The translations under genes were made by a program, and so were the position numbers. A stretch of DNA of 64,000 nucleotides from Candidatus Brocadiia bacterium (lineage in GTDB: Bacteria; Planctomycetota; Brocadiia; CAIUPP01): the NCBI GenBank assembly GCA_050015075.1, contig JBEKCB010000012.1, forward strand, positions 52,036-116,035, written 5' to 3'. How positions within the stretch are numbered: the first letter of the stretch is position 1; every line of letters begins with the position of its first letter. This document shows positions 1-64,000 of the stretch, one piece after another. The notes under the pieces are model-generated. The model saw only the letters and a program-made list of their open reading frames with translations, searched no databases and had not been told where the DNA came from.

Positions 1-780
1 CTCGTCCTGCGGATCGCCTTCGCCCGCGATTAGTCCGCTGACGACATCGTGCGATCCCACATAACGCCGGACGTTCACGCGCACGCGCAGAAGGACCGGC
101 CCGCGCTCCTGGATCATGCGGCGCAGTTCGTCGCCCTCGCGCGCGGAGATGGAGAGGCCGACCAGGCGCCCGGAAGCTTCGTCAATCTTGATGCTGCCCC
201 ACGAGAACTTGGCCCAGGCCGTCGCCTCGGGCCGGTCGCGGACCGGCAGATCGTAGATGAGGCCGGCAGCGCCTTTCTTGAAGAACTCAAATCCGGCCTC
301 GCGGCCGAGCCGCGTCAGGACCATCTTCCCGAGCAGTCCGCGCGGCGGGACGCGGTCGTACGCCTCCTTCGAGTCGAGGGCCACCAACTCGCAGGTCATT
401 CCTTCCGCAGGCGTGCTGGTGCTCCACTGGACCACCTGCCAGGGGTTCTTATGATAGTCAACCAGCCGCCGCCGGATGGGTTTGACGATGTCGGCGGTCG
501 CCCCGAGCACGTCCGCGGCTTCGTGGATCGTCCACCGCCCCGAACCCGGCACGCCGCCGGTCTGGATGCTGTATACCTCCGTTGCCGCGCCGGCCCGCTC
601 GAATCCCCAGCAGATCGTGCGGGTCGTATCGTGGAACCGGTCGAAGGAGTTCCACCGGTCCGTCTCGACAATCGCCTTGACGGAGTTGAGAATCCGCCCG
701 CCCGCGATGGCGCCGTGCAGCAGCGGGATGGTCTCTCGACAGAACTTGCTCATGCATCCGGGCAAACGAGGCTCTCGCAT
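1..780 (-). CDS. DUF4910/M28-like aminopeptidase-fold protein, 3' end runs off the window (start ATG 780 or 753)
   Basis: Hand-translated open frame absent from the ORF track: MSKFCRETIPLLHGAIAGGRILNSVKAIVETDRWNSFDRFHDTT...VDYHKNPWQVVQWSTSTP...GLSISAREGDELRRMI...HDVVSGLIAGEGDPQDE. It is colinear with the N-terminal half of the neighbouring 981..3755 protein. Confidence 0.75.
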   Translation of the reverse strand, partial: MREPRLPGCMSKFCRETIPLLHGAIAGGRILNSVKAIVETDRWNSFDRFHDTTRTICWGFERAGAATEVYSIQTGGVPGSGRWTIHEAADVLGATADIVKPIRRRLVDYHKNPWQVVQWSTSTPAEGMTCELVALDSKEAYDRVPPRGLLGKMVLTRLGREAGFEFFKKGAAGLIYDLPVRDRPEATAWAKFSWGSIKIDEASGRLVGLSISAREGDELRRMIQERGPVLLRVRVNVRRYVGSHDVVSGLIAGEGDPQDE

Positions 781-840
781 GGGAGCGCTCCATGAAACGT
801 CAGTCGAAAATCACATGCATAAACTCAGCACGCGTCATGC

Positions 841-897
841 CGCTCGTAGTGTGCCCGTCAGGGCATACGAAGTAGCGCCTGAGGCGCCACTACAAGC
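841..897. repeat. GTAG-type REP doublet (REPIN-like), copy 1
   Basis: cgctcGTAGtgtgcccgtcagggcatacgaagtagcgcctgaggcgccaCTACaagc has two short hairpins bounded by GTAG/CTAC. A similar copy lies at 3994..4051. Confidence 0.65.
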
Positions 898-904
898 GGC
901 GTAT

Positions 905-932
905 GAGATTCCTCGCTGCGCTCGGAATGACG
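905..932. repeat. CGTC-type REP-like palindrome
   Basis: gagATTCCtcgctgcgctcGGAATgacg. The reverse strand reads CGTCattccgagcgcagcgaggaatctc, a typical CGTC-tagged extragenic repeat. Confidence 0.6.
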
Positions 933-980
933 ACCGCGCATTATACAAGTTATTCCGATGCCAGCGCACAAGATGAGCCG

Positions 981-3755
981 CTACCGCGCGGAAGCGGCGC
1001 GTTTCCTGTAGGCGCTGCAGAACAAACAAGTTTCGGCGTCGCAAAGCAGCAGGTTCGGGTCCTCGCGCAGCGCTCGCATCCCCAATTCGTACATCGGGCG
1101 CGCCTCGATGACCTTTATCGCTCCCAGGCCGAGCGTGGCTTTCCGGATCTCCAGCCCCATGGCGAGGAGCCGCTTGTACATTTTCGAATCTTCCCCGCGG
1201 TAGAAGTCGCGATGGCCCGGAAGATGCTTCGGGACGAACACCGTGCGGACGCGGCCGCCCTCCTTGACGCAACACAGGGCGCTTCTGAGCCAGGGCGCGT
1301 CCAGTTCGGTTTCGAGGAAGTGGAAGAAGGTCGTGGAGTACAGGCCGGCGCCGAACCAGGCCATTTTCCCGCCATGATCGAGGAGTTTGCCGAAGGGGCT
1401 CCGACGGCACGCCGGCGGATCGTCCTCCCGATGCTCGGACAGGCATTGCGCCGCCAGCGGTCCGATGCCGACCACGGAGTGGCTGCAATGCCTGCTGCGG
1501 ATCACGCCGGCCCTCTTCATCAAATGTTGTGCCAGGCGGCCCGTGACCACCGAGTCGGTCCGGTCCGCCTCATGCGGCCGATAGCGGCGGTTCTTGCTCC
1601 CGAATCCCTCGTAAAAGATGGAAGGCCGATCGAAGGCGGGGAGCAGAAGAGTCCCCTTCTCGCCCAGGACTTCCAGGAACGCGTCGAGGACCGTGTCGGC
1701 GCCTCCGCGGATCCGGCCGAAGTGCGAGATGCCCGTGTGCGCCAGGACCAGGTCGCCGCTTTTCAGCCCGGCCTGCCGCAAGGCTTGGACGATCTGCTCG
1801 CGCGTGATTTCTGAGGCATAGCGCACACCGAGATAGCCCCAATCGCCGAGATAGCCGACGATGTTGATGTACCGTTTGACTTGATAAGGATTGAAACGGC
1901 TCTTCGTCTCCCACTCCGTCTCGATCAGCAGATCCTTCAGCGTCTTCTTCCCGTCCATGTTCGCAAGGATGCGCGAGAGCGGCCCATAGATGCACTCGTC
2001 CGGGAGCGGCCGCCGGTCGGCTTTCGGCACTCGCTGCAAATCGTGAGGAAGGCCGACCGTCGCGCGCGAGGGCACGATCGTGGCGGCGTATTCGAGCCAG
2101 GGATTTTCAGGCGCGGGACTCTGGGAAGGATTCTGCGATTTCCACCACTCCTTCAGTTGTTTCTCGAGGGCCAGAAAGACCTGCTCCTTTTCTTTTCGAA
2201 GCAGAGAAAGCGTCTCCTCGATCTCCGGGCAGTCGCCGACCCGCTTGAAGTCGGAGAATTGCCTGGACTCATGGGCCAGCCGGAACTCCATCCGCCGGCG
2301 GGCGCGCTCCATCAACTCGCTTTCGGAGCCAGGCGGCTGCGCAGCCGCTTCCTCCAGGACCTGGCGGGCCTCGCGTTGCAGATGGCCCTGGGCGGTTGAA
2401 CCGGCCGCGGCGATCTCCATGCGGGCCGCGGCCGGATCGAGGAGGAGCAACTTGGCCAGCCAGGCGCCGATCAACGCGGTGGAGCGCTTGATCACGTTCT
2501 TGTCAATGAGCGACATGTCCTGCACGCTGTTGTGCCAGAACTTATACCCGTCCGTAACGTAGGCCGTTGGAACGCCGACGGTCGGATCCGAAAGGCACGT
2601 ATCGTCGCCATACGTGCCGAACTCGCCGAAGCTGCCGAGCACCGGCGATGCCTGGCCCCGGTACTGTTCATACAACCGCTCGAGGAGATAGTTGCCGAAG
2701 AACCCCAGCGCGGGCGGCGCGGCGTTCACGCGGGCCGGACGGGCATCCTTCGCGACCGGCACGGCGTCGAGGTTGACCGCGCCGATGACCTGGTCGCGCA
2801 AGCGCCCGCCGCGACGGTCCGCGTACGCGGAGAAGCCGTACATCTCCTGGCCGCAGACCAGCCTGAGCGTGAACCGCGGCGGAGCGATGGTCCCCGCCTG
2901 GATCATCTTCTGAAGCGCGCGCGCGATCTCTATGCCGGCGACGACCCCGACGGAATTATCGTTGCTCATCGGCTCGTAGAGGTGGGCGAGCGTCCACACC
3001 TCTCGCGTCTCGCGGCCCGGCAGAATCGCGGTGACCAGGTCCACTTCATCTTCGTACAGGCGGCCGTCGGACTCGACGCGCACCAGGAGTTCGCCCGCGC
3101 GCGCCGCGGCGCGCAGCGCGTCGCCTGTGCGCGGGCTGACGCTGAATCCGACGATGGGCCGGTCGTCGGCCAGGACATGCCACTGCGGGCCGTCCCCGAA
3201 GCCGTTGACCCACATGATGGAGTCGGGCGTCTCGTATCGCCCTTGCAGCCAGTCGTTCACGATTCCCAGCCCGCCCAGGTCGCAGACCCTGGCATAGAGA
3301 TCGCCTCTGGGGCGCGTTTCCGGGTTGGAGATCAGCATGGCGTTGGCCGTCTCGCAACCGCCGGAAAACTGTTCTTCGGTGAGCAACCGGGTCACGACGC
3401 CTCCGGCCGGCGTGCTGACGGAGCCGCGGACGAGGTGGAACGGGTGGCGATGGAAGTCCGCGACCACGGGGTTCTCGAACGGCATGGGAGAGTGGAGCAC
3501 CGTCAGCCGGCCCATCGTGGCGTCCCAGGCGAGCGGAGTCGTCTTGTCCTGGTAGCACGTTCGGCCGTCGGCCGGGAAGCGGATGCGCTCCACCTGCTTC
3601 AGGCCCGATTCGCTCATCAGGCGTTCGGTGAACTTGGCGGCTTCGCGGTTATGCCGATGGCACTGGCCAAGCTCGATTTTCCAGAGCTTCTCGGTGTTCT
3701 CCAGAAGCCATTCTGCGTCAATCACCTTCAGCAGTTCGTTGAACAGCGTCATCAT
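981..3755 (-). CDS. DUF4910/M28-like peptidase fused to a C-terminal AAC(3)-family N-acetyltransferase domain
   Basis: M28-type motifs AHLYEP, NDNSVG, QEMYG, VNLD, DDTCL and WHNS. The C-terminal domain has AAC(3) motifs (LRQAGLKSGDLVLAHTG, GTLLLPAF, RSRHCSHS, SPFGKL, TTFFHFLE). Confidence 0.8.
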   Translation of the reverse strand: MMTLFNELLKVIDAEWLLENTEKLWKIELGQCHRHNREAAKFTERLMSESGLKQVERIRFPADGRTCYQDKTTPLAWDATMGRLTVLHSPMPFENPVVADFHRHPFHLVRGSVSTPAGGVVTRLLTEEQFSGGCETANAMLISNPETRPRGDLYARVCDLGGLGIVNDWLQGRYETPDSIMWVNGFGDGPQWHVLADDRPIVGFSVSPRTGDALRAAARAGELLVRVESDGRLYEDEVDLVTAILPGRETREVWTLAHLYEPMSNDNSVGVVAGIEIARALQKMIQAGTIAPPRFTLRLVCGQEMYGFSAYADRRGGRLRDQVIGAVNLDAVPVAKDARPARVNAAPPALGFFGNYLLERLYEQYRGQASPVLGSFGEFGTYGDDTCLSDPTVGVPTAYVTDGYKFWHNSVQDMSLIDKNVIKRSTALIGAWLAKLLLLDPAAARMEIAAAGSTAQGHLQREARQVLEEAAAQPPGSESELMERARRRMEFRLAHESRQFSDFKRVGDCPEIEETLSLLRKEKEQVFLALEKQLKEWWKSQNPSQSPAPENPWLEYAATIVPSRATVGLPHDLQRVPKADRRPLPDECIYGPLSRILANMDGKKTLKDLLIETEWETKSRFNPYQVKRYINIVGYLGDWGYLGVRYASEITREQIVQALRQAGLKSGDLVLAHTGISHFGRIRGGADTVLDAFLEVLGEKGTLLLPAFDRPSIFYEGFGSKNRRYRPHEADRTDSVVTGRLAQHLMKRAGVIRSRHCSHSVVGIGPLAAQCLSEHREDDPPACRRSPFGKLLDHGGKMAWFGAGLYSTTFFHFLETELDAPWLRSALCCVKEGGRVRTVFVPKHLPGHRDFYRGEDSKMYKRLLAMGLEIRKATLGLGAIKVIEARPMYELGMRALREDPNLLLCDAETCLFCSAYRKRAASAR

Positions 3756-3842
3756 GAAATTCTTGCCTTGTGGATATGCACGGGATTGAACCGGCCCCGG
3801 TTTGAGGGGCTTTGCAGAGCCACATGCGGAGCGCGCGATCGC

Positions 3843-3959
3843 TTACCGGCCGGCCTCGGACATTCGGCCGAAGCGGGCGATTCATTTATGCATGCTGCTC
3901 AGCCCGCCTCCGCTGGCCGGCTGATGGTTGGCTTCGATAATCTTCCGCAGCGACGGCTC
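3843..3959 (-). pseudogene. 3'-terminal remnant of the secreted paralog family (B-type)
   Basis: Translates EPSLRKIIEANHQPASGGGLSSMHK*IARFGRMSEAGR*, compared with DPTLRKIFEANLDPAGWGGLAGTPEWVARYGRASEAAH in the 35284 copy. An in-frame TGA at 3882..3884 replaces the conserved Trp. Confidence 0.75.
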
Positions 3960-3961
3960 AG

Positions 3962-3988
3962 ATTACAACACGGTTACGCGATAGTCAA
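3962..3988 (-). promoter_or_regulatory. Putative promoter TTGACT-N15-TGTAAT of the type found upstream of B-type paralogs
   Basis: Same TTGACT-N15-nnTAATC arrangement as at 12098..12124, 36632..36658 and 50407..50433. Confidence 0.5.
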
Positions 3989-3993
3989 GCTGT

Positions 3994-4051
3994 CGCTCGC
4001 ACTGTGCCCGCCAGGGCATACGGAGCAGCGCCTGACGGCGCCACCACAAGC
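3994..4051. repeat. REP doublet (REPIN-like), degenerate copy 2
   Basis: cgctcgcactgtgcccgccagggcatacggagcagcgcctgacggcgccaccacaagc aligns over its whole length with 841..897. Confidence 0.65.
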
Positions 4052-7000
4052 TCACGACTCCGTCGTCCGCGACCCGCTGCATGCGCGGATGGCGGCAACC
4101 AGGTCCTCGGACGGACCGCCCTTGGTCAGGTAGGCCACCGCGCCGGCCTGGCGCATGGCCTCGGCGGTGTCTCTCTCCTGGTGCATCGAGAGGGCAATGA
4201 CCTTGACCTCGGGCAGTTCCTTGCTCAGAATGCGCGTGGCTTCGATGCCATTCATCACCGGCATGTTCACGTCCATGATAATCACGTCGGGCACGTACTG
4301 GTGGGCGAGTTCCACGGCCTGCCGGCCGTTTTCGGCCTCGGCCACCACCTCGATGTCCTCCTCGAATTCCAGAAGGCTGGTGAGGCCCTGGCGCATGATC
4401 CTGTGGTCGTCCACCAGCAGCACGCTTATTCTGCGTCCCTTCGTGTGGACGGGGGCCATCGCCGCCGGCGGCGCCGTCGGAGCGGCGGAGGCGGCTTCCT
4501 TCGCTGCGGCCTGTCCGATGGGGATCATCAGGACGAACCGCGCCCCGCGCCCGGGCGCGCTGTCCACTTCCATGCGTCCGCCCAGATAAGCCAGGCGCTG
4601 CTGGATGCTGAAGAGTCCGAAGCCTCCGCCGCGGTGGGCGGCGATCGCGGACGGATCGAAGCCCTTGCCCTTGTCCTCGACGATGATCTGCGTCCAGTTC
4701 TCCTTTGAGCGGCGCATGATCAACTGCGCCTCGCGCACGCCGGAGTGCTTGACGGCGTTCAGGAGCAGTTCCTGCACCGAGCTGAAGAGTAGCGCGCGCA
4801 CGTCCGGATCGGCCGGTTCGGCATCGCTGTTGGCCCGGACATGGACCTTGAAAAGGTGCGTTTCCTCCTCGCGGGCGGCCAGCCACGTCAGGGCCGCCGT
4901 CAGGCCCGACTGGTGGAGGATGGGCGGGCTGAGCTCCACCGTGAGCGAGCGCGATGCGGTAATGGCCTCGGCGATGATGGAGTTGATGCCTTGCGCGGTG
5001 GACCGAACGGTGGTGGGGTCCGCGCGTTCGATCAGGCTCAACTGCAACTGCGCCGCCACGAGCAACTGCTGGATGTGGTCGTGCAGAATGCCCGCCAGGC
5101 GCTTGCGCTCGCGCTGCTCGGCCTGGGAGAGATCCACGGCCAGCGCGCGGAGCTGGTCGGCCTGCTGCTGCACCTCCGCCGTGCGCTCGGTCACGCGCCG
5201 TTCGAGCGACAGGTTCAGCTCGCGCAACGCCTCCTCGGCCCGCTTGCGCTCGCTGATATCGAAGAACACCACGGCGAAACGGCCCGGTTCGGTCTGATAA
5301 GAACTGACCTCAAACCACCGCCCGAGAGGGCCGAAGGCGGATTCGAAATGCGCCGGTTCCCCGGTCAGGGCCACTTTCCCGTACCGCTCGAACCATTCGG
5401 GCTCGGCCTGTGGGAACAATTCGAGGCAGGTCCGGCCGGCAATATCCGCCGCTTTCAGGCCGGTGTGACGTTCGAAAGCCGGATTGACCGCCAGGTAGCG
5501 CAGGTCGCAGGGCTTTCCCCTGTCGTCGCAGATGATCTCGTTGATGGAGAAGCCCTCGCTCATGGTGTCGAAGAGCGTTCGGAACCGCGCCTCGCTCTGC
5601 CGCAGTGCCTCTTCGGCCTGCCTGCGCGCGGTGATGTCCACCATAATCGTAAGGATAACCTTCTCGGCTCCCAGGGTCAGGAGCTGCGCGGAGAACTCCG
5701 CGACGAAAACCTCGCCGGACTTTTTATGGAACTGCTGCTCCCAACCGCGCACGGCGCCTTTCTCGCGCAACGTTTGAACGAAATGAGCCGCGGCATCGTC
5801 CGTCGGCCAGATGTGCATTTTCCTGGCGAAATGTCCAATGGCCTCTTCCCGGCTGTAGCCGTTCATCGCCGCCCATGCATCGTTCACGTCCAGGAACAGG
5901 CCGTCGTCGAGGCGCGTCAGCGCAACGCCGGCCGGATTGCCGGCGAAGGCTTTGGCAAATTTCTCCTCGGACAGTTGCAGCGCCTCCTCGCCCCGTTTGC
6001 GCTCGGTGATGTCATGAGAGATGGACCCAACGCCGTATGTGTGGCCATCCGCATTCACCAACGGGAACTTGTTCGCCAGGAAGATGTGGTGACCGTCCGG
6101 GAGATCAGCCACTTCCTCAATCTGGATGGCCTTGCCAGTCGCCATCACCTGTTTGTCGTGTGTCCGCCAGTAGTCGGCGACTTCCTTGGGGGCAATGTCA
6201 TAGTCCGTCTTGCCTTTCAGTTTGTCCCGAGATATTCCAAGCATTCTCTCCAACGACGCGTTGATGGTGATGAACTTCCCGTCAAGGTCCTTGAGGAAGA
6301 TGGGGGACGTGCTGCCATCTATCACGTTCTGCAAGAGCTGCTCTCTTTGCCGCAGCGCCTCCTCGGCCCGCTTGCGCTCGACGATTTCCCAGGAGAAGTC
6401 GCCAAGGTGCGAAACCGTATCCGCGTCGGTGGGGTCATAGTTGGTCGGCTTGTTGCCCACGCCGATAATCGCCACGATACGGCCGCCGCGCATGATCGGA
6501 ACGACCATTTCCCGGATGACCGGCGCATGCCCGGCGGGCAGTCCTTTGCGGTCCGGCAATGAGGCGTAGTCATTGTGAATGACCGTGCGCCGCCGGCGGA
6601 CGCACTCCACCCAGACGCCCGCGTCGGAGACCGGGTAATGCCGCCCCTTGCCCTCGGCCATGCACATGTTCCGCAGGGTGTTCGTGGACCAGGTCTGGAG
6701 CGAGAGCGTTTCCTGATCGGGTTCCATGTAGTGGTAGAAGCCGATGACGCTGCCGGTCCGGGCTTCGATCTCGTCGAGCAGCATCCGAAGCGTCTCGTCG
6801 AGGGAGAGCGCCGGGTCGTTGGATGCAACCATCATCCGCAGCCGCGCCTCCGTGAGGCCTTCGGCCCGCTTGCGCTCAGTGATATCAGCGAGGAAGGAAT
6901 AGTAGTAGAGCGGCTTGCCCTCCGCATCCTTCACCAGGTGGACGAGCAGCTCGATGGGTACCCGCGTGCCGTCCTTCCGGACGTACTCCTTCTCATAATT

Positions 7001-9250
7001 GATCGGCCGGCCGGTGCGGATTTGGTCCTCCAGCTTCGGCAGTTCGATCTCCAGCCATTCCGGCGGAGTCAGCGTCCTGGCCCAGTCAACGGATTGCAGT
7101 TCCTCGCGGCTATAGCCGGTGAGCTGCGCGAAGGCGTCGTTGGCGAGTCCCAACCGCCCGTCCGGGTATCCCACGACGAAAGGCTGAGACGATCGTTCGA
7201 GAATGCCCGCCAGGAACTCATTCTGCCGCTGGCCCTCCCGGACTTCCGCCTGAAGCCGCAGCGCGTCCAATGCGTGCGAGCATTGCGCGGCGAGCCACTC
7301 GATCAGGTGGAACTGTTCCGTGGTCCACTCCTGCGTTGTGTTGCTGTAAATGGTGACGGCGCCGACGGGCATGTCCTTCAACTGCAGCGGCGAGGCCAGC
7401 ACGGCGCCGAATGGCGGGTGGCCGGCGACCGGCAGCATTTTCAAGTCCGGCCTGAGCGCAATATCTTCCAGGGATGCGGTGCGGTCGTGCTGGAGCACCA
7501 GCTCGGTGAACGATGCCTTCATCGGCCAGGAACGAGGAACCTCCGCGCCGTCGAATCCCGCGTGAGCGAGGATATGCAGTTCCTCGCCTCGCCGTTCACA
7601 GATGACAGCGCCGTCGGCGCCGAGACCGAACATCTCCAGGGCCGCCTGGCAGATTTTTTCCAGCGCGTCCTGCTCGCCCAGCGGCAAGCGGGCGGAAGCC
7701 AGCAGCGCCTGGAGCATGTTCTCGCGGTGGCCCAGTTCCGTATTCAGCGCCTGGATTTCCCCCGACTGGGTCGCCAGTTCCTCGTTCTGCTGCGTTAACT
7801 CCTCGGACTGCTGCGCCAGCTCTTCCGTTTGCCGCGTCAGCTCCTCGTTCTGCTGGGCCAGTTCCTCCGTCTGCTGCCGGAGCGATTCCTCGGCGGTCTT
7901 CTGCCGGGTGATGTCGGTGCTGACCTCCAGGATGGCCAGGGGCTTGCCGCGCTCGTCGCGGCGCAGCGCCCAGAGGAGCGCCAGGGACATTTGAGTTCCG
8001 TCCTTGCTGCGCCGGGTCGCTTCACCTTCCCATTGCCCGTTTCCCAGCAGCTCGCCGTGAATCTGCTCCAGGGGCCGGTCGAAATGCGTCTGGAGCAATT
8101 CGTAGGTGAGTTTGCCCTGGGCCTCATCGGCGTCGAAGCCATAGAGCCGGCGGTTGCCTTCGCTCCAGCGGACGATGCGGTGGTCCAGGTCCAGGGACAT
8201 GAGATTGCCCATGTTCAGCAGGGCCAGTTCCTGCTCCTGCGCGGCGCTGACGGCCTCGGCCCCGCGGGCGCGGCGCAGACGCTCGGCCAGAATGCTCAGG
8301 AAGATGCTCGAGCCGGAGTAAATGCCTAACGCCATGGCGTCATTCGCATTCGCGATGCCGAACTGCCCTGTCGGCTCGATGAACCAGTAATCGGCCGCCA
8401 GCGCCGAAAGGACCGTAGCCGCTATTCCCGGCCCGCCGCCGGCGACGCTCGCCACGAGGAGAACCGCCGGATAGAACGTGACGAAGATGGGCATCGGCCC
8501 GACATTCCGCTCCAACCAGGATTTCAGCCACGTGGCCAGCGCAACGACCGCCACCGCGAACGCGTATCGGACAGCGATTCCGGGCCATTTCCTGCCGGCG
8601 CCTCCGAGACGCATGCTGCGCCCCGCCAGCCGCATTGTGCGGATGACGATGACCGCGGAAATCCCCAGAATCGCCAGCGACAGCAGCACGCCGAAACCCA
8701 GCATCAGCGTGCTTTGCCGGGCGACTTCGCCGGCGGCGCGATTCCGCGTTTCCAACAAGTCGCCCTCGCGCTGCTCCATCCGGGCCACGAGTGTCCGAAA
8801 ATCGTCCATGATGGCCTTGCCGCGGTCGGTGCGAATGACCGGCAACGCCGCCTCCATGCCGCCTTCCCTGCGAAGCTTGATGGTCTCCCGCAACTCGTCG
8901 AGCTTGTCGCTGGAGAGCTTCTGAAGTTGATCGAGGCGCTCCTGTTGTTCAGGATTATCCTGGGTCAGGGACCTCACCGAGGCGATGTCCTTCTGTATCT
9001 CTCCGGTAGCCGCGTTGAACGGCTCCAGGTAGCGCTCGTCGCCGGTCAGGACGAAGCCCCGCTGGCCCGTTTCGGCATCCTTGAGCGCCGATTGGACGCG
9101 CTCGAGGTTCTCCAGCACTTCGTGGGTTTGGACCACCCAGAGGTTCGTCTCGGTCAGCCGTTGGATGGCCCGGTAGGATTGGATTCCCACGGCGCCGATG
9201 ATCAGCAGCCCCAGGACGAACGCGACGGTGAGCTTCGCTCCGAGTTTCAT
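4052..9250 (-). CDS. Membrane hybrid sensor histidine kinase (CHASE3, DUF4118, multiple PAS and GAF, HisKA_3, HATPase, receiver)
   Basis: Start MKLGAKL at 9250 (ATGA overlap with the cheR stop). CHASE3 motif DAETGQRGFVLTG; PAS ends DITERKRAEE; H-box ERKRLAGILHDHIQQ; QELLLNAVKHS; receiver LLVDDH...DVIIMDVNMPVMNG. Confidence 0.92.
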   Translation of the reverse strand: MKLGAKLTVAFVLGLLIIGAVGIQSYRAIQRLTETNLWVVQTHEVLENLERVQSALKDAETGQRGFVLTGDERYLEPFNAATGEIQKDIASVRSLTQDNPEQQERLDQLQKLSSDKLDELRETIKLRREGGMEAALPVIRTDRGKAIMDDFRTLVARMEQREGDLLETRNRAAGEVARQSTLMLGFGVLLSLAILGISAVIVIRTMRLAGRSMRLGGAGRKWPGIAVRYAFAVAVVALATWLKSWLERNVGPMPIFVTFYPAVLLVASVAGGGPGIAATVLSALAADYWFIEPTGQFGIANANDAMALGIYSGSSIFLSILAERLRRARGAEAVSAAQEQELALLNMGNLMSLDLDHRIVRWSEGNRRLYGFDADEAQGKLTYELLQTHFDRPLEQIHGELLGNGQWEGEATRRSKDGTQMSLALLWALRRDERGKPLAILEVSTDITRQKTAEESLRQQTEELAQQNEELTRQTEELAQQSEELTQQNEELATQSGEIQALNTELGHRENMLQALLASARLPLGEQDALEKICQAALEMFGLGADGAVICERRGEELHILAHAGFDGAEVPRSWPMKASFTELVLQHDRTASLEDIALRPDLKMLPVAGHPPFGAVLASPLQLKDMPVGAVTIYSNTTQEWTTEQFHLIEWLAAQCSHALDALRLQAEVREGQRQNEFLAGILERSSQPFVVGYPDGRLGLANDAFAQLTGYSREELQSVDWARTLTPPEWLEIELPKLEDQIRTGRPINYEKEYVRKDGTRVPIELLVHLVKDAEGKPLYYYSFLADITERKRAEGLTEARLRMMVASNDPALSLDETLRMLLDEIEARTGSVIGFYHYMEPDQETLSLQTWSTNTLRNMCMAEGKGRHYPVSDAGVWVECVRRRRTVIHNDYASLPDRKGLPAGHAPVIREMVVPIMRGGRIVAIIGVGNKPTNYDPTDADTVSHLGDFSWEIVERKRAEEALRQREQLLQNVIDGSTSPIFLKDLDGKFITINASLERMLGISRDKLKGKTDYDIAPKEVADYWRTHDKQVMATGKAIQIEEVADLPDGHHIFLANKFPLVNADGHTYGVGSISHDITERKRGEEALQLSEEKFAKAFAGNPAGVALTRLDDGLFLDVNDAWAAMNGYSREEAIGHFARKMHIWPTDDAAAHFVQTLREKGAVRGWEQQFHKKSGEVFVAEFSAQLLTLGAEKVILTIMVDITARRQAEEALRQSEARFRTLFDTMSEGFSINEIICDDRGKPCDLRYLAVNPAFERHTGLKAADIAGRTCLELFPQAEPEWFERYGKVALTGEPAHFESAFGPLGRWFEVSSYQTEPGRFAVVFFDISERKRAEEALRELNLSLERRVTERTAEVQQQADQLRALAVDLSQAEQRERKRLAGILHDHIQQLLVAAQLQLSLIERADPTTVRSTAQGINSIIAEAITASRSLTVELSPPILHQSGLTAALTWLAAREEETHLFKVHVRANSDAEPADPDVRALLFSSVQELLLNAVKHSGVREAQLIMRRSKENWTQIIVEDKGKGFDPSAIAAHRGGGFGLFSIQQRLAYLGGRMEVDSAPGRGARFVLMIPIGQAAAKEAASAAPTAPPAAMAPVHTKGRRISVLLVDDHRIMRQGLTSLLEFEEDIEVVAEAENGRQAVELAHQYVPDVIIMDVNMPVMNGIEATRILSKELPEVKVIALSMHQERDTAEAMRQAGAVAYLTKGGPSEDLVAAIRACSGSRTTES
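7763..7880 (-). repeat. 21-bp (heptad) Q/E-rich coiled-coil repeat inside the kinase
   Basis: QQTEELA QQNEELT RQTEELA QQSEELT QQNEELA TQSGEIQ. Confidence 0.8.
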
Positions 9251-10227
9251 TTCGAGTCCTCCAGGACCATCAGGCTCCTCCGGTTGGCCGGCCGCGATCG
9301 AGGACCGGAGGTGCGGCCGCCGTGGCAGGGGCAAGCGCGGTAAATGCACCTTCCGACATAGGTCAAAGGCAATTCCGCCGGCGGCCGCTCGGCTCTTCCC
9401 GCCACCAGCACGCCTCCGGGCGCGAGGACCGAAATCAGCCCCTGCCACACCGCCGCGGCCGCGTCGGCTTTCAGGTAGATGCCCATGTTTCTCCACAGGA
9501 TCACGTCCCAAGGGCCTTGCTCGATGCGCCGGCCCAGGTCCGCGACTTTCCAGTGGGCGCGACGGCGGAGCGGCTCGACCGGCCGCCATGCGCCGCCGGC
9601 CGCCTCAAAGTATTTGCGGCGGACCGGCGCGGCGACCTTCCCCAGGTCGTGGGAATTGTATAGAGCCGCCGCTGCCTCTTCAATCGCATCGTGGCGGCAG
9701 TCGCTGCCCAGGAGGAAACTGCCCTCCAGCAGGCCGGCCTCCGCCAGCAGAATCGCAAGGCTGTACAGCTCCGCGCCGCTGGAACAGGCCGCGCTCCAGA
9801 CCCGTAACGGCCGGCTGCGGCGCGCCAGCTTCGGCAGCGCTTCGGTCCGCAACGTTTCGTACACCGGGGCATCGCGAAAGAATTCCGTTGTGCCGATCAG
9901 CAGCGCGCTGACGGCGACGGGCAGCAACTCGGGCCGCTCTTCCAGAATCCGCCGGGCTTGCGCCTCGGTATGGGCGTGCAACGCCCGCAGGCAGGCGGAG
10001 AGCCGTCGCCGCAGGGGTTCGCCGCGATACCCCTCGACGGCCAGGCCGGCGCGCTCGAAAACCCACGAGGCGAATGCGCCGGGCGGTTCAGAAGAGTTCG
10101 CAGCAACAGGGAGGGCCTGCGGCAAAGGGGCATTGGACCGCTCGGCGTGCCGGGGAGCCGTGGCAGCCGGCCGGCCGGCGAACCTCACGTATCGCAATGT
10201 GTCTGCCCCTGAAGCCAGCTTGTTCAC
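9247..10227 (-). CDS. cheR: CheR-family protein-glutamate O-methyltransferase
   Basis: IGTTEFFRD, RVWSAACSSGAELYSLAILL, WDVILWRNMGIY, LAPGGVLVAGRAE. The exact start is uncertain. Confidence 0.85.
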   Translation of the reverse strand: MNKLASGADTLRYVRFAGRPAATAPRHAERSNAPLPQALPVAANSSEPPGAFASWVFERAGLAVEGYRGEPLRRRLSACLRALHAHTEAQARRILEERPELLPVAVSALLIGTTEFFRDAPVYETLRTEALPKLARRSRPLRVWSAACSSGAELYSLAILLAEAGLLEGSFLLGSDCRHDAIEEAAAALYNSHDLGKVAAPVRRKYFEAAGGAWRPVEPLRRRAHWKVADLGRRIEQGPWDVILWRNMGIYLKADAAAAVWQGLISVLAPGGVLVAGRAERPPAELPLTYVGRCIYRACPCHGGRTSGPRSRPANRRSLMVLEDSK

Positions 10228-10441
10228 GTGCCGTAACCAACCTCGCTCGATGCCTGCATGCGCTTGGAGTGACGATCAAGGTTTGTGCGGTCGTTGATAC
10301 CGTACGCAGTTGCTCAGTCCCCAATGTTCCCGGATGGGCGCCTCACTTTCCCAATAGGAATTCGTGCGATATTACCAGAAAAGTGAATGCAAGTATAGAG
10401 GCAAGCGACGATGCGGGATAAGTGGCGGGAGTTTTTAAGGG

Positions 10442-10477
10442 AAGGGCCGACAAGGCTCAGAAACCTTGCCGGTCCTT
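10442..10477 (-). terminator. Stem-loop downstream of the Spy-like gene
   Basis: AAGGACCGGCAAGG-tttctgag-CCTTGTCGGCCCTT on the - strand, just after the stop codon. Confidence 0.55.
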
Positions 10478-10484
10478 TGTGAAG

Positions 10485-11096
10485 TTACTGCGGATTAGCC
10501 GGAGGATTAGCCGGAGGCGGTCCGCCGGGGAAACCCATGGGGCCATGCCCCATCATGCGTCCGCCCCATGCATGCTGCATCATGTGTCCGCGCCACGGGT
10601 GATGATGCTCGAGGTGTTTCTGCAGCTCGGACATCTTCGTCTGCTGCTCCGGCGTGAGGGCGTTCTTGATCCCGATGAGCATCCCCAGAGTCGAGAGCTT
10701 GAGATCGTTCTCGATCTTCAGCACCTTCTCTGTTTGCGCGAGGATGGCTTTCTCGTCGGGCTTGGCCTCCTTCAGGAGATCCGCAAGCATGCCCTTCTGA
10801 ATGCTCTGGTCCCACCGCAGTTCCGTCTTGTGCTCTGCGAACTTCACCATCTCCGACTTGATGGTTTTCTGCTGGTCGGGCGTCAGGCCGAGATCCTTCT
10901 GATAGCGCATCACCAGTTCGGGGCAGAAAAAGTTTGCGCCCATCATATCGCCGCGGCAGCTTCCCGCCTCACATTTGCCCTCCATTGCGGGCTTCTGGCC
11001 GGGGTCCAATGCGACCGGCGGCGATGTCATCGGTTGAGCCCATGCGGTTGCGGCGACGATCAGTGCTACGGCTATGGTACGAAATTGAGTAATCAT
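10485..11096 (-). CDS. Spy/CpxP-like periplasmic protein (LTxxQ motifs)
   Basis: Signal peptide (ATAWA|Q), LTPDQQ and LTPEQQ motifs, His/Met/Gly/Pro-rich tail, GAAAGGAG RBS. Confidence 0.8.
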   Translation of the reverse strand: MITQFRTIAVALIVAATAWAQPMTSPPVALDPGQKPAMEGKCEAGSCRGDMMGANFFCPELVMRYQKDLGLTPDQQKTIKSEMVKFAEHKTELRWDQSIQKGMLADLLKEAKPDEKAILAQTEKVLKIENDLKLSTLGMLIGIKNALTPEQQTKMSELQKHLEHHHPWRGHMMQHAWGGRMMGHGPMGFPGGPPPANPPANPQ

Positions 11097-11224
11097 GGGG
11101 GTTCTCCTTTCAGAAAACCCGCGTCAATCCTGAGTTTCTCATTTCCCTGTCCTCCCACGGACAGTTGCCTTTCTAATAAAAGAGTATGCCACGGGAGCGC
11201 CGGTGTCAAAGAATTTTCGGCGGG

Positions 11225-11620
11225 TCATTTGCCGTAGACGTGCACAGTCGCGGACTTGTAGATTCCGAGGATTTCGAGCAGCTCATAGTCGGCGTAGTAG
11301 ACCGTCTCGATGCCGGCGTCGCGCGCGGCGCTGTCGAGGGCCGCATCGCCCCAGCCGGCGCTCAGGATGTGGAAGGTGTCCACTATCGGCAGGATGAAGG
11401 CATGCACCGTTGTCTCGCCATGCTTCACGTCCGGTCCGCAAGGCACGCCGCCGGGCGCTTCCTCCAGACGGCAAGTCATCGGCGCGCGGTAGTGCGTGAA
11501 GATGAAACCTTTAGCCGGCGTCACCCCGATATGTTCGGTGGCGGCGCATCCGCCAAGGAACGATCCCGCTGTCCCGAGCGCCAGGAGCAGCAGACATCGA
11601 ATCGTTACGGACATCTCCAT
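11225..11620 (-). CDS. TRL-like family lipoprotein
   Basis: Lipobox LGGC; GFIFTHY, GWGDAALDSAARDAGI, ILGIY..VHVYG. Confidence 0.8.
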   Translation of the reverse strand: MEMSVTIRCLLLLALGTAGSFLGGCAATEHIGVTPAKGFIFTHYRAPMTCRLEEAPGGVPCGPDVKHGETTVHAFILPIVDTFHILSAGWGDAALDSAARDAGIETVYYADYELLEILGIYKSATVHVYGK

Positions 11621-11636
11621 TCTCCGATCCGCGCGA

Positions 11637-11954
11637 TCAGTCGCCGCGCACGATGGTGGTGTATCGCTGATAGAGGCCGAGGATGCTGAACATCTGGTAG
11701 TTCAACTGCTTGACTTCGCTGATGCCGGCATCGCGGGCGGCGGCGGTGACGGAGGAGTCGCCCCAACCGACCAGGAAGAGCAGCGTGTAGGTGGAGGCGC
11801 GCCCTTCCTTGCTGCCGATCTCTTTCCCGCCGAAGAGCGGCGCCTTCTGGTCGTTATAAAGAATGCCGCGCGGCGGCACGACCGGCGCCATCGCGCAGCC
11901 GGAAAGCATTACGCCGATCAACAGCGCCGCTGCGAGGAAGGTGTTTCGCCGCAT
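11637..11954 (-). CDS. TRL-like family lipoprotein
   Basis: Lipobox LSGC; GSKEGRAS, GWGDSSVTAAARDAGI, ILGLYQRYTTIVRGD. Confidence 0.85.
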   Translation of the reverse strand: MRRNTFLAAALLIGVMLSGCAMAPVVPPRGILYNDQKAPLFGGKEIGSKEGRASTYTLLFLVGWGDSSVTAAARDAGISEVKQLNYQMFSILGLYQRYTTIVRGD

Positions 11955-11994
11955 GATATGCCTTTCATAAATGTGACCGGGATTGCGGAGCGCC

Positions 11995-12126
11995 AGGACC
12001 CGCCGCGATGGAATCCACCTGCCATATTGGCCCTCTCAGGAGCGCTGCGAGGAAGGTGGAACTTACCTCCGGCTGAATCCGCTGCCGTCAGCCTGTGATT
12101 ACCAGAAGGCCAAGGCGAAGTCAAGC
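11995..12126 (-). pseudogene. 5' remnant (promoter, leader and first codons) of a B-type secreted paralog
   Basis: Aligns with about 36530..36660: TTGACT-N15-GGTAATC...GCAGCGGATTC...AAGTTCCA...GAGAGGGCCAAT ATG(12025). The start reads MAGGFHRG here and MSHGLHCG in the intact copy, then similarity stops. Confidence 0.7.
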
Positions 12127-12138
12127 CACGGGCTGAAC

Positions 12139-12167
12139 TTGACGCGGCCGGCCTTTGCCGTCAAAAT
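12139..12167 (+). promoter_or_regulatory. Sigma70-like promoter TTGACG-N17-CAAAAT
   Basis: Lies upstream of the AcsB-like gene and contains the inverted repeat TTGACG...CGTCAA. Confidence 0.55.
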
Positions 12168-12228
12168 GGATATCGGACGCGCGACCGTTGCGCATACCTC
12201 TGTCGCTGCCTATCAGGAGATGCAATTC

Positions 12229-14130
12229 ATGGACGGACACGGACCGGCCCGCGAGAAGAGTTCCCACACCCATTCCGCCGGCACGCACCTGCCCGCGGCG
12301 GCGCAAGGCATCCTGGAGCGCGGGCTCGACGAACTCCTCCGCCTGACCGACGGCATGGAATATCGCCCGCTGCCTTCGGACATTTATCCCTTCCCGCTCA
12401 CGCGCGCCGTCTACGCCGAGATGCCGTCGCCGGAATCCGTCCGCGCGGATGTCCGGTCGCGCCTGCGCTCCGATCCCGTCAGCGTCCTGGAATACGCCCT
12501 GGCGCTGCTCGAACTATACGAGTGCAACCAAGCCGACATCGCCGACCACTTCCTGGCCGACATGCCGTTCATCCACACCTGCTTCAACTCGAAGCGCTGC
12601 AACGGGTGGATCGCCCTGATGGGCGCGATGGACCGCACGGCGATGGAGACGGCGATCAACCGCCGCTGGCAATTCAAATTCTTCAGCGGCCGGCCGGCGC
12701 CGACCGGCATCTACGCCCTGCTGAGCATGCTCGCGCGATACGGCTTCGTGTACGGCCGCATCCCCTTCGGCGACGTGCACGCGCTCTCGCACTTCGTGGA
12801 GGAATTCACCCCGGGCCTCATCGTCGCGCACGGCGCGATGAGCGACCTCGAATTGACGCTCTCGCTCGCGGCGATGAAGATGGGCATTCCCGCGATCGTC
12901 CCGGCGGCCTATCCTTTCCCGCTCGGACGGTCCGTCCGCTCGGACGACCCGGAGGAAATCGCCGAGGCGGTCACCGTATTTCCGAACATCCGCAAGCTGC
13001 TCCCGATGCCCGAACTCCCGCCCCTGCCGGACTACTGCGACCCGGAAAACCAGAAACAGGAGTTCCGGCCCCATCTCACCTGGGGCGGAACGCCGGAGAG
13101 TTTCTGCGTGGTCCGCAAGGGCCGCGTGAAATCCACCGGTGTGCGCGTGCGCGGCAAGCCCAACGGCAACGTCGGGATCGTGGTGACGATCCAGGCGGAG
13201 CCGATGGACGCCTTCGACCGGCGCTACATCGAATCCATGATGCTCGGCGCGCTCTCCATGATCCGCGGCGTCAAGGCCAGGCTCGACGGCGACTCGTTCG
13301 CCATTGACCTTGCCGAGGGGACCGATCTCGCGCCCGTCCAGATCGGCGATACGCTGATCGCGACCATCCGCCGAACCTGGCCGCGCCTGGACCGGGTCCA
13401 GGTGGAGGTGATCTTCGATCCTGCCGAGCTGAAGCTGGCCGAGCCGCTCGTCCGCGCCGAGAAGGCGCAGCGTTCCCGCGAGATCGCCGCGGCCACCGAG
13501 GAGAACGCGGACCGCTTCTATCAGTGCGTCGGCTGCTCGCCCTTCGCCCCGGACCACGTCTGCTGCCTCACGCCCGAGCGCGCCCCGCAATGCGCGCGGC
13601 CTTACGAGATGATCAAGACCGGCGCGCTCTACGGCTTTGACGACGTGACGAACATCCACCACAGCGCGCTGCACCGCGAGATCAACTCGTTCCGCGTCGT
13701 TGAAAAAGGGCGCTGCCTGGACCTGGTCCACGGCGAGTGGGAAGGACTCAACGCCGCCGCCGCGCAGCTCAGCCGCGGGCGCACCACGCGCATCCGCCTG
13801 CACTCCCTCGAAGGATTTCCCCACACCGGCTGCGGCTGCTTCCGGATGATCATGTTCAAGACCGAGCTGCCCCGGCCCGGAATCGGCATCATGAACAGCG
13901 GCTACGGCGGACGCGCGCCGGACGGCCGGACCTGGCGCGACCTGCACTATGCCCTCGGCGGCAAGCAGACCGCCGGCCTGGCCGGCGCCGCGCCCTCGTA
14001 CCTGCATTCCCCGAAATTCCTCAAGGCGCACGGCGGATGGAGCAGCGTCGTGTGGGTCAGCCCCAAGATCGCCGCCGCCGCGGGCAATGCACTGCCCGAG
14101 GGCGTCGAGGTCGGTCCGGAGGACGGCTGA
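12229..14130 (+). CDS. Divergent acetyl-CoA synthase (AcsB/CdhC)-like Ni-Fe-S protein
   Basis: FYQCVGCSPFAPDHVCCLTPERAPQC, GEWEGLN, FPHTGCGCF and SPKFLKAHGGWSSVVWV match the ACS A-cluster domain. DRVQVEV matches the middle domain. AGGAG RBS precedes ATG 12229. Confidence 0.85.
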   Translation: MDGHGPAREKSSHTHSAGTHLPAAAQGILERGLDELLRLTDGMEYRPLPSDIYPFPLTRAVYAEMPSPESVRADVRSRLRSDPVSVLEYALALLELYECNQADIADHFLADMPFIHTCFNSKRCNGWIALMGAMDRTAMETAINRRWQFKFFSGRPAPTGIYALLSMLARYGFVYGRIPFGDVHALSHFVEEFTPGLIVAHGAMSDLELTLSLAAMKMGIPAIVPAAYPFPLGRSVRSDDPEEIAEAVTVFPNIRKLLPMPELPPLPDYCDPENQKQEFRPHLTWGGTPESFCVVRKGRVKSTGVRVRGKPNGNVGIVVTIQAEPMDAFDRRYIESMMLGALSMIRGVKARLDGDSFAIDLAEGTDLAPVQIGDTLIATIRRTWPRLDRVQVEVIFDPAELKLAEPLVRAEKAQRSREIAAATEENADRFYQCVGCSPFAPDHVCCLTPERAPQCARPYEMIKTGALYGFDDVTNIHHSALHREINSFRVVEKGRCLDLVHGEWEGLNAAAAQLSRGRTTRIRLHSLEGFPHTGCGCFRMIMFKTELPRPGIGIMNSGYGGRAPDGRTWRDLHYALGGKQTAGLAGAAPSYLHSPKFLKAHGGWSSVVWVSPKIAAAAGNALPEGVEVGPEDG

Positions 14131-14152
14131 GGCTCCTCCGACTCTCTCGAAC

Positions 14153-15670
14153 TCACCGTTGCCACGCCATGAGCTTCGCGAAGAGGCCCTTCCAGAACGG
14201 CGTCAACCGCGCGCGGCTGCACGCATCGGCCGCGCGCTTGATCCCTTCGGCCTGGGTCGGATAGGGATGGATCACGCCGCCGATGGCCCGCAGGCCCAGC
14301 CCGCCGGCCATCGCCACGCTGATCTCGCTGATCATCTCGCCGGCGTGCGGGGCGACGATCGTCGCACCGAGAATCCGGTCCGTTCCCTCCCGCACCTGGA
14401 TCTTCACGAACCCTTCCGTCTCTCCGTCGAGGACCGCCCGGTCCACGTCGTCGAGAGGAACGCTGAAGGTGGCGACCGCGATCCCCTGCTCCTTCGCATC
14501 GCGCTCGTACAGGCCCACGTGCGCGATTTCCGGATCGGTGTAGGTGCACCACGGAACCGTCAGCGCGCTCAACCGCTTGCGGCCCCAGAAGAGGGCGTTC
14601 TGGATGACGATGCGCGCGCTGGCGTCGGCCGTGTGCGTGAACTTGTGGCTGAGGCAGACGTCGCCGGCGGCGTAGATCCGCGCGTTGGCCGTCTGCAGGC
14701 GGTCGTTGACGGCCACCCCGGCGCGGCTGTCGAAGCGCACGCCGACGCGCTCCAGGCCCAGGTCCTCCACGTTCGGCGCGCGGCCCGCGCCGACGAGAAT
14801 TTCGTCAACCGCGATGTCCTGCGGCCGGCCCTCGGTCACGGTATGGAGCACTTTTCCCGCCGCCGACCGCTCGACGCGCTGGACCTCGGTGTTGAGGAGC
14901 ATGCGGATTCCATCGCGGCGGAAGGACTCGGCGAGGATCCGCGCCGCGTCGGGGTCTTCACGCGCCAGGAACTGGCCGTGCCGCTCGATGATCGTCACCT
15001 CCGACCCGAGTCGTTGGAACGCCTGCGCCAGCTCGCAGCCGAGCGGGCCCGCGCCGAACACCGCCAGCCGCGCCGGGCGCTCCGTGAGCGAAAAGACGTT
15101 CTCGTTGGTGAGGAACCCGGCCTCCACTAATCCCGGCACCGGCGGATGCACCGCACGCGCGCCGGTGGCGATGACCGCCTTGCGGAAGCGCAGTGTCCGG
15201 CCTTCCACCTCCACGGCATCCGCCGAGACGAAGCGCCCCTGCCCGAAGAACAGGTCCACGCCGAGGCTGCGCACCCGTTCGGCGGAATCGTGAAGGCTGA
15301 TCCGGCTTCGCAGCCGACGCATGCGCTCCATCACCGCCGCAAAGTCCGCCTGCGGCCGGCCGTCTCGAACTCCATAGGCCTCCGCGTCGCGGAGACCGGC
15401 GACGGCGCGCGAGGAACGGATCAGGCATTTGGAGGGCACGCAGCCAACATTCAGGCAGTCGCCGCCGAGGAGATGACGTTCGACGAGCGCCACCTTCGCC
15501 CCCAGCCCGGCGGCGCCGAGCGCGGTGACCAGCCCGGCCGTGCCCGCCCCGAGCACCACGAGGTTATAGCGCGGCGCGGGCGCGGGATTGGCCCAGGCCG
15601 GCGGATGCACGTTGGCGACGAGCGCCTCGTTATGCGCGTCCCGCGGCAGCACCGCAACGGGTTCATCCAT
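14153..15670 (-). CDS. Class I pyridine nucleotide-disulfide oxidoreductase (mercuric reductase-like/LpdA family)
   Basis: GAGTAG, GGDCLNVGCVPSK, GAGPLGCE, IYAAGD, HPYPTQAE. No C-terminal Cys-Cys. Confidence 0.9.
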   Translation of the reverse strand: MDEPVAVLPRDAHNEALVANVHPPAWANPAPAPRYNLVVLGAGTAGLVTALGAAGLGAKVALVERHLLGGDCLNVGCVPSKCLIRSSRAVAGLRDAEAYGVRDGRPQADFAAVMERMRRLRSRISLHDSAERVRSLGVDLFFGQGRFVSADAVEVEGRTLRFRKAVIATGARAVHPPVPGLVEAGFLTNENVFSLTERPARLAVFGAGPLGCELAQAFQRLGSEVTIIERHGQFLAREDPDAARILAESFRRDGIRMLLNTEVQRVERSAAGKVLHTVTEGRPQDIAVDEILVGAGRAPNVEDLGLERVGVRFDSRAGVAVNDRLQTANARIYAAGDVCLSHKFTHTADASARIVIQNALFWGRKRLSALTVPWCTYTDPEIAHVGLYERDAKEQGIAVATFSVPLDDVDRAVLDGETEGFVKIQVREGTDRILGATIVAPHAGEMISEISVAMAGGLGLRAIGGVIHPYPTQAEGIKRAADACSRARLTPFWKGLFAKLMAWQR

Positions 15671-16412
15671 GGCCGTCTTTCCCTTCCTCAACGGCGGCCG
15701 GCTTGCCGCCCGCCGCCTGCCGCAGCGCCTTGCGCGCGATGCGCACGATGAGAACGCCGACCGCCACGGCGATGACCAGTCCGCCCCAGAACAAAATCCG
15801 CTGCGCTGCCGACTGCGGTCCGCCTCCGACCGCCGCGTCGGCCAGGCTGCGCGCCGCCGAACCGATGTACACGTACACGACCGTCCCCGGCAGCATGCCG
15901 ATCCACGAGGCCAGCGCGTAGCTGCGGAACCGCACGCGCGTCAAGCCGAAGGCGTAGTTGAGCAGGTTGAACGGGAAGACCGGGCTGAGGCGCGTCAGCA
16001 GGACGATCTTGAAGCCCTCGCGCCCGACCGCTTCATCAATTGCGGCGAACTTCGCGTTGCCGCCGATCTTCTTCGCCACCCACCCGCGCGCCACCGTGCG
16101 CCCGACCCAGAACGCCGCGCACGCGCCGAGCGTGGCGCCAATGGAGACGGTCACCGTGCCGAGGGCGAGCTTGAAGAGGAACCCGGCGCCGATCGTCAGG
16201 ATGGACCCGGGCAGGAACAGGAGGCACGCGACGATGTAGAAGAGCACGACGACCACCGGCCCCCAGAATCCCAGGCTCTGCGTCCACGCCAGCAGGGCGA
16301 GGAGATACTCCTTCAGCGGCAGGAACTTACCCGCCGCCACCAGGCCGGCGACCACCACGACCACGACGGCCACCCGCCACCAGGCGCTCGTGCCACCCTT
16401 GCTCTCGGGCAT
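15663..16412 (-). CDS. TVP38/TMEM64 (SNARE-associated, DedA superfamily) membrane protein
   Basis: FLPGSILTIGAGFLF, TRLSPVFPFNLLNYAFGLT, GMLPGTVVYVYIGS. Confidence 0.92.
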   Translation of the reverse strand: MPESKGGTSAWWRVAVVVVVVAGLVAAGKFLPLKEYLLALLAWTQSLGFWGPVVVVLFYIVACLLFLPGSILTIGAGFLFKLALGTVTVSIGATLGACAAFWVGRTVARGWVAKKIGGNAKFAAIDEAVGREGFKIVLLTRLSPVFPFNLLNYAFGLTRVRFRSYALASWIGMLPGTVVYVYIGSAARSLADAAVGGGPQSAAQRILFWGGLVIAVAVGVLIVRIARKALRQAAGGKPAAVEEGKDGHG

Positions 16413-16427
16413 GTCACCCTCGCGGTA

Positions 16428-17252
16428 TCATTTCTGTTCGTTCAGGGACCAGTCGTAGTCGAGGTAGGAAATCGAATAGTTCCCCGAGGACACGCGCGCC
16501 GCGTCCTCTTTGCCCAGATATCCGCTGATGAAGTGGAGCACCGCCCGCTGCGCGGCGGAATGATCGCCGTAGCCCTGGTCCACTCCGTACCTGGCCACGA
16601 AGTCCTCGCCGAACCACTTGAAGATCGAAGAGAGGTAAACCGTGCCGCCGTCCGCGGCGACGCGGAACTTCAGCGGGTTGGACAGGAAGCGCCTGGCCTG
16701 GTCGTCCAACTGGTCGCCGAGCCGGTCGCCCGCGTACGGCTCGTTGCGCAGCGGCGGGCAGCCCATGGCTGCGCAGACGAGCGCCATGTGGATGCGCGGC
16801 TCGTGGAACTCCTTGCGCAGCACTCCGTGCTCGATCCCATCCAGCGTCATCGGCTGGCCCATCACCGAGAACTGCAGCCCGTCCCAGGCTCCGCTGATCT
16901 GGCGGATGCTGTTCTTGGGGTAGCGCAGGCTGGTCAGGAACGAGGACTGGATCGGGTAGTGGGTGATGATCGCCTGCAGCGTGCACGCGTTGTACGCGTT
17001 GAGCCAGAAGGCGATCTTCGCCGGCTCCGTCCAGCCGTCGTAAGTCGCGCGGTTCAGCCCGGCGAGCGAGCTTACGAACGAATCGAGCTTTTCGCTGTGG
17101 GACTTGAGTTCTGCATAGTTCACCATACCGTTATCGTTCACGTACGTCTTGAGCGCGTCGGCGTAGTCGCCATAGGAAAAAGTCTGTGCCTGCACGGCGC
17201 CCGCGAGCGCCGCGACGACCACGAAAGCAGCGGCCGGGATTGAACGCTTCAT
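16428..17252 (-). CDS. DUF547 domain secreted protein
   Basis: Signal peptide; VNYAELK, AFWLNAYNA, TLDGIEHGVLR, EPRIHMALVCAAMGCPPL, SSIFKWFGEDF, YDWSLN. Confidence 0.92.
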   Translation of the reverse strand: MKRSIPAAAFVVVAALAGAVQAQTFSYGDYADALKTYVNDNGMVNYAELKSHSEKLDSFVSSLAGLNRATYDGWTEPAKIAFWLNAYNACTLQAIITHYPIQSSFLTSLRYPKNSIRQISGAWDGLQFSVMGQPMTLDGIEHGVLRKEFHEPRIHMALVCAAMGCPPLRNEPYAGDRLGDQLDDQARRFLSNPLKFRVAADGGTVYLSSIFKWFGEDFVARYGVDQGYGDHSAAQRAVLHFISGYLGKEDAARVSSGNYSISYLDYDWSLNEQK

Positions 17253-17337
17253 GACCCACGCCCCCTTTCCGGCGCGCATCGTCAGCCCCACGCTGAACGC
17301 ACGCGCGGCCCCAAGTCCCTCGGTTCACTCTCGCCGA

Positions 17338-18417
17338 TCAGGCGTACCGCCCCCAGCGCTTCGCCGTCTCGTACATGGCCAGGACATTCTCCAGCGGAGT
17401 GTTGTCCTGGATCGCATGTGTCGGTGCAAAACAGTATCCGCCGCCGGGCATCATGATGTCAAGCGTCTCGCGGCAGTTCCGCACGACGTCGTCCACCGTC
17501 CCGAACGCGAGCGGGCCGGCGGTGGAAATGCAGCCATGAAAGGCCAGACGTCCGCCGAACCGCTTCTTGAGATAGGCCGGCGCCATGTCCTTCGCCTCCG
17601 GCTGCAGGGTGTCCACGGCGCGGATGCCCATGGCGATGAAGTCCTCGTAAGCCCAACTGCTCGACCCGCACGTGTGCATCATGATGGGGACGTTGTAAGC
17701 CCGGGCGAGGTCGCAGAACGGCTGGAACCGCGGGCGGATGTGCTTGCGGAAGGTGGTCAGGCTGATGATCGGGGCGATCTGCGTGCCAAGGTCCTCGCCC
17801 AGGAAGATGAAGTCCACCGCGCCGCCGGCCTTCTCCAGGATTCGCGCGGTGACCTCGACCTGCAGCTTCATCCGGCGGTCCGCCAGCAGCAGCCCGGCCG
17901 GGTCATCGGTGACGAGGTCAATCAGCGTCTGCTCCATGCCGCGCAGGAACCCGTTGCCGTTGATGATGTCGCCGAAGCCGCCCGCGCCGTTGAGCCCGTA
18001 CTCTCGGTACGTCTTACACTGGGCCGGGATCGTGCTGTAATCGTAGTCGTCCGCCGTCGGCAGCGGCCACGCGGCGACGGCTTCCTCGTCGGCGGTTTTC
18101 AGCGGGAAATCGCAGTAGTCCCAGTAGCTGCCGCTGTCGTGCTCGATGCAGCGGGTGTGAATTCCCCAGACCGGATCAACGCGCCGTCCGGGCAATTCCG
18201 CATGGAGCCGAGGGCCGGCATAGGCGGCGCCGACGTGCCGGAAGTCCACTCCCAGCGCGCGCCGAAGCCCTTCATCGTCGTCCGCCTTCAGGCCGAAGTG
18301 CGTCTTGAGCCGGCGGTCTATGCCGGGGTTGCTGACGTAGTCAATCGGCACACGGTCGGCCTCACGGCAGGCCAGTGCCAGGCGGACGCGTTCCTTGGAC
18401 GTCAGGGACTTGCTCAT
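17338..18417 (-). CDS. Uroporphyrinogen decarboxylase/MtaA-like family protein
   Basis: TSKERV...ADRVP, LRGMEQTLIDL, GEDLGTQ, MHTCGS, FHGCIST, GGGYCFAPTHAIQ..TPLENV. Confidence 0.88.
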   Translation of the reverse strand: MSKSLTSKERVRLALACREADRVPIDYVSNPGIDRRLKTHFGLKADDDEGLRRALGVDFRHVGAAYAGPRLHAELPGRRVDPVWGIHTRCIEHDSGSYWDYCDFPLKTADEEAVAAWPLPTADDYDYSTIPAQCKTYREYGLNGAGGFGDIINGNGFLRGMEQTLIDLVTDDPAGLLLADRRMKLQVEVTARILEKAGGAVDFIFLGEDLGTQIAPIISLTTFRKHIRPRFQPFCDLARAYNVPIMMHTCGSSSWAYEDFIAMGIRAVDTLQPEAKDMAPAYLKKRFGGRLAFHGCISTAGPLAFGTVDDVVRNCRETLDIMMPGGGYCFAPTHAIQDNTPLENVLAMYETAKRWGRYA

Positions 18418-18497
18418 GCGGCCTCTCGGGGCATTCCCGCGACGCACGGCCGGCTGATTTCGCGCAGCCGGTCGTGCCGCCGCGCCTTCGTTTCATT

Positions 18498-19931
18498 CTA
18501 CCGCAAACCCTGCTTGCCGCCCAACTCCGACTGGAGCATGAGATAATACGCCACGCTAGTCAGCTCGCCCCAGCCGTCCGGGTCCTGGGTCGCCTCGAAG
18601 TATTTCTGAATCTCGACGTCATAGGGCGCCAGCGAGGCCCACATCCGCAGAGTTTGGACTTTCGTGTCCTTGTCGGTGGCGAGCGTCACCTGGGCCGCCT
18701 GCGCGTCCTTCGGTTGGACAACAATCTTGCCCTTGCTCGCTTTCGCGTCCCACTGCGCGCTGACCACCTTGCCATTCAAGGCGCCAGGTCCCGCGGAAAT
18801 CGGCTCCGGCGTCTTCGAGTTCGGGAAGCAGGCGTAAACCTCTTTCGCCGTGCCGCTGGAAGGCTGGATCGAGATCTCCATTCCGGCCGCCGGAGCGCCG
18901 GGGCTGACTCCCGCCCAGGCGGTCTTGGCGGTGGCGATCAGGCGGGCGATGTCCGCCTTGTCGAAGACCAGGCCATGCTCGTAGGCGGCGACGATGCCGA
19001 GCGTGTCAAGCTGGTAATAGCCGCTGTTGGGATGGATGAACACCCCGTGCTTGGGGCTGCCGTCGGCCTTGTAATCCCACGGCCCGGCCGGCTGGTTGTA
19101 GTTCCAGATCTCGTAGGTGCCGTCGCCCTTGGGCGTCATCCGGCTCTTCATCACCTTGAACCATCTCTCGGCGTGCTCCTTGTATTCCGGCTTGCCGGTC
19201 ACGTCCCACATCGCGAGCATCCAGCGAGCGACCTCGTTCGCCTTGTTGTTCGGGTGCGAGGCGCCGTGCCCGGGGTTGTTCCGGGTGTCGAAATCAATCC
19301 ACTTTTTGTTGGCCGGGTCCAGCCCATACGGCATGACCACGGACATCAGCCCGCCGTCCTTGGTCTCGCGCCAGCCGCCGCGCTTCGCCCACTTCTCGTA
19401 AAGCTGCTCGGCGAGCTTGAGGTAGCTCTCGCCCTTCGCGCCGTACTTCTCCTTCAGCGCGGGGTTTTTGATCATCTCGCCGGCCATCAGGACGATCGGG
19501 CGGAACACCATCGCGTCGCTGAGCATGCTGTCGGCGTTGTAGTCGTCCATGTGGTCCACCCACGTGCCGGACGCGCCAACCCCGGGCCAGCCGAGGTAGC
19601 CGTCCGGCTCCTTGATGGCGCGCTTGATGAGGGAGTCCGCCCAGTCCACCATCAGATCCACGTACTTGGTGTTATGGGTGGCCATGTAGCCGTAGTAGAA
19701 ACCCTCCATGACGGGCGTCATTCCCCAGGCGATGTCCTCGCCCATGGCGCGGTCGCACGTGCGGTAGCCTCTGGCTTCGCCGGAGATATTCTTGTCCCAG
19801 CGCGCGAGCCACTCCTTTTGCTTCGCCTCGTCCATCTTCGTGAGCGTCATGGCCGGGGGCGCAGTTTGAGCCTGGCAGACAGCCGCCGCCAGCACAAGCC
19901 CGGCGGCGCACAGCGCAATCATCTTCTTCAC
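18498..19931 (-). CDS. Secreted hypothetical protein, predicted (alpha/alpha)-barrel, paralog A1 (with C-terminal insertion)
   Basis: Signal peptide; family motifs YYGYMAT, KEPDGYLGWP, HPNNKAN, PAGPWDY, AAYEHGLVF. The fold is inferred. Confidence 0.85.
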   Translation of the reverse strand: MKKMIALCAAGLVLAAAVCQAQTAPPAMTLTKMDEAKQKEWLARWDKNISGEARGYRTCDRAMGEDIAWGMTPVMEGFYYGYMATHNTKYVDLMVDWADSLIKRAIKEPDGYLGWPGVGASGTWVDHMDDYNADSMLSDAMVFRPIVLMAGEMIKNPALKEKYGAKGESYLKLAEQLYEKWAKRGGWRETKDGGLMSVVMPYGLDPANKKWIDFDTRNNPGHGASHPNNKANEVARWMLAMWDVTGKPEYKEHAERWFKVMKSRMTPKGDGTYEIWNYNQPAGPWDYKADGSPKHGVFIHPNSGYYQLDTLGIVAAYEHGLVFDKADIARLIATAKTAWAGVSPGAPAAGMEISIQPSSGTAKEVYACFPNSKTPEPISAGPGALNGKVVSAQWDAKASKGKIVVQPKDAQAAQVTLATDKDTKVQTLRMWASLAPYDVEIQKYFEATQDPDGWGELTSVAYYLMLQSELGGKQGLR

Positions 19932-19955
19932 GTTTTCTTCTCCTGGGTAAAAGCT

Positions 19956-21389
19956 CTACTTCGCCGCCAGCTCCGCCTGGAGCATGAGATAGTGCGGCGT
20001 CTCGCTGAGCCCGGCCCAGCTATTCGGCTCCTCGGTTGTCTCATAGTTCTTCTGAATCTCGACATCATAGGGGACCAGCCCGTGCCACATCCGCAGGAGC
20101 TGGACCTTGGTGTCCTTGTCGGTGGCGAGCGTCACCCGGGCCGCCTGCGTCTGCGCGGCCCCGGTCATGACGACGATCTTGCCCTGTTTCGCTTTATCGT
20201 CCCAATCTACGCCGAGCACCATGGCGCTAAAGGCGCCGGGGCCGGCGGAGAGCGGCAACGAGGTCATCGAGTTCGGGAAGCAGGCGTTAATCGCTTTCGC
20301 CTTGTCGCCGGCCGGCTGGACCGAGACCGCCATTCCGGTCATCGCGCTGCCGGGGCTGCCGTCCATCCAACTGGTCTTGGCGGTGGCGACCAGGCGCGCG
20401 ATGTCGGCCTTGTCGAAGACCACGCCATGCTCGTAGGCGGCGACGATGGCGCGCGTGTCGCCCCAGTAATACCCGCCGTTGGGATGGACGCCGATCCAGT
20501 GCTTGGGGCTGCCGTCGGGCTTGTAATCCCACGGGCCGGCCGGCTGCCAGTAGTTCCAGATCTCGTAGGTGCCGTCGCTCTTGAGCTTCATCCGGCTCTT
20601 CTGCACCTTGAACCATCGCTCCGCGTGGTCCTTGTATTCCGGCTTGCCCGTCACATCCCACATCGCTAGCATCCAGCGGGCGACCTCGTTCGCCTTGTTA
20701 TCCGGGTGCGAGGCGCCGTGACCGGGAGCGTTCCTCGTGTCGAAGCCGATCCATTTCTGGTTGGTCGGGTCCATCCCGTACGGCATGACCACGGAGATCA
20801 ATCCACCCTCGCCGGTCTCGCGCCAGCCGCCGCGCTTCACCCACTTCTCATAGAGCTGCTCGGCGAGCTTGAGATAGCTTTCGCCTTTCGCGCGGTACTT
20901 CTCCTTCAGCGCGGGGTTCTTGATCATCTCCCCGGCCAGCAGCACGATCGGGCGGAACACCATGGCCTCGCTGAGCATGCTGTCGGCGTTCCAGTCGTCC
21001 AGGTTGTCCACCCAACTGCCGGCCGCTCCCTTCGAGGGCCAGCCGACGAAGCCGTCGGGCTCTTTCACGGCGCGCTTGATGAGCGAGTCCGCCCAGTCCA
21101 CCATCATGTCCACGTACTTGGTGTCATGGGTGGCCATGTAGCCGTAGTAGTAGCCGTCCATGATGGGAGTCATTCCCCAGGCGATGCCTTCGCCCATCTC
21201 ACGGTCGCACGTGCGGTAGCCCTTGGATTCGCCGGAGATCTCCTTGTCCCAGAGGGTGAACCACTCCTTTTGCTTTGCCTCGTCCATCTTCACGAGGGTC
21301 ATGGCCGGGTTCAACGCCGTCTGCGCCTGGCAGAGAGACGCCGCGAGCACAATACCGGCGGAGCACAGCCCGATCATCATCTTCTTCAC
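19956..21389 (-). CDS. Secreted hypothetical protein, paralog A2 (with C-terminal insertion)
   Basis: Colinear with A1 over its full length; signal peptide. Confidence 0.85.
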   Translation of the reverse strand: MKKMMIGLCSAGIVLAASLCQAQTALNPAMTLVKMDEAKQKEWFTLWDKEISGESKGYRTCDREMGEGIAWGMTPIMDGYYYGYMATHDTKYVDMMVDWADSLIKRAVKEPDGFVGWPSKGAAGSWVDNLDDWNADSMLSEAMVFRPIVLLAGEMIKNPALKEKYRAKGESYLKLAEQLYEKWVKRGGWRETGEGGLISVVMPYGMDPTNQKWIGFDTRNAPGHGASHPDNKANEVARWMLAMWDVTGKPEYKDHAERWFKVQKSRMKLKSDGTYEIWNYWQPAGPWDYKPDGSPKHWIGVHPNGGYYWGDTRAIVAAYEHGVVFDKADIARLVATAKTSWMDGSPGSAMTGMAVSVQPAGDKAKAINACFPNSMTSLPLSAGPGAFSAMVLGVDWDDKAKQGKIVVMTGAAQTQAARVTLATDKDTKVQLLRMWHGLVPYDVEIQKNYETTEEPNSWAGLSETPHYLMLQAELAAK

Positions 21390-21460
21390 GCTTTCCTCTC
21401 CCGTTCTTCAATGGCCGCCCGCCAGGAAACGATCCCTGCGCCGAATCCCGCGGCAAAGCC

Positions 21461-22612
21461 CTACTTGCCGGCCAACTTCGCCTGGAGCATGAGATAGTGC
21501 GACAGGCCCAGCCCGCCCCAGTTATCCGGGTTCGCGCTTGCCTCGAATTCTTTCTGAATCTCGACATCATACGGAGCCAGCGCGGACCACCGCCGATTCG
21601 TTTTCTTGGAGGTGGCGATCAGGCGCGCGATGTCGGCCTTGTCGAAGACCAGGCCATGCTCATAGGCGGCGACGATGGCGGTGGTGTCAATCTGGTAATA
21701 CCCGCCGTTGGGATGGACGCCCACCCAGTGCTTGGTGCTGCCGTCCGGCTTGTAATCCCACGGGCCGGCCGGCTGATGGTAGTTCCAAATCTCGTAGGTG
21801 CCGTCGGCCTTAACCGGCATCCGGCTCTTCATGAGCTTGAACCATTTCTCCGCGTGTTCCTTGTATTCCGGCTTGCCCGTGACGTCCCACATGGCGAGCA
21901 TCCACATGGCGACCTCGTTGGCCTTGTTGTTAGGGTGCGAGAATCCGTGCCCGGGGTCGTTCCGCGTGTCGAAACCGATCCACTTCGTGCGGGTCGGGTC
22001 CAGGCCGTAGGGCAGGACTACGGAGATCATCCCGCCATCCTTGGTCTCCCGCCAGCCGCCGCGCTTCGCCCATTTCTCGTAGAGCTGCTCGGCGAACTTG
22101 AGGTAGCTCACGCCTTTCGCGCCGTACTTCTCCTTCAGCGCAGGGTTCTTGATCATCTCGCCGGCCATCAGGACGATCGGGCGGAACACCATCGCGTCGC
22201 TGAGCATGCTGTCGGCGTCGAAGGTCTTATCCAGGTTGTCCACGTCGGTGCCGGCTGCCGCGAAGGATGGCCAGCCGAAGTAGCCGTCGGGCTCCTTCAC
22301 GGCCCGCTTGATCAAGTGGTCCGCCCAGTCCACCAGCATATCCACGTACTTGGTGTTCTTCGTGGCCATGTAGCCGTAGTACAAGCCGTCCATGACGCCC
22401 GTCATCTTCCAGGCGATGTCCTCGCCCACGGCGCTTTCGCACACGCGGTAGCCCTTGACTTCGCCGGAGATATTCTTGTCCCAGCGGGCGAGCCAGTCTT
22501 TTTGCTTCGCCTCGTCCATCTTCGTGAGCGTCATGGCCGGAGGTGTGGTCTGCGCCTGGCAGACGGCCGCCAGCAAAAGCCCGGCAACGCACAGCCCAAT
22601 CGGCTTCCTCAT
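21461..22612 (-). CDS. Secreted hypothetical protein, paralog A3 (no insertion)
   Basis: Colinear with A1/A2 but lacks the roughly 90-aa insert; GGAGGAGG RBS. Confidence 0.85.
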   Translation of the reverse strand: MRKPIGLCVAGLLLAAVCQAQTTPPAMTLTKMDEAKQKDWLARWDKNISGEVKGYRVCESAVGEDIAWKMTGVMDGLYYGYMATKNTKYVDMLVDWADHLIKRAVKEPDGYFGWPSFAAAGTDVDNLDKTFDADSMLSDAMVFRPIVLMAGEMIKNPALKEKYGAKGVSYLKFAEQLYEKWAKRGGWRETKDGGMISVVLPYGLDPTRTKWIGFDTRNDPGHGFSHPNNKANEVAMWMLAMWDVTGKPEYKEHAEKWFKLMKSRMPVKADGTYEIWNYHQPAGPWDYKPDGSTKHWVGVHPNGGYYQIDTTAIVAAYEHGLVFDKADIARLIATSKKTNRRWSALAPYDVEIQKEFEASANPDNWGGLGLSHYLMLQAKLAGK

Positions 22613-22676
22613 GCTTCCTCCTCCTTTTATTCAATGGCCGCTCGCGCGGCGCGTGACAGAGATCGTATCCTTCGGC

Positions 22677-24428
22677 CTAATTCGCACCCAGAGTATCAAC
22701 CACCATGATGCCTTCGACCTTCACGTCTTTTCGACCGGCCACGTCAATCCCGCCGTCCCGCACCACCGTCTCGAAGAGGTGCAGCCGCGGGTCGCCGCCG
22801 GTCTTCACCATGATCCGTTTAGCCGCCGCGTCGTAGGTGAACTCACTCCACGGCTTGCCATCGCGGAGCAGTTTCTTCGGCTCGGCGGCAAGCGGCGCCC
22901 ACCACGTTCCGCCTTCGCGCGTCCAACCGGCGACTTCGTCCGCGCCGCTGATCGTCACCTTCTCATCCTTCATCGCCCGGATCGTTACGCCGTCGCTCGC
23001 CGGATGAAGCGTCTCGCGGTACACGCCGCCGCGGAGCACGATCGTCTCGCCCTGCTGCGCAATCGCGCACGCCTTGGAAGTCGTCGCCAGCGGCACGCCC
23101 GGATAGCCCCACGCCGGCTCGTCCGCCGCCGCCGGATGACGCGGGTCCACGTACCAGATGTTGGGCCATTCCATGGCCCCAAGCGTCACGCCGCCCTTGC
23201 CCGCGCCGATGGCCGGGCTGCCCTTGCGCAGGCGGAAATCGCGTTTCGGCGGATCCACAAGGAGCGGGTCCTTATCGTTGATGTTCGTCGCGCCGGTGAG
23301 CGCCCGAGTCTGGTACGTCAGGTTGTACTCGATCAGCGGCTTGGAGGGGGTAATCTTTTTGTCCGTATCCACAACGGCTCTCTCGGCGTCGCAGAGGATG
23401 TTGTTGCGGATCTGCCCGTTGGTGGATTCCGCGCCGCACAGGCCGATGCAGGCCCATCGCACGGTGCAGATGGTGCAGTTCTCGATCGTCACGTCGAGCG
23501 CCTGCATGATGCACGGGCCCCAGCCTCCGCTCAGGAACTTCGGCGACCAGTTGGTGGAATAGATGTTGTGCCGGAAGGTCAGGTTCCGCACGTTGCCGAT
23601 GTGCGGCGCGCTCTCCACCATGCAGCCCTGGTGGAAATCGAAGCAGGTGTTGTACTCGAAGAGCAGGTCCTTCGCGATGTCGCCGTTGTCCGCGAACGTC
23701 TGAATGCAATCCACGTGGGCGACCCCGATTTCATTCTGGGTGCTGCCGTGGTAGTAGTTATATCGCTCCACGCAGCCCTGGCCGAAGAACCGCGAGTAGT
23801 CGCAGTCGCCGTACGGAGGGTACATCCACAGCCGGCTCACCTCGTTATTCTCCAGCATCCAGTCGTTCCCGCTCATCACGAAGCCCAAATCGGTGTGATA
23901 GACTTTGTTATAGGCGATCCGGTTATGCGACACCGTCGAGTAGTCCGGGTGGCCATCAACTTTAGCCTCGCCTACGTCCCCGGTGACGCCTATCCCCATG
24001 TCGTGGATATAGTTGTCCAGCACCTCGCAGTAACTCCCGCCCAGCTCCACCGCTACGGCGGATTTCGCCGCCGTGATCTCGAAGCCGACCACGCGGATGT
24101 AACTGGCCGGCAGATTGAACCCGTTCACGACGGCCGACCGTCGCGGCATGGCCTGGAACGTGATTGGCTTGCCCTCCACGCCGCTGGTCTTGACCTGGAC
24201 CCGCTCCTCGTACCCACCCGCCATGACGCAGACGGTGTCGCCCGGCTTGACCACGCCGGCCGCGCGCTGGATCGTCTTGAAGGGGCTTTCTTCCGTGCCG
24301 GGATTCGTGTCCGCCGCGCCGGGCGCCGCCTGGTCCACCACGTACACGGACGCCCGCGCCTCGCGCCCGACCAGCGAGATCGCCGACAACACAACCAGGC
24401 AGAAAGGGCTCCAGCGCATAACCTTCAT
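22677..24428 (-). CDS. Secreted right-handed parallel beta-helix (DUF1565/pectin lyase-like fold) protein
   Basis: Signal peptide; DTNPGTEESPFKTIQRAA..PGDTV; Asn-ladder repeats (IAYNKVY, LENNEV, FEYNTC, FRHNIY, IENCTI); DFRLRKGSPAIGAG; second DUF1565-like start near the C-terminus. Confidence 0.85.
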   Translation of the reverse strand: MKVMRWSPFCLVVLSAISLVGREARASVYVVDQAAPGAADTNPGTEESPFKTIQRAAGVVKPGDTVCVMAGGYEERVQVKTSGVEGKPITFQAMPRRSAVVNGFNLPASYIRVVGFEITAAKSAVAVELGGSYCEVLDNYIHDMGIGVTGDVGEAKVDGHPDYSTVSHNRIAYNKVYHTDLGFVMSGNDWMLENNEVSRLWMYPPYGDCDYSRFFGQGCVERYNYYHGSTQNEIGVAHVDCIQTFADNGDIAKDLLFEYNTCFDFHQGCMVESAPHIGNVRNLTFRHNIYSTNWSPKFLSGGWGPCIMQALDVTIENCTICTVRWACIGLCGAESTNGQIRNNILCDAERAVVDTDKKITPSKPLIEYNLTYQTRALTGATNINDKDPLLVDPPKRDFRLRKGSPAIGAGKGGVTLGAMEWPNIWYVDPRHPAAADEPAWGYPGVPLATTSKACAIAQQGETIVLRGGVYRETLHPASDGVTIRAMKDEKVTISGADEVAGWTREGGTWWAPLAAEPKKLLRDGKPWSEFTYDAAAKRIMVKTGGDPRLHLFETVVRDGGIDVAGRKDVKVEGIMVVDTLGAN

Positions 24429-24468
24429 CCAGTCTCTCCTTGAAGCGAAGCACGCGCGCTACTGCGGC

Positions 24469-26271
24469 CTACCTCGCGCCCGACGCGGCCTCACCTAGAC
24501 TATCAACCGTCTCAATCGAGCCTTCGACCTTCACACCCTTTCGGCCCGCCAGATCAATCCCGGCGTGCCGCACCATCGTCTCAAAGAGGTGCAGCCGCGG
24601 ATCGCCACCAATCTTCACCATGATCCGTTTACCAGCCGCGTCGTAGGTGAACTCGCTCCACGGCTTGCCATCGCGGAGCAGTTTCTTTGGCTCGGCGGAC
24701 AGCGGCGCCCACCATGCTCCATTCTCGCCGCGAGTCCAGCCGGCGACTTCGTCCGCGCCGCTGATCGTCACCTTCTCATCCTTCATCGCCCGGATCGTCA
24801 CGCCGTCGCTGGCTGGCCGAAGCATCTCGCGATACACGCCGCCGCGGAGCACGATCGTCTCGCCCTGCTGCGCAATCGCGCACGCCTTGGAAGCCGTCGC
24901 CAGCGGCACGCCCGGATAGCCCCATGCCGGCTCGTCCGCCGCCGCCGGATGACGCGGGTCCACGTACCAGATGTTCGGCCATTCCATGGCCCCAATCGTC
25001 ACGCCGCCCTTGCCCGCGCCGATGGCCGGGCTGCCTTTGCGCAGGCGGAAATTGCGTTCCTGAGGATCCACAAGGAGCGGGTCCTTGCCGTTGATGTTCG
25101 TCTCGCCGGCGAGCGCCCGAGCCCGGTACGTCAGGTTGTACTCGATCACCGGCTTGGCGGGCGTGAAACCTTCCGTTAAGCCACCCTCATCCGCGTCGCC
25201 GACGACGACCGCCCTCTCCGCATCGCAGAGGATGTTGTTGAGGATATATCCGTTGGTTGATTCCTTGCCCCGCAGGCCGATGCAGGCCCAACGCACCGTG
25301 GAGATGGTGCAGTTCTCGATCGTCACATCGAGCGTCTGGCAGATGTCCGGGCCCCAGCCTCCGCCCAGCAACTTCGGCGCTCCGTTGGCGGAATAGATGT
25401 TGCCCCGGAAGGTCCAGTTGCGCACGCTGCCGATGTGCGGATCGCTTTCCACCATGCACCCCTGGTGGAAATCGAAGCAGGTGTTGTATTCGAAAACCAG
25501 GTCCTTGGCGATCTCGCCATTGACGGTGAACGTCTGAAGGCAATCCACGTGCGCGACTTTAATCTCCTTCTGGGCGCTGCCGTGGAAATAGTTGTACCGC
25601 TCCACGCAGCCCCGGCCGAAAAACCGCGTGTAGTCGCAATCGTCATACTGTTTGCCCGGGCTGTACATCCACAGCCGGTTCACCTCGTTGTTCTCCAGCA
25701 GCCAGTCGTTCCCGCACATGTTGAAACCGTACTCGCTGTGATAGACCTTGTTATAGGCGATCCGGTTGTGCGACACCGTCGAGTAGTCCCGCTTGCCATC
25801 GGCTGAAGGCGCGCCGCCGGTCCCGTTGACGCCCACCATCATCTCGTGGATGTAGTTGTCCAGCACCTCGCAGTAATTCCCGCCGAGCACCACCGCGTCG
25901 GCCGGCTTCCCGGCCGTGATCTCGAAACCGACCACGCGGATATAACTGGCCGGCAGATCGAACCCGCTCACGACGGCCGACCGCCGCGGCATGGCCCGGA
26001 ACGTGATCGGCTTGCCCTTCGAGCCGCTGGTCTTGACTTTGACCCGCTCATCGTACCGGCCCGCCATGACGCAGACGGTGTCGCCCGGCTTGACCACATC
26101 GGCCGCGCGCTGGATCGTCTTGAAGGGACTCTCTTCCGTGCCAAGGTTCGTGTCCGCCGCGCCGGGCGCCGCCTGGTCCACCACGTACACGGACGCCCGC
26201 GCCGCGCGCGCATGCAGCGTGACCGCCGAGAACACGGCCACGCAGAAGGGGCTCCATAGCAGAGCCTTCAT
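24469..26271 (-). CDS. Secreted right-handed beta-helix protein, tandem paralog
   Basis: Start MKALLWSP at 26271 (ATGA overlap with the upstream gene). Colinear with 22677..24428. Confidence 0.85.
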   Translation of the reverse strand: MKALLWSPFCVAVFSAVTLHARAARASVYVVDQAAPGAADTNLGTEESPFKTIQRAADVVKPGDTVCVMAGRYDERVKVKTSGSKGKPITFRAMPRRSAVVSGFDLPASYIRVVGFEITAGKPADAVVLGGNYCEVLDNYIHEMMVGVNGTGGAPSADGKRDYSTVSHNRIAYNKVYHSEYGFNMCGNDWLLENNEVNRLWMYSPGKQYDDCDYTRFFGRGCVERYNYFHGSAQKEIKVAHVDCLQTFTVNGEIAKDLVFEYNTCFDFHQGCMVESDPHIGSVRNWTFRGNIYSANGAPKLLGGGWGPDICQTLDVTIENCTISTVRWACIGLRGKESTNGYILNNILCDAERAVVVGDADEGGLTEGFTPAKPVIEYNLTYRARALAGETNINGKDPLLVDPQERNFRLRKGSPAIGAGKGGVTIGAMEWPNIWYVDPRHPAAADEPAWGYPGVPLATASKACAIAQQGETIVLRGGVYREMLRPASDGVTIRAMKDEKVTISGADEVAGWTRGENGAWWAPLSAEPKKLLRDGKPWSEFTYDAAGKRIMVKIGGDPRLHLFETMVRHAGIDLAGRKGVKVEGSIETVDSLGEAASGAR

Positions 26272-27560
26272 CGCAGTCTCTCCTTGACGTGCTTTCCACC
26301 GGGCGCATCGAAGCTGATCAAGTCGCATATGGGTGCTGCCTTGCGGTCCAGTCCGGCAGGAGAGGCTTCGATCCACGGGCAGGAGTACAGTTTCCCGTTC
26401 GGGTGGACGGCGAGCGTGTGCGCCATCGTGGGATAGCGGCCGTCGGCCAGCCGCACCACGCCATGGTCGGCGTGGCGTCCGGTGCGCAGATGGTACGTCA
26501 CCACGTGAACGGCCTCCTTCACCCGCCGGCCGTCCTCCGCGGTGAAGCCGTAAGTGCTCGTGAGGTAATAGACGGTCTGCCCGTCGAGGCCGAGCCGCAG
26601 CGAGAGATAGCCATAGCGGTACGGTTCGAACTGCCCGCTTTCGCGCACCTCCTGCGCGCAGATCCGGTCCAGCACCGTCAGCCGGGGCGCGGCGGGATCG
26701 AAGCGGAATAGCCATGCGGATTTCGGATGGACGCCGTAGAAGACATGGTCCGCCTCATGCCAGAAGATGTCGCGCCAGTTGTACCCCTGGTGGCCGGGCT
26801 TGTGCGGGTCCCACGCGCCGAAGATGTCGCGTTTCATTTGGACGCCTGGCATCGGCTCCACGAGGTCCCGCGCGAAGCTGTATCGCAGGATTTCGCCCTC
26901 GGCATTCGTGAGGAAGATGTCGCCCGTCTCCGGCCACAGGCCCAGGCTGCGGCACAGGCAGAAGTAATTCTGTCCCTCGCCGATCTCGCCGTCGCCGCAG
27001 ACCTTGCCCAGGTTGCGCAGCCGGCGCGCGGCGATGTCATAGACCAGGAAGTAACTCTTCGGCCAGGTCAGCCCGTAGATGCGCTTGCGCACGGGGTCGA
27101 GTTGCATCGAAATGATGCCTTCTTCCGCCGCGCCGATCACCAGGTCTTCGAATCGCCCTGTGGCCAGGTCGTATGAGAGAAAATGCCCGCCGGGATAAGG
27201 TTTGTATCCTTCGGGCACTCCCGCCGGCCGTTCCTTGTCGCCGGAGGACTGGAAGAATCCGTACTGCGTGCAGAAATACAACTTCCCGTCGCACTCGAAG
27301 AACGGGACGTGCGACTTGCCCTGCGGAATCGTCTTCCGCCCCGCCTCGCCGGTCACCTCGCCCAGGTCGCCGAGCAGCGTCACCCGGTCGGTTGAAGGTT
27401 CGTAGCGATAGACCCGGCCGTGCGTGTTCAAGTCGTGCGAGCAGAGGGTGTAATATACGTTCCCGTCGCTCGCCAGCGACAGGGAGTAGAAATTGGAGTC
27501 CGATTTCTCAAAACCCGACGCATGCAGCCGCGCGGGAATTACGGCATTCGGGGTGCTCAT
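26268..27560 (-). CDS. Hypothetical beta-propeller-like protein
   Basis: Repeated beta-blade patterns (ASDGNVYY, QGKSHV, GKLYF, YPGGHFLSYD, RIYGLTWP). Translationally coupled on both sides. Confidence 0.75.
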   Translation of the reverse strand: MSTPNAVIPARLHASGFEKSDSNFYSLSLASDGNVYYTLCSHDLNTHGRVYRYEPSTDRVTLLGDLGEVTGEAGRKTIPQGKSHVPFFECDGKLYFCTQYGFFQSSGDKERPAGVPEGYKPYPGGHFLSYDLATGRFEDLVIGAAEEGIISMQLDPVRKRIYGLTWPKSYFLVYDIAARRLRNLGKVCGDGEIGEGQNYFCLCRSLGLWPETGDIFLTNAEGEILRYSFARDLVEPMPGVQMKRDIFGAWDPHKPGHQGYNWRDIFWHEADHVFYGVHPKSAWLFRFDPAAPRLTVLDRICAQEVRESGQFEPYRYGYLSLRLGLDGQTVYYLTSTYGFTAEDGRRVKEAVHVVTYHLRTGRHADHGVVRLADGRYPTMAHTLAVHPNGKLYSCPWIEASPAGLDRKAAPICDLISFDAPGGKHVKERLR

Positions 27561-28612
27561 CGGATCGCAACCGCTTTTCCCTTCGCCGCCGAGGCGTAGA
27601 TTGCGTCGGTGATCTGCTGCACGACCAGCGCCTGCTCGAGCGAAGTCTTCGGCGCGCGCCCTTCGCGGATGGCCGCTGCGAAATCCTGGACCGGGCTATG
27701 GAGAGGAGTGTCCCAGGCTTCAGCTCCCTGCCAGAGCGTGCGGGTGGAAACGCCCGTCTCCGGGGACGACTCGTCAGCGAGGATTTTCTTCTCGCTCGCG
27801 GGGATCATGTGCAGGCGCAGGGAGGCCTTCGAGCCGACGATACGCCAGGAATCTTCGGTCGCCGCCGCGCAGTACTCGCCGCGTTCGAACGAGATCATCT
27901 CTCCGCCTTCGCAGCGGATGATGCAGGCGAAATGCGTCTCCGCGTCGGAGCCGGGCGCCACGTGCGACAGAAGCTCCGGCGCAATCGTCCAGGTCTGCGC
28001 GAGGACGACGCTGGGCTTCAGCGTCCATCCGCACAGGCCCAGCAGATAGTCCAGGTCGTAGCAGCCCCAGTTGACCAGGATGCCGCCGCCGTTGAGGCTC
28101 TTGATCAGCCGCCAGGCCGGCGGCGCGCTCTTGGGCGTCCCATGGTCCGGCCCGATGCAGCGGCACTGCACCGCGCGGATCGTCCCCAGCGCGCCGGAGG
28201 CGATGTACTGCGCGGCTGCCTGCGCCGACGGCTGGAACCGCATGCGCGACGAGCAGCACCCGGCCACGAGACGGCCCTGCGCGGCGATCAGCTTCTTCAC
28301 CTCGCGCGCGTTCATCGCCACCGGCTTTTCCGTCAGCACGTGCTTGCCCCTGGCGAAGGCCTTCAGCGCCAGCCTCAGCCGCGGCGCCGCCGGGACCGCC
28401 AGCACCACCGCTTCGATGCGTTTGTCCTTCAGCAGCGCGTTGGCATTCGTGTAGACCACCGGGACTCCGAAGGCCGCCGCCGTCTGCTTGGCCACTTCCT
28501 CGCGCACGTCGGCTACTGCAACCACCTCGATCTGCGGCGAGGCCTTCGCCGCTCTCAGATGATGCTGCGCAATCACGCCGCATCCGATCACGCCAAGCCG
28601 TACGGGATCCAT
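27557..28612 (-). CDS. Gfo/Idh/MocA family oxidoreductase
   Basis: LGVIGCGVIA, VAVAD, GKHVLTEKP, GGGILVNWGCYDLD. Confidence 0.9.
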   Translation of the reverse strand: MDPVRLGVIGCGVIAQHHLRAAKASPQIEVVAVADVREEVAKQTAAAFGVPVVYTNANALLKDKRIEAVVLAVPAAPRLRLALKAFARGKHVLTEKPVAMNAREVKKLIAAQGRLVAGCCSSRMRFQPSAQAAAQYIASGALGTIRAVQCRCIGPDHGTPKSAPPAWRLIKSLNGGGILVNWGCYDLDYLLGLCGWTLKPSVVLAQTWTIAPELLSHVAPGSDAETHFACIIRCEGGEMISFERGEYCAAATEDSWRIVGSKASLRLHMIPASEKKILADESSPETGVSTRTLWQGAEAWDTPLHSPVQDFAAAIREGRAPKTSLEQALVVQQITDAIYASAAKGKAVAIR

Positions 28613-28662
28613 GATCTCACCTTTCTGCGTGAATTCTGCGAACCGGGGTCGGCGAAGGTCAC

Positions 28663-28691
28663 ATTCTGACGATTGAACTTACCCTCGTCAA
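28663..28691 (-). promoter_or_regulatory. Sigma70-like promoter TTGACG-N17-CAGAAT
   Basis: Upstream of the Gfo/Idh/MocA-led run; shares TCAnTCGTCAGAATGTG with 47878..47906. Confidence 0.6.
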
Positions 28692-31201
28692 GTGTCCCCG
28701 CGGCGACTGCGCGTCCGCACGTGCAATAAAATCAGCAACGCGACGGCGAGGCATCCGGCCGCGCTCGCCGCCACGCCCGCCCGGAAGCTCGCGGGCCTGT
28801 AAAGGAACCGGACTTCGTGCGCGCCTTTGGGAACCGCCACCGCGCGCATGACATAATTCGCCTGCAGGATTTCCACCGGCCGGCCGTCCACCGTCGCCTC
28901 CCAGCCCGGGTAGAAAAGGTCGCTCAGCACCAGCAGCGCCGGCGCGGCGGCCCGGACTTTGATGTCCACGCGCGCCGGCTCGTACCGCACGATCTCCGGC
29001 ATGGCCTCCGCCGCCGACGGTTCCTCGACGGCGCAGCCGGGCTGCTTCTCGAAGAGCGCCATTTTCTCGTAATTGAACCGCGAGAGCAGCGCCAGCACTT
29101 CCTGGTCATCGCGTCTAACGGCATAGCTGTGAACCAGCCAGGCGCGCGGCCAGGAGTCGGGGAGTTCGTCAATGCGGATCTGCTCGTCCTGGTAAACCGT
29201 GCGGAGACCCTCGATCTGCAGCATCGGGTAAGAGGCATAGGCGACGAGGTAGCGCAGGTTGAGCATCCGCAAGGGCGTCCGGAGGCTGTAAATGCGGTAG
29301 GCGGTGAGCAGCCCGCCCTTCATGTGCTCGTACAGTTCCTTGCTCTGCAGCGACCAGAAGACGTCGCGGAATCTCCCCGGGACAAGCGACTGGACGCCCT
29401 CGATGCAGGCGAAGCGATGCGTCATGCCCTCGCACGACGGGAGTGCTATGCAGCCGCCGCGCGCGAAACGGAATGGCTCGGATCTCTCCGCCAGGAACTC
29501 CACGGCGCCCGGCGAGAGGCCGCCCTTCCGCGGGTCGAAGGTTTCCAGATACCGCTGTCCGAACGTCCAGGCGTCAATCGCCACCAGCGCCAGCAGCACC
29601 CCGGTTGCCCAGGCGGGCTTGACGCGCGACTGAAGCGCAAGCCGGACCAGGCCCGCCAGCGCGCCGAGGAAGAGTCCCGCGCGCAGCAGACTCAGGCCGG
29701 CGGCGCGCATCGCGGCCAGCTTGAAGTCCGCCGATGGCGTCCACTCATGCAAGTACGCGCGCGCGTTGGGCGCGGCCTTCAACATGGCATCCATGAATCG
29801 CACCCACGCCGCCCGGCTGAACCCGGCTTCCGAGCACAGCACCCCACCGAGCAGGATCAGCAGCGCCGCCAGGCAAGCCAGGATCCACATCCCGTGCCCG
29901 TTGGCGCGCGTGATGCGCTTCTCCGCCTCCACCGAAACGCCCTCCGGCTCCGCGGCCGATACTGCAATGCCGTCCGCGCCGAGTCCGGCCAGCAGGCCCA
30001 TGAAGAGGCTGACCGGACACAGCCAACGCCCCTGCGCGCGGAACAGGTCGAAGCCCGGGAGCAGGCCGAAAAAAACCGCGTCCCCGGCCATCGCCAGCAG
30101 CAGGCAGATGAGCGCGATGCAGCCGGGCAGAAAAGCCTTTCCCCGCCTGCCACGGAGAAGCGCGATGAGCGCCAGCCCGAACGCGGCCACGCCGACATAC
30201 GGCGAGGTCTCCCAAAGGTACCATCGTCCCCAGTATCGCACGCCGACGTCCGTCCCGAAGAAATCCGGCGCGACGAAGCTCAACAGCCCTTCCGGCACGA
30301 ACGAGTACTCGGCGACCGAGGCGTAGCTGTGCGGACTCCGGCGCGACGAAACGGAGAAGAGTTCCAGAGTCGGCATCAACTGCACACCCGCCAGCGCCGA
30401 CCCGAGCAAGTAGATCAGCACGAAGCTGCCGATCACGCGCGCCGCGCCGCGCGCGCCGAGTTCGCGCCGCTGCCATAGCCGCCCGACCAGGTACAACACG
30501 GCCGTGATCCCGCCATAGAAGGCGTATTGCGGATTTCCGCCGAACCACTCCATCGCCACCGCCACCGCGCCGAGCACGATCGCGAGCGGCTGAAATCCGT
30601 CGCCGACGAGTATCTCCACGCAGAGCAGGATGCACGGAATCCACGGCATCGGTGCGAGGACGCTCCAGTGCCCCACGAAGATCCGGAGGATCTGCGGCGC
30701 GCCGAAGACGTACGTCGCCGCCGCGACGATCGCGCCGATCCACCTCAGCCCGAACCGCCGCGCCCAGAGATACGTGAACAGGCCCGAGAGAAACAGGTTG
30801 AGGATGATCCCGAGGTTGATCGCGCGGCACAGCGGCAGAACCGCGCAAAGCCAGTTGGTCGGGTAGAACATCGCCGACTGCAGGCTGGCGACGAACGGCA
30901 TCCCGAGGAGTTCGTAGGGATTCCAGAGCGGGAACCGCCCCGCGCGTATCTCGCCGAAGCCGTAGGCGCGCCATCCGTAGAACTGGTCCTGCGCATCCAA
31001 ACCAGCGCGCCCCAGGCATCGTTCGCCCGGCATCGTCAGGATGCCGTTGAAGAAAATCAACAGGAATACGAGGAAGCCCCCGAGGACAAAAACGTCCCGG
31101 CGGGTGATGGAGACCGGCGCAGGCGGACGCCCCGGCGCCTCCCTCAGCTTCCTGTCGCGCTCGCCGCCGCGCTTCGCCGAATCCGGCTCAAGTATTCCCA
31201 T
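28688..31201 (-). CDS. YfhO-family polytopic membrane protein (GT-C-like)
   Basis: GRFPLWNPY..GMPF, MFYP, many TM segments, PRAWLV, LLVLSDLFYPGWEATVDG, ANYVMRAV.VPKGAHEV.F.YRP. Confidence 0.88.
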   Translation of the reverse strand: MGILEPDSAKRGGERDRKLREAPGRPPAPVSITRRDVFVLGGFLVFLLIFFNGILTMPGERCLGRAGLDAQDQFYGWRAYGFGEIRAGRFPLWNPYELLGMPFVASLQSAMFYPTNWLCAVLPLCRAINLGIILNLFLSGLFTYLWARRFGLRWIGAIVAAATYVFGAPQILRIFVGHWSVLAPMPWIPCILLCVEILVGDGFQPLAIVLGAVAVAMEWFGGNPQYAFYGGITAVLYLVGRLWQRRELGARGAARVIGSFVLIYLLGSALAGVQLMPTLELFSVSSRRSPHSYASVAEYSFVPEGLLSFVAPDFFGTDVGVRYWGRWYLWETSPYVGVAAFGLALIALLRGRRGKAFLPGCIALICLLLAMAGDAVFFGLLPGFDLFRAQGRWLCPVSLFMGLLAGLGADGIAVSAAEPEGVSVEAEKRITRANGHGMWILACLAALLILLGGVLCSEAGFSRAAWVRFMDAMLKAAPNARAYLHEWTPSADFKLAAMRAAGLSLLRAGLFLGALAGLVRLALQSRVKPAWATGVLLALVAIDAWTFGQRYLETFDPRKGGLSPGAVEFLAERSEPFRFARGGCIALPSCEGMTHRFACIEGVQSLVPGRFRDVFWSLQSKELYEHMKGGLLTAYRIYSLRTPLRMLNLRYLVAYASYPMLQIEGLRTVYQDEQIRIDELPDSWPRAWLVHSYAVRRDDQEVLALLSRFNYEKMALFEKQPGCAVEEPSAAEAMPEIVRYEPARVDIKVRAAAPALLVLSDLFYPGWEATVDGRPVEILQANYVMRAVAVPKGAHEVRFLYRPASFRAGVAASAAGCLAVALLILLHVRTRSRRGDT

Positions 31202-33611
31202 GGCGCCTCCGCGTCCACAAGCGCAGGGAAATCAGCAATGCGACCGCCAGACATCCGGCCGCGCTCGCCGCCACGCCCACGCGGAAGCTGGCGGGCCTGT
31301 AGAGGAACCGGACTTCGTGCGCGCCTTTGGGAACCGGCACCGCGCGCATGGCGTAATTCGCCTCCAGGATTTCCGCGGGATGGCCGTCCACCGTCGCCTC
31401 CCAGCCGGGGTAGAAAAGGTCGCTCAGCACCAGCAACGCCGGCGCGGCGGCCTGGACTTTGATGTCCACGCGCGTCGGCTCGTACCGCACGATCTCCGGC
31501 ATGGTCTCCGCCGCCGACGGCTCCTCGACGGCGCAGCCGGGATCGTCCTCGAAGAGCGCCATTTTCTTGTAATCGAACCGCGAGAGCAGCGCCAGCACTT
31601 CCATGCTGTCGCGTCTCACGGCATAGCGGTGGACCAGCCAGGCGCGCGGCCAGGGATTGGGCAGTTCGTCAATGCGGATCTGCGGGTCCTGGTAAACCGT
31701 GCGGAGTCCCTCGATCTGTAGTTTAGGGGAGGAAGCATATGCGACGAGGTAGCGCAGGTTGAGCATCCGCAATGCCGTCTGAAGGCTGAAAATGCAATAG
31801 GGGCTGAGCTGCCCGCGCTTCATCTGCTCATACAATTCCTTGCTCTGCAGCGACCAGAAGACGTCGCGGAATCTCGACGGGGCATTCGGCTGGACCCCCT
31901 CGATGCAGGCGAAGCGATGCGTCATACCCTCGCACGGCGGCAGCTCGAAGCAGGCGCCGCGGCAGAAACGGAACGGCTCGGGCCTGTTCGCCAGAAAATC
32001 CACGGCGCCCGGCGAGAGGCCGTCCCGCCGCGGGTCGAAGGTCGCCAGGTACCGCTGTCCGAAAGTCCAGGCGTCAATCGCCAGCAGCAGCAGCAGCGCC
32101 CCGGCGATCCAGCCCAATTTGACCCGCGACGACCGCGCGAGCCGGATCAGGCCCGCCAGCGCGCCGAGGAAGAGTCCCGCGCGCAGCATGCTCAGGCCAG
32201 CGGCGCGCATCGCCGCCAGCTTGAACTCCGCCGACGGCGTCCACCAGTGAAGGTACACGCGCTCCCTGGGCGCGATCTTGAGCATGGAGTCCATGAACCG
32301 CACCCACGCCGTCCGGCCGAACCCGACGTCCGAACACAGCGCCCCGCCGGCCAGGACCAGCAGCATCGCCAGGCAAACCAGGATCCACATGCCGTGGCCG
32401 TTGGCGCGGCCCTCAGCCTTCACAGCCGATGCCGCGATGCCGTCCGCGCCGAGCCCGGCCAGCAGGCCGATGAAGAGGCTCACCGGACACAGCCAGCGCG
32501 CCTGCGCCCGGAACAGGTCGAAGCCCGGGAGCAGCCCGAAAAACACCGCATCACCGGCCATCGCCAGCAGCAGGCAGATCAGCGCGATGCAACCGGGCAG
32601 GAAGGCCCTTCCTCGCCTGCCCCGGAGAAGCGCAATGAACGCCAGCCCGAACGCCACGACGCCGACGTACGGCGACATCTCCCAAAGGTTCCATCGTCCC
32701 CAGAACCGCACGCCGACGTCGTTCCCGAAAATATCCGGCACGAGGAAGCTCAGCAGCCCTTCCGGCACGAATGCGTATTGCCGGACCCAGCCATAGCTGA
32801 GTTGGCCCCGACGCGCGGAGACGGAGAAGAGCTCCAGCGCCGGCATCAATTGCACGCCCGCCAGCACCGACCCGAGCACGTAGATCAGCACGAAGCTGCC
32901 GATCACGCGCGCCGCGCCGCGCAGGCCGAGTTCGCGCCGCTGCCACAGCCGACCGCCCAGGTACAGCACGGCGGCGATCCCGCCGTAAAAGGCATATTGC
33001 GGATTTCCGCCGAACCACTCCATCGCCACCGCCGCCGCGCCGAGCACGATGGCGAGCGGCTGAAACCCGCCGGAGACGAACATCTCCACGCAGAGCAGGA
33101 CGCACGGAATCCACGGCATCATCGCGAGGAAGTCCCAGTGCCCCGCGAAGATGTGGAGGATCTGCGGCGCGCCGAAGACGTACGTCGCCGCGGCGACGAT
33201 CGCGCCGATCCACCTCAGCCCGAACCGCCGCGCCCAGAGATACGTGAACAGGCCCGAGAGAAACAGGTTGAGGATGATCCCCAGATTCATCGCGAGGCAC
33301 AGCGGCAGCACGGCGCAAAGCCAACTCGTCGGATAGAACATCGCCGACTGCAGAGTGGCGACGAACGGCATCCCGAGGAACTCATAAGGATTCCAGAGCG
33401 GGAACCGCCCGGCGCGGACTTCGCCGAAGCCGTACGCGCGCGCGCCGTAGAACAAGTTCTGCGCATCCGAACCGGCAGCCCCCAGGCATCGTTCGCCCGG
33501 CTGCGCCAGCACACCGAGGAAGAAGAGCAGGAGGAAAAGGAGGAAACCGGCCAGGACATAGCCGTCCCGGCGGTCCAGCTTAGAATAGCCGCTTGCGGAA
33601 AGTGGAGACAC
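31188..33611 (-). CDS. YfhO-family polytopic membrane protein, tandem paralog
   Basis: Same motifs; long stretches are near-identical to 28688..31201. Confidence 0.88.
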   Translation of the reverse strand: MSPLSASGYSKLDRRDGYVLAGFLLFLLLFFLGVLAQPGERCLGAAGSDAQNLFYGARAYGFGEVRAGRFPLWNPYEFLGMPFVATLQSAMFYPTSWLCAVLPLCLAMNLGIILNLFLSGLFTYLWARRFGLRWIGAIVAAATYVFGAPQILHIFAGHWDFLAMMPWIPCVLLCVEMFVSGGFQPLAIVLGAAAVAMEWFGGNPQYAFYGGIAAVLYLGGRLWQRRELGLRGAARVIGSFVLIYVLGSVLAGVQLMPALELFSVSARRGQLSYGWVRQYAFVPEGLLSFLVPDIFGNDVGVRFWGRWNLWEMSPYVGVVAFGLAFIALLRGRRGRAFLPGCIALICLLLAMAGDAVFFGLLPGFDLFRAQARWLCPVSLFIGLLAGLGADGIAASAVKAEGRANGHGMWILVCLAMLLVLAGGALCSDVGFGRTAWVRFMDSMLKIAPRERVYLHWWTPSAEFKLAAMRAAGLSMLRAGLFLGALAGLIRLARSSRVKLGWIAGALLLLLAIDAWTFGQRYLATFDPRRDGLSPGAVDFLANRPEPFRFCRGACFELPPCEGMTHRFACIEGVQPNAPSRFRDVFWSLQSKELYEQMKRGQLSPYCIFSLQTALRMLNLRYLVAYASSPKLQIEGLRTVYQDPQIRIDELPNPWPRAWLVHRYAVRRDSMEVLALLSRFDYKKMALFEDDPGCAVEEPSAAETMPEIVRYEPTRVDIKVQAAAPALLVLSDLFYPGWEATVDGHPAEILEANYAMRAVPVPKGAHEVRFLYRPASFRVGVAASAAGCLAVALLISLRLWTRRRHGNT

Positions 33612-33716
33612 GATACTTTGGTCCGTGTGGCTCAGAACGGGAACTCAGCGGCCGTTTGCAGGACTCTACCACGAGGCGCTGACAACCGCAACAGGGCTCG
33701 CGCGAGGCGGAAATTC

Positions 33717-33745
33717 TTGACACTCCGCATGCGCGGGGTTATATA
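33717..33745 (+). promoter_or_regulatory. Sigma70-like promoter TTGACA-N17-TATATA
   Basis: About 40 nt upstream of the M24-like gene start. Confidence 0.6.
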
Positions 33746-33785
33746 GACGCCAGAATCCGCCCGAGTGTTTCCGTTGGAGACTCGT

Positions 33786-35258
33786 ATGACTGAATCCTTC
33801 GCCGAGAAACTCCGCAAGCTGGAAATCATCGTGGAACGCGCGCCCGGGATCGAACGGCGGTATGGCATCTCGCGCGAGGAGTTCGTCGCGCGCCGCCGGA
33901 AGGTCTGGACAGCCGTCCAAAACCAGGCCGAGGTTGACGTGGCCTTTGCCTTCTCCGACGAGCACTACAGCGGCGAGGTCCCCTATCTCGGCGGGAACAC
34001 CAACTACTCCATCGAACAAGTCGCCTTCGGCCTCGGCCCCGACCCGTTCCGTTCCGGCATCATCGCCGGCTTTGAAGGCGTCTATGTCGCCGGCCAACTG
34101 GCCCCGCGCGCGGGCGTGGCCGTCTATCCGACCGAATCGCTCCAACTGGCCGACGAGAAGTACCCGGTCGAAGGCTTCTCCCTCAAGGACATCCTGCAGA
34201 GAATCGCCGGGAAAGAGCCGCGGCGCATCGGACTGCTGACGCCGCGCCAGGTGATTCCCGAAGGAGTGGTCGCCCATCTCGAAAGTCTTGTCGGGCCGCA
34301 GAACGTCGTGGACGTGCAGCGTCCCTTCCAGCAGGTCAAGAACCTGAAGTCCGATGCGGAGATGAAGCTTCTGGCGGACGCCGCCTATGTCTCTTCGCTG
34401 GCGCTGCGGGCGATGCTCGCGGTGACGGAGCCGGGGATGGACGAGACGCAAGTGGCCGCTTTCGGGGATATGCTCGCCAAGTGGATGGGCTGCGAGCGCA
34501 AGGGGTTTGAGACCATCGTCGGCTCCGACAGCGCGTGCGTCACCATGATTGGCCCGGCCTTGAACCGGCCGATCCAGGAGAACGCGCCTTTGCACCTGGG
34601 CGTTTCTTATAAGCGCGATGGCTTGACGGCCTGCGTTCGCCGGAGCGTATTCTCTTCCGCCGACATTCCACCCTGCCAGGCCTATTTCCGCGACCTGGTC
34701 GAGGCCGCCTTCCGCGTGGGATTCGACGCCTATGTTAATGTGGTCCGAAATCGCCAGGCCGCCAGGCAGCAGGAGCAGGCCCTGGTGGACTTCTTCAATG
34801 AACACACGCTCGAAGCTCTAGAGGTCGTGCGGCGGCAGTTCGGCGAAGCGGCGGCCCGGCGCGTTCACATGCACCTCCATGAGGCGCTCGCCGGCATCGG
34901 CCCGGGCCTGTCGCGATTGAAACCGTACACCGGCACCCACAACGCCGGCTATACGGAATGCCAGGAGTTCTACGGGGCCATCACCCTCGAATCGGACAGT
35001 CCCCTGGACGAGCAGGTGGTCACCATGCTCGACGTGGCCCTCCGCGGCCGCAGCAGCCGATGGACCGGAAGCGAGTTCGAGCCGGTCCTGCCGGGCTTCG
35101 ACTACTGGGTAGTGGAGGATACGTTGGGCAAGTACGGGACCACCGTCAAGAACCTGACCGGCGAGCTGCAACCGGATGGAGAACTGGCGCGCGCCGCAGG
35201 CCGGATGCCCGTCAACGTTCAGCGCCTCGTCGGCAACGTTGCGGAGTTCGTCCGATAA
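33786..35258 (+). CDS. M24 (Xaa-Pro peptidase/creatinase)-fold protein with atypical active site
   Basis: ISREEFVARRRKV, VPYLGG, KNLKSDAEMKLL, PGMDETQVA, GTHNAG, WVVEDT; GGAGA RBS. Confidence 0.75.
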   Translation: MTESFAEKLRKLEIIVERAPGIERRYGISREEFVARRRKVWTAVQNQAEVDVAFAFSDEHYSGEVPYLGGNTNYSIEQVAFGLGPDPFRSGIIAGFEGVYVAGQLAPRAGVAVYPTESLQLADEKYPVEGFSLKDILQRIAGKEPRRIGLLTPRQVIPEGVVAHLESLVGPQNVVDVQRPFQQVKNLKSDAEMKLLADAAYVSSLALRAMLAVTEPGMDETQVAAFGDMLAKWMGCERKGFETIVGSDSACVTMIGPALNRPIQENAPLHLGVSYKRDGLTACVRRSVFSSADIPPCQAYFRDLVEAAFRVGFDAYVNVVRNRQAARQQEQALVDFFNEHTLEALEVVRRQFGEAAARRVHMHLHEALAGIGPGLSRLKPYTGTHNAGYTECQEFYGAITLESDSPLDEQVVTMLDVALRGRSSRWTGSEFEPVLPGFDYWVVEDTLGKYGTTVKNLTGELQPDGELARAAGRMPVNVQRLVGNVAEFVR

Positions 35259-35283
35259 GCAGGCCCCTGAAGCGCGCGGCTGC

Positions 35284-36558
35284 TCAGTGGGCGGCTTCGG
35301 AAGCTCGGCCGTAGCGCGCGACCCATTCCGGCGTGCCGGCCAGGCCGCCCCAACCGGCCGGATCAAGGTTGGCTTCAAAGATCTTCCGCAGCGTCGGGTC
35401 ATAGGGCGCCAGGGCGGTCCAAAGCACTCCCGGCCCGTTGGCCCAGCGCGGGTCGGGCTTTTCGCCGTCAATCCGCTGGAACTTCGCGCCCTTGATCTGC
35501 TTGTTCCACATGTAGTCCCGGTTCGTGGCGATCAGGCGGGCGATGTCCTCCTTCGTGAAGACCAGGCCATGCTCGTACGCCGCCACGATCCCTGCGACAT
35601 CCGCAGAGTAGTACCCGCCGTTCGGATGCACGCCCACCCAATGCTTGAGAGAGCCGTCCGGCTTGTGGTCCCACGGCCCGGCCGGATCCCAGTAATCCCA
35701 GACGAAGTACTTGCCGTCGTCCCGGAGCTTCATGCGGGATTTCTGCACGCGCTCCCATTTCTCGGCGCGTTCCAGGTAGATCGCCTTGTGGGTCACGTCG
35801 TGCATGGCAAGGAGCCACAGGACGATCTGGTTTTCCTTGTTATCCGGCAGGGAGATGCCGCCCTTGTTTCTATCCTCGTATCCCGCGCTCCACTTGCCGG
35901 TCTTGGGGTCAAGCCCGACGATCGGTGTGACGTAGAGTCCGCCTTCCTTCGTCTCGCGCCAGGCGCCGCGCGAATCCCATTTCTCGAACGTCCGTTCGGA
36001 AAGCCGGAGGTATTCCTCGGCCTTGGCGCCGTACTCTTTCTTCAGGGCCGGCGTCTTGAGAATCTCGCCGGCCATCAGCACCAGCGGGCGAAGGAACATC
36101 TCCTCGCCCAACTGGCTGTCCGTAATCGTGTCGGCGCCCTCGACGCCGGCCTGGCTTTGCTCGCTCGCGAACTTCTTGGGCCACCCGATGTATCCGTCCG
36201 GCTCCTTCACGCCGCGCTTGATGACGGAGTCGCCCCAATCTATCAGCCGGTCCACCCATTCGTGGTCGCCGGTGGCCATGTAGCCATAGTAGAAGCCGTC
36301 CAGAAACGGAGTGACCAGCCAGCCGATCTCCTCGCCCATTTCCTTATCGCAATAGCGGTTTCGGCTGTCGCTGATGATGTTCTGCTTCCAGCGCTGCATC
36401 CACTCCTGGGCGACCGCCGGATCCATGGCGGGTCCCGCCGGAGCGGCCGCTGCCGTGGCCGCGTCCTTCGTCTGGCCCTGGGCGACGGAGAAGTTGCATG
36501 AAAGCACCAACGCGAGGAGCAGTCCGCAGAGCGCGCCGCAATGCAATCCATGTGACAT
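35284..36558 (-). CDS. Secreted hypothetical protein, paralog B1
   Basis: Signal peptide; MGEEIGW, FYYGYMATGD, KEPDGYIGWP, PDNKEN, PAGPWDHKPDGSLKHWVGVHPNGGYY, AAYEHGLVF. Confidence 0.85.
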   Translation of the reverse strand: MSHGLHCGALCGLLLALVLSCNFSVAQGQTKDAATAAAAPAGPAMDPAVAQEWMQRWKQNIISDSRNRYCDKEMGEEIGWLVTPFLDGFYYGYMATGDHEWVDRLIDWGDSVIKRGVKEPDGYIGWPKKFASEQSQAGVEGADTITDSQLGEEMFLRPLVLMAGEILKTPALKKEYGAKAEEYLRLSERTFEKWDSRGAWRETKEGGLYVTPIVGLDPKTGKWSAGYEDRNKGGISLPDNKENQIVLWLLAMHDVTHKAIYLERAEKWERVQKSRMKLRDDGKYFVWDYWDPAGPWDHKPDGSLKHWVGVHPNGGYYSADVAGIVAAYEHGLVFTKEDIARLIATNRDYMWNKQIKGAKFQRIDGEKPDPRWANGPGVLWTALAPYDPTLRKIFEANLDPAGWGGLAGTPEWVARYGRASEAAH

Positions 36559-36631
36559 GTTGGCCCTTTCAGAGGAGCTGCAAGGACGATGGAACTTGCC
36601 TGTGTCTCGAATCCCGCTGCGTTCGTGTCTG

Positions 36632-36658
36632 ATTATCACAAGGGCGCGGTGAAGTCAA
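36632..36658 (-). promoter_or_regulatory. Putative promoter TTGACT-N15-GATAAT of paralog B1
   Basis: Conserved in four places in the window. Confidence 0.55.
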
Positions 36659-36674
36659 ACCGTCGCCGCCGCCT

Positions 36675-37220
36675 TCAACCCGCGACCTTTTTCTCCGCCG
36701 ACTTCGCGCGGTACTTCGCCAGCAGGACCGGCACCTGCTCGGGCGTCATGCGGCCATGGACCTCGTTGTCCACCATCACGACCGGGGCCAGGCCGCAGGT
36801 GCCGAGGCAGCGCGCGGCTTCGAGGGTGAACATGCCGTCCTTGCTCGTCTCGCCGAAGTCCACGCCCAGTTCCGCTTTGAGGCGCGCCGCGATCTCGCTG
36901 CCGCCTTTGACGTAGCACGCGGTGCCGAGGCACGCATTGATGATGAATTTGCCCGACGGCCGCAGGCGAAAGAAGTGATAGAAGCTCGCGACGCCGGTCA
37001 CTTTCGCCGTCGGTATCTGCAGGAGTTGCGCCACGGCGTCCATCTGCGCGCGGCCGAGGTAGCCGAAATGCCCCTGCACTTTGTGCAGCACGCTGATCAA
37101 CTGGCTCTTCGGCTCGGGGCCGCGGAGCACCTCCTCGATGTATTTGACGATGGGCTCGGGCAGCGCGGCGCGGCTGACTTTCTCAACCTGGCGCCGGTTA
37201 TCGGTCGGGCTCTTGATCAT
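36675..37220 (-). CDS. hydC: [FeFe]-hydrogenase gamma subunit (NuoE-like, 2Fe-2S)
   Basis: LISVLHKVQGHFGYL, GVASFYHFF, CLGTACYVKG, RCLGTCGLAPV. Confidence 0.9.
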   Translation of the reverse strand: MIKSPTDNRRQVEKVSRAALPEPIVKYIEEVLRGPEPKSQLISVLHKVQGHFGYLGRAQMDAVAQLLQIPTAKVTGVASFYHFFRLRPSGKFIINACLGTACYVKGGSEIAARLKAELGVDFGETSKDGMFTLEAARCLGTCGLAPVVMVDNEVHGRMTPEQVPVLLAKYRAKSAEKKVAG

Positions 37221-38977
37221 CGGATCCCTCGTGGCAGTTTCGCCGAATAGGTGGTGTGCAGCAGTTCGCGCGCCTTCGGGGAGAAGACCTCGCCGAGGAA
37301 CTCGCTGTAAAGCTGCTGGACGGCCGGGTTCTCGTGAGAGCGGCGCAGGGTCTTGGCGCCGTCAATCGCGTAAAGCGCGCGGGCGCGCGCGGCGAGCAGG
37401 GCCGGATCAAGCGCCTTTACGCCGCGCGGCGGATACGGCTGGCCGCCGCCGCCGATGCAGCCGCCGGGGCAGGCCATGAGTTCGATCATGTGGAACTGCT
37501 TCTCGCCGCGGAGGACTTCGTCGAGGATGGTCTTCGCGTTGGTCAGGCCGTTGGCGACGCCGACGCGCAGGAGCTGGTCGCCGATCGCGACGGTTTCCTC
37601 GCGCAGCCCTTCCACCGCGCGGACCTCCTTGAATTCCACCCGGTGCCCGGGCTTGCCGGTGGTGAGTTCGCCGGCGGTGCGGAGCGTGGCCTCCATCACG
37701 CCGCCGGTGGTGCCGAAGATGTCGCCGGCGCCGGTGGCGATGCCGAGCGGCGCGTCGAATTCGCCGTCGGGCAGATGGACGAAATCAATCCCGTAGGACT
37801 TGATCATCCAGATCAGCTCGCGCGTGGTCAGGACGGCGTCGGTGTAGGGGACGCCCTTGACGAAATAGTGCTCGGGCCGGCGCGACTCGTACTTCTTCGC
37901 CACACAAGGCATGACCGCGACGACGTAGATGTTCGCCGGGTCCAGGCCGGCCTTCTGCGCGTAGTAGGTCTTGATCAGCGCCGACAGCATCATCATCGGC
38001 GAGCGGCAACTCGAGGCGTTCGGGATCAGTTCGGGATAGAACTTCTCGAGGAAGTTGACCCAGCCCGGCGAGCAGCTCGTCAGCATCGGCAGCGGGCCTT
38101 CGCCCTTGAGCCGGCGGAGGAACTCGTGCGCCTCCTCGACGATCGTCAGGTCGGCGGCCAGGTCGGTGTCGAACACGCGGTCCACGCCGAGCCGCCGCAG
38201 CGCGGTGACCAGCTTGCCGGTGGCCGGCGTGCCCGGCGGCAGCTCGAAACCCTCGCCGATGGCCGCGCGGATCGAGGGCGCGGTCTGGACGACGACGTGC
38301 TTCTTCGGGTCGGCGATGGCCGCGAACACCTCTTCCGTCGCGCGCTTCTCCAGGAACGCCGCGGTCGGGCAGACGTTGATGCACTGCCCGCACTGGATGC
38401 AGACCGAGTCGCGCATCGTGGAGCCGTGCGCGGGCGTGACGACGGCGGAGAAACCGCGCCAGTGGCGGCTGAGGTTGTACACGCCCTGGACTTCGGCGCA
38501 CACGCGCGTGCACCGGCCGCAGAGGACGCACTTCTCGGAATCGCGCACGACCGAATCGCTCTCGTCCTCGATCGCGAAGCGCTTGCGCTCGCCCTCGAAG
38601 AGCCGCTCGCGGACGCCGAACGCGTAGGCCAGGTTCTGCAGCTCGCAGTTGCCGTCGCGCTCGCAAGTCTGGCAGTCCTTCGGATGGTTGTCGAGCAGCA
38701 GTTCGACGATGTCGCGCCGCGCCTGCCGGATCTCGGGCGAATTGGTCTGGACGATCATCCCTTCCCAGACCGTCGAGCTGCACGCGGCCATGTAGAAGCC
38801 CATGTCCTTCACGTCCACGATGCAGACGCGGCATCCGCCGGCGAGGCTCAGGTCGGGATGGTAGCAGAGGCGCGGGATGTGAATCCCCAGCGTCTCGGCC
38901 GCCTCCATGATCGTGGTGCCTTCCTTGACGGAGATCTTCTGGTCGTCCAGAGTCAGCGCGATCATCTTCTTGCTCAT
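37217..38977 (-). CDS. hydA: [FeFe]-hydrogenase group A3 catalytic subunit
   Basis: H-cluster motifs TSCSPGW, MPCVAKKYE, ELMACPGGCIGGGGQP. N-terminal 2Fe-2S, His-ligated 4Fe-4S (HPKDCQTCERDGNC) and two 4Fe-4S motifs. Confidence 0.95.
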   Translation of the reverse strand: MSKKMIALTLDDQKISVKEGTTIMEAAETLGIHIPRLCYHPDLSLAGGCRVCIVDVKDMGFYMAACSSTVWEGMIVQTNSPEIRQARRDIVELLLDNHPKDCQTCERDGNCELQNLAYAFGVRERLFEGERKRFAIEDESDSVVRDSEKCVLCGRCTRVCAEVQGVYNLSRHWRGFSAVVTPAHGSTMRDSVCIQCGQCINVCPTAAFLEKRATEEVFAAIADPKKHVVVQTAPSIRAAIGEGFELPPGTPATGKLVTALRRLGVDRVFDTDLAADLTIVEEAHEFLRRLKGEGPLPMLTSCSPGWVNFLEKFYPELIPNASSCRSPMMMLSALIKTYYAQKAGLDPANIYVVAVMPCVAKKYESRRPEHYFVKGVPYTDAVLTTRELIWMIKSYGIDFVHLPDGEFDAPLGIATGAGDIFGTTGGVMEATLRTAGELTTGKPGHRVEFKEVRAVEGLREETVAIGDQLLRVGVANGLTNAKTILDEVLRGEKQFHMIELMACPGGCIGGGGQPYPPRGVKALDPALLAARARALYAIDGAKTLRRSHENPAVQQLYSEFLGEVFSPKARELLHTTYSAKLPRGIR

Positions 38978-39009
38978 CGTTCCACTCCCAAAGCGGCGAC
39001 GGCGCGTTG

Positions 39010-41028
39010 CTATCCGCGGCGCAGGCCGGCGCATTTCCCGGCGGGGCAGCGTTTCTCGACGACGTGCGCGACGTACTCGTCGCGGTAGTGCGTCAGCGTG
39101 CTGAGGATCGGGTTGGGCGCGTTGCGGCCGAGACCGCAGAGGCTGGCCTTGCGCATCAGCTTCGCCAACCGCTCCAGCCGCTCGATGTCCTCCGGCCGGC
39201 CCTGGCCGGAGGTGATACGCTGGAGGATTTCCAGCATGCGCTTGGTCCCTTCGCGGCAGGGCGTGCACTTGCCGCACGATTCGTCCTGCGAGAACGTCAG
39301 GAAGTACTTCGCGATGTCCACCATGCAGTCATCCTCGTCCATCACGATCATGCCGCCGGAGCCCATGATGGCCCCGACCTTGGCGAGCGTATCGTAGTCC
39401 ACCGGCGTATCGAGCAGCTTCTCCGGCACGCAGCCGCCGGCGGGGCCGCCGGTCTGGACGGCCTTGAGCCGCTTGCCGTTCGGCGAGCCGCCGCCGATGT
39501 CCACAACGATCTCGCGCAGCGTCGTCCCGATCGGAACCTCGACGAGGCCGGTGTGCTCGACCTTGCCGGCCAGCGCGAAGGCCTTCGTCCCGCCGCTGTT
39601 CGCCGTGCCGATGCGGCTGAACCAATCGGCGCCGTAATAGATGATCGCACCGATGTTGGCCAGCGTCTCGACGTTGTTGATGACCGTCGGCTTGCCCCAC
39701 AGGCCGCTCTGCGTCGGATAGGGCGGCCGGATGCGCGGCTCGCCGCGCTCGCCCTCGATCGAGTGGATCAGCGAGGTCTCCTCGCCGCAGACGAACGCGC
39801 CGGCGCCCAGGCGGATTTCGAGGTCGAAGCTGAAATCCGATCCGAAGATATTCGGCCCGAGGACGCCGTGCTTGCGGCACTGGTCAATGGCGTTCTGGAC
39901 GCGCTGGATCGCCATCGGGTATTCGGCGCGGATGTAGAAAAATCCGCGCTGCGCGCCGATGGCGTAACCGCCGATGATCATCCCCTCGATCACGCTGAAC
40001 GGGTCGCCCTCGAGCATGCTGCGGTCCATGAATGCGCCCGGGTCGCCCTCGTCGGCGTTGCAGATAATGTAGCGCACCGGCTCCTTCGCCGCGGCGGCCA
40101 TCTGCCACTTCTGCCCGGTGGGATAGCCCGCCCCGCCGCGCCCGCGCAATTTCGAGCGCGCGATCTCGCCGATCACCCATTTCGGGTCGCGCTTCTCCAG
40201 CACCTTCGCCAGCGAATGGAAGCCCTTGTAATGGACGTACTCGAAAATGTTGTCCGGGTCAATCACGCCGCTGTTCCGCAGCGAAATGCGGCACTGGCGG
40301 TTGAAGAACGCCACGTCGCCGTACAGGTTGAAAAACCGCTGGCTGAGCGTGTGCCCCTTCAGCCGCAGGCGCTCGACCGGCTTGTTCGCCAGGACGTGGC
40401 TCTTGACGATCTCGTCGAGGTCCTTCTCGTCGGCGATGCGATACAGGATGCGGCTCGGCAGGACGAGCAGGTGCGTGACTTTCCCCGATTCTTCGGGCCC
40501 GCAGAGTCCGAAGCAGCCGGCGGATAAAACGGCGCAGCGGCGCTCGTCGAGCCCGGCGGCGCGGAGCTTTTTCAGCAGAAGGCTGCTGAAGTTCTGCTCC
40601 AGGTTCCGCCCGCAGCGCTGGCCGGAGCAGAAGAGGAACTCCTGAAGCGGCAGCGCCTCGGCGAAGCTGTCGAGCACGTGGTCGAGCCGCGGCTTGCCGC
40701 CGAGGATGTGATCCGTGAAAATATCGTGGACGGCCTCGCGGTCCACGCGCTGATATTTCACCGGGATCTGGCCGGGCATCAGCACGCGGACGATCGGCTC
40801 GCAACTGCACCGGCCGGTGCAACCGGTCTGCCGCACGACGATATCCTGTCGGCCGGACGTGGCGATGTGCTTGCGGAATTCCGCCAGCACCTCCGCCGCG
40901 CCGGAGGCGTTCTCGCACGTCGCCGAGCCGACCGAGATGCGGATTTTCGTCGCATCCTCCCGCGCCGCCAGCGCGCGCTCGGCCTCGTCGGCGAACTTCT
41001 GGTACTGGATCGTCACTGGACTGTCCAT
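39010..41028 (-). CDS. hydB: [FeFe]-hydrogenase beta subunit (NuoF-like FMN/NADH subunit with two N-terminal thioredoxin-like ferredoxin domains)
   Basis: LRGRGGAGYPTG, CNADEGDPGAFMDR, GAGAFVCGEETSLI, ESCGKCTPCREG, LCGLG. N-terminal TGCTGRCSCEP and AGCFGLC. Confidence 0.92.
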   Translation of the reverse strand: MDSPVTIQYQKFADEAERALAAREDATKIRISVGSATCENASGAAEVLAEFRKHIATSGRQDIVVRQTGCTGRCSCEPIVRVLMPGQIPVKYQRVDREAVHDIFTDHILGGKPRLDHVLDSFAEALPLQEFLFCSGQRCGRNLEQNFSSLLLKKLRAAGLDERRCAVLSAGCFGLCGPEESGKVTHLLVLPSRILYRIADEKDLDEIVKSHVLANKPVERLRLKGHTLSQRFFNLYGDVAFFNRQCRISLRNSGVIDPDNIFEYVHYKGFHSLAKVLEKRDPKWVIGEIARSKLRGRGGAGYPTGQKWQMAAAAKEPVRYIICNADEGDPGAFMDRSMLEGDPFSVIEGMIIGGYAIGAQRGFFYIRAEYPMAIQRVQNAIDQCRKHGVLGPNIFGSDFSFDLEIRLGAGAFVCGEETSLIHSIEGERGEPRIRPPYPTQSGLWGKPTVINNVETLANIGAIIYYGADWFSRIGTANSGGTKAFALAGKVEHTGLVEVPIGTTLREIVVDIGGGSPNGKRLKAVQTGGPAGGCVPEKLLDTPVDYDTLAKVGAIMGSGGMIVMDEDDCMVDIAKYFLTFSQDESCGKCTPCREGTKRMLEILQRITSGQGRPEDIERLERLAKLMRKASLCGLGRNAPNPILSTLTHYRDEYVAHVVEKRCPAGKCAGLRRG

Positions 41029-41115
41029 CGGGCATTCCTCACGGCAAGCAGAGACAAACCGGCGGGCCTGCGCTCTTCGAGGGGCGAGTTTCCCGGCCAC
41101 CATCGGGTTGCGGAA

Positions 41116-42306
41116 TTATATACCGGAACCCGGCGGACGCGCAACCCCGGAGGACTCCGGCGAACGCAGGAAAAACAAACTGCTCGTCAAGAGAAGGAGC
41201 AACGTCGTTGTTCCGGGCCTGCTGCTCGGCGGAAGGATAACCAGGCCGGCGATAACGATGGTCGCGATCAGTCTGTGGATGGCGCGCCCTCGTAACAGGA
41301 AATAACCCAGGACAGGGAACAACGGCATGAGAGCGTAATTCCAGCAGAGCGGCAAAAACATGACGGCGAAAAAGCTGTACAGGAAGAAAGAATAATCCGG
41401 CGATGCCATCGGCCTGAAAAGAGGCATCCGGTTCCGCCAGATCAGCAGGCCGATATATGCGGCAACCGCTGCCAAGCCGCCGACGCCGAAGCGAAACCAG
41501 GCTTGAGCGAACGGGAAAATATTATCCGCTCGCGTGAATTGTCCCCAGGTATTTCCCTGCCCGGACATGGAAATATACTGGCAGAAGGCCGCCGGACTGA
41601 GACAGAGAACAACCGCAACGGCGCATGTCCACACGATCAGAATGCCGATGGCGGCGCGGTATTTCCGGGCGAACAGGAAGTACGCCGCGATGCCGATTGG
41701 GAGCAGCTTGGTCAACGAGGCAATTCCGATTCCAATGCCGGACCAGAGCGTTCGGTGAAAACGATACCGATATGCCATGGCGACACCGGCAAGCCAGATC
41801 GGGGTGAGTTGGTGAAAAGAGCCGTTGAACGGCTCCCACAGAACACCCGCCCAGAGCGAGAAGCCGACGGCCGGCATCCATCGTATCCCGTAGCACAGCA
41901 GGCTGAGGAAAATGAGCAACACGCACAGGAAAAACCAGACTTGGGCGGCTCTCAACAACGGCAAATATGCAATCGGCGCGGCAAAGAGAAATGCCGTCGG
42001 CGGATGAGTGCTCGCGAAGGGCATCTCGCTGGTCTGGATTCCGATTTTTCCCAACGCGTCATTGAGAATGGGATACGCGTCTCGCCTCTCGCAGAGACAC
42101 CGAAAGCCGATAACGTCTTGAAACACGTCGCCCAGGTCGCCGGTGCCGTCCGCCATTCGGGAAAGAACTTCCATTCGGAAAAACATGCGTTGCGGCAGGT
42201 GAGTCGAAAGATAGGCGCAGGGCCAAAGGTGCAGGTACGCGAACAGCGCGATGATTCCAGACAGCAGGCACAGCCGGTCAAATGCGTTCTTATCAATGAA
42301 CTTCAT
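41116..42306 (-). CDS. Glycosyltransferase family 87 (DUF2029)-like membrane protein
   Basis: STHPPTAFLFAAP, GIGIGIASLTKLLP, PLCWNY, multiple TM helices; visibly lower GC. Confidence 0.75.
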   Translation of the reverse strand: MKFIDKNAFDRLCLLSGIIALFAYLHLWPCAYLSTHLPQRMFFRMEVLSRMADGTGDLGDVFQDVIGFRCLCERRDAYPILNDALGKIGIQTSEMPFASTHPPTAFLFAAPIAYLPLLRAAQVWFFLCVLLIFLSLLCYGIRWMPAVGFSLWAGVLWEPFNGSFHQLTPIWLAGVAMAYRYRFHRTLWSGIGIGIASLTKLLPIGIAAYFLFARKYRAAIGILIVWTCAVAVVLCLSPAAFCQYISMSGQGNTWGQFTRADNIFPFAQAWFRFGVGGLAAVAAYIGLLIWRNRMPLFRPMASPDYSFFLYSFFAVMFLPLCWNYALMPLFPVLGYFLLRGRAIHRLIATIVIAGLVILPPSSRPGTTTLLLLLTSSLFFLRSPESSGVARPPGSGI

Positions 42307-42346
42307 CTTGGGGCATATTCCGGCGTATTCGAACTCCGAATAATAG

Positions 42347-42418
42347 GAATAACAGGGACAGGCGCCGTCTTATGGACTCTCGGGAAAACAGAGCCTGTCC
42401 CCATTCAACCTGTTATTC
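42347..42418. repeat. Short nested inverted-repeat element (MITE/REP-like)
   Basis: GAATAACAGG/CCTGTTATTC outer arms and GGGACAGGC (42355..42363)/GCCTGTCCC (42393..42401) inner arms. Confidence 0.5.
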
Positions 42419-42784
42419 GCGCCTTTTGGCAAAGTCAGGCGGTTCGTAAGTCGAGCGCACTTCCCCGACGCTACTTATTTCAGACCCCCATGACTTTTCA
42501 TCACCGTATTTCGCCTTGGCCTCTTCCCGCGAAAGACATCTCAACGCCGGAGGGCCGCCTCCGTGCGTGTAGCCTTCAGGATACGTTTGCTCCCAATAAC
42601 GTCCATCATCGGGATCCTGGAAGAGCGTTTCCCAAGCGCCGTACTCTTTGCTGATCGCAAGTCTTCGCAAGTGGTTAGCGGCCAGCCATTGTACCCGCTC
42701 GTATGTGGCGTCTCCGCGAACCTGGCCATTTAGCACGAACCACTTCCCGACCAACTCGGTTTCTTCCGGTTGCAACCTCATCAT
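42413..42784 (-). CDS. Imm27-family immunity protein
   Basis: ETELVGKW, ERVQWL, GAWETLFQDPDDGRYWEQTYP..HGGGPPALRCLS.EEA..KY. Confidence 0.85.
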   Translation of the reverse strand: MMRLQPEETELVGKWFVLNGQVRGDATYERVQWLAANHLRRLAISKEYGAWETLFQDPDDGRYWEQTYPEGYTHGGGPPALRCLSREEAKAKYGDEKSWGSEISSVGEVRSTYEPPDFAKRRE

Positions 42785-42927
42785 TTCAATTCAGCCTTAT
42801 GAGCGCAGTAGCCTGTCGTTACGGAAGCGGACCATCCCATTGAAATTCCCGTGAAGCTGCGAGGACATATGACCTGGTTCCTTCGTCCGCTGCGTCCTCT
42901 CGGACTGCACCCGTGTTGCCCAAGCAG

Positions 42928-42956
42928 AATCTACCCAGCGATAGAGGCATTGTCAA
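42928..42956 (-). promoter_or_regulatory. Sigma70-like promoter TTGACA-N17-TAGATT
   Basis: Upstream of the Imm27 and GT87 genes. Confidence 0.55.
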
Positions 42957-42984
42957 CGAAAACAACGTCATGCGTCGGCCCCAA

Positions 42985-44376
42985 TCAGGGCTTCTTGTCC
43001 GGTTCGCCAAAGACGAGCGGGAGGGAGAAGGTGAAGGTGGAGCCCTGATTTTTCCCCTTGCTTTCCACGCGGACGGCGCCACGGCAGGACTGGACAAGTT
43101 TGTTGACCAGCGCCAGCCCTAAGCCGGTGCCCTTCACGCCGGAGGTGCGGCGGATGCGGCCGAATTCCTGGAACAGGTTCGCCCGTTCCTCCGGCGTCAG
43201 GCCCGCGCCGGTGTCGGCGACGTGCACGGAGAAGCCGGCCGCATCGCGCGTGACGGAGATTCTGACGCCGCCTGCGCTCGTGTACTTGATGGCGTTATTC
43301 ACCAGGTTCTGCGCCAGCGTCCGCACCACGAACGGATCGCCTCGCACGGGGAATTCCTCCCACGGCTCGATCCGGATCGAAAGCCCCTTGTCCTCGGCCA
43401 GGATGCGCTGGTTCTCGACCACGTCTTCCAGGACGGCCTTCAAGTCCACCGGCTCCTGCGTCACAACCAGCGTCATCTGGTCGAGCTTCGAGAGCGAAAG
43501 GAAGTCGTCCACAAATGACTGGATGCGGTCCGTCGAGCGTGTCAGCAGGCGGACCAGCGCGTCGAGGCGCGCGCGGTCGGCGAGGATTTTCGGGTCGCGC
43601 AGGAGCGGGATGGCCATCGCCAGCGGCGAGAGCGGCGCGCGGAGTTCGTGAACCATGAAGCGGAAGAATTGCTCGCGCTCGCGCTGCAACCGGCGCAGCG
43701 CGGTGACGTCGCTCATCACGGCCACGCTGGCGGGCCGGCCTTCCCATTCGCTGCGGCGCGCGCAGACGATCACCTCGCGGATCGAGCCGTCGGCGTGGAG
43801 CAACTTGGTCTCGTACTCCTCGGGCGCGCCGCCGCCGGAGACGCGCGCGTGATAGACGTTCAGGTCGCGCTGCCGGACTTCCTCGTCGAGGATTTCGCCG
43901 TACTCGCGGCCGAGCAGTTCTTCCGCGCGGCGGCCGAGCAGGGCGCAGAACGCGCGGTTGACGAAGCCGATCCGGGAGTTCTCCACGACGACCAGCCCGC
44001 TGCGCATGTCGGAGACGAGCCGGCTGAAGCGCTCCTCGGAGCGGCGATGCGCCTCGACGGCCGAGAAGAGGTCCCAGAGCAGCAGCGCGGGATCCCCGGT
44101 GATCACCGAGGCGCCGTCGGGCAGAACCCGGCGAATGATACCGGACATGGCAGGGTCGCCGGTGACGTCAATGACGAACTGCGGCCGCGATTGTGCGACG
44201 GCGTCGGCCGCGTCCTTGTAGATCGGCAGTCTGCGCTCGGCCGCCGCCTTGACGCCGGGCGCCTGATCGCTCCGATCACAGACCGCGATCAGTATGAACT
44301 CCGGGTCGGCCAGCAGGTGCGGCAGGAGCGCGCTGCCGCCTTTGCCCAACCCGACAAGCAGCGTTCGGATTCCCAT
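42985..44376 (-). CDS. Cytoplasmic PAS sensor histidine kinase with N-terminal Rossmann-like domain
   Basis: LLVGLGKGG...IAVCD...APG...VIDVTG; PAS; FMVHELRAPL; NLVNNAIKYT; DTGAG; GTGLGL. Confidence 0.88.
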   Translation of the reverse strand: MGIRTLLVGLGKGGSALLPHLLADPEFILIAVCDRSDQAPGVKAAAERRLPIYKDAADAVAQSRPQFVIDVTGDPAMSGIIRRVLPDGASVITGDPALLLWDLFSAVEAHRRSEERFSRLVSDMRSGLVVVENSRIGFVNRAFCALLGRRAEELLGREYGEILDEEVRQRDLNVYHARVSGGGAPEEYETKLLHADGSIREVIVCARRSEWEGRPASVAVMSDVTALRRLQREREQFFRFMVHELRAPLSPLAMAIPLLRDPKILADRARLDALVRLLTRSTDRIQSFVDDFLSLSKLDQMTLVVTQEPVDLKAVLEDVVENQRILAEDKGLSIRIEPWEEFPVRGDPFVVRTLAQNLVNNAIKYTSAGGVRISVTRDAAGFSVHVADTGAGLTPEERANLFQEFGRIRRTSGVKGTGLGLALVNKLVQSCRGAVRVESKGKNQGSTFTFSLPLVFGEPDKKP

Positions 44377-44455
44377 AGGCCCGGATTCCCCATCTGACCG
44401 TTCGCCAAAGGACATGAGACTAAACGGTCGCATGGTCGCCGTCAAGGTTGCAGGG

Positions 44456-45268
44456 CTACTTCACCTCGAACTTGACGCTGACAATCGCGGTGATTTCCTT
44501 CTCGTAGGAGCTCGTGTCATTGTTGCCCTCCGACGAAGTGGCGAAGACGCCTTTCGGGTTGATCTGCATGACGCCCATCCGCGCCTCGACCAGCTTGCCG
44601 AGCCGGCCGTTGGCGTTGTTGACGATCTGTTCCGCGCGCACCGTGGCGTCCCTGGTCGCGTCGGCCAGCATGTTGATTTTCAGCTCGGAGAGTTTCGTGT
44701 AGAGGTAGCATGGCGCATCCGAATCAATCTCGACGCCGTCCTTGATCAGGCTGGTGACGTTGCGCGAGACGTCGGAGACTTTTTTCATGTCGGTGGAACT
44801 GATGCGGACGCACTGCGTGAGCGTGTACATCTCGACCTTGTCGGTGGTGATGATCGTCGGCGCGGCGGCAGTCGCGCCTGCGGCCGCGGGAGCTGCGGGG
44901 ACGATATCCTGGTGGAACCGGCGCGAGGTGTTGATGGCCGACAAGGTGATGTCCGATTCCGGGATGCCGCCGGCGATCAGGAAAGCCCTGGTCTTGTCGG
45001 ATGCGCTCTTCAGATCGTCGTAGGCCTTGACGAGGTTCGGGTCCTTTGCGGTGATCGTGCCGCACCATGTGACCAGGTCGGAGACTATGGCCTTGCGCGC
45101 GGAGCCGGTGACCGCCAGCGTCTTGGGCTCCAGCTTCACCGCCAGGTAGCACCAGCAGAGGATGGCTACGCATAAGACATTCGCAATGGCGAAAAAGACG
45201 CCGCCGGCGCGAAGCGTGACGACGATCTTTTCGGGCAGATTGGCCGGCTTGCTGTTGGTCTCGGACAT
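44456..45268 (-). CDS. SIMPL (DUF541) domain protein
   Basis: N-terminal TM; LAVTGSARK, YLYTKLSELKINML, ARMGVMQI, DTSSYEKEITAIVSVKF. Confidence 0.88.
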   Translation of the reverse strand: MSETNSKPANLPEKIVVTLRAGGVFFAIANVLCVAILCWCYLAVKLEPKTLAVTGSARKAIVSDLVTWCGTITAKDPNLVKAYDDLKSASDKTRAFLIAGGIPESDITLSAINTSRRFHQDIVPAAPAAAGATAAAPTIITTDKVEMYTLTQCVRISSTDMKKVSDVSRNVTSLIKDGVEIDSDAPCYLYTKLSELKINMLADATRDATVRAEQIVNNANGRLGKLVEARMGVMQINPKGVFATSSEGNNDTSSYEKEITAIVSVKFEVK

Positions 45269-45295
45269 GAATGGTCTCCTTTCAATTTTGGGTTT

Positions 45296-45418
45296 CTAAA
45301 ACCGAGCGCCGAGGTCGCCGCAGCAGAGCGACCGGAAGACCGCAAGCAGCCCGAGGAGGTTGATGACGGCGAGACTGACGGTGATCCAGGACCGGCAGGC
45401 GGAAATAGCCTTGCGCAT
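45296..45418 (-). CDS. Putative 40-aa single-TM small protein
   Basis: MRKAISACRSWITVSLAVINLLGLLAVFRSLCCGDLGARF*, with a GAAGGGG RBS; ends 27 nt before the SIMPL start. Confidence 0.4.
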   Translation of the reverse strand: MRKAISACRSWITVSLAVINLLGLLAVFRSLCCGDLGARF

Positions 45419-45634
45419 GGGCGCCCCTTCGGCCTCGTTTCAGTGCGCGGGATGCCGATACGGACACTGCTCGGCTTCCGGCGACTGATCGCCCCTGCGC
45501 AAGTTACGACCAACATGCAGCAACGTCTATATTCGAATCTCCCGCGTGGGAGTTATCAGTCGTGTTCTGCCGAACGCGCGGCATTATATCAAAATGAGAC
45601 ATTTTAACCAAAAATAGTAGGCCTGCGGCGAGAG

Positions 45635-45654
45635 TTATCCACAGTTTGTGCACA
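45635..45654 (+). promoter_or_regulatory. Two tandem DnaA-box-like 9-mers
   Basis: TTATCCACA (45635..45643) and TTGTGCACA (45646..45654), beside an AT-rich tract. Confidence 0.45.
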
Positions 45655-45730
45655 CTGCTGTTGCATTTTAGCTCGGTGGGACGCGTCTGTGGAAGTACTC
45701 GGAGAAAAGCGCGATGCCGTTGCTTGCACG

Positions 45731-45769
45731 TTAAGAAGCGACGCGCGGCGGGTTGCGCCGCGCGTCTTC
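45731..45769 (-). terminator. Stem-loop downstream of the 45815 gene
   Basis: Perfect 11-bp stem gacgcgcggcg/cgccgcgcgtc followed on the - strand by GCTTCTT. Confidence 0.55.
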
Positions 45770-45814
45770 GGATCGCTCAGCCGGCAAAATCCACGTATCG
45801 CACTACGGTCGAAA

Positions 45815-47047
45815 TTAACCTTTGTTCCAGCCCATTCGTCCCGCCATCTCGCTCATCAGGCTGAAGTACGCCAGCGTGTGCGCGACGGCGCTCAGCGGAA
45901 GGATGCGCACGCTGTAGCCGGGCACGTCAATCGCGGCATCGCCCGGCCGCCAGGGCAGATCGAGCCAGAGCAGCCCCTCATGATCTTTCAGCGCCTCCGG
46001 CCGCCCGTAAGGAGAACTGTAGATGAACCGGATTCCCCGGCGCAGGATGGCGCCGACCTTCTGGACATCCACCGGCGCATAGCCCAGGTGGATGTACACA
46101 TCTCCCTTGCCGAGGTCAGCCGGGGTCGCGGTCGCCAGGTCGCTGTTGGTCGTTCCCCAGCGGACCGGGTAGTTGCTCTCCTTGGGCAGCCCGAGGATCT
46201 GCGGATAGGAATGCCCGACGGCCGTCGCCGCGACGCGCTTTCCGGCGCGGTGCGCCTGGACCATCCAATCGCCGGCCCGCGTCAGCGCGCGCGACTGCCG
46301 GTCGAGCGTCTCGATCATGGAGTCAACCAACTGCAGATACTCCGCCGCGACGTGCCCGGCGGGAAGCGGTGGAACGTACCAGTCCTTGCTGTGGAAGAGC
46401 GGCACGAGCCACGGCTCGCGCCGGTTGCTCTCGTGCTTGGTGAGCGAGGTGTTGCGCGCGAGGGCGCCCTCGAGCCAGACGCTCATCCACACCGTCGGCA
46501 TCAGGCCCTTGCGGGTGCACGCGGCGATCAACTCACCGGCGGTCAGCCAGCCGCGCACAAGCTGTTCGAACGGGCGAAACGACGCCAGCGGCCGATGCTC
46601 GCCCATCGCATACAGCCCTTCTTCGGCGCGCGCTCCGCCGGTGAAGCCGGAGATGCGGTGGCGGAGTTTCGCTTCCAGTTCGTCAGGGCGCCCTATGACG
46701 AAGAGCCGCCGCCGGCTGTTCAGTTGCTTCTGAAACGCCTCGTCCTCAGCAGGCTTCCAGCGCCGAGGATCGGGCAGCCCGAAGAACGCAACGTCCCTGC
46801 TCGAGCCAAGCCCTTCCGCCCATCGGATGCCCATCAGCCCGCCGGCTCGGCCGGAGAACTCCGAGCGCGAGAAACTGCCCACCGGTGGCAGGCTGATATC
46901 TCCACCGGCCAGAAGCGGCTGGGCCATCTTCTCGCCCAACTGGGTGAAATGCGCGGTCTCGCGCCGCACGGCGGCGGTCCGCCGGCGCGCCTCGGCCAGG
47001 AATTCCTGCGCCGGGGTGTGAGCGGTCTTCCGGGCTGCTCGTGACAT
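45815..47047 (-). CDS. Hypothetical protein, possibly degenerate SIS-like domains
   Basis: Long coding-like ORF behind the SIS gene; EFSGRAGGL and GDAAIDVPGYSVRILPLSAV echo SIS-domain motifs. Confidence 0.65.
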   Translation of the reverse strand: MSRAARKTAHTPAQEFLAEARRRTAAVRRETAHFTQLGEKMAQPLLAGGDISLPPVGSFSRSEFSGRAGGLMGIRWAEGLGSSRDVAFFGLPDPRRWKPAEDEAFQKQLNSRRRLFVIGRPDELEAKLRHRISGFTGGARAEEGLYAMGEHRPLASFRPFEQLVRGWLTAGELIAACTRKGLMPTVWMSVWLEGALARNTSLTKHESNRREPWLVPLFHSKDWYVPPLPAGHVAAEYLQLVDSMIETLDRQSRALTRAGDWMVQAHRAGKRVAATAVGHSYPQILGLPKESNYPVRWGTTNSDLATATPADLGKGDVYIHLGYAPVDVQKVGAILRRGIRFIYSSPYGRPEALKDHEGLLWLDLPWRPGDAAIDVPGYSVRILPLSAVAHTLAYFSLMSEMAGRMGWNKG

Positions 47048-47074
47048 GGAACGTTCTCCTGAAGAAAGTTTCGG

Positions 47075-47836
47075 TTACAGGTCTTTGACGCGGGCGCGGT
47101 AGCGCTTGATCATCTCGCTGTTGAAGGCATCGCCGCCGGGCAGATTGGCGCTGCGGAAAATCGGCGGCTGCAGCCCGCGGCGGAGCATCTCCGTCACCGA
47201 CTCGATCACCATGCGATGCGCGATGTACGCGTCCACCATGGTCGAGGTCGGCGCCAGCGCCACGTTGAATCCCTCCACTTTGAACGCCGCGTCGCCGTAG
47301 GGATTCTGATCGTCAATCGCCAGGTCGGCATAATCGAAGAGGTGTTTCTTGTTGGGATGGCGGATCGGGTGATCGAGCGGCAGCTTGCGCCGCCAATTCG
47401 ACGAGGAGATCGCGATGATCTTCGCCCCGCGCTTCTTCGCCTCTTCCGCCGCGTCAATCGTCGTGGGATTCATGCCGATGTTGTGGAAGATGATCAGCAG
47501 GTCGTCCTGCCCGACGCCGTAGTAGCGGATGAGGCAGTTGGCGTAGCCGGTGGTGCGCTCGACCTCCAGGTACTTCAGCGCCTGGCAGACGGGCGTGATG
47601 TCGTGGCCGATGATCGGGTTGATGTTGGCCAGGCCGCCGGCGCGGAAGAACATCTCGAAGATCATCAGGCAGGTGTGCCCGCCGCCGCCATAGACATGCA
47701 CCAGCCGATCCTGCTCATAGGCGTCGGCGATCATCGCGCCGGCGCGCACGAACTTCGCGGCGTTCCGCTTCTCGACCGAGGCGAGCTTTGCGCCCACGTC
47801 CTTCAGGTATTCCTGACCGTAGTCGCGCTTGCGCAT
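47075..47836 (-). CDS. SIS (sugar isomerase) domain-containing protein
   Basis: VHVYGGGGH, EMFFRAGGL, IDAAEEAKKRGAKIIAISS, IDDQNPYGDA, PPIFRSANLPGGD. Confidence 0.88.
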   Translation of the reverse strand: MRKRDYGQEYLKDVGAKLASVEKRNAAKFVRAGAMIADAYEQDRLVHVYGGGGHTCLMIFEMFFRAGGLANINPIIGHDITPVCQALKYLEVERTTGYANCLIRYYGVGQDDLLIIFHNIGMNPTTIDAAEEAKKRGAKIIAISSSNWRRKLPLDHPIRHPNKKHLFDYADLAIDDQNPYGDAAFKVEGFNVALAPTSTMVDAYIAHRMVIESVTEMLRRGLQPPIFRSANLPGGDAFNSEMIKRYRARVKDL

Positions 47837-47877
47837 GCTTGCACCCTTTCCGTTCCAGGAGCCGCACGAAAGGCCAC

Positions 47878-47906
47878 ATTCTGACGACTGAGTTCGCTCC
47901 GGTCAA
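47878..47906 (-). promoter_or_regulatory. Sigma70-like promoter TTGACC-N17-CAGAAT
   Basis: Upstream of the SIS gene; its -10 region is near-identical to 28663..28691. Confidence 0.6.
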
Positions 47907-47934
47907 GTAATTCTTCGGCGGTCTGCCGCGGTTT

Positions 47935-49089
47935 TCAGGAGGCGTCGTAACGGCCTTTATCCAGCGCCGCCTTGTACATCGCGGCCAGGTTCTCCTCGGG
48001 CACGCGCGGCGGAAGGTTGTTGGCTTCGGTGAGGACGAATCGCCCGCCGGTTTTGACGCCGCTGTCCAGAATCTCACAGGTGCGATCATAGACCTGCTGA
48101 GCCGTGCCGTGGCGCAGGAGCATGATGCCCGGGCCGCCGTTGATCTGCACGCCGGGGCCGAGTTCCCTGCGCATGCGGGTGAAATCAACCGGAAAGCCGC
48201 TGTCCCACGTCTGGACGTTCAATTCGTCGCGCAGGGTCTTCATGTGCCGCATGACGTCGCCGCAGAGGTGAATCCCGCGCGGCTTATCGGGGGCGAATTC
48301 GTCCAGGTATCGCTTGTGCCGCGGCATGACCATCCGCTTGTACATGGGCGTGCTGATGAGTTGGATGGAATCGTCGGCCAGCCCGCCGCCGAGGCTCTCG
48401 TCGTTCCAGTATTTGCGCCAGGCGTGGACCCGCTTGATGGCGGCGTCGGTGAGCCGGTCGAGCAACCGCTCCGCGTACTCCGGGTCTTCGGCCATATCGG
48501 TCATCATGTCCGTCCCACGCAGGTTCATGCCCGTGGTCAAAGGCCCGTCCGTGCCGGCCTGCTCGTACCGGCCGACCTTCACAGGCCGGCCGTGGAAGAC
48601 GTAGTCCTTCGCGATCTTTCCCATCTCCTCGTAGAACCGCAGGCCGCGCTTGGAGAGCGGATTTTCGATCGGCCGGTCAATGTCCACGTCGAAGATGCTT
48701 TCCCTGTTGACGGCGGTGAGGAACGGCTGCGTATCGGGAATCTGGCCTTCGCGGAAATGCCAAGCGGCGCCGAAGAAGGCCGCCTCGTGCGTATTCAGCC
48801 AGCTCACGGAGGCGGTCCACTGCTCCGGCAGGCCCGTGGGCGAGTCGCAATAGCGGTTGATGACCATGCGGCGATGGTGCTCGTGGCCGATCCAAGCCTC
48901 CATCATCACGCGCGGGTCATTGAAGATCTGCTCGAACGTCACCCCTGTGCGGTTGAGCTTCGGGTCGAGCACAACGATGCGCGGATTGCTGGAGATGGAC
49001 ACCGGCACGCGAATCGGCTTACGCTCATTGAAGGCCTTCCAAACGGCTTCCTTCTCGGCATTGCTGATCTGCGGGATTTCCCAAGACAT
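47935..49089 (-). CDS. Uroporphyrinogen decarboxylase/MtaA-like family protein
   Basis: DGPLTTGMNLRG, ADDSIQLIS..MY..MVMP, IHLCGD, GGRFVLTEANNLPPRVPEENL. Confidence 0.85.
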   Translation of the reverse strand: MSWEIPQISNAEKEAVWKAFNERKPIRVPVSISSNPRIVVLDPKLNRTGVTFEQIFNDPRVMMEAWIGHEHHRRMVINRYCDSPTGLPEQWTASVSWLNTHEAAFFGAAWHFREGQIPDTQPFLTAVNRESIFDVDIDRPIENPLSKRGLRFYEEMGKIAKDYVFHGRPVKVGRYEQAGTDGPLTTGMNLRGTDMMTDMAEDPEYAERLLDRLTDAAIKRVHAWRKYWNDESLGGGLADDSIQLISTPMYKRMVMPRHKRYLDEFAPDKPRGIHLCGDVMRHMKTLRDELNVQTWDSGFPVDFTRMRRELGPGVQINGGPGIMLLRHGTAQQVYDRTCEILDSGVKTGGRFVLTEANNLPPRVPEENLAAMYKAALDKGRYDAS

Positions 49090-49130
49090 TGTCATCGCCT
49101 GGAAACAGGTTGCCCGACGGTAACCACAAC

Positions 49131-50369
49131 TCACTGACCGGCTTCGGACTTTCCGCTGAAGCGAAGGACCCATCGCGGCGTCCACAGGCCGCCCCAACTG
49201 CCCGGATCATAGTTGGCCATGAAAATCTCCCGCAGCGTCGGGTCAAAGGGCGCCAGGGCTTCCCAGAGTTCACCAGGCTCATCCGGCCAGCGCGGGTCGG
49301 GCCGGCCGCCGTCAATCATCTGGAACTTCGCGTTCTTGACCTGCTTGTTCCACATGAAGTCGCGGTTGGTAGCGATAAGGCGCGCGATATCCTCCTTGGT
49401 GAAGACCAGGCCATGTTCGTACGCCGCCGCAATCGCCCCAGTGTCAATCCCGTAGTACTCGCCGTGCGGGTGTACGCCCACCCAGTGCTTCAAAGTCCCA
49501 TCCGCATTATGGTCCCACGGCACGCCCGGGTCCCAGTAGTCCCAGACAAAATACTTGCCGTCGTCCCGGAGCTTCATACGGGAGCGCATCACCCGGAACC
49601 ACTTCTCGGCGCGTTCCTTGTAGATGGGCTTGTGCGTCACGTCGTACATGGCCAGCATCCACTCGGCGATGATGTTTTCCTTGTTGTCCGGCAGGGAGTT
49701 GCCGTCCGTCTTTCTCCGTTCATATCCGCCAGGCTCAGTCCACTTGCCGGTCTGGGGATCCAGCCCGAAGGGCGGAACGACCCAGATGCCGCCTTCCGGC
49801 GTATCGCGCCAGGCGCCGCGCGAATCCCATTTCTCGAAGGTTCGCTCGGCAAGCCGGATGTACTCTTCGGCCTTGGCGCCATACTTTTCCTTCAGGGCGG
49901 GCGACTTGAGAATCTCGCCGGCCATCAGCACCAGCGGACGAAGGAGCATCGCATCGCCGACCTCGACGTCCGTGTAGCGCTCCTTCACGCCGGGCGGAAG
50001 GTACTCGACGACGCCGTCGTCCGCAGGCTTGGGCCAGCCGATGTAGCCGTCCGGCTCCTTGACGCCGCGCTTGATGACGGAGTCGCCCCAATCCATCAGC
50101 CGGTCCACCCACTCGCGGTCGCCGGTGGCCATGTAGCCGTAGTAGTACCCGTTCAGGAACGGACTGACCAGCCAGCCGATCTCCTCGCCCATCTCCCGGT
50201 CGCAATAGCGGTCCTTGCTCTCGCGAAGGATGTTCTGCTTCCAGCGCTGCATCCACTCCCGGGCGAGCGCCGGATCCATCGCCTGGCCCTGGGCGGTGGA
50301 AAAGCCGAACGGAAGAATCCACGCGAGGAGCAGTCCGCAGATCGCGCCGCGATACAATCTATGTGACAC
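49131..50369 (-). CDS. Secreted hypothetical protein, paralog B2
   Basis: GTG start inferred by alignment to B1/B3; same family motifs. Confidence 0.85.
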   Translation of the reverse strand: MSHRLYRGAICGLLLAWILPFGFSTAQGQAMDPALAREWMQRWKQNILRESKDRYCDREMGEEIGWLVSPFLNGYYYGYMATGDREWVDRLMDWGDSVIKRGVKEPDGYIGWPKPADDGVVEYLPPGVKERYTDVEVGDAMLLRPLVLMAGEILKSPALKEKYGAKAEEYIRLAERTFEKWDSRGAWRDTPEGGIWVVPPFGLDPQTGKWTEPGGYERRKTDGNSLPDNKENIIAEWMLAMYDVTHKPIYKERAEKWFRVMRSRMKLRDDGKYFVWDYWDPGVPWDHNADGTLKHWVGVHPHGEYYGIDTGAIAAAYEHGLVFTKEDIARLIATNRDFMWNKQVKNAKFQMIDGGRPDPRWPDEPGELWEALAPFDPTLREIFMANYDPGSWGGLWTPRWVLRFSGKSEAGQ

Positions 50370-50406
50370 ATCGGCCCTTTCAGAAGCGCTGCAAGTTCGT
50401 TTTGTG

Positions 50407-50433
50407 ATTACCACAAGGCTGCGGGAGAGTCAA
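50407..50433 (-). promoter_or_regulatory. Putative promoter TTGACT-N15-GGTAAT of paralog B2
   Basis: Conserved with the B1 upstream region and both remnants. Confidence 0.55.
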
Positions 50434-51938
50434 GCCGCCGCCGGATTGCCGATACGATGGATGAGAGAAGCGAGCAACTCTATCAATAAGGCCTCCGAAT
50501 CCGGGCTGAAGATGGCCGAGTTGGAGCCGTACCCGCCCAGCGGAAATTCCGCCGCGGTGGGCAGATAACCGAGATATCCGTTGCACTCCTCCGCGACGAT
50601 CACGCGCATCGGCGCGCAGCGTTTTCTGAGTTCCACGCTGTAGGCGCCGAAGGGTTCGCCCGGCAGGCCGGCAAGCGCCACGTCACCGATCCGCAACGCA
50701 AAGAGCGGATGCCGAACCTTTCCGCGGGCGAGCGCCTCGACCGTCAAGCCGGTCCAGCTCAGATGCGTGTCCTCCGCCGCATAGCTCAGGCGCTCGATTT
50801 CATCGGAAAGCGATTTCAACCGCTGCCATTTATCCGGAATGCTTGAAGTCCGCACTTCATGGAACTCCCGGCGAACGGTTTCCAGGGTCTTCTTCGCCTG
50901 TTCCACCGAGCGCGGATAATCATGCCGGACCGGAAGCGCGACATTCGCCGAATCGGCGCGCACGTCCGTCACCGGCTTCCACGTCGCTGTCCGCAGCGCC
51001 TCCAGCAATTGCCGCGCGACCTGTTCCCCGGTGCGTTCCGCCAGGGCGCGCGACTTTTCGCCGACCAGCGGCGCCTGGTCGCCGCAGGGACCCGTGAAGA
51101 AAACCGCCTCGCCGCCGAATTGGCGCCCCAGCGCCCGGCGCAGATAGAACGGATAATCGCCGCTGTGATGGACGCTCCTGCCATGGCGCGCGACGTTGGC
51201 CGTTATCGGATGCGCCGCCCAGCGGCTGATGCTGCCCAATGGCCGGCCATCAGTGGTCCTGAAGAAGATCCCCTGAATCAGCGGATCGTCCGGCTCGTCC
51301 AAGGTCAAATCCCGAGGCACGGCCGGCAGCCGATCGTGCAACGTCGGCCATTGCGCGGAGGCGGGATAAGGATGGCGCAGCGCCACCTCCGGCCCGACCA
51401 TCAGCCCCTTCAAGGCGAGTTCCAGCAACTCCGCGCAGCCGGCCCGGCCGTCCGGCCGCACGTCAAAACCGTAATAGAAAGTAAAAGAGCCGACGCCGTT
51501 GAATCTCTTCCGCCGTTTGACCACGCCGGCCGGGCGAGGCGCCGTTTCAACATAAGCCATTGAGGCCGGCTGCGCCGCGCGCAGAGCCTGCTCGGCGGCT
51601 TCGGCAAACCGCGCCGCGAGCCGATCGAGATCGAACTCAACCGGGCTGTCCAATGGAACGCCGTGGTTCTGCGTGCAGAACACGCCCACTTGTTCCGGCG
51701 TCGTGCCGATTGACCGGGCAACCTGGTCCCTGATTCTCAGGCAGGTCGCCGGCAGCATGGAAAGCATGTCGCAGTTCATGACGGCGACCGGCGGGCCCTG
51801 GCCTCTGCGCAGGACCACCGCACTCGCCTCGATGTCGTCTTCAAACGGCAAATCCGTCGCCCACGTGCCTCGCAGGCTCGTTCGGCCGAAGCCGATACTT
51901 ACGGCGTCGGCCTTGACGGCGTGAGCTTTGGAAAGCAT
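50430..51938 (-). CDS. Neutral/alkaline ceramidase-like amidohydrolase-fold protein
   Basis: FCTQNHG, RWAAHP, SGDYP, FFTGPCGDQ, LRIGDVALAGLPGEPF, NGYLGYLPT...GGY. Confidence 0.75.
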   Translation of the reverse strand: MLSKAHAVKADAVSIGFGRTSLRGTWATDLPFEDDIEASAVVLRRGQGPPVAVMNCDMLSMLPATCLRIRDQVARSIGTTPEQVGVFCTQNHGVPLDSPVEFDLDRLAARFAEAAEQALRAAQPASMAYVETAPRPAGVVKRRKRFNGVGSFTFYYGFDVRPDGRAGCAELLELALKGLMVGPEVALRHPYPASAQWPTLHDRLPAVPRDLTLDEPDDPLIQGIFFRTTDGRPLGSISRWAAHPITANVARHGRSVHHSGDYPFYLRRALGRQFGGEAVFFTGPCGDQAPLVGEKSRALAERTGEQVARQLLEALRTATWKPVTDVRADSANVALPVRHDYPRSVEQAKKTLETVRREFHEVRTSSIPDKWQRLKSLSDEIERLSYAAEDTHLSWTGLTVEALARGKVRHPLFALRIGDVALAGLPGEPFGAYSVELRKRCAPMRVIVAEECNGYLGYLPTAAEFPLGGYGSNSAIFSPDSEALLIELLASLIHRIGNPAAA

Positions 51939-51958
51939 GGTCCGCTCCACAGCGCGAG

Positions 51959-52867
51959 TCAATCCTCGAGATTCAGGTGGCGCAGTTCCGCCGGCGCGAG
52001 CTGGACCTCCAGCGCCTGCAATGCGCCGCGGAGATGGTCGAGCGAGCCCGTCCCGATGATGCCGAAGGTCGGGAACGGCTGGCAGAGCACGTAGGCGAGG
52101 GCGATGTTGATCGGCTGAACGCCGCGCTTCGCGGCCAGCTCCCTTGCGCGTGCCAGCCGCTGGAAGTTGTCCTCGCTGTACCAGCAACGGGCGAACTCCG
52201 GTTCCGAGCGGTTCTCCGGACTCGCGCGGCCGGCGAAAAAGCCGCACGCCTGGCTCGACCAGGACACGAGCGGCATCTGCGTGCGTCGGAACCACTCGCG
52301 CGAGCGCGCGTCGGACGAAGCGAGGCATCCGCTCACCGGCGCCTCGACCATCCGCGCGAGGCTGAAGTGGTTGCTGATCGCCGCGAAGCCGGCCAGCCCG
52401 CGCGACCGCGCGTACTCGTTCGCGGCCTCGACGCGCTCGATACTCCAGTTCGATCCGCCGATGACGCGCATCCGCCCGGCCTTCAGATGCTCGTTCAGCG
52501 CATCCACGAATTCGCCGACCGGGACCTCCGGATTGTCGCGGTGCAACATGTAGATGTCCACGTAATCCGTTTGAAGGCGCTCCAGGCTCTCCATGAACTG
52601 AATGGTGAGGGCCTTCGGAGTGCAGAACGGCGTGTGGGCGCCTTTATCGAGGATGATGACCTGCCCGCGGATGTTCCGGCTCTTCACCCAATGCCCAAGG
52701 GTTTTTTCACACGCCCCGTAGCCGTAGATCCAGGCGGTGTCGAAGCAGTTCCCGCCGGACTTGACGAAATCGTCGTAGATCACTTCCGCCCGCGCCGGGT
52801 CCTGGATCGCGCCCATGACCACGCGCGAGACGGGCGCTTCGATGCCCGGTATCCGGCCGAATTTCAT
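51959..52867 (-). CDS. Aldo/keto reductase
   Basis: GGNCFDTAWIYG, SLERLQTDYVDIYMLHRD, IGGSNW, IALAYVL. Confidence 0.92.
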   Translation of the reverse strand: MKFGRIPGIEAPVSRVVMGAIQDPARAEVIYDDFVKSGGNCFDTAWIYGYGACEKTLGHWVKSRNIRGQVIILDKGAHTPFCTPKALTIQFMESLERLQTDYVDIYMLHRDNPEVPVGEFVDALNEHLKAGRMRVIGGSNWSIERVEAANEYARSRGLAGFAAISNHFSLARMVEAPVSGCLASSDARSREWFRRTQMPLVSWSSQACGFFAGRASPENRSEPEFARCWYSEDNFQRLARARELAAKRGVQPINIALAYVLCQPFPTFGIIGTGSLDHLRGALQALEVQLAPAELRHLNLED

Positions 52868-52946
52868 AGGGTGGCCCTTTCAAAAGGCAAGTGTCTGCCG
52901 GACCGGATACTAACCGCAGGCTGCCGATTATTCAAGAGGGCCGCGC

Positions 52947-52969
52947 CGCATAGGAATTTTCCCTATGCG
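52947..52969. promoter_or_regulatory. Inverted repeat, candidate operator between divergent genes
   Basis: CGCATAGG-N7-CCTATGCG. Confidence 0.4.
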
Positions 52970-53241
52970 AAGAACGGGCGCGTGCCCGATTGATCGCCGC
53001 CGCCGGTCTGATATGATGCCCAGTGCGGGGCGAGAGCCGGTCGCAAGGGATTGCGGGAAGATGTGGGGGGCGAACCCGGGCGGCTGGATCGAAGCAAGGC
53101 GGTTCGGCGTGAAAGCGTCGAGCCGTCTTCTTTTTAACGGGCTATTCGGCGCCTTCGGTTAGAGCGACTCGGCCGGCCGAGACGGCCGGCAGCAGAACAA
53201 CCGGCATCGCCCGCTCCGGCGCGAATTCGATCCGCCGATTG

Positions 53242-53270
53242 TTGACAGGTATGGACAAGCGGCGTAACAT
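53242..53270 (+). promoter_or_regulatory. Sigma70-like promoter TTGACA-N17-TAACAT
   Basis: 28 nt upstream of ATG 53299. Confidence 0.6.
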
Positions 53271-53298
53271 GACGCGGATCAATTTTAAGGAGTCCGGC

Positions 53299-54306
53299 AT
53301 GAAGATGCGTTTCAGCGGCATAATGCCGCAGGGCATCGAGAAGCTGTTCGTGCGCGACGACCTGCGCCGCGTGATGGCCGAATTCGGCAGCTACACCGCG
53401 CACCCGTTCGACGGGGGCAGCGATCACACCGCGGAGTTGATCCCGATCCTGCGTGAAACGGACGTCGCGCTGACGGCGTGGAGCAGCCCGCGCCTGCCGC
53501 TCGACATCCTGCGCGACAAGCCGCGGCGGCTGAAGTACGTCTGCAACGTCTCCGGCGGTCTCAAGGGCTGGATCCCGAAGGAATACATCGAAGCGGGAAT
53601 CCTGGTGACGAACTGGGGCGACGGGCCGATGTGGTACCTGGCCGAAGGGAACCTGGCGCTGATCCTGGCCTGCACGCGCGAGATGCCGCGCCTGCGCCGC
53701 CACATGCTCGAGCAGCCGACGTGGCTGTACAACTACGCCTCGCCCTACCCGACGCTCCGCCGGAAGATCGTCGGCTTCATGGGGTTCGGCGCGGTCGGGC
53801 GGCTGTTGCTCGGGCTGCTCGCGCCGTTCGAGGTCAAGGCCATCGCGTACGATCCCTACGTCGCCGCGCTGCCCGAACCGGTCGCGCGCTGCGGGACGCT
53901 CGAGGAGCTTTTCGAGCAGTCCGACGTCCTCACCATCCAGGCTGGCCTGACGGAGGAGACCACCGGGCTGGTCGGGCGCGCGCTGCTCGACCGGCTCAAG
54001 CGCAACGCCATTTTCATCAACACCGCCCGCGGCAAGATCGTGCGGGAGAAGGAGCTGATCGAGTTCCTCCGGGCCAGGCCGGACGTTTTTGCGGGGCTGG
54101 ACGTTTTCGAGCAGGAGCCTTTGCCGAAGGATTCGCCGCTGCTGCAGATGGACAACGTCATCTGCTATCCGCACAGCATCTGCGAGGTGGGCGAGGCGAT
54201 GTTCGCGGAGTCCGCCGGTTACGCCGCGGCCAACATCCGCGCGTTCTGCACCGGCAAGCCGGTCGTCGCGCAGATCACGGCGGAGAAATACGGCCGCATG
54301 ACGTAG
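53299..54306 (+). CDS. D-isomer-specific 2-hydroxyacid dehydrogenase family protein
   Basis: VGFMGFGAVG, YDPY, FINTARG, GLDVFEQEP, YPHS; AAGGAG RBS. Confidence 0.92.
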   Translation: MKMRFSGIMPQGIEKLFVRDDLRRVMAEFGSYTAHPFDGGSDHTAELIPILRETDVALTAWSSPRLPLDILRDKPRRLKYVCNVSGGLKGWIPKEYIEAGILVTNWGDGPMWYLAEGNLALILACTREMPRLRRHMLEQPTWLYNYASPYPTLRRKIVGFMGFGAVGRLLLGLLAPFEVKAIAYDPYVAALPEPVARCGTLEELFEQSDVLTIQAGLTEETTGLVGRALLDRLKRNAIFINTARGKIVREKELIEFLRARPDVFAGLDVFEQEPLPKDSPLLQMDNVICYPHSICEVGEAMFAESAGYAAANIRAFCTGKPVVAQITAEKYGRMT

Positions 54307-54358
54307 GCGCTGGTCGCCCGGCCGGAGGACGAACTCTACCGGGCGCGCGCCTTATGCT

Positions 54359-55189
54359 TTACGCTTTCTTCGCCTTTCCCTTCGTCGCTTCCTTCAGCAG
54401 CTTGCGGGTGAGCTTGACGTAGGTCGGGAAGGCGACCTCCGGCTCTTCCAGGTCCGGTTCCCACTTCTTCTCCCACTCGAACGACAGGTACCGGTCGTAT
54501 CCCGTGCTCATGATCAGCGCGAGCAGTTTCTTCAGGTCCAACTGGCCGGTGCCGGGCAGCTTGCTCTTGATCTTCCCGTCCACCATGGCGGCGTCCTTGA
54601 AGTGGACGTGCATGAGGCAATCGCGGAGGGCGGCGCAGGTGACCTCCGGCGCTTCCGAGAAGTAGCCGTTGGCCGCGTCCCAGCAGGCGCCGACCCGCGG
54701 CGAGCCGACGGAGGCGATGAGGGCCTTCAGCCGAGCCCCGTTCGTCCAGTCGTCGTGCGTCTCCAGCGCGATGTTGACGCCGGTCTTCTCGGCAGCCCCG
54801 GCCACGCGCTTCACCCCTTCGGCCACGCGCGCCATGTTGGCCTTCTCGTCGAGCTGCTTGGAAAACACGCCGCCGAACAGCCGCAGCGTCGGGCAGCCGA
54901 TGTCCTTCGCGGTCTCCAGGAAGCACTGGGCGAGCCGGATGCTTTCCTTGAGCTTGGCCGGATCGTCCATCGTGAAGCTGCTGTAGCCCATGATGGCGGC
55001 GATCTGGATGCCGTGCGAGTCGAAGAGCTTGCGGATGCGCGCGCGCTCCGCAGGCGTTTCTTCGGGGCCGATGTGCTCGCCGGCGACGCCGCGCAATTCG
55101 ACGCCGTCGAATCCCATCGCCTTCGCATTCGCGGCAATTTGCTCGAGCGTCCACTTGGGACATCCGAGCGTGGCAAAAGAAAGTTTCAT
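54359..55189 (-). CDS. Sugar phosphate isomerase/epimerase (xylose isomerase-like TIM barrel)
   Basis: MKLSFATLGCP, GFDGVELR, IALETHD, CWDAAN, HVHFKD, SFEWEK. Confidence 0.9.
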   Translation of the reverse strand: MKLSFATLGCPKWTLEQIAANAKAMGFDGVELRGVAGEHIGPEETPAERARIRKLFDSHGIQIAAIMGYSSFTMDDPAKLKESIRLAQCFLETAKDIGCPTLRLFGGVFSKQLDEKANMARVAEGVKRVAGAAEKTGVNIALETHDDWTNGARLKALIASVGSPRVGACWDAANGYFSEAPEVTCAALRDCLMHVHFKDAAMVDGKIKSKLPGTGQLDLKKLLALIMSTGYDRYLSFEWEKKWEPDLEEPEVAFPTYVKLTRKLLKEATKGKAKKA

Positions 55190-55322
55190 GCTGTCTCCTC
55201 CAAGGAATCCCTGCCGAGGGCGGCGGTCGCGTCCCAAAAGCCGGTCAAACGGGCAGCATCCTACGCCGGCTCGAATCACCTGTCAAGGAATGGAAGGCCG
55301 AATTTCTCCGAGGCGCGGCAGA

Positions 55323-56612
55323 TCACCGGCCGGCCGCGGCCCCTCTGCCGAAGCGGGCGACCCATGCGGGCGTGGCGACGAAGCCCAGGCCCTCCCAACT
55401 GGCCGGATCATGGGTGGCTTCGGCTTCAAAAAGCTTCCGCAGCGTCGGGTCATAGGGCGCCAGGGCGGTCCAGAGCAGCCCCGGCGGCACGTTCCCGGCG
55501 GGCCTTTCGCCGTCAATCCGCTGGAATTGCGGGTCCTTGAGTTGCTGGTTCCACATGAAATCCCGGTTCGTGGCGATCAGGCGGGCGATGTCTTCTTTCG
55601 TGAAGACCAGGCCATGCTCCCACGCCGCCGCGATCGCATCCACGTCGAGCCGGTAGTACCGGCCGTTCGGGTGAACGCCCACCCAGTGCTTGAGCGAGCC
55701 ATCCGGCTTGTAGTCCCACGGCCCGGCTGGGTCCCAGTAATTCCAGACGAAATACTTGTCGTTTTCGCGCAGCCTCATGCGCGATTTCTGCACGCGCATC
55801 CACTTCTCGACCCGTTCCCGGTAGATCGGTTTCTGCGTCACGTCGTACATGGCGATCATCCACAGGGTGATCGAGTTTTCCTTGTTGTCCGGCATGGAGA
55901 CGCCGTCCGTTTTTCTCTGTTCATATCCCTCGGTCCACTGGCCGGTCCGGCGGTCAAGCCCGAAGGGCGGGATGACCCAGAGCCCGCCGCCGTCCTTGGT
56001 CTCGCGCCAGGCGCCGCGCGAATCCCATTTCTCGAATGTTCGTTCGGCGAGCCGGATGTATTCCTCGGCCTTCGCTCCGTACTCCTTCTTCAGGGCCGGC
56101 GTCTTGAGGATCTCGCCGGACATCAGCACCACGGGGCGAAAAAACCACGCATCGCCCACCTCCGTGTCCGTGTAGCGCTCCTTCATGCCGCCGGGAAGGT
56201 ACTCGAGGACGTCGCCGTTCTCTTCCCGGGGCCAGCCGATGTACCCGTCCGGCTCCTTCACCCCGCGCTTCACGACGGAGTCGGTCCAGTCTATGAACCG
56301 GTCCACCCACTCGCGGTCGCCCGTGGCCATGTAGCCCTGGTAGAACCCGCTCAGGAATGGAGCGCCGACCACGTCGGCGATCGCCTCGCCCATGACCTGG
56401 TCGCACCAGCGGGTGCGGCTCTCGCGGAGGATGGTCTCCTTCCAGCGCTGCATCCACTCCCTAGCGAGCGCCGGATCCATGCGCGCTGGCGCCTGGGCGG
56501 CCCCTGCAGTCGCCGCGTTCTTCGCCCGGTCCTGGGCGATGGAAAAGGCGCACGGAAGCAGCCACGCGAGGAGCAGTCCGCAGATCGCGCCGCCATATGA
56601 TTTATGTGACAT
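55323..56612 (-). CDS. Secreted hypothetical protein, paralog B3
   Basis: Start MSHKSYGG by alignment to B1/B2; same family motifs. Confidence 0.85.
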   Translation of the reverse strand: MSHKSYGGAICGLLLAWLLPCAFSIAQDRAKNAATAGAAQAPARMDPALAREWMQRWKETILRESRTRWCDQVMGEAIADVVGAPFLSGFYQGYMATGDREWVDRFIDWTDSVVKRGVKEPDGYIGWPREENGDVLEYLPGGMKERYTDTEVGDAWFFRPVVLMSGEILKTPALKKEYGAKAEEYIRLAERTFEKWDSRGAWRETKDGGGLWVIPPFGLDRRTGQWTEGYEQRKTDGVSMPDNKENSITLWMIAMYDVTQKPIYRERVEKWMRVQKSRMRLRENDKYFVWNYWDPAGPWDYKPDGSLKHWVGVHPNGRYYRLDVDAIAAAWEHGLVFTKEDIARLIATNRDFMWNQQLKDPQFQRIDGERPAGNVPPGLLWTALAPYDPTLRKLFEAEATHDPASWEGLGFVATPAWVARFGRGAAAGR

Positions 56613-56679
56613 ATTGGCCCTTTCAAGACAGCGCAAGGACGATGGAGGTTCCCGCGATTCGGCGTTCCGCTGCTCTCGC

Positions 56680-58881
56680 TTAAAACAGCGGCTTGCCGTC
56701 CAATCCTTCGGGCAGTGGGACATTGAACGCGCGCAGGATGGTCGGGGCGATGTCCACGAGGGACAGCGATTGGGACGTGCAGTGCACGTTGGTGAGGAAC
56801 GTGCCCGGCACGCACGGGGCATCCACGAGGTGGTCGCCGGCCCATGATTCGTTGTTCGCCACGACCGCAACTCCCGCCGGCCCGGCGCCCACGGCCGTCT
56901 GCCACGAGCCGCGGTAACCGGGGTGATAGCCCATGATCAGGTCGGGCGCTTCCTCGACGCATTCACCCTTGTAGACGTCTTCCTTACGGTACACGTTGCG
57001 AACCACCGGCTTGCCGGTCTCCGGATCGTTCCACGCGCGGAGCTTCTGCACCAGCTCGTCCTGGAGCTGCCGGGCCTCTTCGCCGGGCTTCACGATGCCC
57101 TGCCCGTCGCGCCCGGCGAGGTTCAGGTACAGGCTGCAGAATCCCACAGCGTAGGCTTTCGTCCTCGACCAGTCCACGTTCTTCAGAAGCGGCGCTCCCT
57201 CGGCGTCGTCGGAGTCTTTCAGATGCATGAACCCGTTCTGGATCAGCCAGCGGTTCAGATGAACCGCGCGGATGAAGCTCGTGAAGCCGTGGTCGGAGAG
57301 GACGAAGATCGCCGTGTCCTTGTCCACCTTCGCCAGCGCCTTGCCGAGGACGGCGTCCATCCGCTTGTAGTGCTCGATAATCGCCGGCGCGGAACTGGGT
57401 TCGGTCACCGGCCGCGTGTGGGCCGCGTCATCGTCTTCCCAGTACATGTGCTCTATCCGGTCGCTCGTGTCGAAGACCACGGCCAGGAGTCCCTTGTCGA
57501 ACTTCTTCAGTTCCTGGTCGAACATCGCCTCGCGTTCGGTCGTGAGGCGGTCGCACAACTGCAGGAATGCGGCCGGAGGAATGCGCCCGTGCAGGACGGC
57601 CTGCGTGTCTTCGGGCATGCCGAGCGTGGAGAAGGAGCCGATGGCCCGCGCCAGTTCGCCGGCGCCGCCCGGCGGGTGGCTGATGGGAAAGGCGGGGCTT
57701 TTCGGGTCAATCTGCGGGGCCGTGACGTAGAGCTTCAACTCCGGCTCCAGGCTCGTCAGATAGAATCGCACCATCGCCGGGCAGTCGCGCGAGAGGCCGC
57801 CCGGGAAGGAGATGGAAATATAGTCCGACCACTGTCCCGGCGCCAGGTCCAGCGGGTCGTTCTTCCCGCAACGCAGCGTGATTTTCTGCTGCCCGGGGAC
57901 CCGCTCGATGCTCAAGGGAACGGCGCTGGTCTTTTGACCGGTGAACGCCATGACCAGCGGGCCGGGAAGTTCCGTCTGGATCGCCGACCCGTTCCACTTC
58001 ACCTCCACGACGCGGTCCGGCGCCTTGTCGTCGGCGGCGAGGGACGCTGTGGTGACGAAGGCGTACCGGCCCAAAGAGCCGGTCACGTCGGGCGTGCCCA
58101 GGCCGCTCAGCAACCTGCCGTTGACCGGCTGGGCGGGGAAAGTCACCGGCCAGCGCAGGACCACCGTCGGGATGCCTTGCTCGCCCAGGATGTCCCAGAA
58201 TGCCTTCTGCGCCGAGGGCGGGACATACGGTTGGCCCGATCGCCTCCAGGAGCCTTTGGAAGAGGTCTTCAGGATCGAGAGGTCGGGCAGGTAGTTTTCC
58301 GGGTTGCGGCGGATGAAATCGAAAAGGCCGTGCCGGCCGGGGTTCATGCCGGTCGCGGCGGACATCCAGGCAACCGGGCTTTCCGGCGGAATCGCCGTCT
58401 GCAGCGCGGAGAACGTCCCTTCGCGCGCGAGCTTGGCGAAGTTGGGCATCCGGCCGTCGTCCATCATACGCTCGACCAGCCGCGGGTCCAGTCCGTCAAT
58501 CCCGATCACGATCACCCGTTTGTACGCCACCTCGCTCCCTTTCGTTGCAAGCGCAACCGACGCACGCCCGCGATGCTCGACAAGCCCCAGGCCCAGGACG
58601 ATCAAGCCGCACGCGACCGCGATCAGGGCGACGGTGCGGCCTTTCATGCCCTTGATGACCGGGAACTTTCTCCAGTAGCCCGTGACGCGCAGCACCACCG
58701 CCCAGAACACCAGGAACACGGCGGAGACGCACCCGATAATAATCCCGATCACGGGTCCCAAGGTGCTCCAGACCTGCTGCGCGGTGCCCGGATCAATATA
58801 GGCGAAGGCGCTCGGCGCGCCGAGAAATGCCATCAGGAGGATGGCCAGCATCAGCTTCACTCGAAGTGAGCGCCGGCGCAT
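56680..58881 (-). CDS. Alkaline phosphatase superfamily (type I phosphodiesterase/nucleotide pyrophosphatase) protein with N-terminal AYIDPG membrane segment
   Basis: VIGIDGLD, PPESPVAW..AATG.NPG.HG.FDF, DRIEH, LSDHGF, VDWSRTKAY, GDH, DIAPTIL. Confidence 0.88.
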   Translation of the reverse strand: MRRRSLRVKLMLAILLMAFLGAPSAFAYIDPGTAQQVWSTLGPVIGIIIGCVSAVFLVFWAVVLRVTGYWRKFPVIKGMKGRTVALIAVACGLIVLGLGLVEHRGRASVALATKGSEVAYKRVIVIGIDGLDPRLVERMMDDGRMPNFAKLAREGTFSALQTAIPPESPVAWMSAATGMNPGRHGLFDFIRRNPENYLPDLSILKTSSKGSWRRSGQPYVPPSAQKAFWDILGEQGIPTVVLRWPVTFPAQPVNGRLLSGLGTPDVTGSLGRYAFVTTASLAADDKAPDRVVEVKWNGSAIQTELPGPLVMAFTGQKTSAVPLSIERVPGQQKITLRCGKNDPLDLAPGQWSDYISISFPGGLSRDCPAMVRFYLTSLEPELKLYVTAPQIDPKSPAFPISHPPGGAGELARAIGSFSTLGMPEDTQAVLHGRIPPAAFLQLCDRLTTEREAMFDQELKKFDKGLLAVVFDTSDRIEHMYWEDDDAAHTRPVTEPSSAPAIIEHYKRMDAVLGKALAKVDKDTAIFVLSDHGFTSFIRAVHLNRWLIQNGFMHLKDSDDAEGAPLLKNVDWSRTKAYAVGFCSLYLNLAGRDGQGIVKPGEEARQLQDELVQKLRAWNDPETGKPVVRNVYRKEDVYKGECVEEAPDLIMGYHPGYRGSWQTAVGAGPAGVAVVANNESWAGDHLVDAPCVPGTFLTNVHCTSQSLSLVDIAPTILRAFNVPLPEGLDGKPLF

Positions 58882-60119
58882 CAGGCGTTCACCTCCTGGA
58901 CGAGGCCGCCGCCGGCCGTCTCCGGGCCGCGCGTCAGGATCAGCCGGCCGAGTTCCGGAACGCAGGAGGGAAGCTCCGCGACGAGAGGCCGGTCGAGCGC
59001 GATGACGACCTCGCCCAGCTCCGTCTCCTCAAGGCGCTCCGCCGGCGCTTCCAGCGTTTCCAGCGAGGCCGAATCCATCCGGCGCTCGATGGACTCGACC
59101 CTTCCGGGAATCTCCTGCGTCGAAAGGCGCACCTGGAGCGGTTCTCCCTTCCGGCAGGCATCGCCCGCCATCCAGAAGACGCTGGCGCGGAACCGGCTCG
59201 TCGGGCTCGGCAGCGTCCCCGCGCAGCCCACGTCCCCGCGCGAGGGCAACCGGGCGGAATCGAGCGCCAGCCCGATGCATTCGCCGCTGACCGCTTCGCT
59301 GCGTTGCTGGCCGAAGAGTTCGACGGCGGTCACTCGCGTCTTTAGGCCTGAAGGCAGGAACAGAAGTTCCTGCCCCGCCCGCAAGCGCCCCGATTCGATG
59401 CGGCCGACCAGGAGCTTGCGCCCATCGAGGGCGTAAACATCCTGAACCGGGAACCGCAGCGGTCCCTCGGCCGATCGCGAGATCGCCTGCAATGCATCGA
59501 GCGCTTCCAGAAGGATGGGTCCGTCGTACCAGTTCATGGCGTCGGAACGATGCTCGACGTTCTCGCCCAGCAGGGCCGAGCCCGGAATATACGACGCGGA
59601 AACCAGGCCCACGGCCTTGAGATACTGCCTTGCCGCTTCGGCCACGGCCTCGAACTGCGCGCAGTCATGATGGACTTTATCCATCTTGTTGATCCAGACG
59701 AGCACCTGCCGGATGCCCATGAGGGAAAGGAAATGGGCATGCCGCTTCGTCTGCTCGCGCACCCCTTCGCACACGTCCACCACCAGGACGGCGGCTTCGG
59801 CCTGGGCGGCGCCCGTGATCATGTTGCGCATCAACTCCCGATGGCCGGGCGCGTCTATGATGACGTAGTCGCGCCGGGGCGTTCGGAAGAAGGCCTGCGC
59901 GGTGTCAATGGTCATTTCATCCCGGCGCTCTTCCTGCAGGTGGTCCATCAGGTGTGCGTACTCCATTTCGCGCCCGCGCTCTTTGGAGACCTGCCGGATT
60001 TCCTCCAACCTCTCCGGCGCCACAGAGCCGGTGTCGCTGAGGAGCCGGCCGATGAGCGTGGATTTTCCGTGGTCGAGGTGGCCGACGATGACCAGCTTGA
60101 GGGTTTCCCGTTCCGGCAT
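58881..60119 (-). CDS. cysN: Sulfate adenylyltransferase subunit 1 (GTPase), no APS kinase fusion
   Basis: GHLDHGKSTLIGRL, TIDTAQ, DAPGH, NKMD, LRFPVQDVY; directly follows cysD. Confidence 0.9.
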   Translation of the reverse strand: MPERETLKLVIVGHLDHGKSTLIGRLLSDTGSVAPERLEEIRQVSKERGREMEYAHLMDHLQEERRDEMTIDTAQAFFRTPRRDYVIIDAPGHRELMRNMITGAAQAEAAVLVVDVCEGVREQTKRHAHFLSLMGIRQVLVWINKMDKVHHDCAQFEAVAEAARQYLKAVGLVSASYIPGSALLGENVEHRSDAMNWYDGPILLEALDALQAISRSAEGPLRFPVQDVYALDGRKLLVGRIESGRLRAGQELLFLPSGLKTRVTAVELFGQQRSEAVSGECIGLALDSARLPSRGDVGCAGTLPSPTSRFRASVFWMAGDACRKGEPLQVRLSTQEIPGRVESIERRMDSASLETLEAPAERLEETELGEVVIALDRPLVAELPSCVPELGRLILTRGPETAGGGLVQEVNA

Positions 60120-60127
60120 GTCCGTTC

Positions 60128-60922
60128 CTACATGTAGCCCAGGGCGCGAAGCTTCTGCATGGTGTAGACGGCCTCCTTGTCCTGGGCGCGGCCGCTGCGT
60201 TCGGAGGTTCGCGTGGTGAGAAGTTCCTCGACGATCTGGTCCAGGGTCTCGGCCGTCGAAGGCACCGGCTCGCAACAGGTCGCGCAGCCGATGCTGCGAT
60301 AGCGCTTTCCGCCCTTGGCGAAGTAGAGGTTGACGATGGGGATCTGCTCGCGGCGGACGTACGACCAGACGTCCACCTCGCGCCAGTGCAGCAGCGGATG
60401 GACTCTCACGTGCGTGCCGCCTTCGGCCTGGGACTTGTACTGGTCCCACATTTCGAGGGGCTGGTTCTGGTAGTCCCACTGAAACTGTTCGTCGCGCGGG
60501 GAGAAATAGCGCTCCTTGGACCGGATGCCGTGCTCGTCGCGGCGGATGCCCAGGAGCAGCGCCTGGAACTTGAACTTCTCGATGGCCTGGCGCAAGGCTT
60601 CGGTCTTCAGGGCCGAACAGCAGGCGAATTTCTCCGAGTGCGGACTCACTCCGGCGGCGATGGCCTGCTCGTTGCGCACGATGCGCAGGTCCAGGTCCCA
60701 TTTCTTCGCGTATTCGTCCCGGAACGCGTAGATCTCCGGGAACTTATAGCCGGTGTCAATGTGCAGGATGGGGAACGGAATCTTGCCGAAGAACGCCTTG
60801 CGCACCATCCAAAGCAGCGTGGTGGAGTCTTTGCCGATGGACCAGAGCATCGCCATCCGGGGGAAGTGATAGTACGCCTCCCGCACGATATAAATCGTCT
60901 GGTTCTCAAGCGAATCGAGCAT
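60128..60922 (-). CDS. cysD: Sulfate adenylyltransferase subunit 2
   Basis: LWSIGKDST, HIDTGYKF, LKTEAL, GIRRDE..RSKERYFSPR, RVHPLLHW, YRSIGC, ERSGRAQD. Confidence 0.95.
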   Translation of the reverse strand: MLDSLENQTIYIVREAYYHFPRMAMLWSIGKDSTTLLWMVRKAFFGKIPFPILHIDTGYKFPEIYAFRDEYAKKWDLDLRIVRNEQAIAAGVSPHSEKFACCSALKTEALRQAIEKFKFQALLLGIRRDEHGIRSKERYFSPRDEQFQWDYQNQPLEMWDQYKSQAEGGTHVRVHPLLHWREVDVWSYVRREQIPIVNLYFAKGGKRYRSIGCATCCEPVPSTAETLDQIVEELLTTRTSERSGRAQDKEAVYTMQKLRALGYM

Positions 60923-60997
60923 GTGGGCCGTCAGAGGTATTGATCGGAAATTCCCAGATGGCCTTCGTCCGCATGGCAGCGAGCCATCGGATTTCCT

Positions 60998-61026
60998 ATT
61001 CTGACGCTCCGGGCCCAACTTGTCAA
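60998..61026 (-). promoter_or_regulatory. Sigma70-like promoter TTGACA-N17-CAGAAT
   Basis: Upstream of cysD; has the same CGTCAGAAT core as the 28663 and 47878 promoters. Confidence 0.55.
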
Positions 61027-61065
61027 GCCGATTATCGGCGGCGGGCCGTTTCGGGGCTGCAGCAT

Positions 61066-63999
61066 TCACTTCGCAGGTTGACCGACGCTGGGGGCCGGCT
61101 GGTCCATCAACGGGCTGGCAGGTCGCTGGTCCGGCGGGTCAACGACCCAGCGCACCAGGTTTCCATAGAGGGGATCCTGGCGCATGTCCGCGAAGCGGCG
61201 GGCCAGCTCCGCAAGTTCGGGATCGCTCGGCTGACGCAACAGGCCGCTTTCCGGGTCGAGCGTCAGGCCGCCGCAGTACTCGCCCATGGCAATGAGAGCC
61301 GCCACGTCCGCCGACGGGCTGTATTCGGCAAAGGGCCACAGGCGGGCGGTGTCGTCGTCCGACGCCGTCACCACCCATCGCCCATCCGGGCTGAACAGCG
61401 CGGACCGTACATCGTCCGCATGCCGCATGGGATCGCCGACCGGTTTGCCTGTGACCGCGTCCCAGACGCGCGCGGTCCTGTCCCAGGACGCCGTGACCAC
61501 CCATCGCCCGTCCGGACTGAACCGCGCCGACGCGACCGTCTTTTCATGCCGGATAGGCTCACCCACCGGTTTGCCCGTGGCCGCCTCCCAGACGCGCGCG
61601 GTCGCATCCCAGGACGCGGTCACCACCCACTGTCCATCGGGACTGAACTCCGCGGACACTACTCTGTCTCCATGCCGCATCGGCTCGCCCACCGGCTTGC
61701 CGGTGGCGGCTGCCCAGACGCGCGCGGTGCGGTCCGAAGACGCCGTGACCACCCGCTGTCCATCGGGACTAAACTGGGCAGATGCAACAACGCCCTCATG
61801 CCGCATCGGCGCGCCCACCGGTTTACCCGTGGCCGCCTCCCAGACGCGCGCCGTGTTATCCATCGCCGCCGTGGCCACCCACCGCCCGTCGGGACTGAAC
61901 TGCGCGGACAATACTCTGCTTTCATGACGCATGGGCGTGCCGATCGGCTTGCCCGTGGCCGCATCCCAAATGCGCGCCGTCTTGTCAGCCGATGCCGTCA
62001 CCACCCACCGTCCATCAGGGCTGAACTCCGCAAACTCCGCGATGCTTCCGAGTCGAATCGGCTCACCGACCGGTTTGCCCGTGGCGGCTTCCCAGACGCG
62101 CGCGGCCCCGTCCCAACACGCCGTGACCACCCAGCGCCCATCCGGGCTGAACCGGGCGGACATGATAGCCTCCTCATGCCGCATCGGCTCGCCCACTGGT
62201 TTGCCGGTGGTCGCCTCCCAAACGTGCGCGGCGTTGTCACCCGACACCGTCAATATCCACCGCCCATCGGGACTGAACTCCGCGGACTCCACTCCGTCCG
62301 CATGCCGCATCGGCTTGCCGGCCGGTGCGCCCGTCGCGGCCTCCCAGAGGCGCGCGGTGTTGGCCGACGCCGTCACCGCCCATCGCCCATCGGGACTGAA
62401 CTGCGCGCGCCAGACTCCTGCCTCATGCCGCATCGGCTCGCCCACCGGTTTGCCCGTCGCGGCTTCCCAGAGACGCGCGGTTTTGTCGAAAGACGCCGTC
62501 ACCACCCACCGCCCATCGGGACTGAACTGTGCGCACCAGACCTTATCCTCATGCCGCATGGCCGCGCCGACCGGTTTGCCTGTCGCCGCTTCCCAGACGC
62601 GCGCGGTCTTGTCCTCAGACGCCGTCACCACCCATCGTCCATCGGCGCTGAAGTGCGCGGAACTTACAATATCTCCATGCTTCATGGGCTCGCTCACCGG
62701 CCTGCCCGTCGCGGCCTCCCAGACGCGCGCGGTCCCGTCATACGACGCCGTGGCCACCCACCGCCCGTCGGGACTGAACTCCGCGGACTGCACGTACGAT
62801 CCATGCTGCATGGGCTCGCCGACCGGTTTGCCTGTCGCCGCTTCCCAGACGCGCGCGGTCTTGTCCCAGGACGCCGTAACCACCCACAGGCCGTCCGGAC
62901 TGAACTGCGCCGACGCGACCAACTGGCCATGCCGGATGGGATCGCCGATCGGTTTGCCCGTCGCCGCCTCCCAAACGCGCACGGTCTTGTCCGTCGAGGC
63001 CGTCACCACCCACCGCCCGTCGGGGCTGAACTGCGCGGACCAGACCAAAGCCTCATGCCGCATCGGCTCGCTCACCGGTTTGCCCGTGGCGGCCTCCCAG
63101 ACGCGCGCGGTATTATCCTGAGACGCCGTCGCCACCCACCGGCCATCGGGACTGAACTGCGCAGATTCGACCCCATTCTCATGCCGCATCGGCTCGCCTA
63201 CCGATTTGCCCGTGGCCACCTCCCGGATGCGCGCGGTGTTGTCATTCGACGCCATCACTACCCACCGGCCATCGGGGCTGAACTGGGTGGAGCGGATGTC
63301 GGCCCCAAATTGTGCGCGCCAAAGGAGCGCGTTCCAGCGCCGTTGTGCGACCAGGGTGAACATCCTGGCCTGAGACGGCGTGTGGCCGGAGTCCAGTCTT
63401 AAAGCCCGCCCCAGGTACGCCAGCGCCTGATCCGGGCGCCCCTGCTCGACTTTTTCGGCGGCAATCAGGAAATCGGACTGGACGGCGTTCCTGCGGATCG
63501 TCTTCTCCTTTTCCACCGCGCTCCGCCGTTGCTCTTCCGTCCTTGCCTGTTCGGCCTTGATCCGGTGGATGTAGAAGATGGTCCCGGCCACGGCCAATAT
63601 CAGAAAGCACGCCACCAGGTTGGAGACCGTTCGATTCCGCCGGTACGCCAGTCTCGCGCGCCGCACCGCCGACGGCCGCTTGTGCTCGATCGGCTCGTCC
63701 GCCAGGAAGTGCCGCACGTCGCGCTCCACCTCCGCCGCCGTGTGGTACCGGTCCGACAGCTCCGGCTCCAGTCCTCCCAGCAGGATCGTCTCCACTTCCC
63801 ACGGCAGTCCTTTGACCTGCTTCCGCGGCGATTCCGGCATCCGTCCCGCCAGCTTCTGCGTCCTCACCGTCTCCGCGCTTTCCCGGTCGTGATGGTACAG
63901 CCTCGTCCCCGTGCACAATTCGTAAAACGTGGCGCACAGGGAGTAGATGTCCGTCCCAGGCCCCACTTCCGCCTCCGCGTCCGCCGCCCGGATCTGCTC
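61066..63999 (-). CDS. Ser/Thr protein kinase-TM-WD40 repeat protein, 5' part beyond the window
   Basis: Frame is open to the right edge: EQIR...TDIYSLCATFYELCTG (kinase subdomain IX), DRYHTA (XI), a TM segment, then 16 WD40 repeats. Confidence 0.9.
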   Translation of the reverse strand, partial: EQIRAADAEAEVGPGTDIYSLCATFYELCTGTRLYHHDRESAETVRTQKLAGRMPESPRKQVKGLPWEVETILLGGLEPELSDRYHTAAEVERDVRHFLADEPIEHKRPSAVRRARLAYRRNRTVSNLVACFLILAVAGTIFYIHRIKAEQARTEEQRRSAVEKEKTIRRNAVQSDFLIAAEKVEQGRPDQALAYLGRALRLDSGHTPSQARMFTLVAQRRWNALLWRAQFGADIRSTQFSPDGRWVVMASNDNTARIREVATGKSVGEPMRHENGVESAQFSPDGRWVATASQDNTARVWEAATGKPVSEPMRHEALVWSAQFSPDGRWVVTASTDKTVRVWEAATGKPIGDPIRHGQLVASAQFSPDGLWVVTASWDKTARVWEAATGKPVGEPMQHGSYVQSAEFSPDGRWVATASYDGTARVWEAATGRPVSEPMKHGDIVSSAHFSADGRWVVTASEDKTARVWEAATGKPVGAAMRHEDKVWCAQFSPDGRWVVTASFDKTARLWEAATGKPVGEPMRHEAGVWRAQFSPDGRWAVTASANTARLWEAATGAPAGKPMRHADGVESAEFSPDGRWILTVSGDNAAHVWEATTGKPVGEPMRHEEAIMSARFSPDGRWVVTACWDGAARVWEAATGKPVGEPIRLGSIAEFAEFSPDGRWVVTASADKTARIWDAATGKPIGTPMRHESRVLSAQFSPDGRWVATAAMDNTARVWEAATGKPVGAPMRHEGVVASAQFSPDGQRVVTASSDRTARVWAAATGKPVGEPMRHGDRVVSAEFSPDGQWVVTASWDATARVWEAATGKPVGEPIRHEKTVASARFSPDGRWVVTASWDRTARVWDAVTGKPVGDPMRHADDVRSALFSPDGRWVVTASDDDTARLWPFAEYSPSADVAALIAMGEYCGGLTLDPESGLLRQPSDPELAELARRFADMRQDPLYGNLVRWVVDPPDQRPASPLMDQPAPSVGQPAK
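61336..63306 (-). repeat. Tandem array of 16 highly similar 126-bp (42-aa) WD40 units
   Basis: Consensus HxxxVxSAxFSPDGRWVVTASxDxTARVWEAATGKPVGEPMR, counted 16 times; one unit is 1 aa shorter. Confidence 0.95.
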
Positions 64000-64000
64000 C

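What the first reader, a model, noticed from the sequence alone, without database searches (positions are those of the whole stretch)
12229..14130. Orphan, divergent acetyl-CoA synthase-like protein with intact A-cluster ligands but lost middle-domain motifs
Seen: CVGC, HVC, PQC and TGCGC supply equivalents of all six A-cluster cysteines (Moorella Cys506/509/518/528/595/597) plus the adjacent Phe and His. A shortened bacterial-type N-terminal domain is recognisable (MLARYGFVYGRIPFG...AAMKMGIPAI). The normally conserved middle-domain ERRxH and GxxHxxQR segments read ESMMLG and GVKARLDG, and the C-terminal tail is cut short. The gene stands alone with its own promoter; no CODH, corrinoid Fe-S protein, AcsE or Ni chaperone gene is in the window. 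Inference: a repurposed Ni-Ni-[4Fe-4S] enzyme acting outside the canonical Wood-Ljungdahl complex, perhaps on a thiol or methyl donor other than CoA/CoFeSP. Any link to the two UroD/MtaA-like genes nearby is speculative.
Basis: partly seen in the sequence, partly recalled or inferred. Interest (0 to 1): 0.75.

Follow-up and report, generated by a model that had tools for sequence, protein, structure and literature searches.

The report
Orphan nickel-cluster enzyme lacking CoA site
This gene belongs to a conserved, apparently undescribed family of anaerobe proteins that keep the nickel-iron-sulfur catalytic centre of acetyl-CoA synthase but have lost its coenzyme A site and partner genes, so this ancient metal centre probably performs a second, unknown reaction.

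Summary
Confirmed and extended. The 633-aa protein has the whole three-domain acetyl-CoA synthase (ACS) fold (model pLDDT 94.8) and all six A-cluster cysteines. It belongs to a conserved family: 122 sequences at 43-89% identity, six cysteines in 120, dN/dS about 0.2. Hosts are Planctomycetota, Acidobacteriota, Anaerolineae and Spirochaetales MAGs. The family and its distant relatives branch apart from AcsB and CdhC (100/100). The CoA/acetyl-transfer residues are gone and not replaced (His408 1/122, His419 0/122, Trp427 0/122). The CO gate is rebuilt, and new invariant polar residues (K122, R123, Y175, D471, H478) are modelled where the N-terminal domain closes over the cluster. No CODH or corrinoid Fe-S gene lies in 421 kb around 24 copies. 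The UroD neighbours are not orthologous. Four members carry a twin-arginine-like leader. Best reading: a stand-alone Ni-Ni-[4Fe-4S] enzyme for a small C1 substrate, probably CO, working without CoA. Metal content, substrate and whole-genome acs content are untested.

The parts
12229..14130 (+). CDS of the ACS-fold A-cluster protein (633 aa, P0001)
12139..12167 (+). sigma-70-like promoter TTGACG-N17-CAAAAT
   Evidence: 1 found, 0.2 +/- 0.4 in shuffles; consensus match only
12215..12219 (+). ribosome-binding site AGGAG, 9 nt before the ATG
   Evidence: read from the sequence
12229..12288 (+). disordered His-rich N-terminal tail (aa 1-20), candidate Ni-binding arm
   Evidence: pLDDT < 50 for aa 1-15; 2 or more His in the first 30 aa in 107 of 122 family members and 0 of 31 canonical ACS; Ni binding inferred
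12286..12999 (+). shortened A1 (prismane-type) domain, aa 20-257
   Evidence: Z 22.9, rmsd 2.6 over 234 residues to 9g03_D; deletions relative to P0244
12559..12609 (+). rebuilt gating helix and alcove, aa 111-127 (F119, K122, R123, G126, W127 invariant; N125 119/122; hinge Gly145 absent in 122 of 122)
   Evidence: modelled contacts with G435-F439, G536 and H477
12727..12804 (+). aa 167-192: L168 at Ala222, Y175 at alcove Phe229, and the D182-H184-H188-E191 helix face
   Evidence: helix 183-193; H184 and H188 kept in 13 and 12 of 15 distant relatives
13015..13500 (+). A2 (middle) domain, fold kept, aa 263-424
   Evidence: A2-A3 superposes on CdhC 9c0s_E, rmsd 3.1 over 352 residues; no PF03598 match
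13231..13302 (+). degenerate CoA/acetyl-transfer cleft, aa 335-358 (Arg405, His408, His419, Gly421, Arg423, Trp427 positions)
   Evidence: only 2 of 24 columns at 95% conservation or more
13525..13593 (+). [4Fe-4S] ligands C433, C436 (bridging), C445, C455, with F439 and H443
13630..13689 (+). family-specific insertion, aa 468-487 (D471, D472, I476, H477, H478), modelled as a latch onto A1
13831..13839 (+). C535-G536-C537, the distal/proximal Ni-binding motif
   Evidence: both Cys 122/122; Gly 108/122

Best explanation
A single-subunit Ni-Ni-[4Fe-4S] (A-cluster) enzyme of anaerobic heterotrophs that no longer makes acetyl-CoA. SHOWN: fold, ligand set, family-wide loss of the CoA/acetyl-transfer residues, rebuilt CO gate, new invariant polar residues, no partner genes nearby, purifying selection. 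MODELLED: domain A1 closes over the cluster and the new His-His insertion of A3 clamps it. K122, F119 and Y175 take the places of the hydrophobic alcove residues Val149, Ile146 and Phe229. INFERRED: the His-rich tail helps load Ni without a CooC/AcsF neighbour. A small C1 ligand, most likely CO taken from solution rather than through a CODH tunnel, binds the proximal Ni in a closed, now polar pocket. It is turned over by water- and proton-coupled chemistry (CO to CO2/formate, or hydrolytic release of a Ni-acyl as carboxylate), with the D182-H184-H188-E191 helix face as a proton relay or accessory metal site. A plausible role is scavenging trace CO in fermenters that rely on CO-sensitive hydrogenases.
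For: Six Cys in 120 of 122, F439 and H443 in 122 of 122. The residues that bind acetyl-CoA in the C. autoethanogenum structure (Arg383, His386, Gly399, Trp405; bioRxiv 10.1101/2024.08.05.606187) map by spacing to Moorella 405/408/421/427. In the family they occur in 36, 1, 1 and 0 of 122 (121 for Gly), and neither cleft motif occurs in any of 122 or of 15 distant relatives. Alcove residues F229, I146, V149, G145 and F512 (PMC11321310) become Y175, F119, K122 (by modelled contact with F439) and C/V/A118; F439 is kept. Ala222 is Leu/Val/Met/Ile in 122 of 122. Domain docking model: score 0.81, best control 0.00; runs agree in at least 93% of contacts, partner pLDDT at least 93. The mark was reached by 116 of 157 solved complexes and 2 of 215 mismatched pairs. 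These are halves of one protein resembling solved closed ACS, so the pass may be from likeness. Canonical ACS binds CO from solution even with a blocked tunnel and cannot be methylated when closed (PMC12289521 section 9). No CooS or CdhD homologue in 421,311 bases. RRxF[LI]K leaders occur in 4 of 122. The window encodes a trimeric NADH-dependent [FeFe]-hydrogenase (NF040763 above cut-off).
Against: No metal, substrate or activity was measured. Canonical ACS also adopts a closed state, so a closed model does not prove a lock. Only contact lists, not side-chain directions, were available, and K122 may simply cap the cubane loop. H184 and H188 are not listed in the modelled interface. The protein has one cluster and no electron-relay partner gene, which is awkward for a redox role. 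No neighbour is conserved to point to CO. Three of 23 loci are disrupted (L007, L011, L022), so the gene is dispensable. The twin-arginine leaders come from one subclade, and TIGR01409 scores only P0088, below cut-off (11.9 < 16.7). Five distant relatives lack both Ni-binding Cys, so the wider clade can persist without a di-nickel site.
Confidence: 0.4

Rival explanations
1. Methyl/acyl-transfer enzyme with other partners: methyl comes from a non-CoFeSP corrinoid protein, and Ni-methyl or Ni-acetyl is discharged onto a small thiol, phosphate or amine, or protonated to methane.
For: Intact A-cluster ligands and F512 equivalent. UroD/MtaA-like genes lie in 4 of 23 loci plus the window, with an MttB homologue in L004. 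A BadF/BcrAD-type activase sits in the same run of genes in L005 and L012. Alcove changes do not block methylation in canonical ACS (PMC11321310).
Against: The UroD neighbours are non-orthologous (23-28% identity), and none was found near the 13 Acidobacteriota loci. No B12-binding-domain or CdhD gene was found among the 241 neighbours scanned or by tblastn. The insertion adds A1-A3 contacts, whereas methylation needs the open state. An exported form would not meet corrinoid proteins.
Confidence: 0.22
2. Non-catalytic metalloprotein: a CO or redox sensor, or a Ni/Fe-S store, that uses the A-cluster only to bind.
For: His-rich tail and extra invariant His residues. Orphan gene with sporadic loss. 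Distant relatives survive without the two Ni-binding Cys (5 of 5 in tier 3). A Crp/Fnr-family gene lies two genes upstream in L009, L015 and L021.
Against: No DNA-binding or signalling domain, and no fusion among longer proteins (weak evidence). 129 of 609 columns in aa 20-628 are at 95% conservation or more, many at the A1-A3 interface, which is more typical of an active site. No shared FNR, CooA, Rex or NikR box upstream.
Confidence: 0.13
3. Still a true acetyl-CoA synthase/decarbonylase that binds CoA differently, with acsA/C/D/E elsewhere in the genome.
For: All three domains are kept, and A2-A3 superposes on CdhC (rmsd 3.1). Arg stays the commonest residue at the Arg405 column (36/122). 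Whole genomes were not searched. Public annotators call several members ACS beta subunit.
Against: His408, His419, Gly421, Arg423 and Trp427 are each present in at most 1 of 122 and the cleft is variable. Scores are far below NCBIfam cut-offs (167 vs 800; 147 vs 356). It forms a separate clade even without the cleft and insertion columns. No acs gene lies near any copy.
Confidence: 0.08
4. A decaying relic of acsB with no function.
For: In-frame TAA in L007 and L011, frameshifts in L011 and L022.
Against: dN/dS 0.17-0.22 in 4 of 4 pairs tested. 47 invariant columns among 112 sequences spanning several phyla. 15 of 23 loci are intact and full length, and 4 more are cut only by contig ends.
Confidence: 0.03

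Closest known systems
Bacterial AcsB, three-domain acetyl-CoA synthase (Moorella 1OAO; Carboxydothermus 7ZKJ/1RU3; Clostridium autoethanogenum 6YTT/9G7I)
   Same: Three-domain fold (Foldseek E 1e-38, 22% identity; Z 28.1 over 596 residues), six Cys, Phe512, His516
   Different: CoA/acetyl-transfer residues lost; alcove polar (Tyr, Lys); hinge Gly and 2-3 residues of the gating helix lost; A1 deletions; new A3 insertion; His-rich tail; short C-terminus; no acs gene neighbours; separate clade
Archaeal-type CdhC, ACDS beta subunit (9C0S chain E)
   Same: Best sequence hit (E 2.2e-35); A2-A3 rmsd 3.1; shares the LHS...PHT signature before the CGC motif
   Different: CdhC lacks A1 and keeps ERRxH and HxxQR; it works in a five-subunit complex; this protein has its own A1 and no partners nearby
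Prismane-fused CdhC and other ACS clades of bioRxiv 10.64898/2026.07.07.736967 (section 11)
   Same: CdhC-like core with an N-terminal prismane domain; two such three-domain proteins (P0170, P0181) sit at the base of the AcsB/CdhC side of my tree
   Different: The prismane-CdhC is described in gene clusters with CODH and a second CdhC, and keeps the C-terminal extension. The section names no Planctomycetota or Acidobacteriota hosts and no orphan clade without the CoA site. Its figure and extended data could not be seen.
Monomeric ACS of Carboxydothermus hydrogenoformans (1RU3, 7NYP)
   Same: A CODH-free ACS that takes CO from solution (entry titles; physiology recalled)
   Different: It is sequence-canonical, uses CoA and CoFeSP, and keeps the cleft
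Ni,Fe-CODH (CooS/CdhA) prismane family
   Same: A1 is homologous to the CODH Rossmann fold (Z 14-20). Lys/His near a Ni site and a His row on a helix recall CODH's CO2-binding and proton-relay design (recalled analogy)
   Different: No C-, B- or D-cluster; the Lys and His residues sit at different positions; no PF03063 match

Membership tests
ACS (AcsB/CdhC) structural superfamily | A2-A3 fold with six A-cluster cysteines | tested here: met
AcsB | N-terminal A1 prismane-type domain | tested here: met
   Z 22.9 to 9g03_D; shortened; PF18537 not matched
AcsB / CdhC | curated HMM cut-offs (NF040764, NF007078, TIGR00316, NF003379) | tested here: not met
   167/800, 164/809, 147/356, 166/372 bits
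AcsB / CdhC | CoA/acetyl-transfer residues Arg405, His408, Gly421, Trp427 and motifs ERRxH, HxxQR | tested here: not met
   36/122, 1/122, 1/121, 0/122; motifs 0/122. In 24 AcsB/CdhC-side tree sequences not filtered on the motif: Arg405 21, His408 18, His419 21, Arg423 22, Trp427 12
AcsB | hydrophobic CO alcove G145/I146/V149/F229/F512 | tested here: not met
   Only F512 kept; G145 0/122; F229 is Tyr in 122/122; I146 is Phe; Lys at the Val149-like contact
AcsB | open CO tunnel to CODH and a CODH-binding surface | tested here: inconclusive
   Ala222, Ala265 and Ala110 columns are large hydrophobics (0/122 Ala), but Ala265, Ala110 and Ala219 vary in canonical sequences too; cavities were not computed; the blocking effect of A222L and A265M is recalled
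AcsB / CdhC | branches inside the AcsB or CdhC radiation | tested here: not met
   Separated from 15 AcsB/CdhC rows at 100/100 on A2-A3 columns without cleft and insertion; from 24 rows at SH-aLRT 100. The trees are unrooted, so derivation from within a CdhC-like lineage is not excluded
Wood-Ljungdahl acs/cdh cluster | gene neighbours acsA/cooS, acsC, acsD, acsE, cooC | tested here: not met
   None in the window or 23 loci; 14 loci had at least 4 kb on both sides
Wood-Ljungdahl acs/cdh cluster | acs genes elsewhere in the host genome | not tested
   Only flanks of up to 10 kb were held; a supplement look-up for one named host MAG gave no pathway row
ACS enzyme | Ni-Ni-[4Fe-4S] content, NiFeC EPR signal, CO/acetyl-CoA exchange | not testable with these tools
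   needs protein
Tat-exported cofactor proteins (subclade P0078/P0088/P0099/P0101) | twin-arginine signal peptide | tested here: inconclusive
   RRxF[LI]K plus a short hydrophobic stretch in 4 of 122; TIGR01409 below cut-off; the window protein has none

The most novel reading that the evidence does not exclude
A third, deep branch of the ACS family in which the A-cluster runs CoA-free, partner-free C1 chemistry in one polypeptide, for example CO oxidation/hydration or methyl-nickel protonolysis to methane, with some members exported to the periplasm. It would be the first natural second reaction for the A-cluster and possibly a survivor of pre-CoA nickel chemistry.
Probability: 0.25. Interest if true: 0.93.

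Novelty: new variant of a known kind. Interest (0 to 1): 0.78.

Why it matters
To my knowledge (recalled) the A-cluster is known from one enzyme and one reaction. A widespread natural homologue that keeps the cluster ligands but swaps the hydrophobic CO alcove for Tyr/Lys/His and drops the CoA cleft is a ready-made test of what the protein shell contributes to Ni-CO, Ni-methyl and Ni-acyl chemistry. As a single gene it is easy to express. It also matters for genome surveys: several members are annotated as ACS beta subunit, so counting such hits as acsB/cdhC would wrongly suggest carbon fixation in peat, sediment and digester bacteria.

Tried and rejected
Conserved operon partner: none; apart from the family itself, no neighbour cluster spans more than 5 of 24 sources, and the shared ones come mostly from related genomes. 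UroD/MtaA link: neighbours not orthologous. Riboswitch or other RNA: no Rfam hit in the window; only 3 tRNAs in the 13 of 23 loci scanned. Upstream FNR, CooA, Rex and NikR boxes: only scattered 2-3 mismatch matches in the 22 upstream regions examined. Fusions: none among proteins of 1109-3165 aa (weak evidence); the extra tails of P0122, P0126 and P0138 look like frameshift or chimera read-through, and the 895-aa ORF in L020 reads across an N gap. Selenocysteine or recoding: the in-frame stops in L007 and L011 are TAA at non-Cys positions. Plasmids and phages: one hit each, at 29.5% and 22.6% identity, far below family level. ESM Atlas: only canonical ACS clusters at 0.87-0.89 for the whole protein and nothing for A1 alone, which shows neither novelty nor absence. 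'All four tunnel alanines are diagnostic' was dropped: Ala219, Ala265 and Ala110 vary among canonical sequences. The mixture-model tree did not finish its careful search, so a smaller LG+G4 careful tree was used. A profile search for more distant relatives returned only 3 proteins. Host pathway tables: the supplements of PMC7038595 and PMC8067304 list the MAGs, but no acs data were found. Papers on the tunnel-blocking mutants were not found or not held.
Full report
Observation. The ORF at 12229-14130(+) encodes 633 aa, with a ribosome-binding site 9 nt upstream and one sigma-70-like site at 12139-12167 (1 found, 0.2 +/- 0.4 in shuffles). Upstream genes point away and the downstream gene points towards it, so it is monocistronic by layout. 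Pfam finds only PF19436 (aa 414-616, E 8.6e-34). All four NCBIfam ACS models score far below cut-off. Alignment to Moorella ACS puts C433/436/445/455/535/537 on C506/509/518/528/595/597, F439 on F512 and H443 on H516. It puts ESMML and GVKARLDG on ERRIH and GLWHTGQR.

Fold. An AlphaFold2 model from a 149-sequence alignment has pLDDT 94.8 and pTM 0.90. Foldseek and VIA-align match all three ACS domains: 1oao_C at E 1e-38 and 22% identity; 8cjc_B at Z 28.1 over 596 residues; A2-A3 to CdhC 9c0s_E at rmsd 3.1; A1 to 9g03_D at Z 22.9 and rmsd 2.6. Against canonical P0244, segments 4-22, 184-205, 680-688 and 701-727 are missing.

A family, not a one-off. The homologue search gave 186 hits among 8000 scored candidates; the 120 listed are 51-87% identical and 563-683 aa long. 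With the query and P0124 they form the 122-sequence set used below. The representative search adds more distant relatives; I took 15 near-full-length ones as tier 2 and 5 as tier 3. One scan of GTDB representatives gave 23 loci: 13 Acidobacteriota, 6 Planctomycetota, 1 Anaerolineae, 1 Spirochaetales and 2 unclassified, all MAGs. The closest is 93% identical, from a 'Candidatus Brocadiia' MAG. Of the 23, 15 are intact, 4 are cut by contig ends, 1 spans an N gap and 3 are disrupted. dN/dS is 0.22, 0.21, 0.18 and 0.17 in the four pairs tested; two flanking genes gave 0.07 and 0.13, so selection is purifying but somewhat looser.

Phylogeny. In a 56-row quick tree the family and tiers 2-3 are split from 24 AcsB/CdhC-side rows by a branch of 1.06 (SH-aLRT 100; the careful run did not finish). 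A 30-row careful LG+G4 tree on A2-A3, with the cleft and insertion columns removed, gives the same split at 100/100. Fragments and most near-duplicate members were left out. The trees are unrooted. The branch joins near three-domain CdhC-like proteins (P0170, P0181), so it is either a deep third lineage or a fast derivative of such proteins.

Kept, lost, gained. Kept: six Cys in 120 of 122, F439 and H443 in 122. Lost: the acetyl-CoA-bound structure names Arg383, His386, Gly399 and Trp405 (bioRxiv 10.1101/2024.08.05.606187; parts 1-3 of 4 read), which map by spacing to Moorella 405, 408, 421 and 427. The family has them in 36/122, 1/122, 1/121 and 0/122, His419 in 0/122 and Arg423 in 1/122. My 31-sequence canonical set was chosen on ERxxH, so its Arg405 and His408 counts are circular. 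In the 24 tree rows not filtered this way the counts are 21, 18, 21 (His419), 22 (Arg423) and 12 (Trp427). The cleft is not replaced: 2 of 24 columns reach 95% conservation. Changed: of the alcove residues F229, I146, V149, G145 and F512 (PMC11321310, passages), only F512 remains. F229 is Tyr in 122/122, I146 is Phe, and the hinge Gly of the gating helix (PMC12289521, passages) is absent in 122/122. Ala222 is a larger residue in 122/122 against Ala in 19/23 canonical. That A222L blocks the tunnel is recalled, not read here, though the matching A225L variant is listed in the PDB. Gained: invariant K122, R123, W127, H184, H188, D330, D471, H478 and R567, an insertion at 468-487, and a His-rich tail (107 of 122 against 0 of 31). 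H184 and H188 persist in 13 and 12 of 15 tier-2 proteins. Tier 3 has lost both Ni-binding Cys (5 of 5). Some rows on the AcsB/CdhC side also lack one or both, so degenerate ACS paralogues are not unique to this clade.

Where the new residues sit. Folding A1 (20-262) against A2-A3 (263-628) with a cubane and zinc riding along scored 0.81 with best control 0.00. Runs agreed in at least 93% of contacts and partner pLDDT was at least 93; the mark was reached by 116 of 157 solved complexes and 2 of 215 mismatched pairs. These are halves of one protein resembling solved closed ACS, so the pass shows likeness. The contacts are the useful part: K122 lies on G435-F439, F119 on G536 and F439, and H477/H478 grip 122-126 and the 255-257 linker. 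H184 and H188 are not listed; the end of their helix touches P441. Canonical ACS cannot be methylated when closed and binds CO from solution even with a blocked tunnel (PMC12289521 section 9).

Context. Among 241 neighbouring genes scanned with Pfam and the window ORFs scanned there is no CODH, CdhD/CoFeSP, AcsE or CooC match. tblastn with CooS and CdhD domains found nothing in 421,311 bases. Only 14 of 23 loci have 4 kb or more on both sides. No neighbour is conserved. UroD-like genes occur in 4 of 23 loci plus the window, but different lineages share only 23-28% identity. Four of 122 members, one subclade, have a twin-arginine-like leader, below the TIGR01409 cut-off. If real, these are exported, which would exclude CoA and CoFeSP for them. 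Whole-genome acs content is unknown, as are most hosts of tiers 2-3 (P0130 is named Chloroflexi). Metagenome and viral contig collections stayed unchecked.

Mechanism. I commit, at 0.40, to a stand-alone A-cluster enzyme that binds a small C1 ligand, most likely CO, in a closed polar pocket and turns it over with water and protons, without CoA, CODH or CoFeSP. Fold, ligands, losses, gains and orphan status are shown; closure is modelled; Ni content, substrate and reaction are inferred. Rivals: methyl/acyl transfer with other partners, including methane release (0.22); sensor or metal store (0.13); canonical ACS (0.08); relic (0.03). That it is a functional non-ACS A-cluster protein of some kind I put near 0.85.

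Novelty. Seven library searches bearing on prior description (listings and abstract starts seen) showed no paper on this clade; only 25 of 53 and 30 of 81 hits were listed. The nearest is the ACS phylogeny of bioRxiv 10.64898/2026.07.07.736967 (passages and sections 8 and 11 read). It lists AcsB, CdhC, prismane-CdhC and two extension variants, with CODH neighbours described for two of them; its figure and extended data were not visible and could hold members. Passages of two peat papers did not mention it. Most subscription journals are not in the library. Verdict: a new variant of a known kind, interest 0.78.

Noticed in passing
P0078, P0088, P0099, P0101, fragment P0129: N-terminal RRxF[LI]K twin-arginine-like leader; three of them also carry a tandem duplication of the His-helix segment of A1
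   Followed up: partly
P0168, P0169, P0171, P0211, P0234 (tier 3); also P0158, P0161: ACS-fold relatives that keep the four cubane Cys but lack one or both Ni-binding Cys, suggesting [4Fe-4S]-only versions
   Followed up: partly
P0269, P0233, P0226, P0216, P0224, P0258, P0259, P0264, P0231, P0206: Sequences on the AcsB/CdhC side of the tree that also lack one or more A-cluster Cys in my alignment; possibly further degenerate paralogues or alignment slips
   Followed up: no
P0265, P0235; P0209, P0218, P0208, P0256; P0210; P0237; P0195, P0198: Canonical ACS proteins with LAGLIDADG inteins, or fused to CdhD, a pyridine nucleotide-disulphide oxidoreductase, a caspase domain or CODH
   Followed up: no
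window 36675-41016 (-): Trimeric NADH-dependent [FeFe]-hydrogenase genes in the order B, A, C (NF040763 above cut-off), marking an anaerobic fermenter
   Followed up: partly
window 18498-22612 (-); L014 8293-12443: Three tandem paralogues with signal-peptide-like N-termini; the two scanned have no Pfam match; followed by two beta-helix proteins
   Followed up: no
window 14153-17222 (-): PRK06370 MerA-like FAD oxidoreductase, VTT/TVP38 membrane protein and DUF547 gene in a row, convergent with the ACS-like gene
   Followed up: no
window 11225-11954 (-): Two TRL-family lipoprotein genes transcribed divergently; L014 has different genes at this position
   Followed up: no
L005 5514-12820; L012 675-5293: The ACS-like gene runs with a BadF/BcrAD-type activase and an aldo/keto reductase, on different sides of the reductase in the two genomes
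   Followed up: no
L009, L015, L021, within about 1.5 kb upstream: Crp/Fnr-family regulator and PNPOx-like gene on the same strand
   Followed up: partly
L012 and L018: Two contigs of one MAG each carry a partial copy with overlapping residue ranges: paralogues or mixed strains
   Followed up: no
window 58881-60922 (-): cysD followed by a cysN-like GTPase that scores about equally to EF-1alpha and CysN models
   Followed up: no
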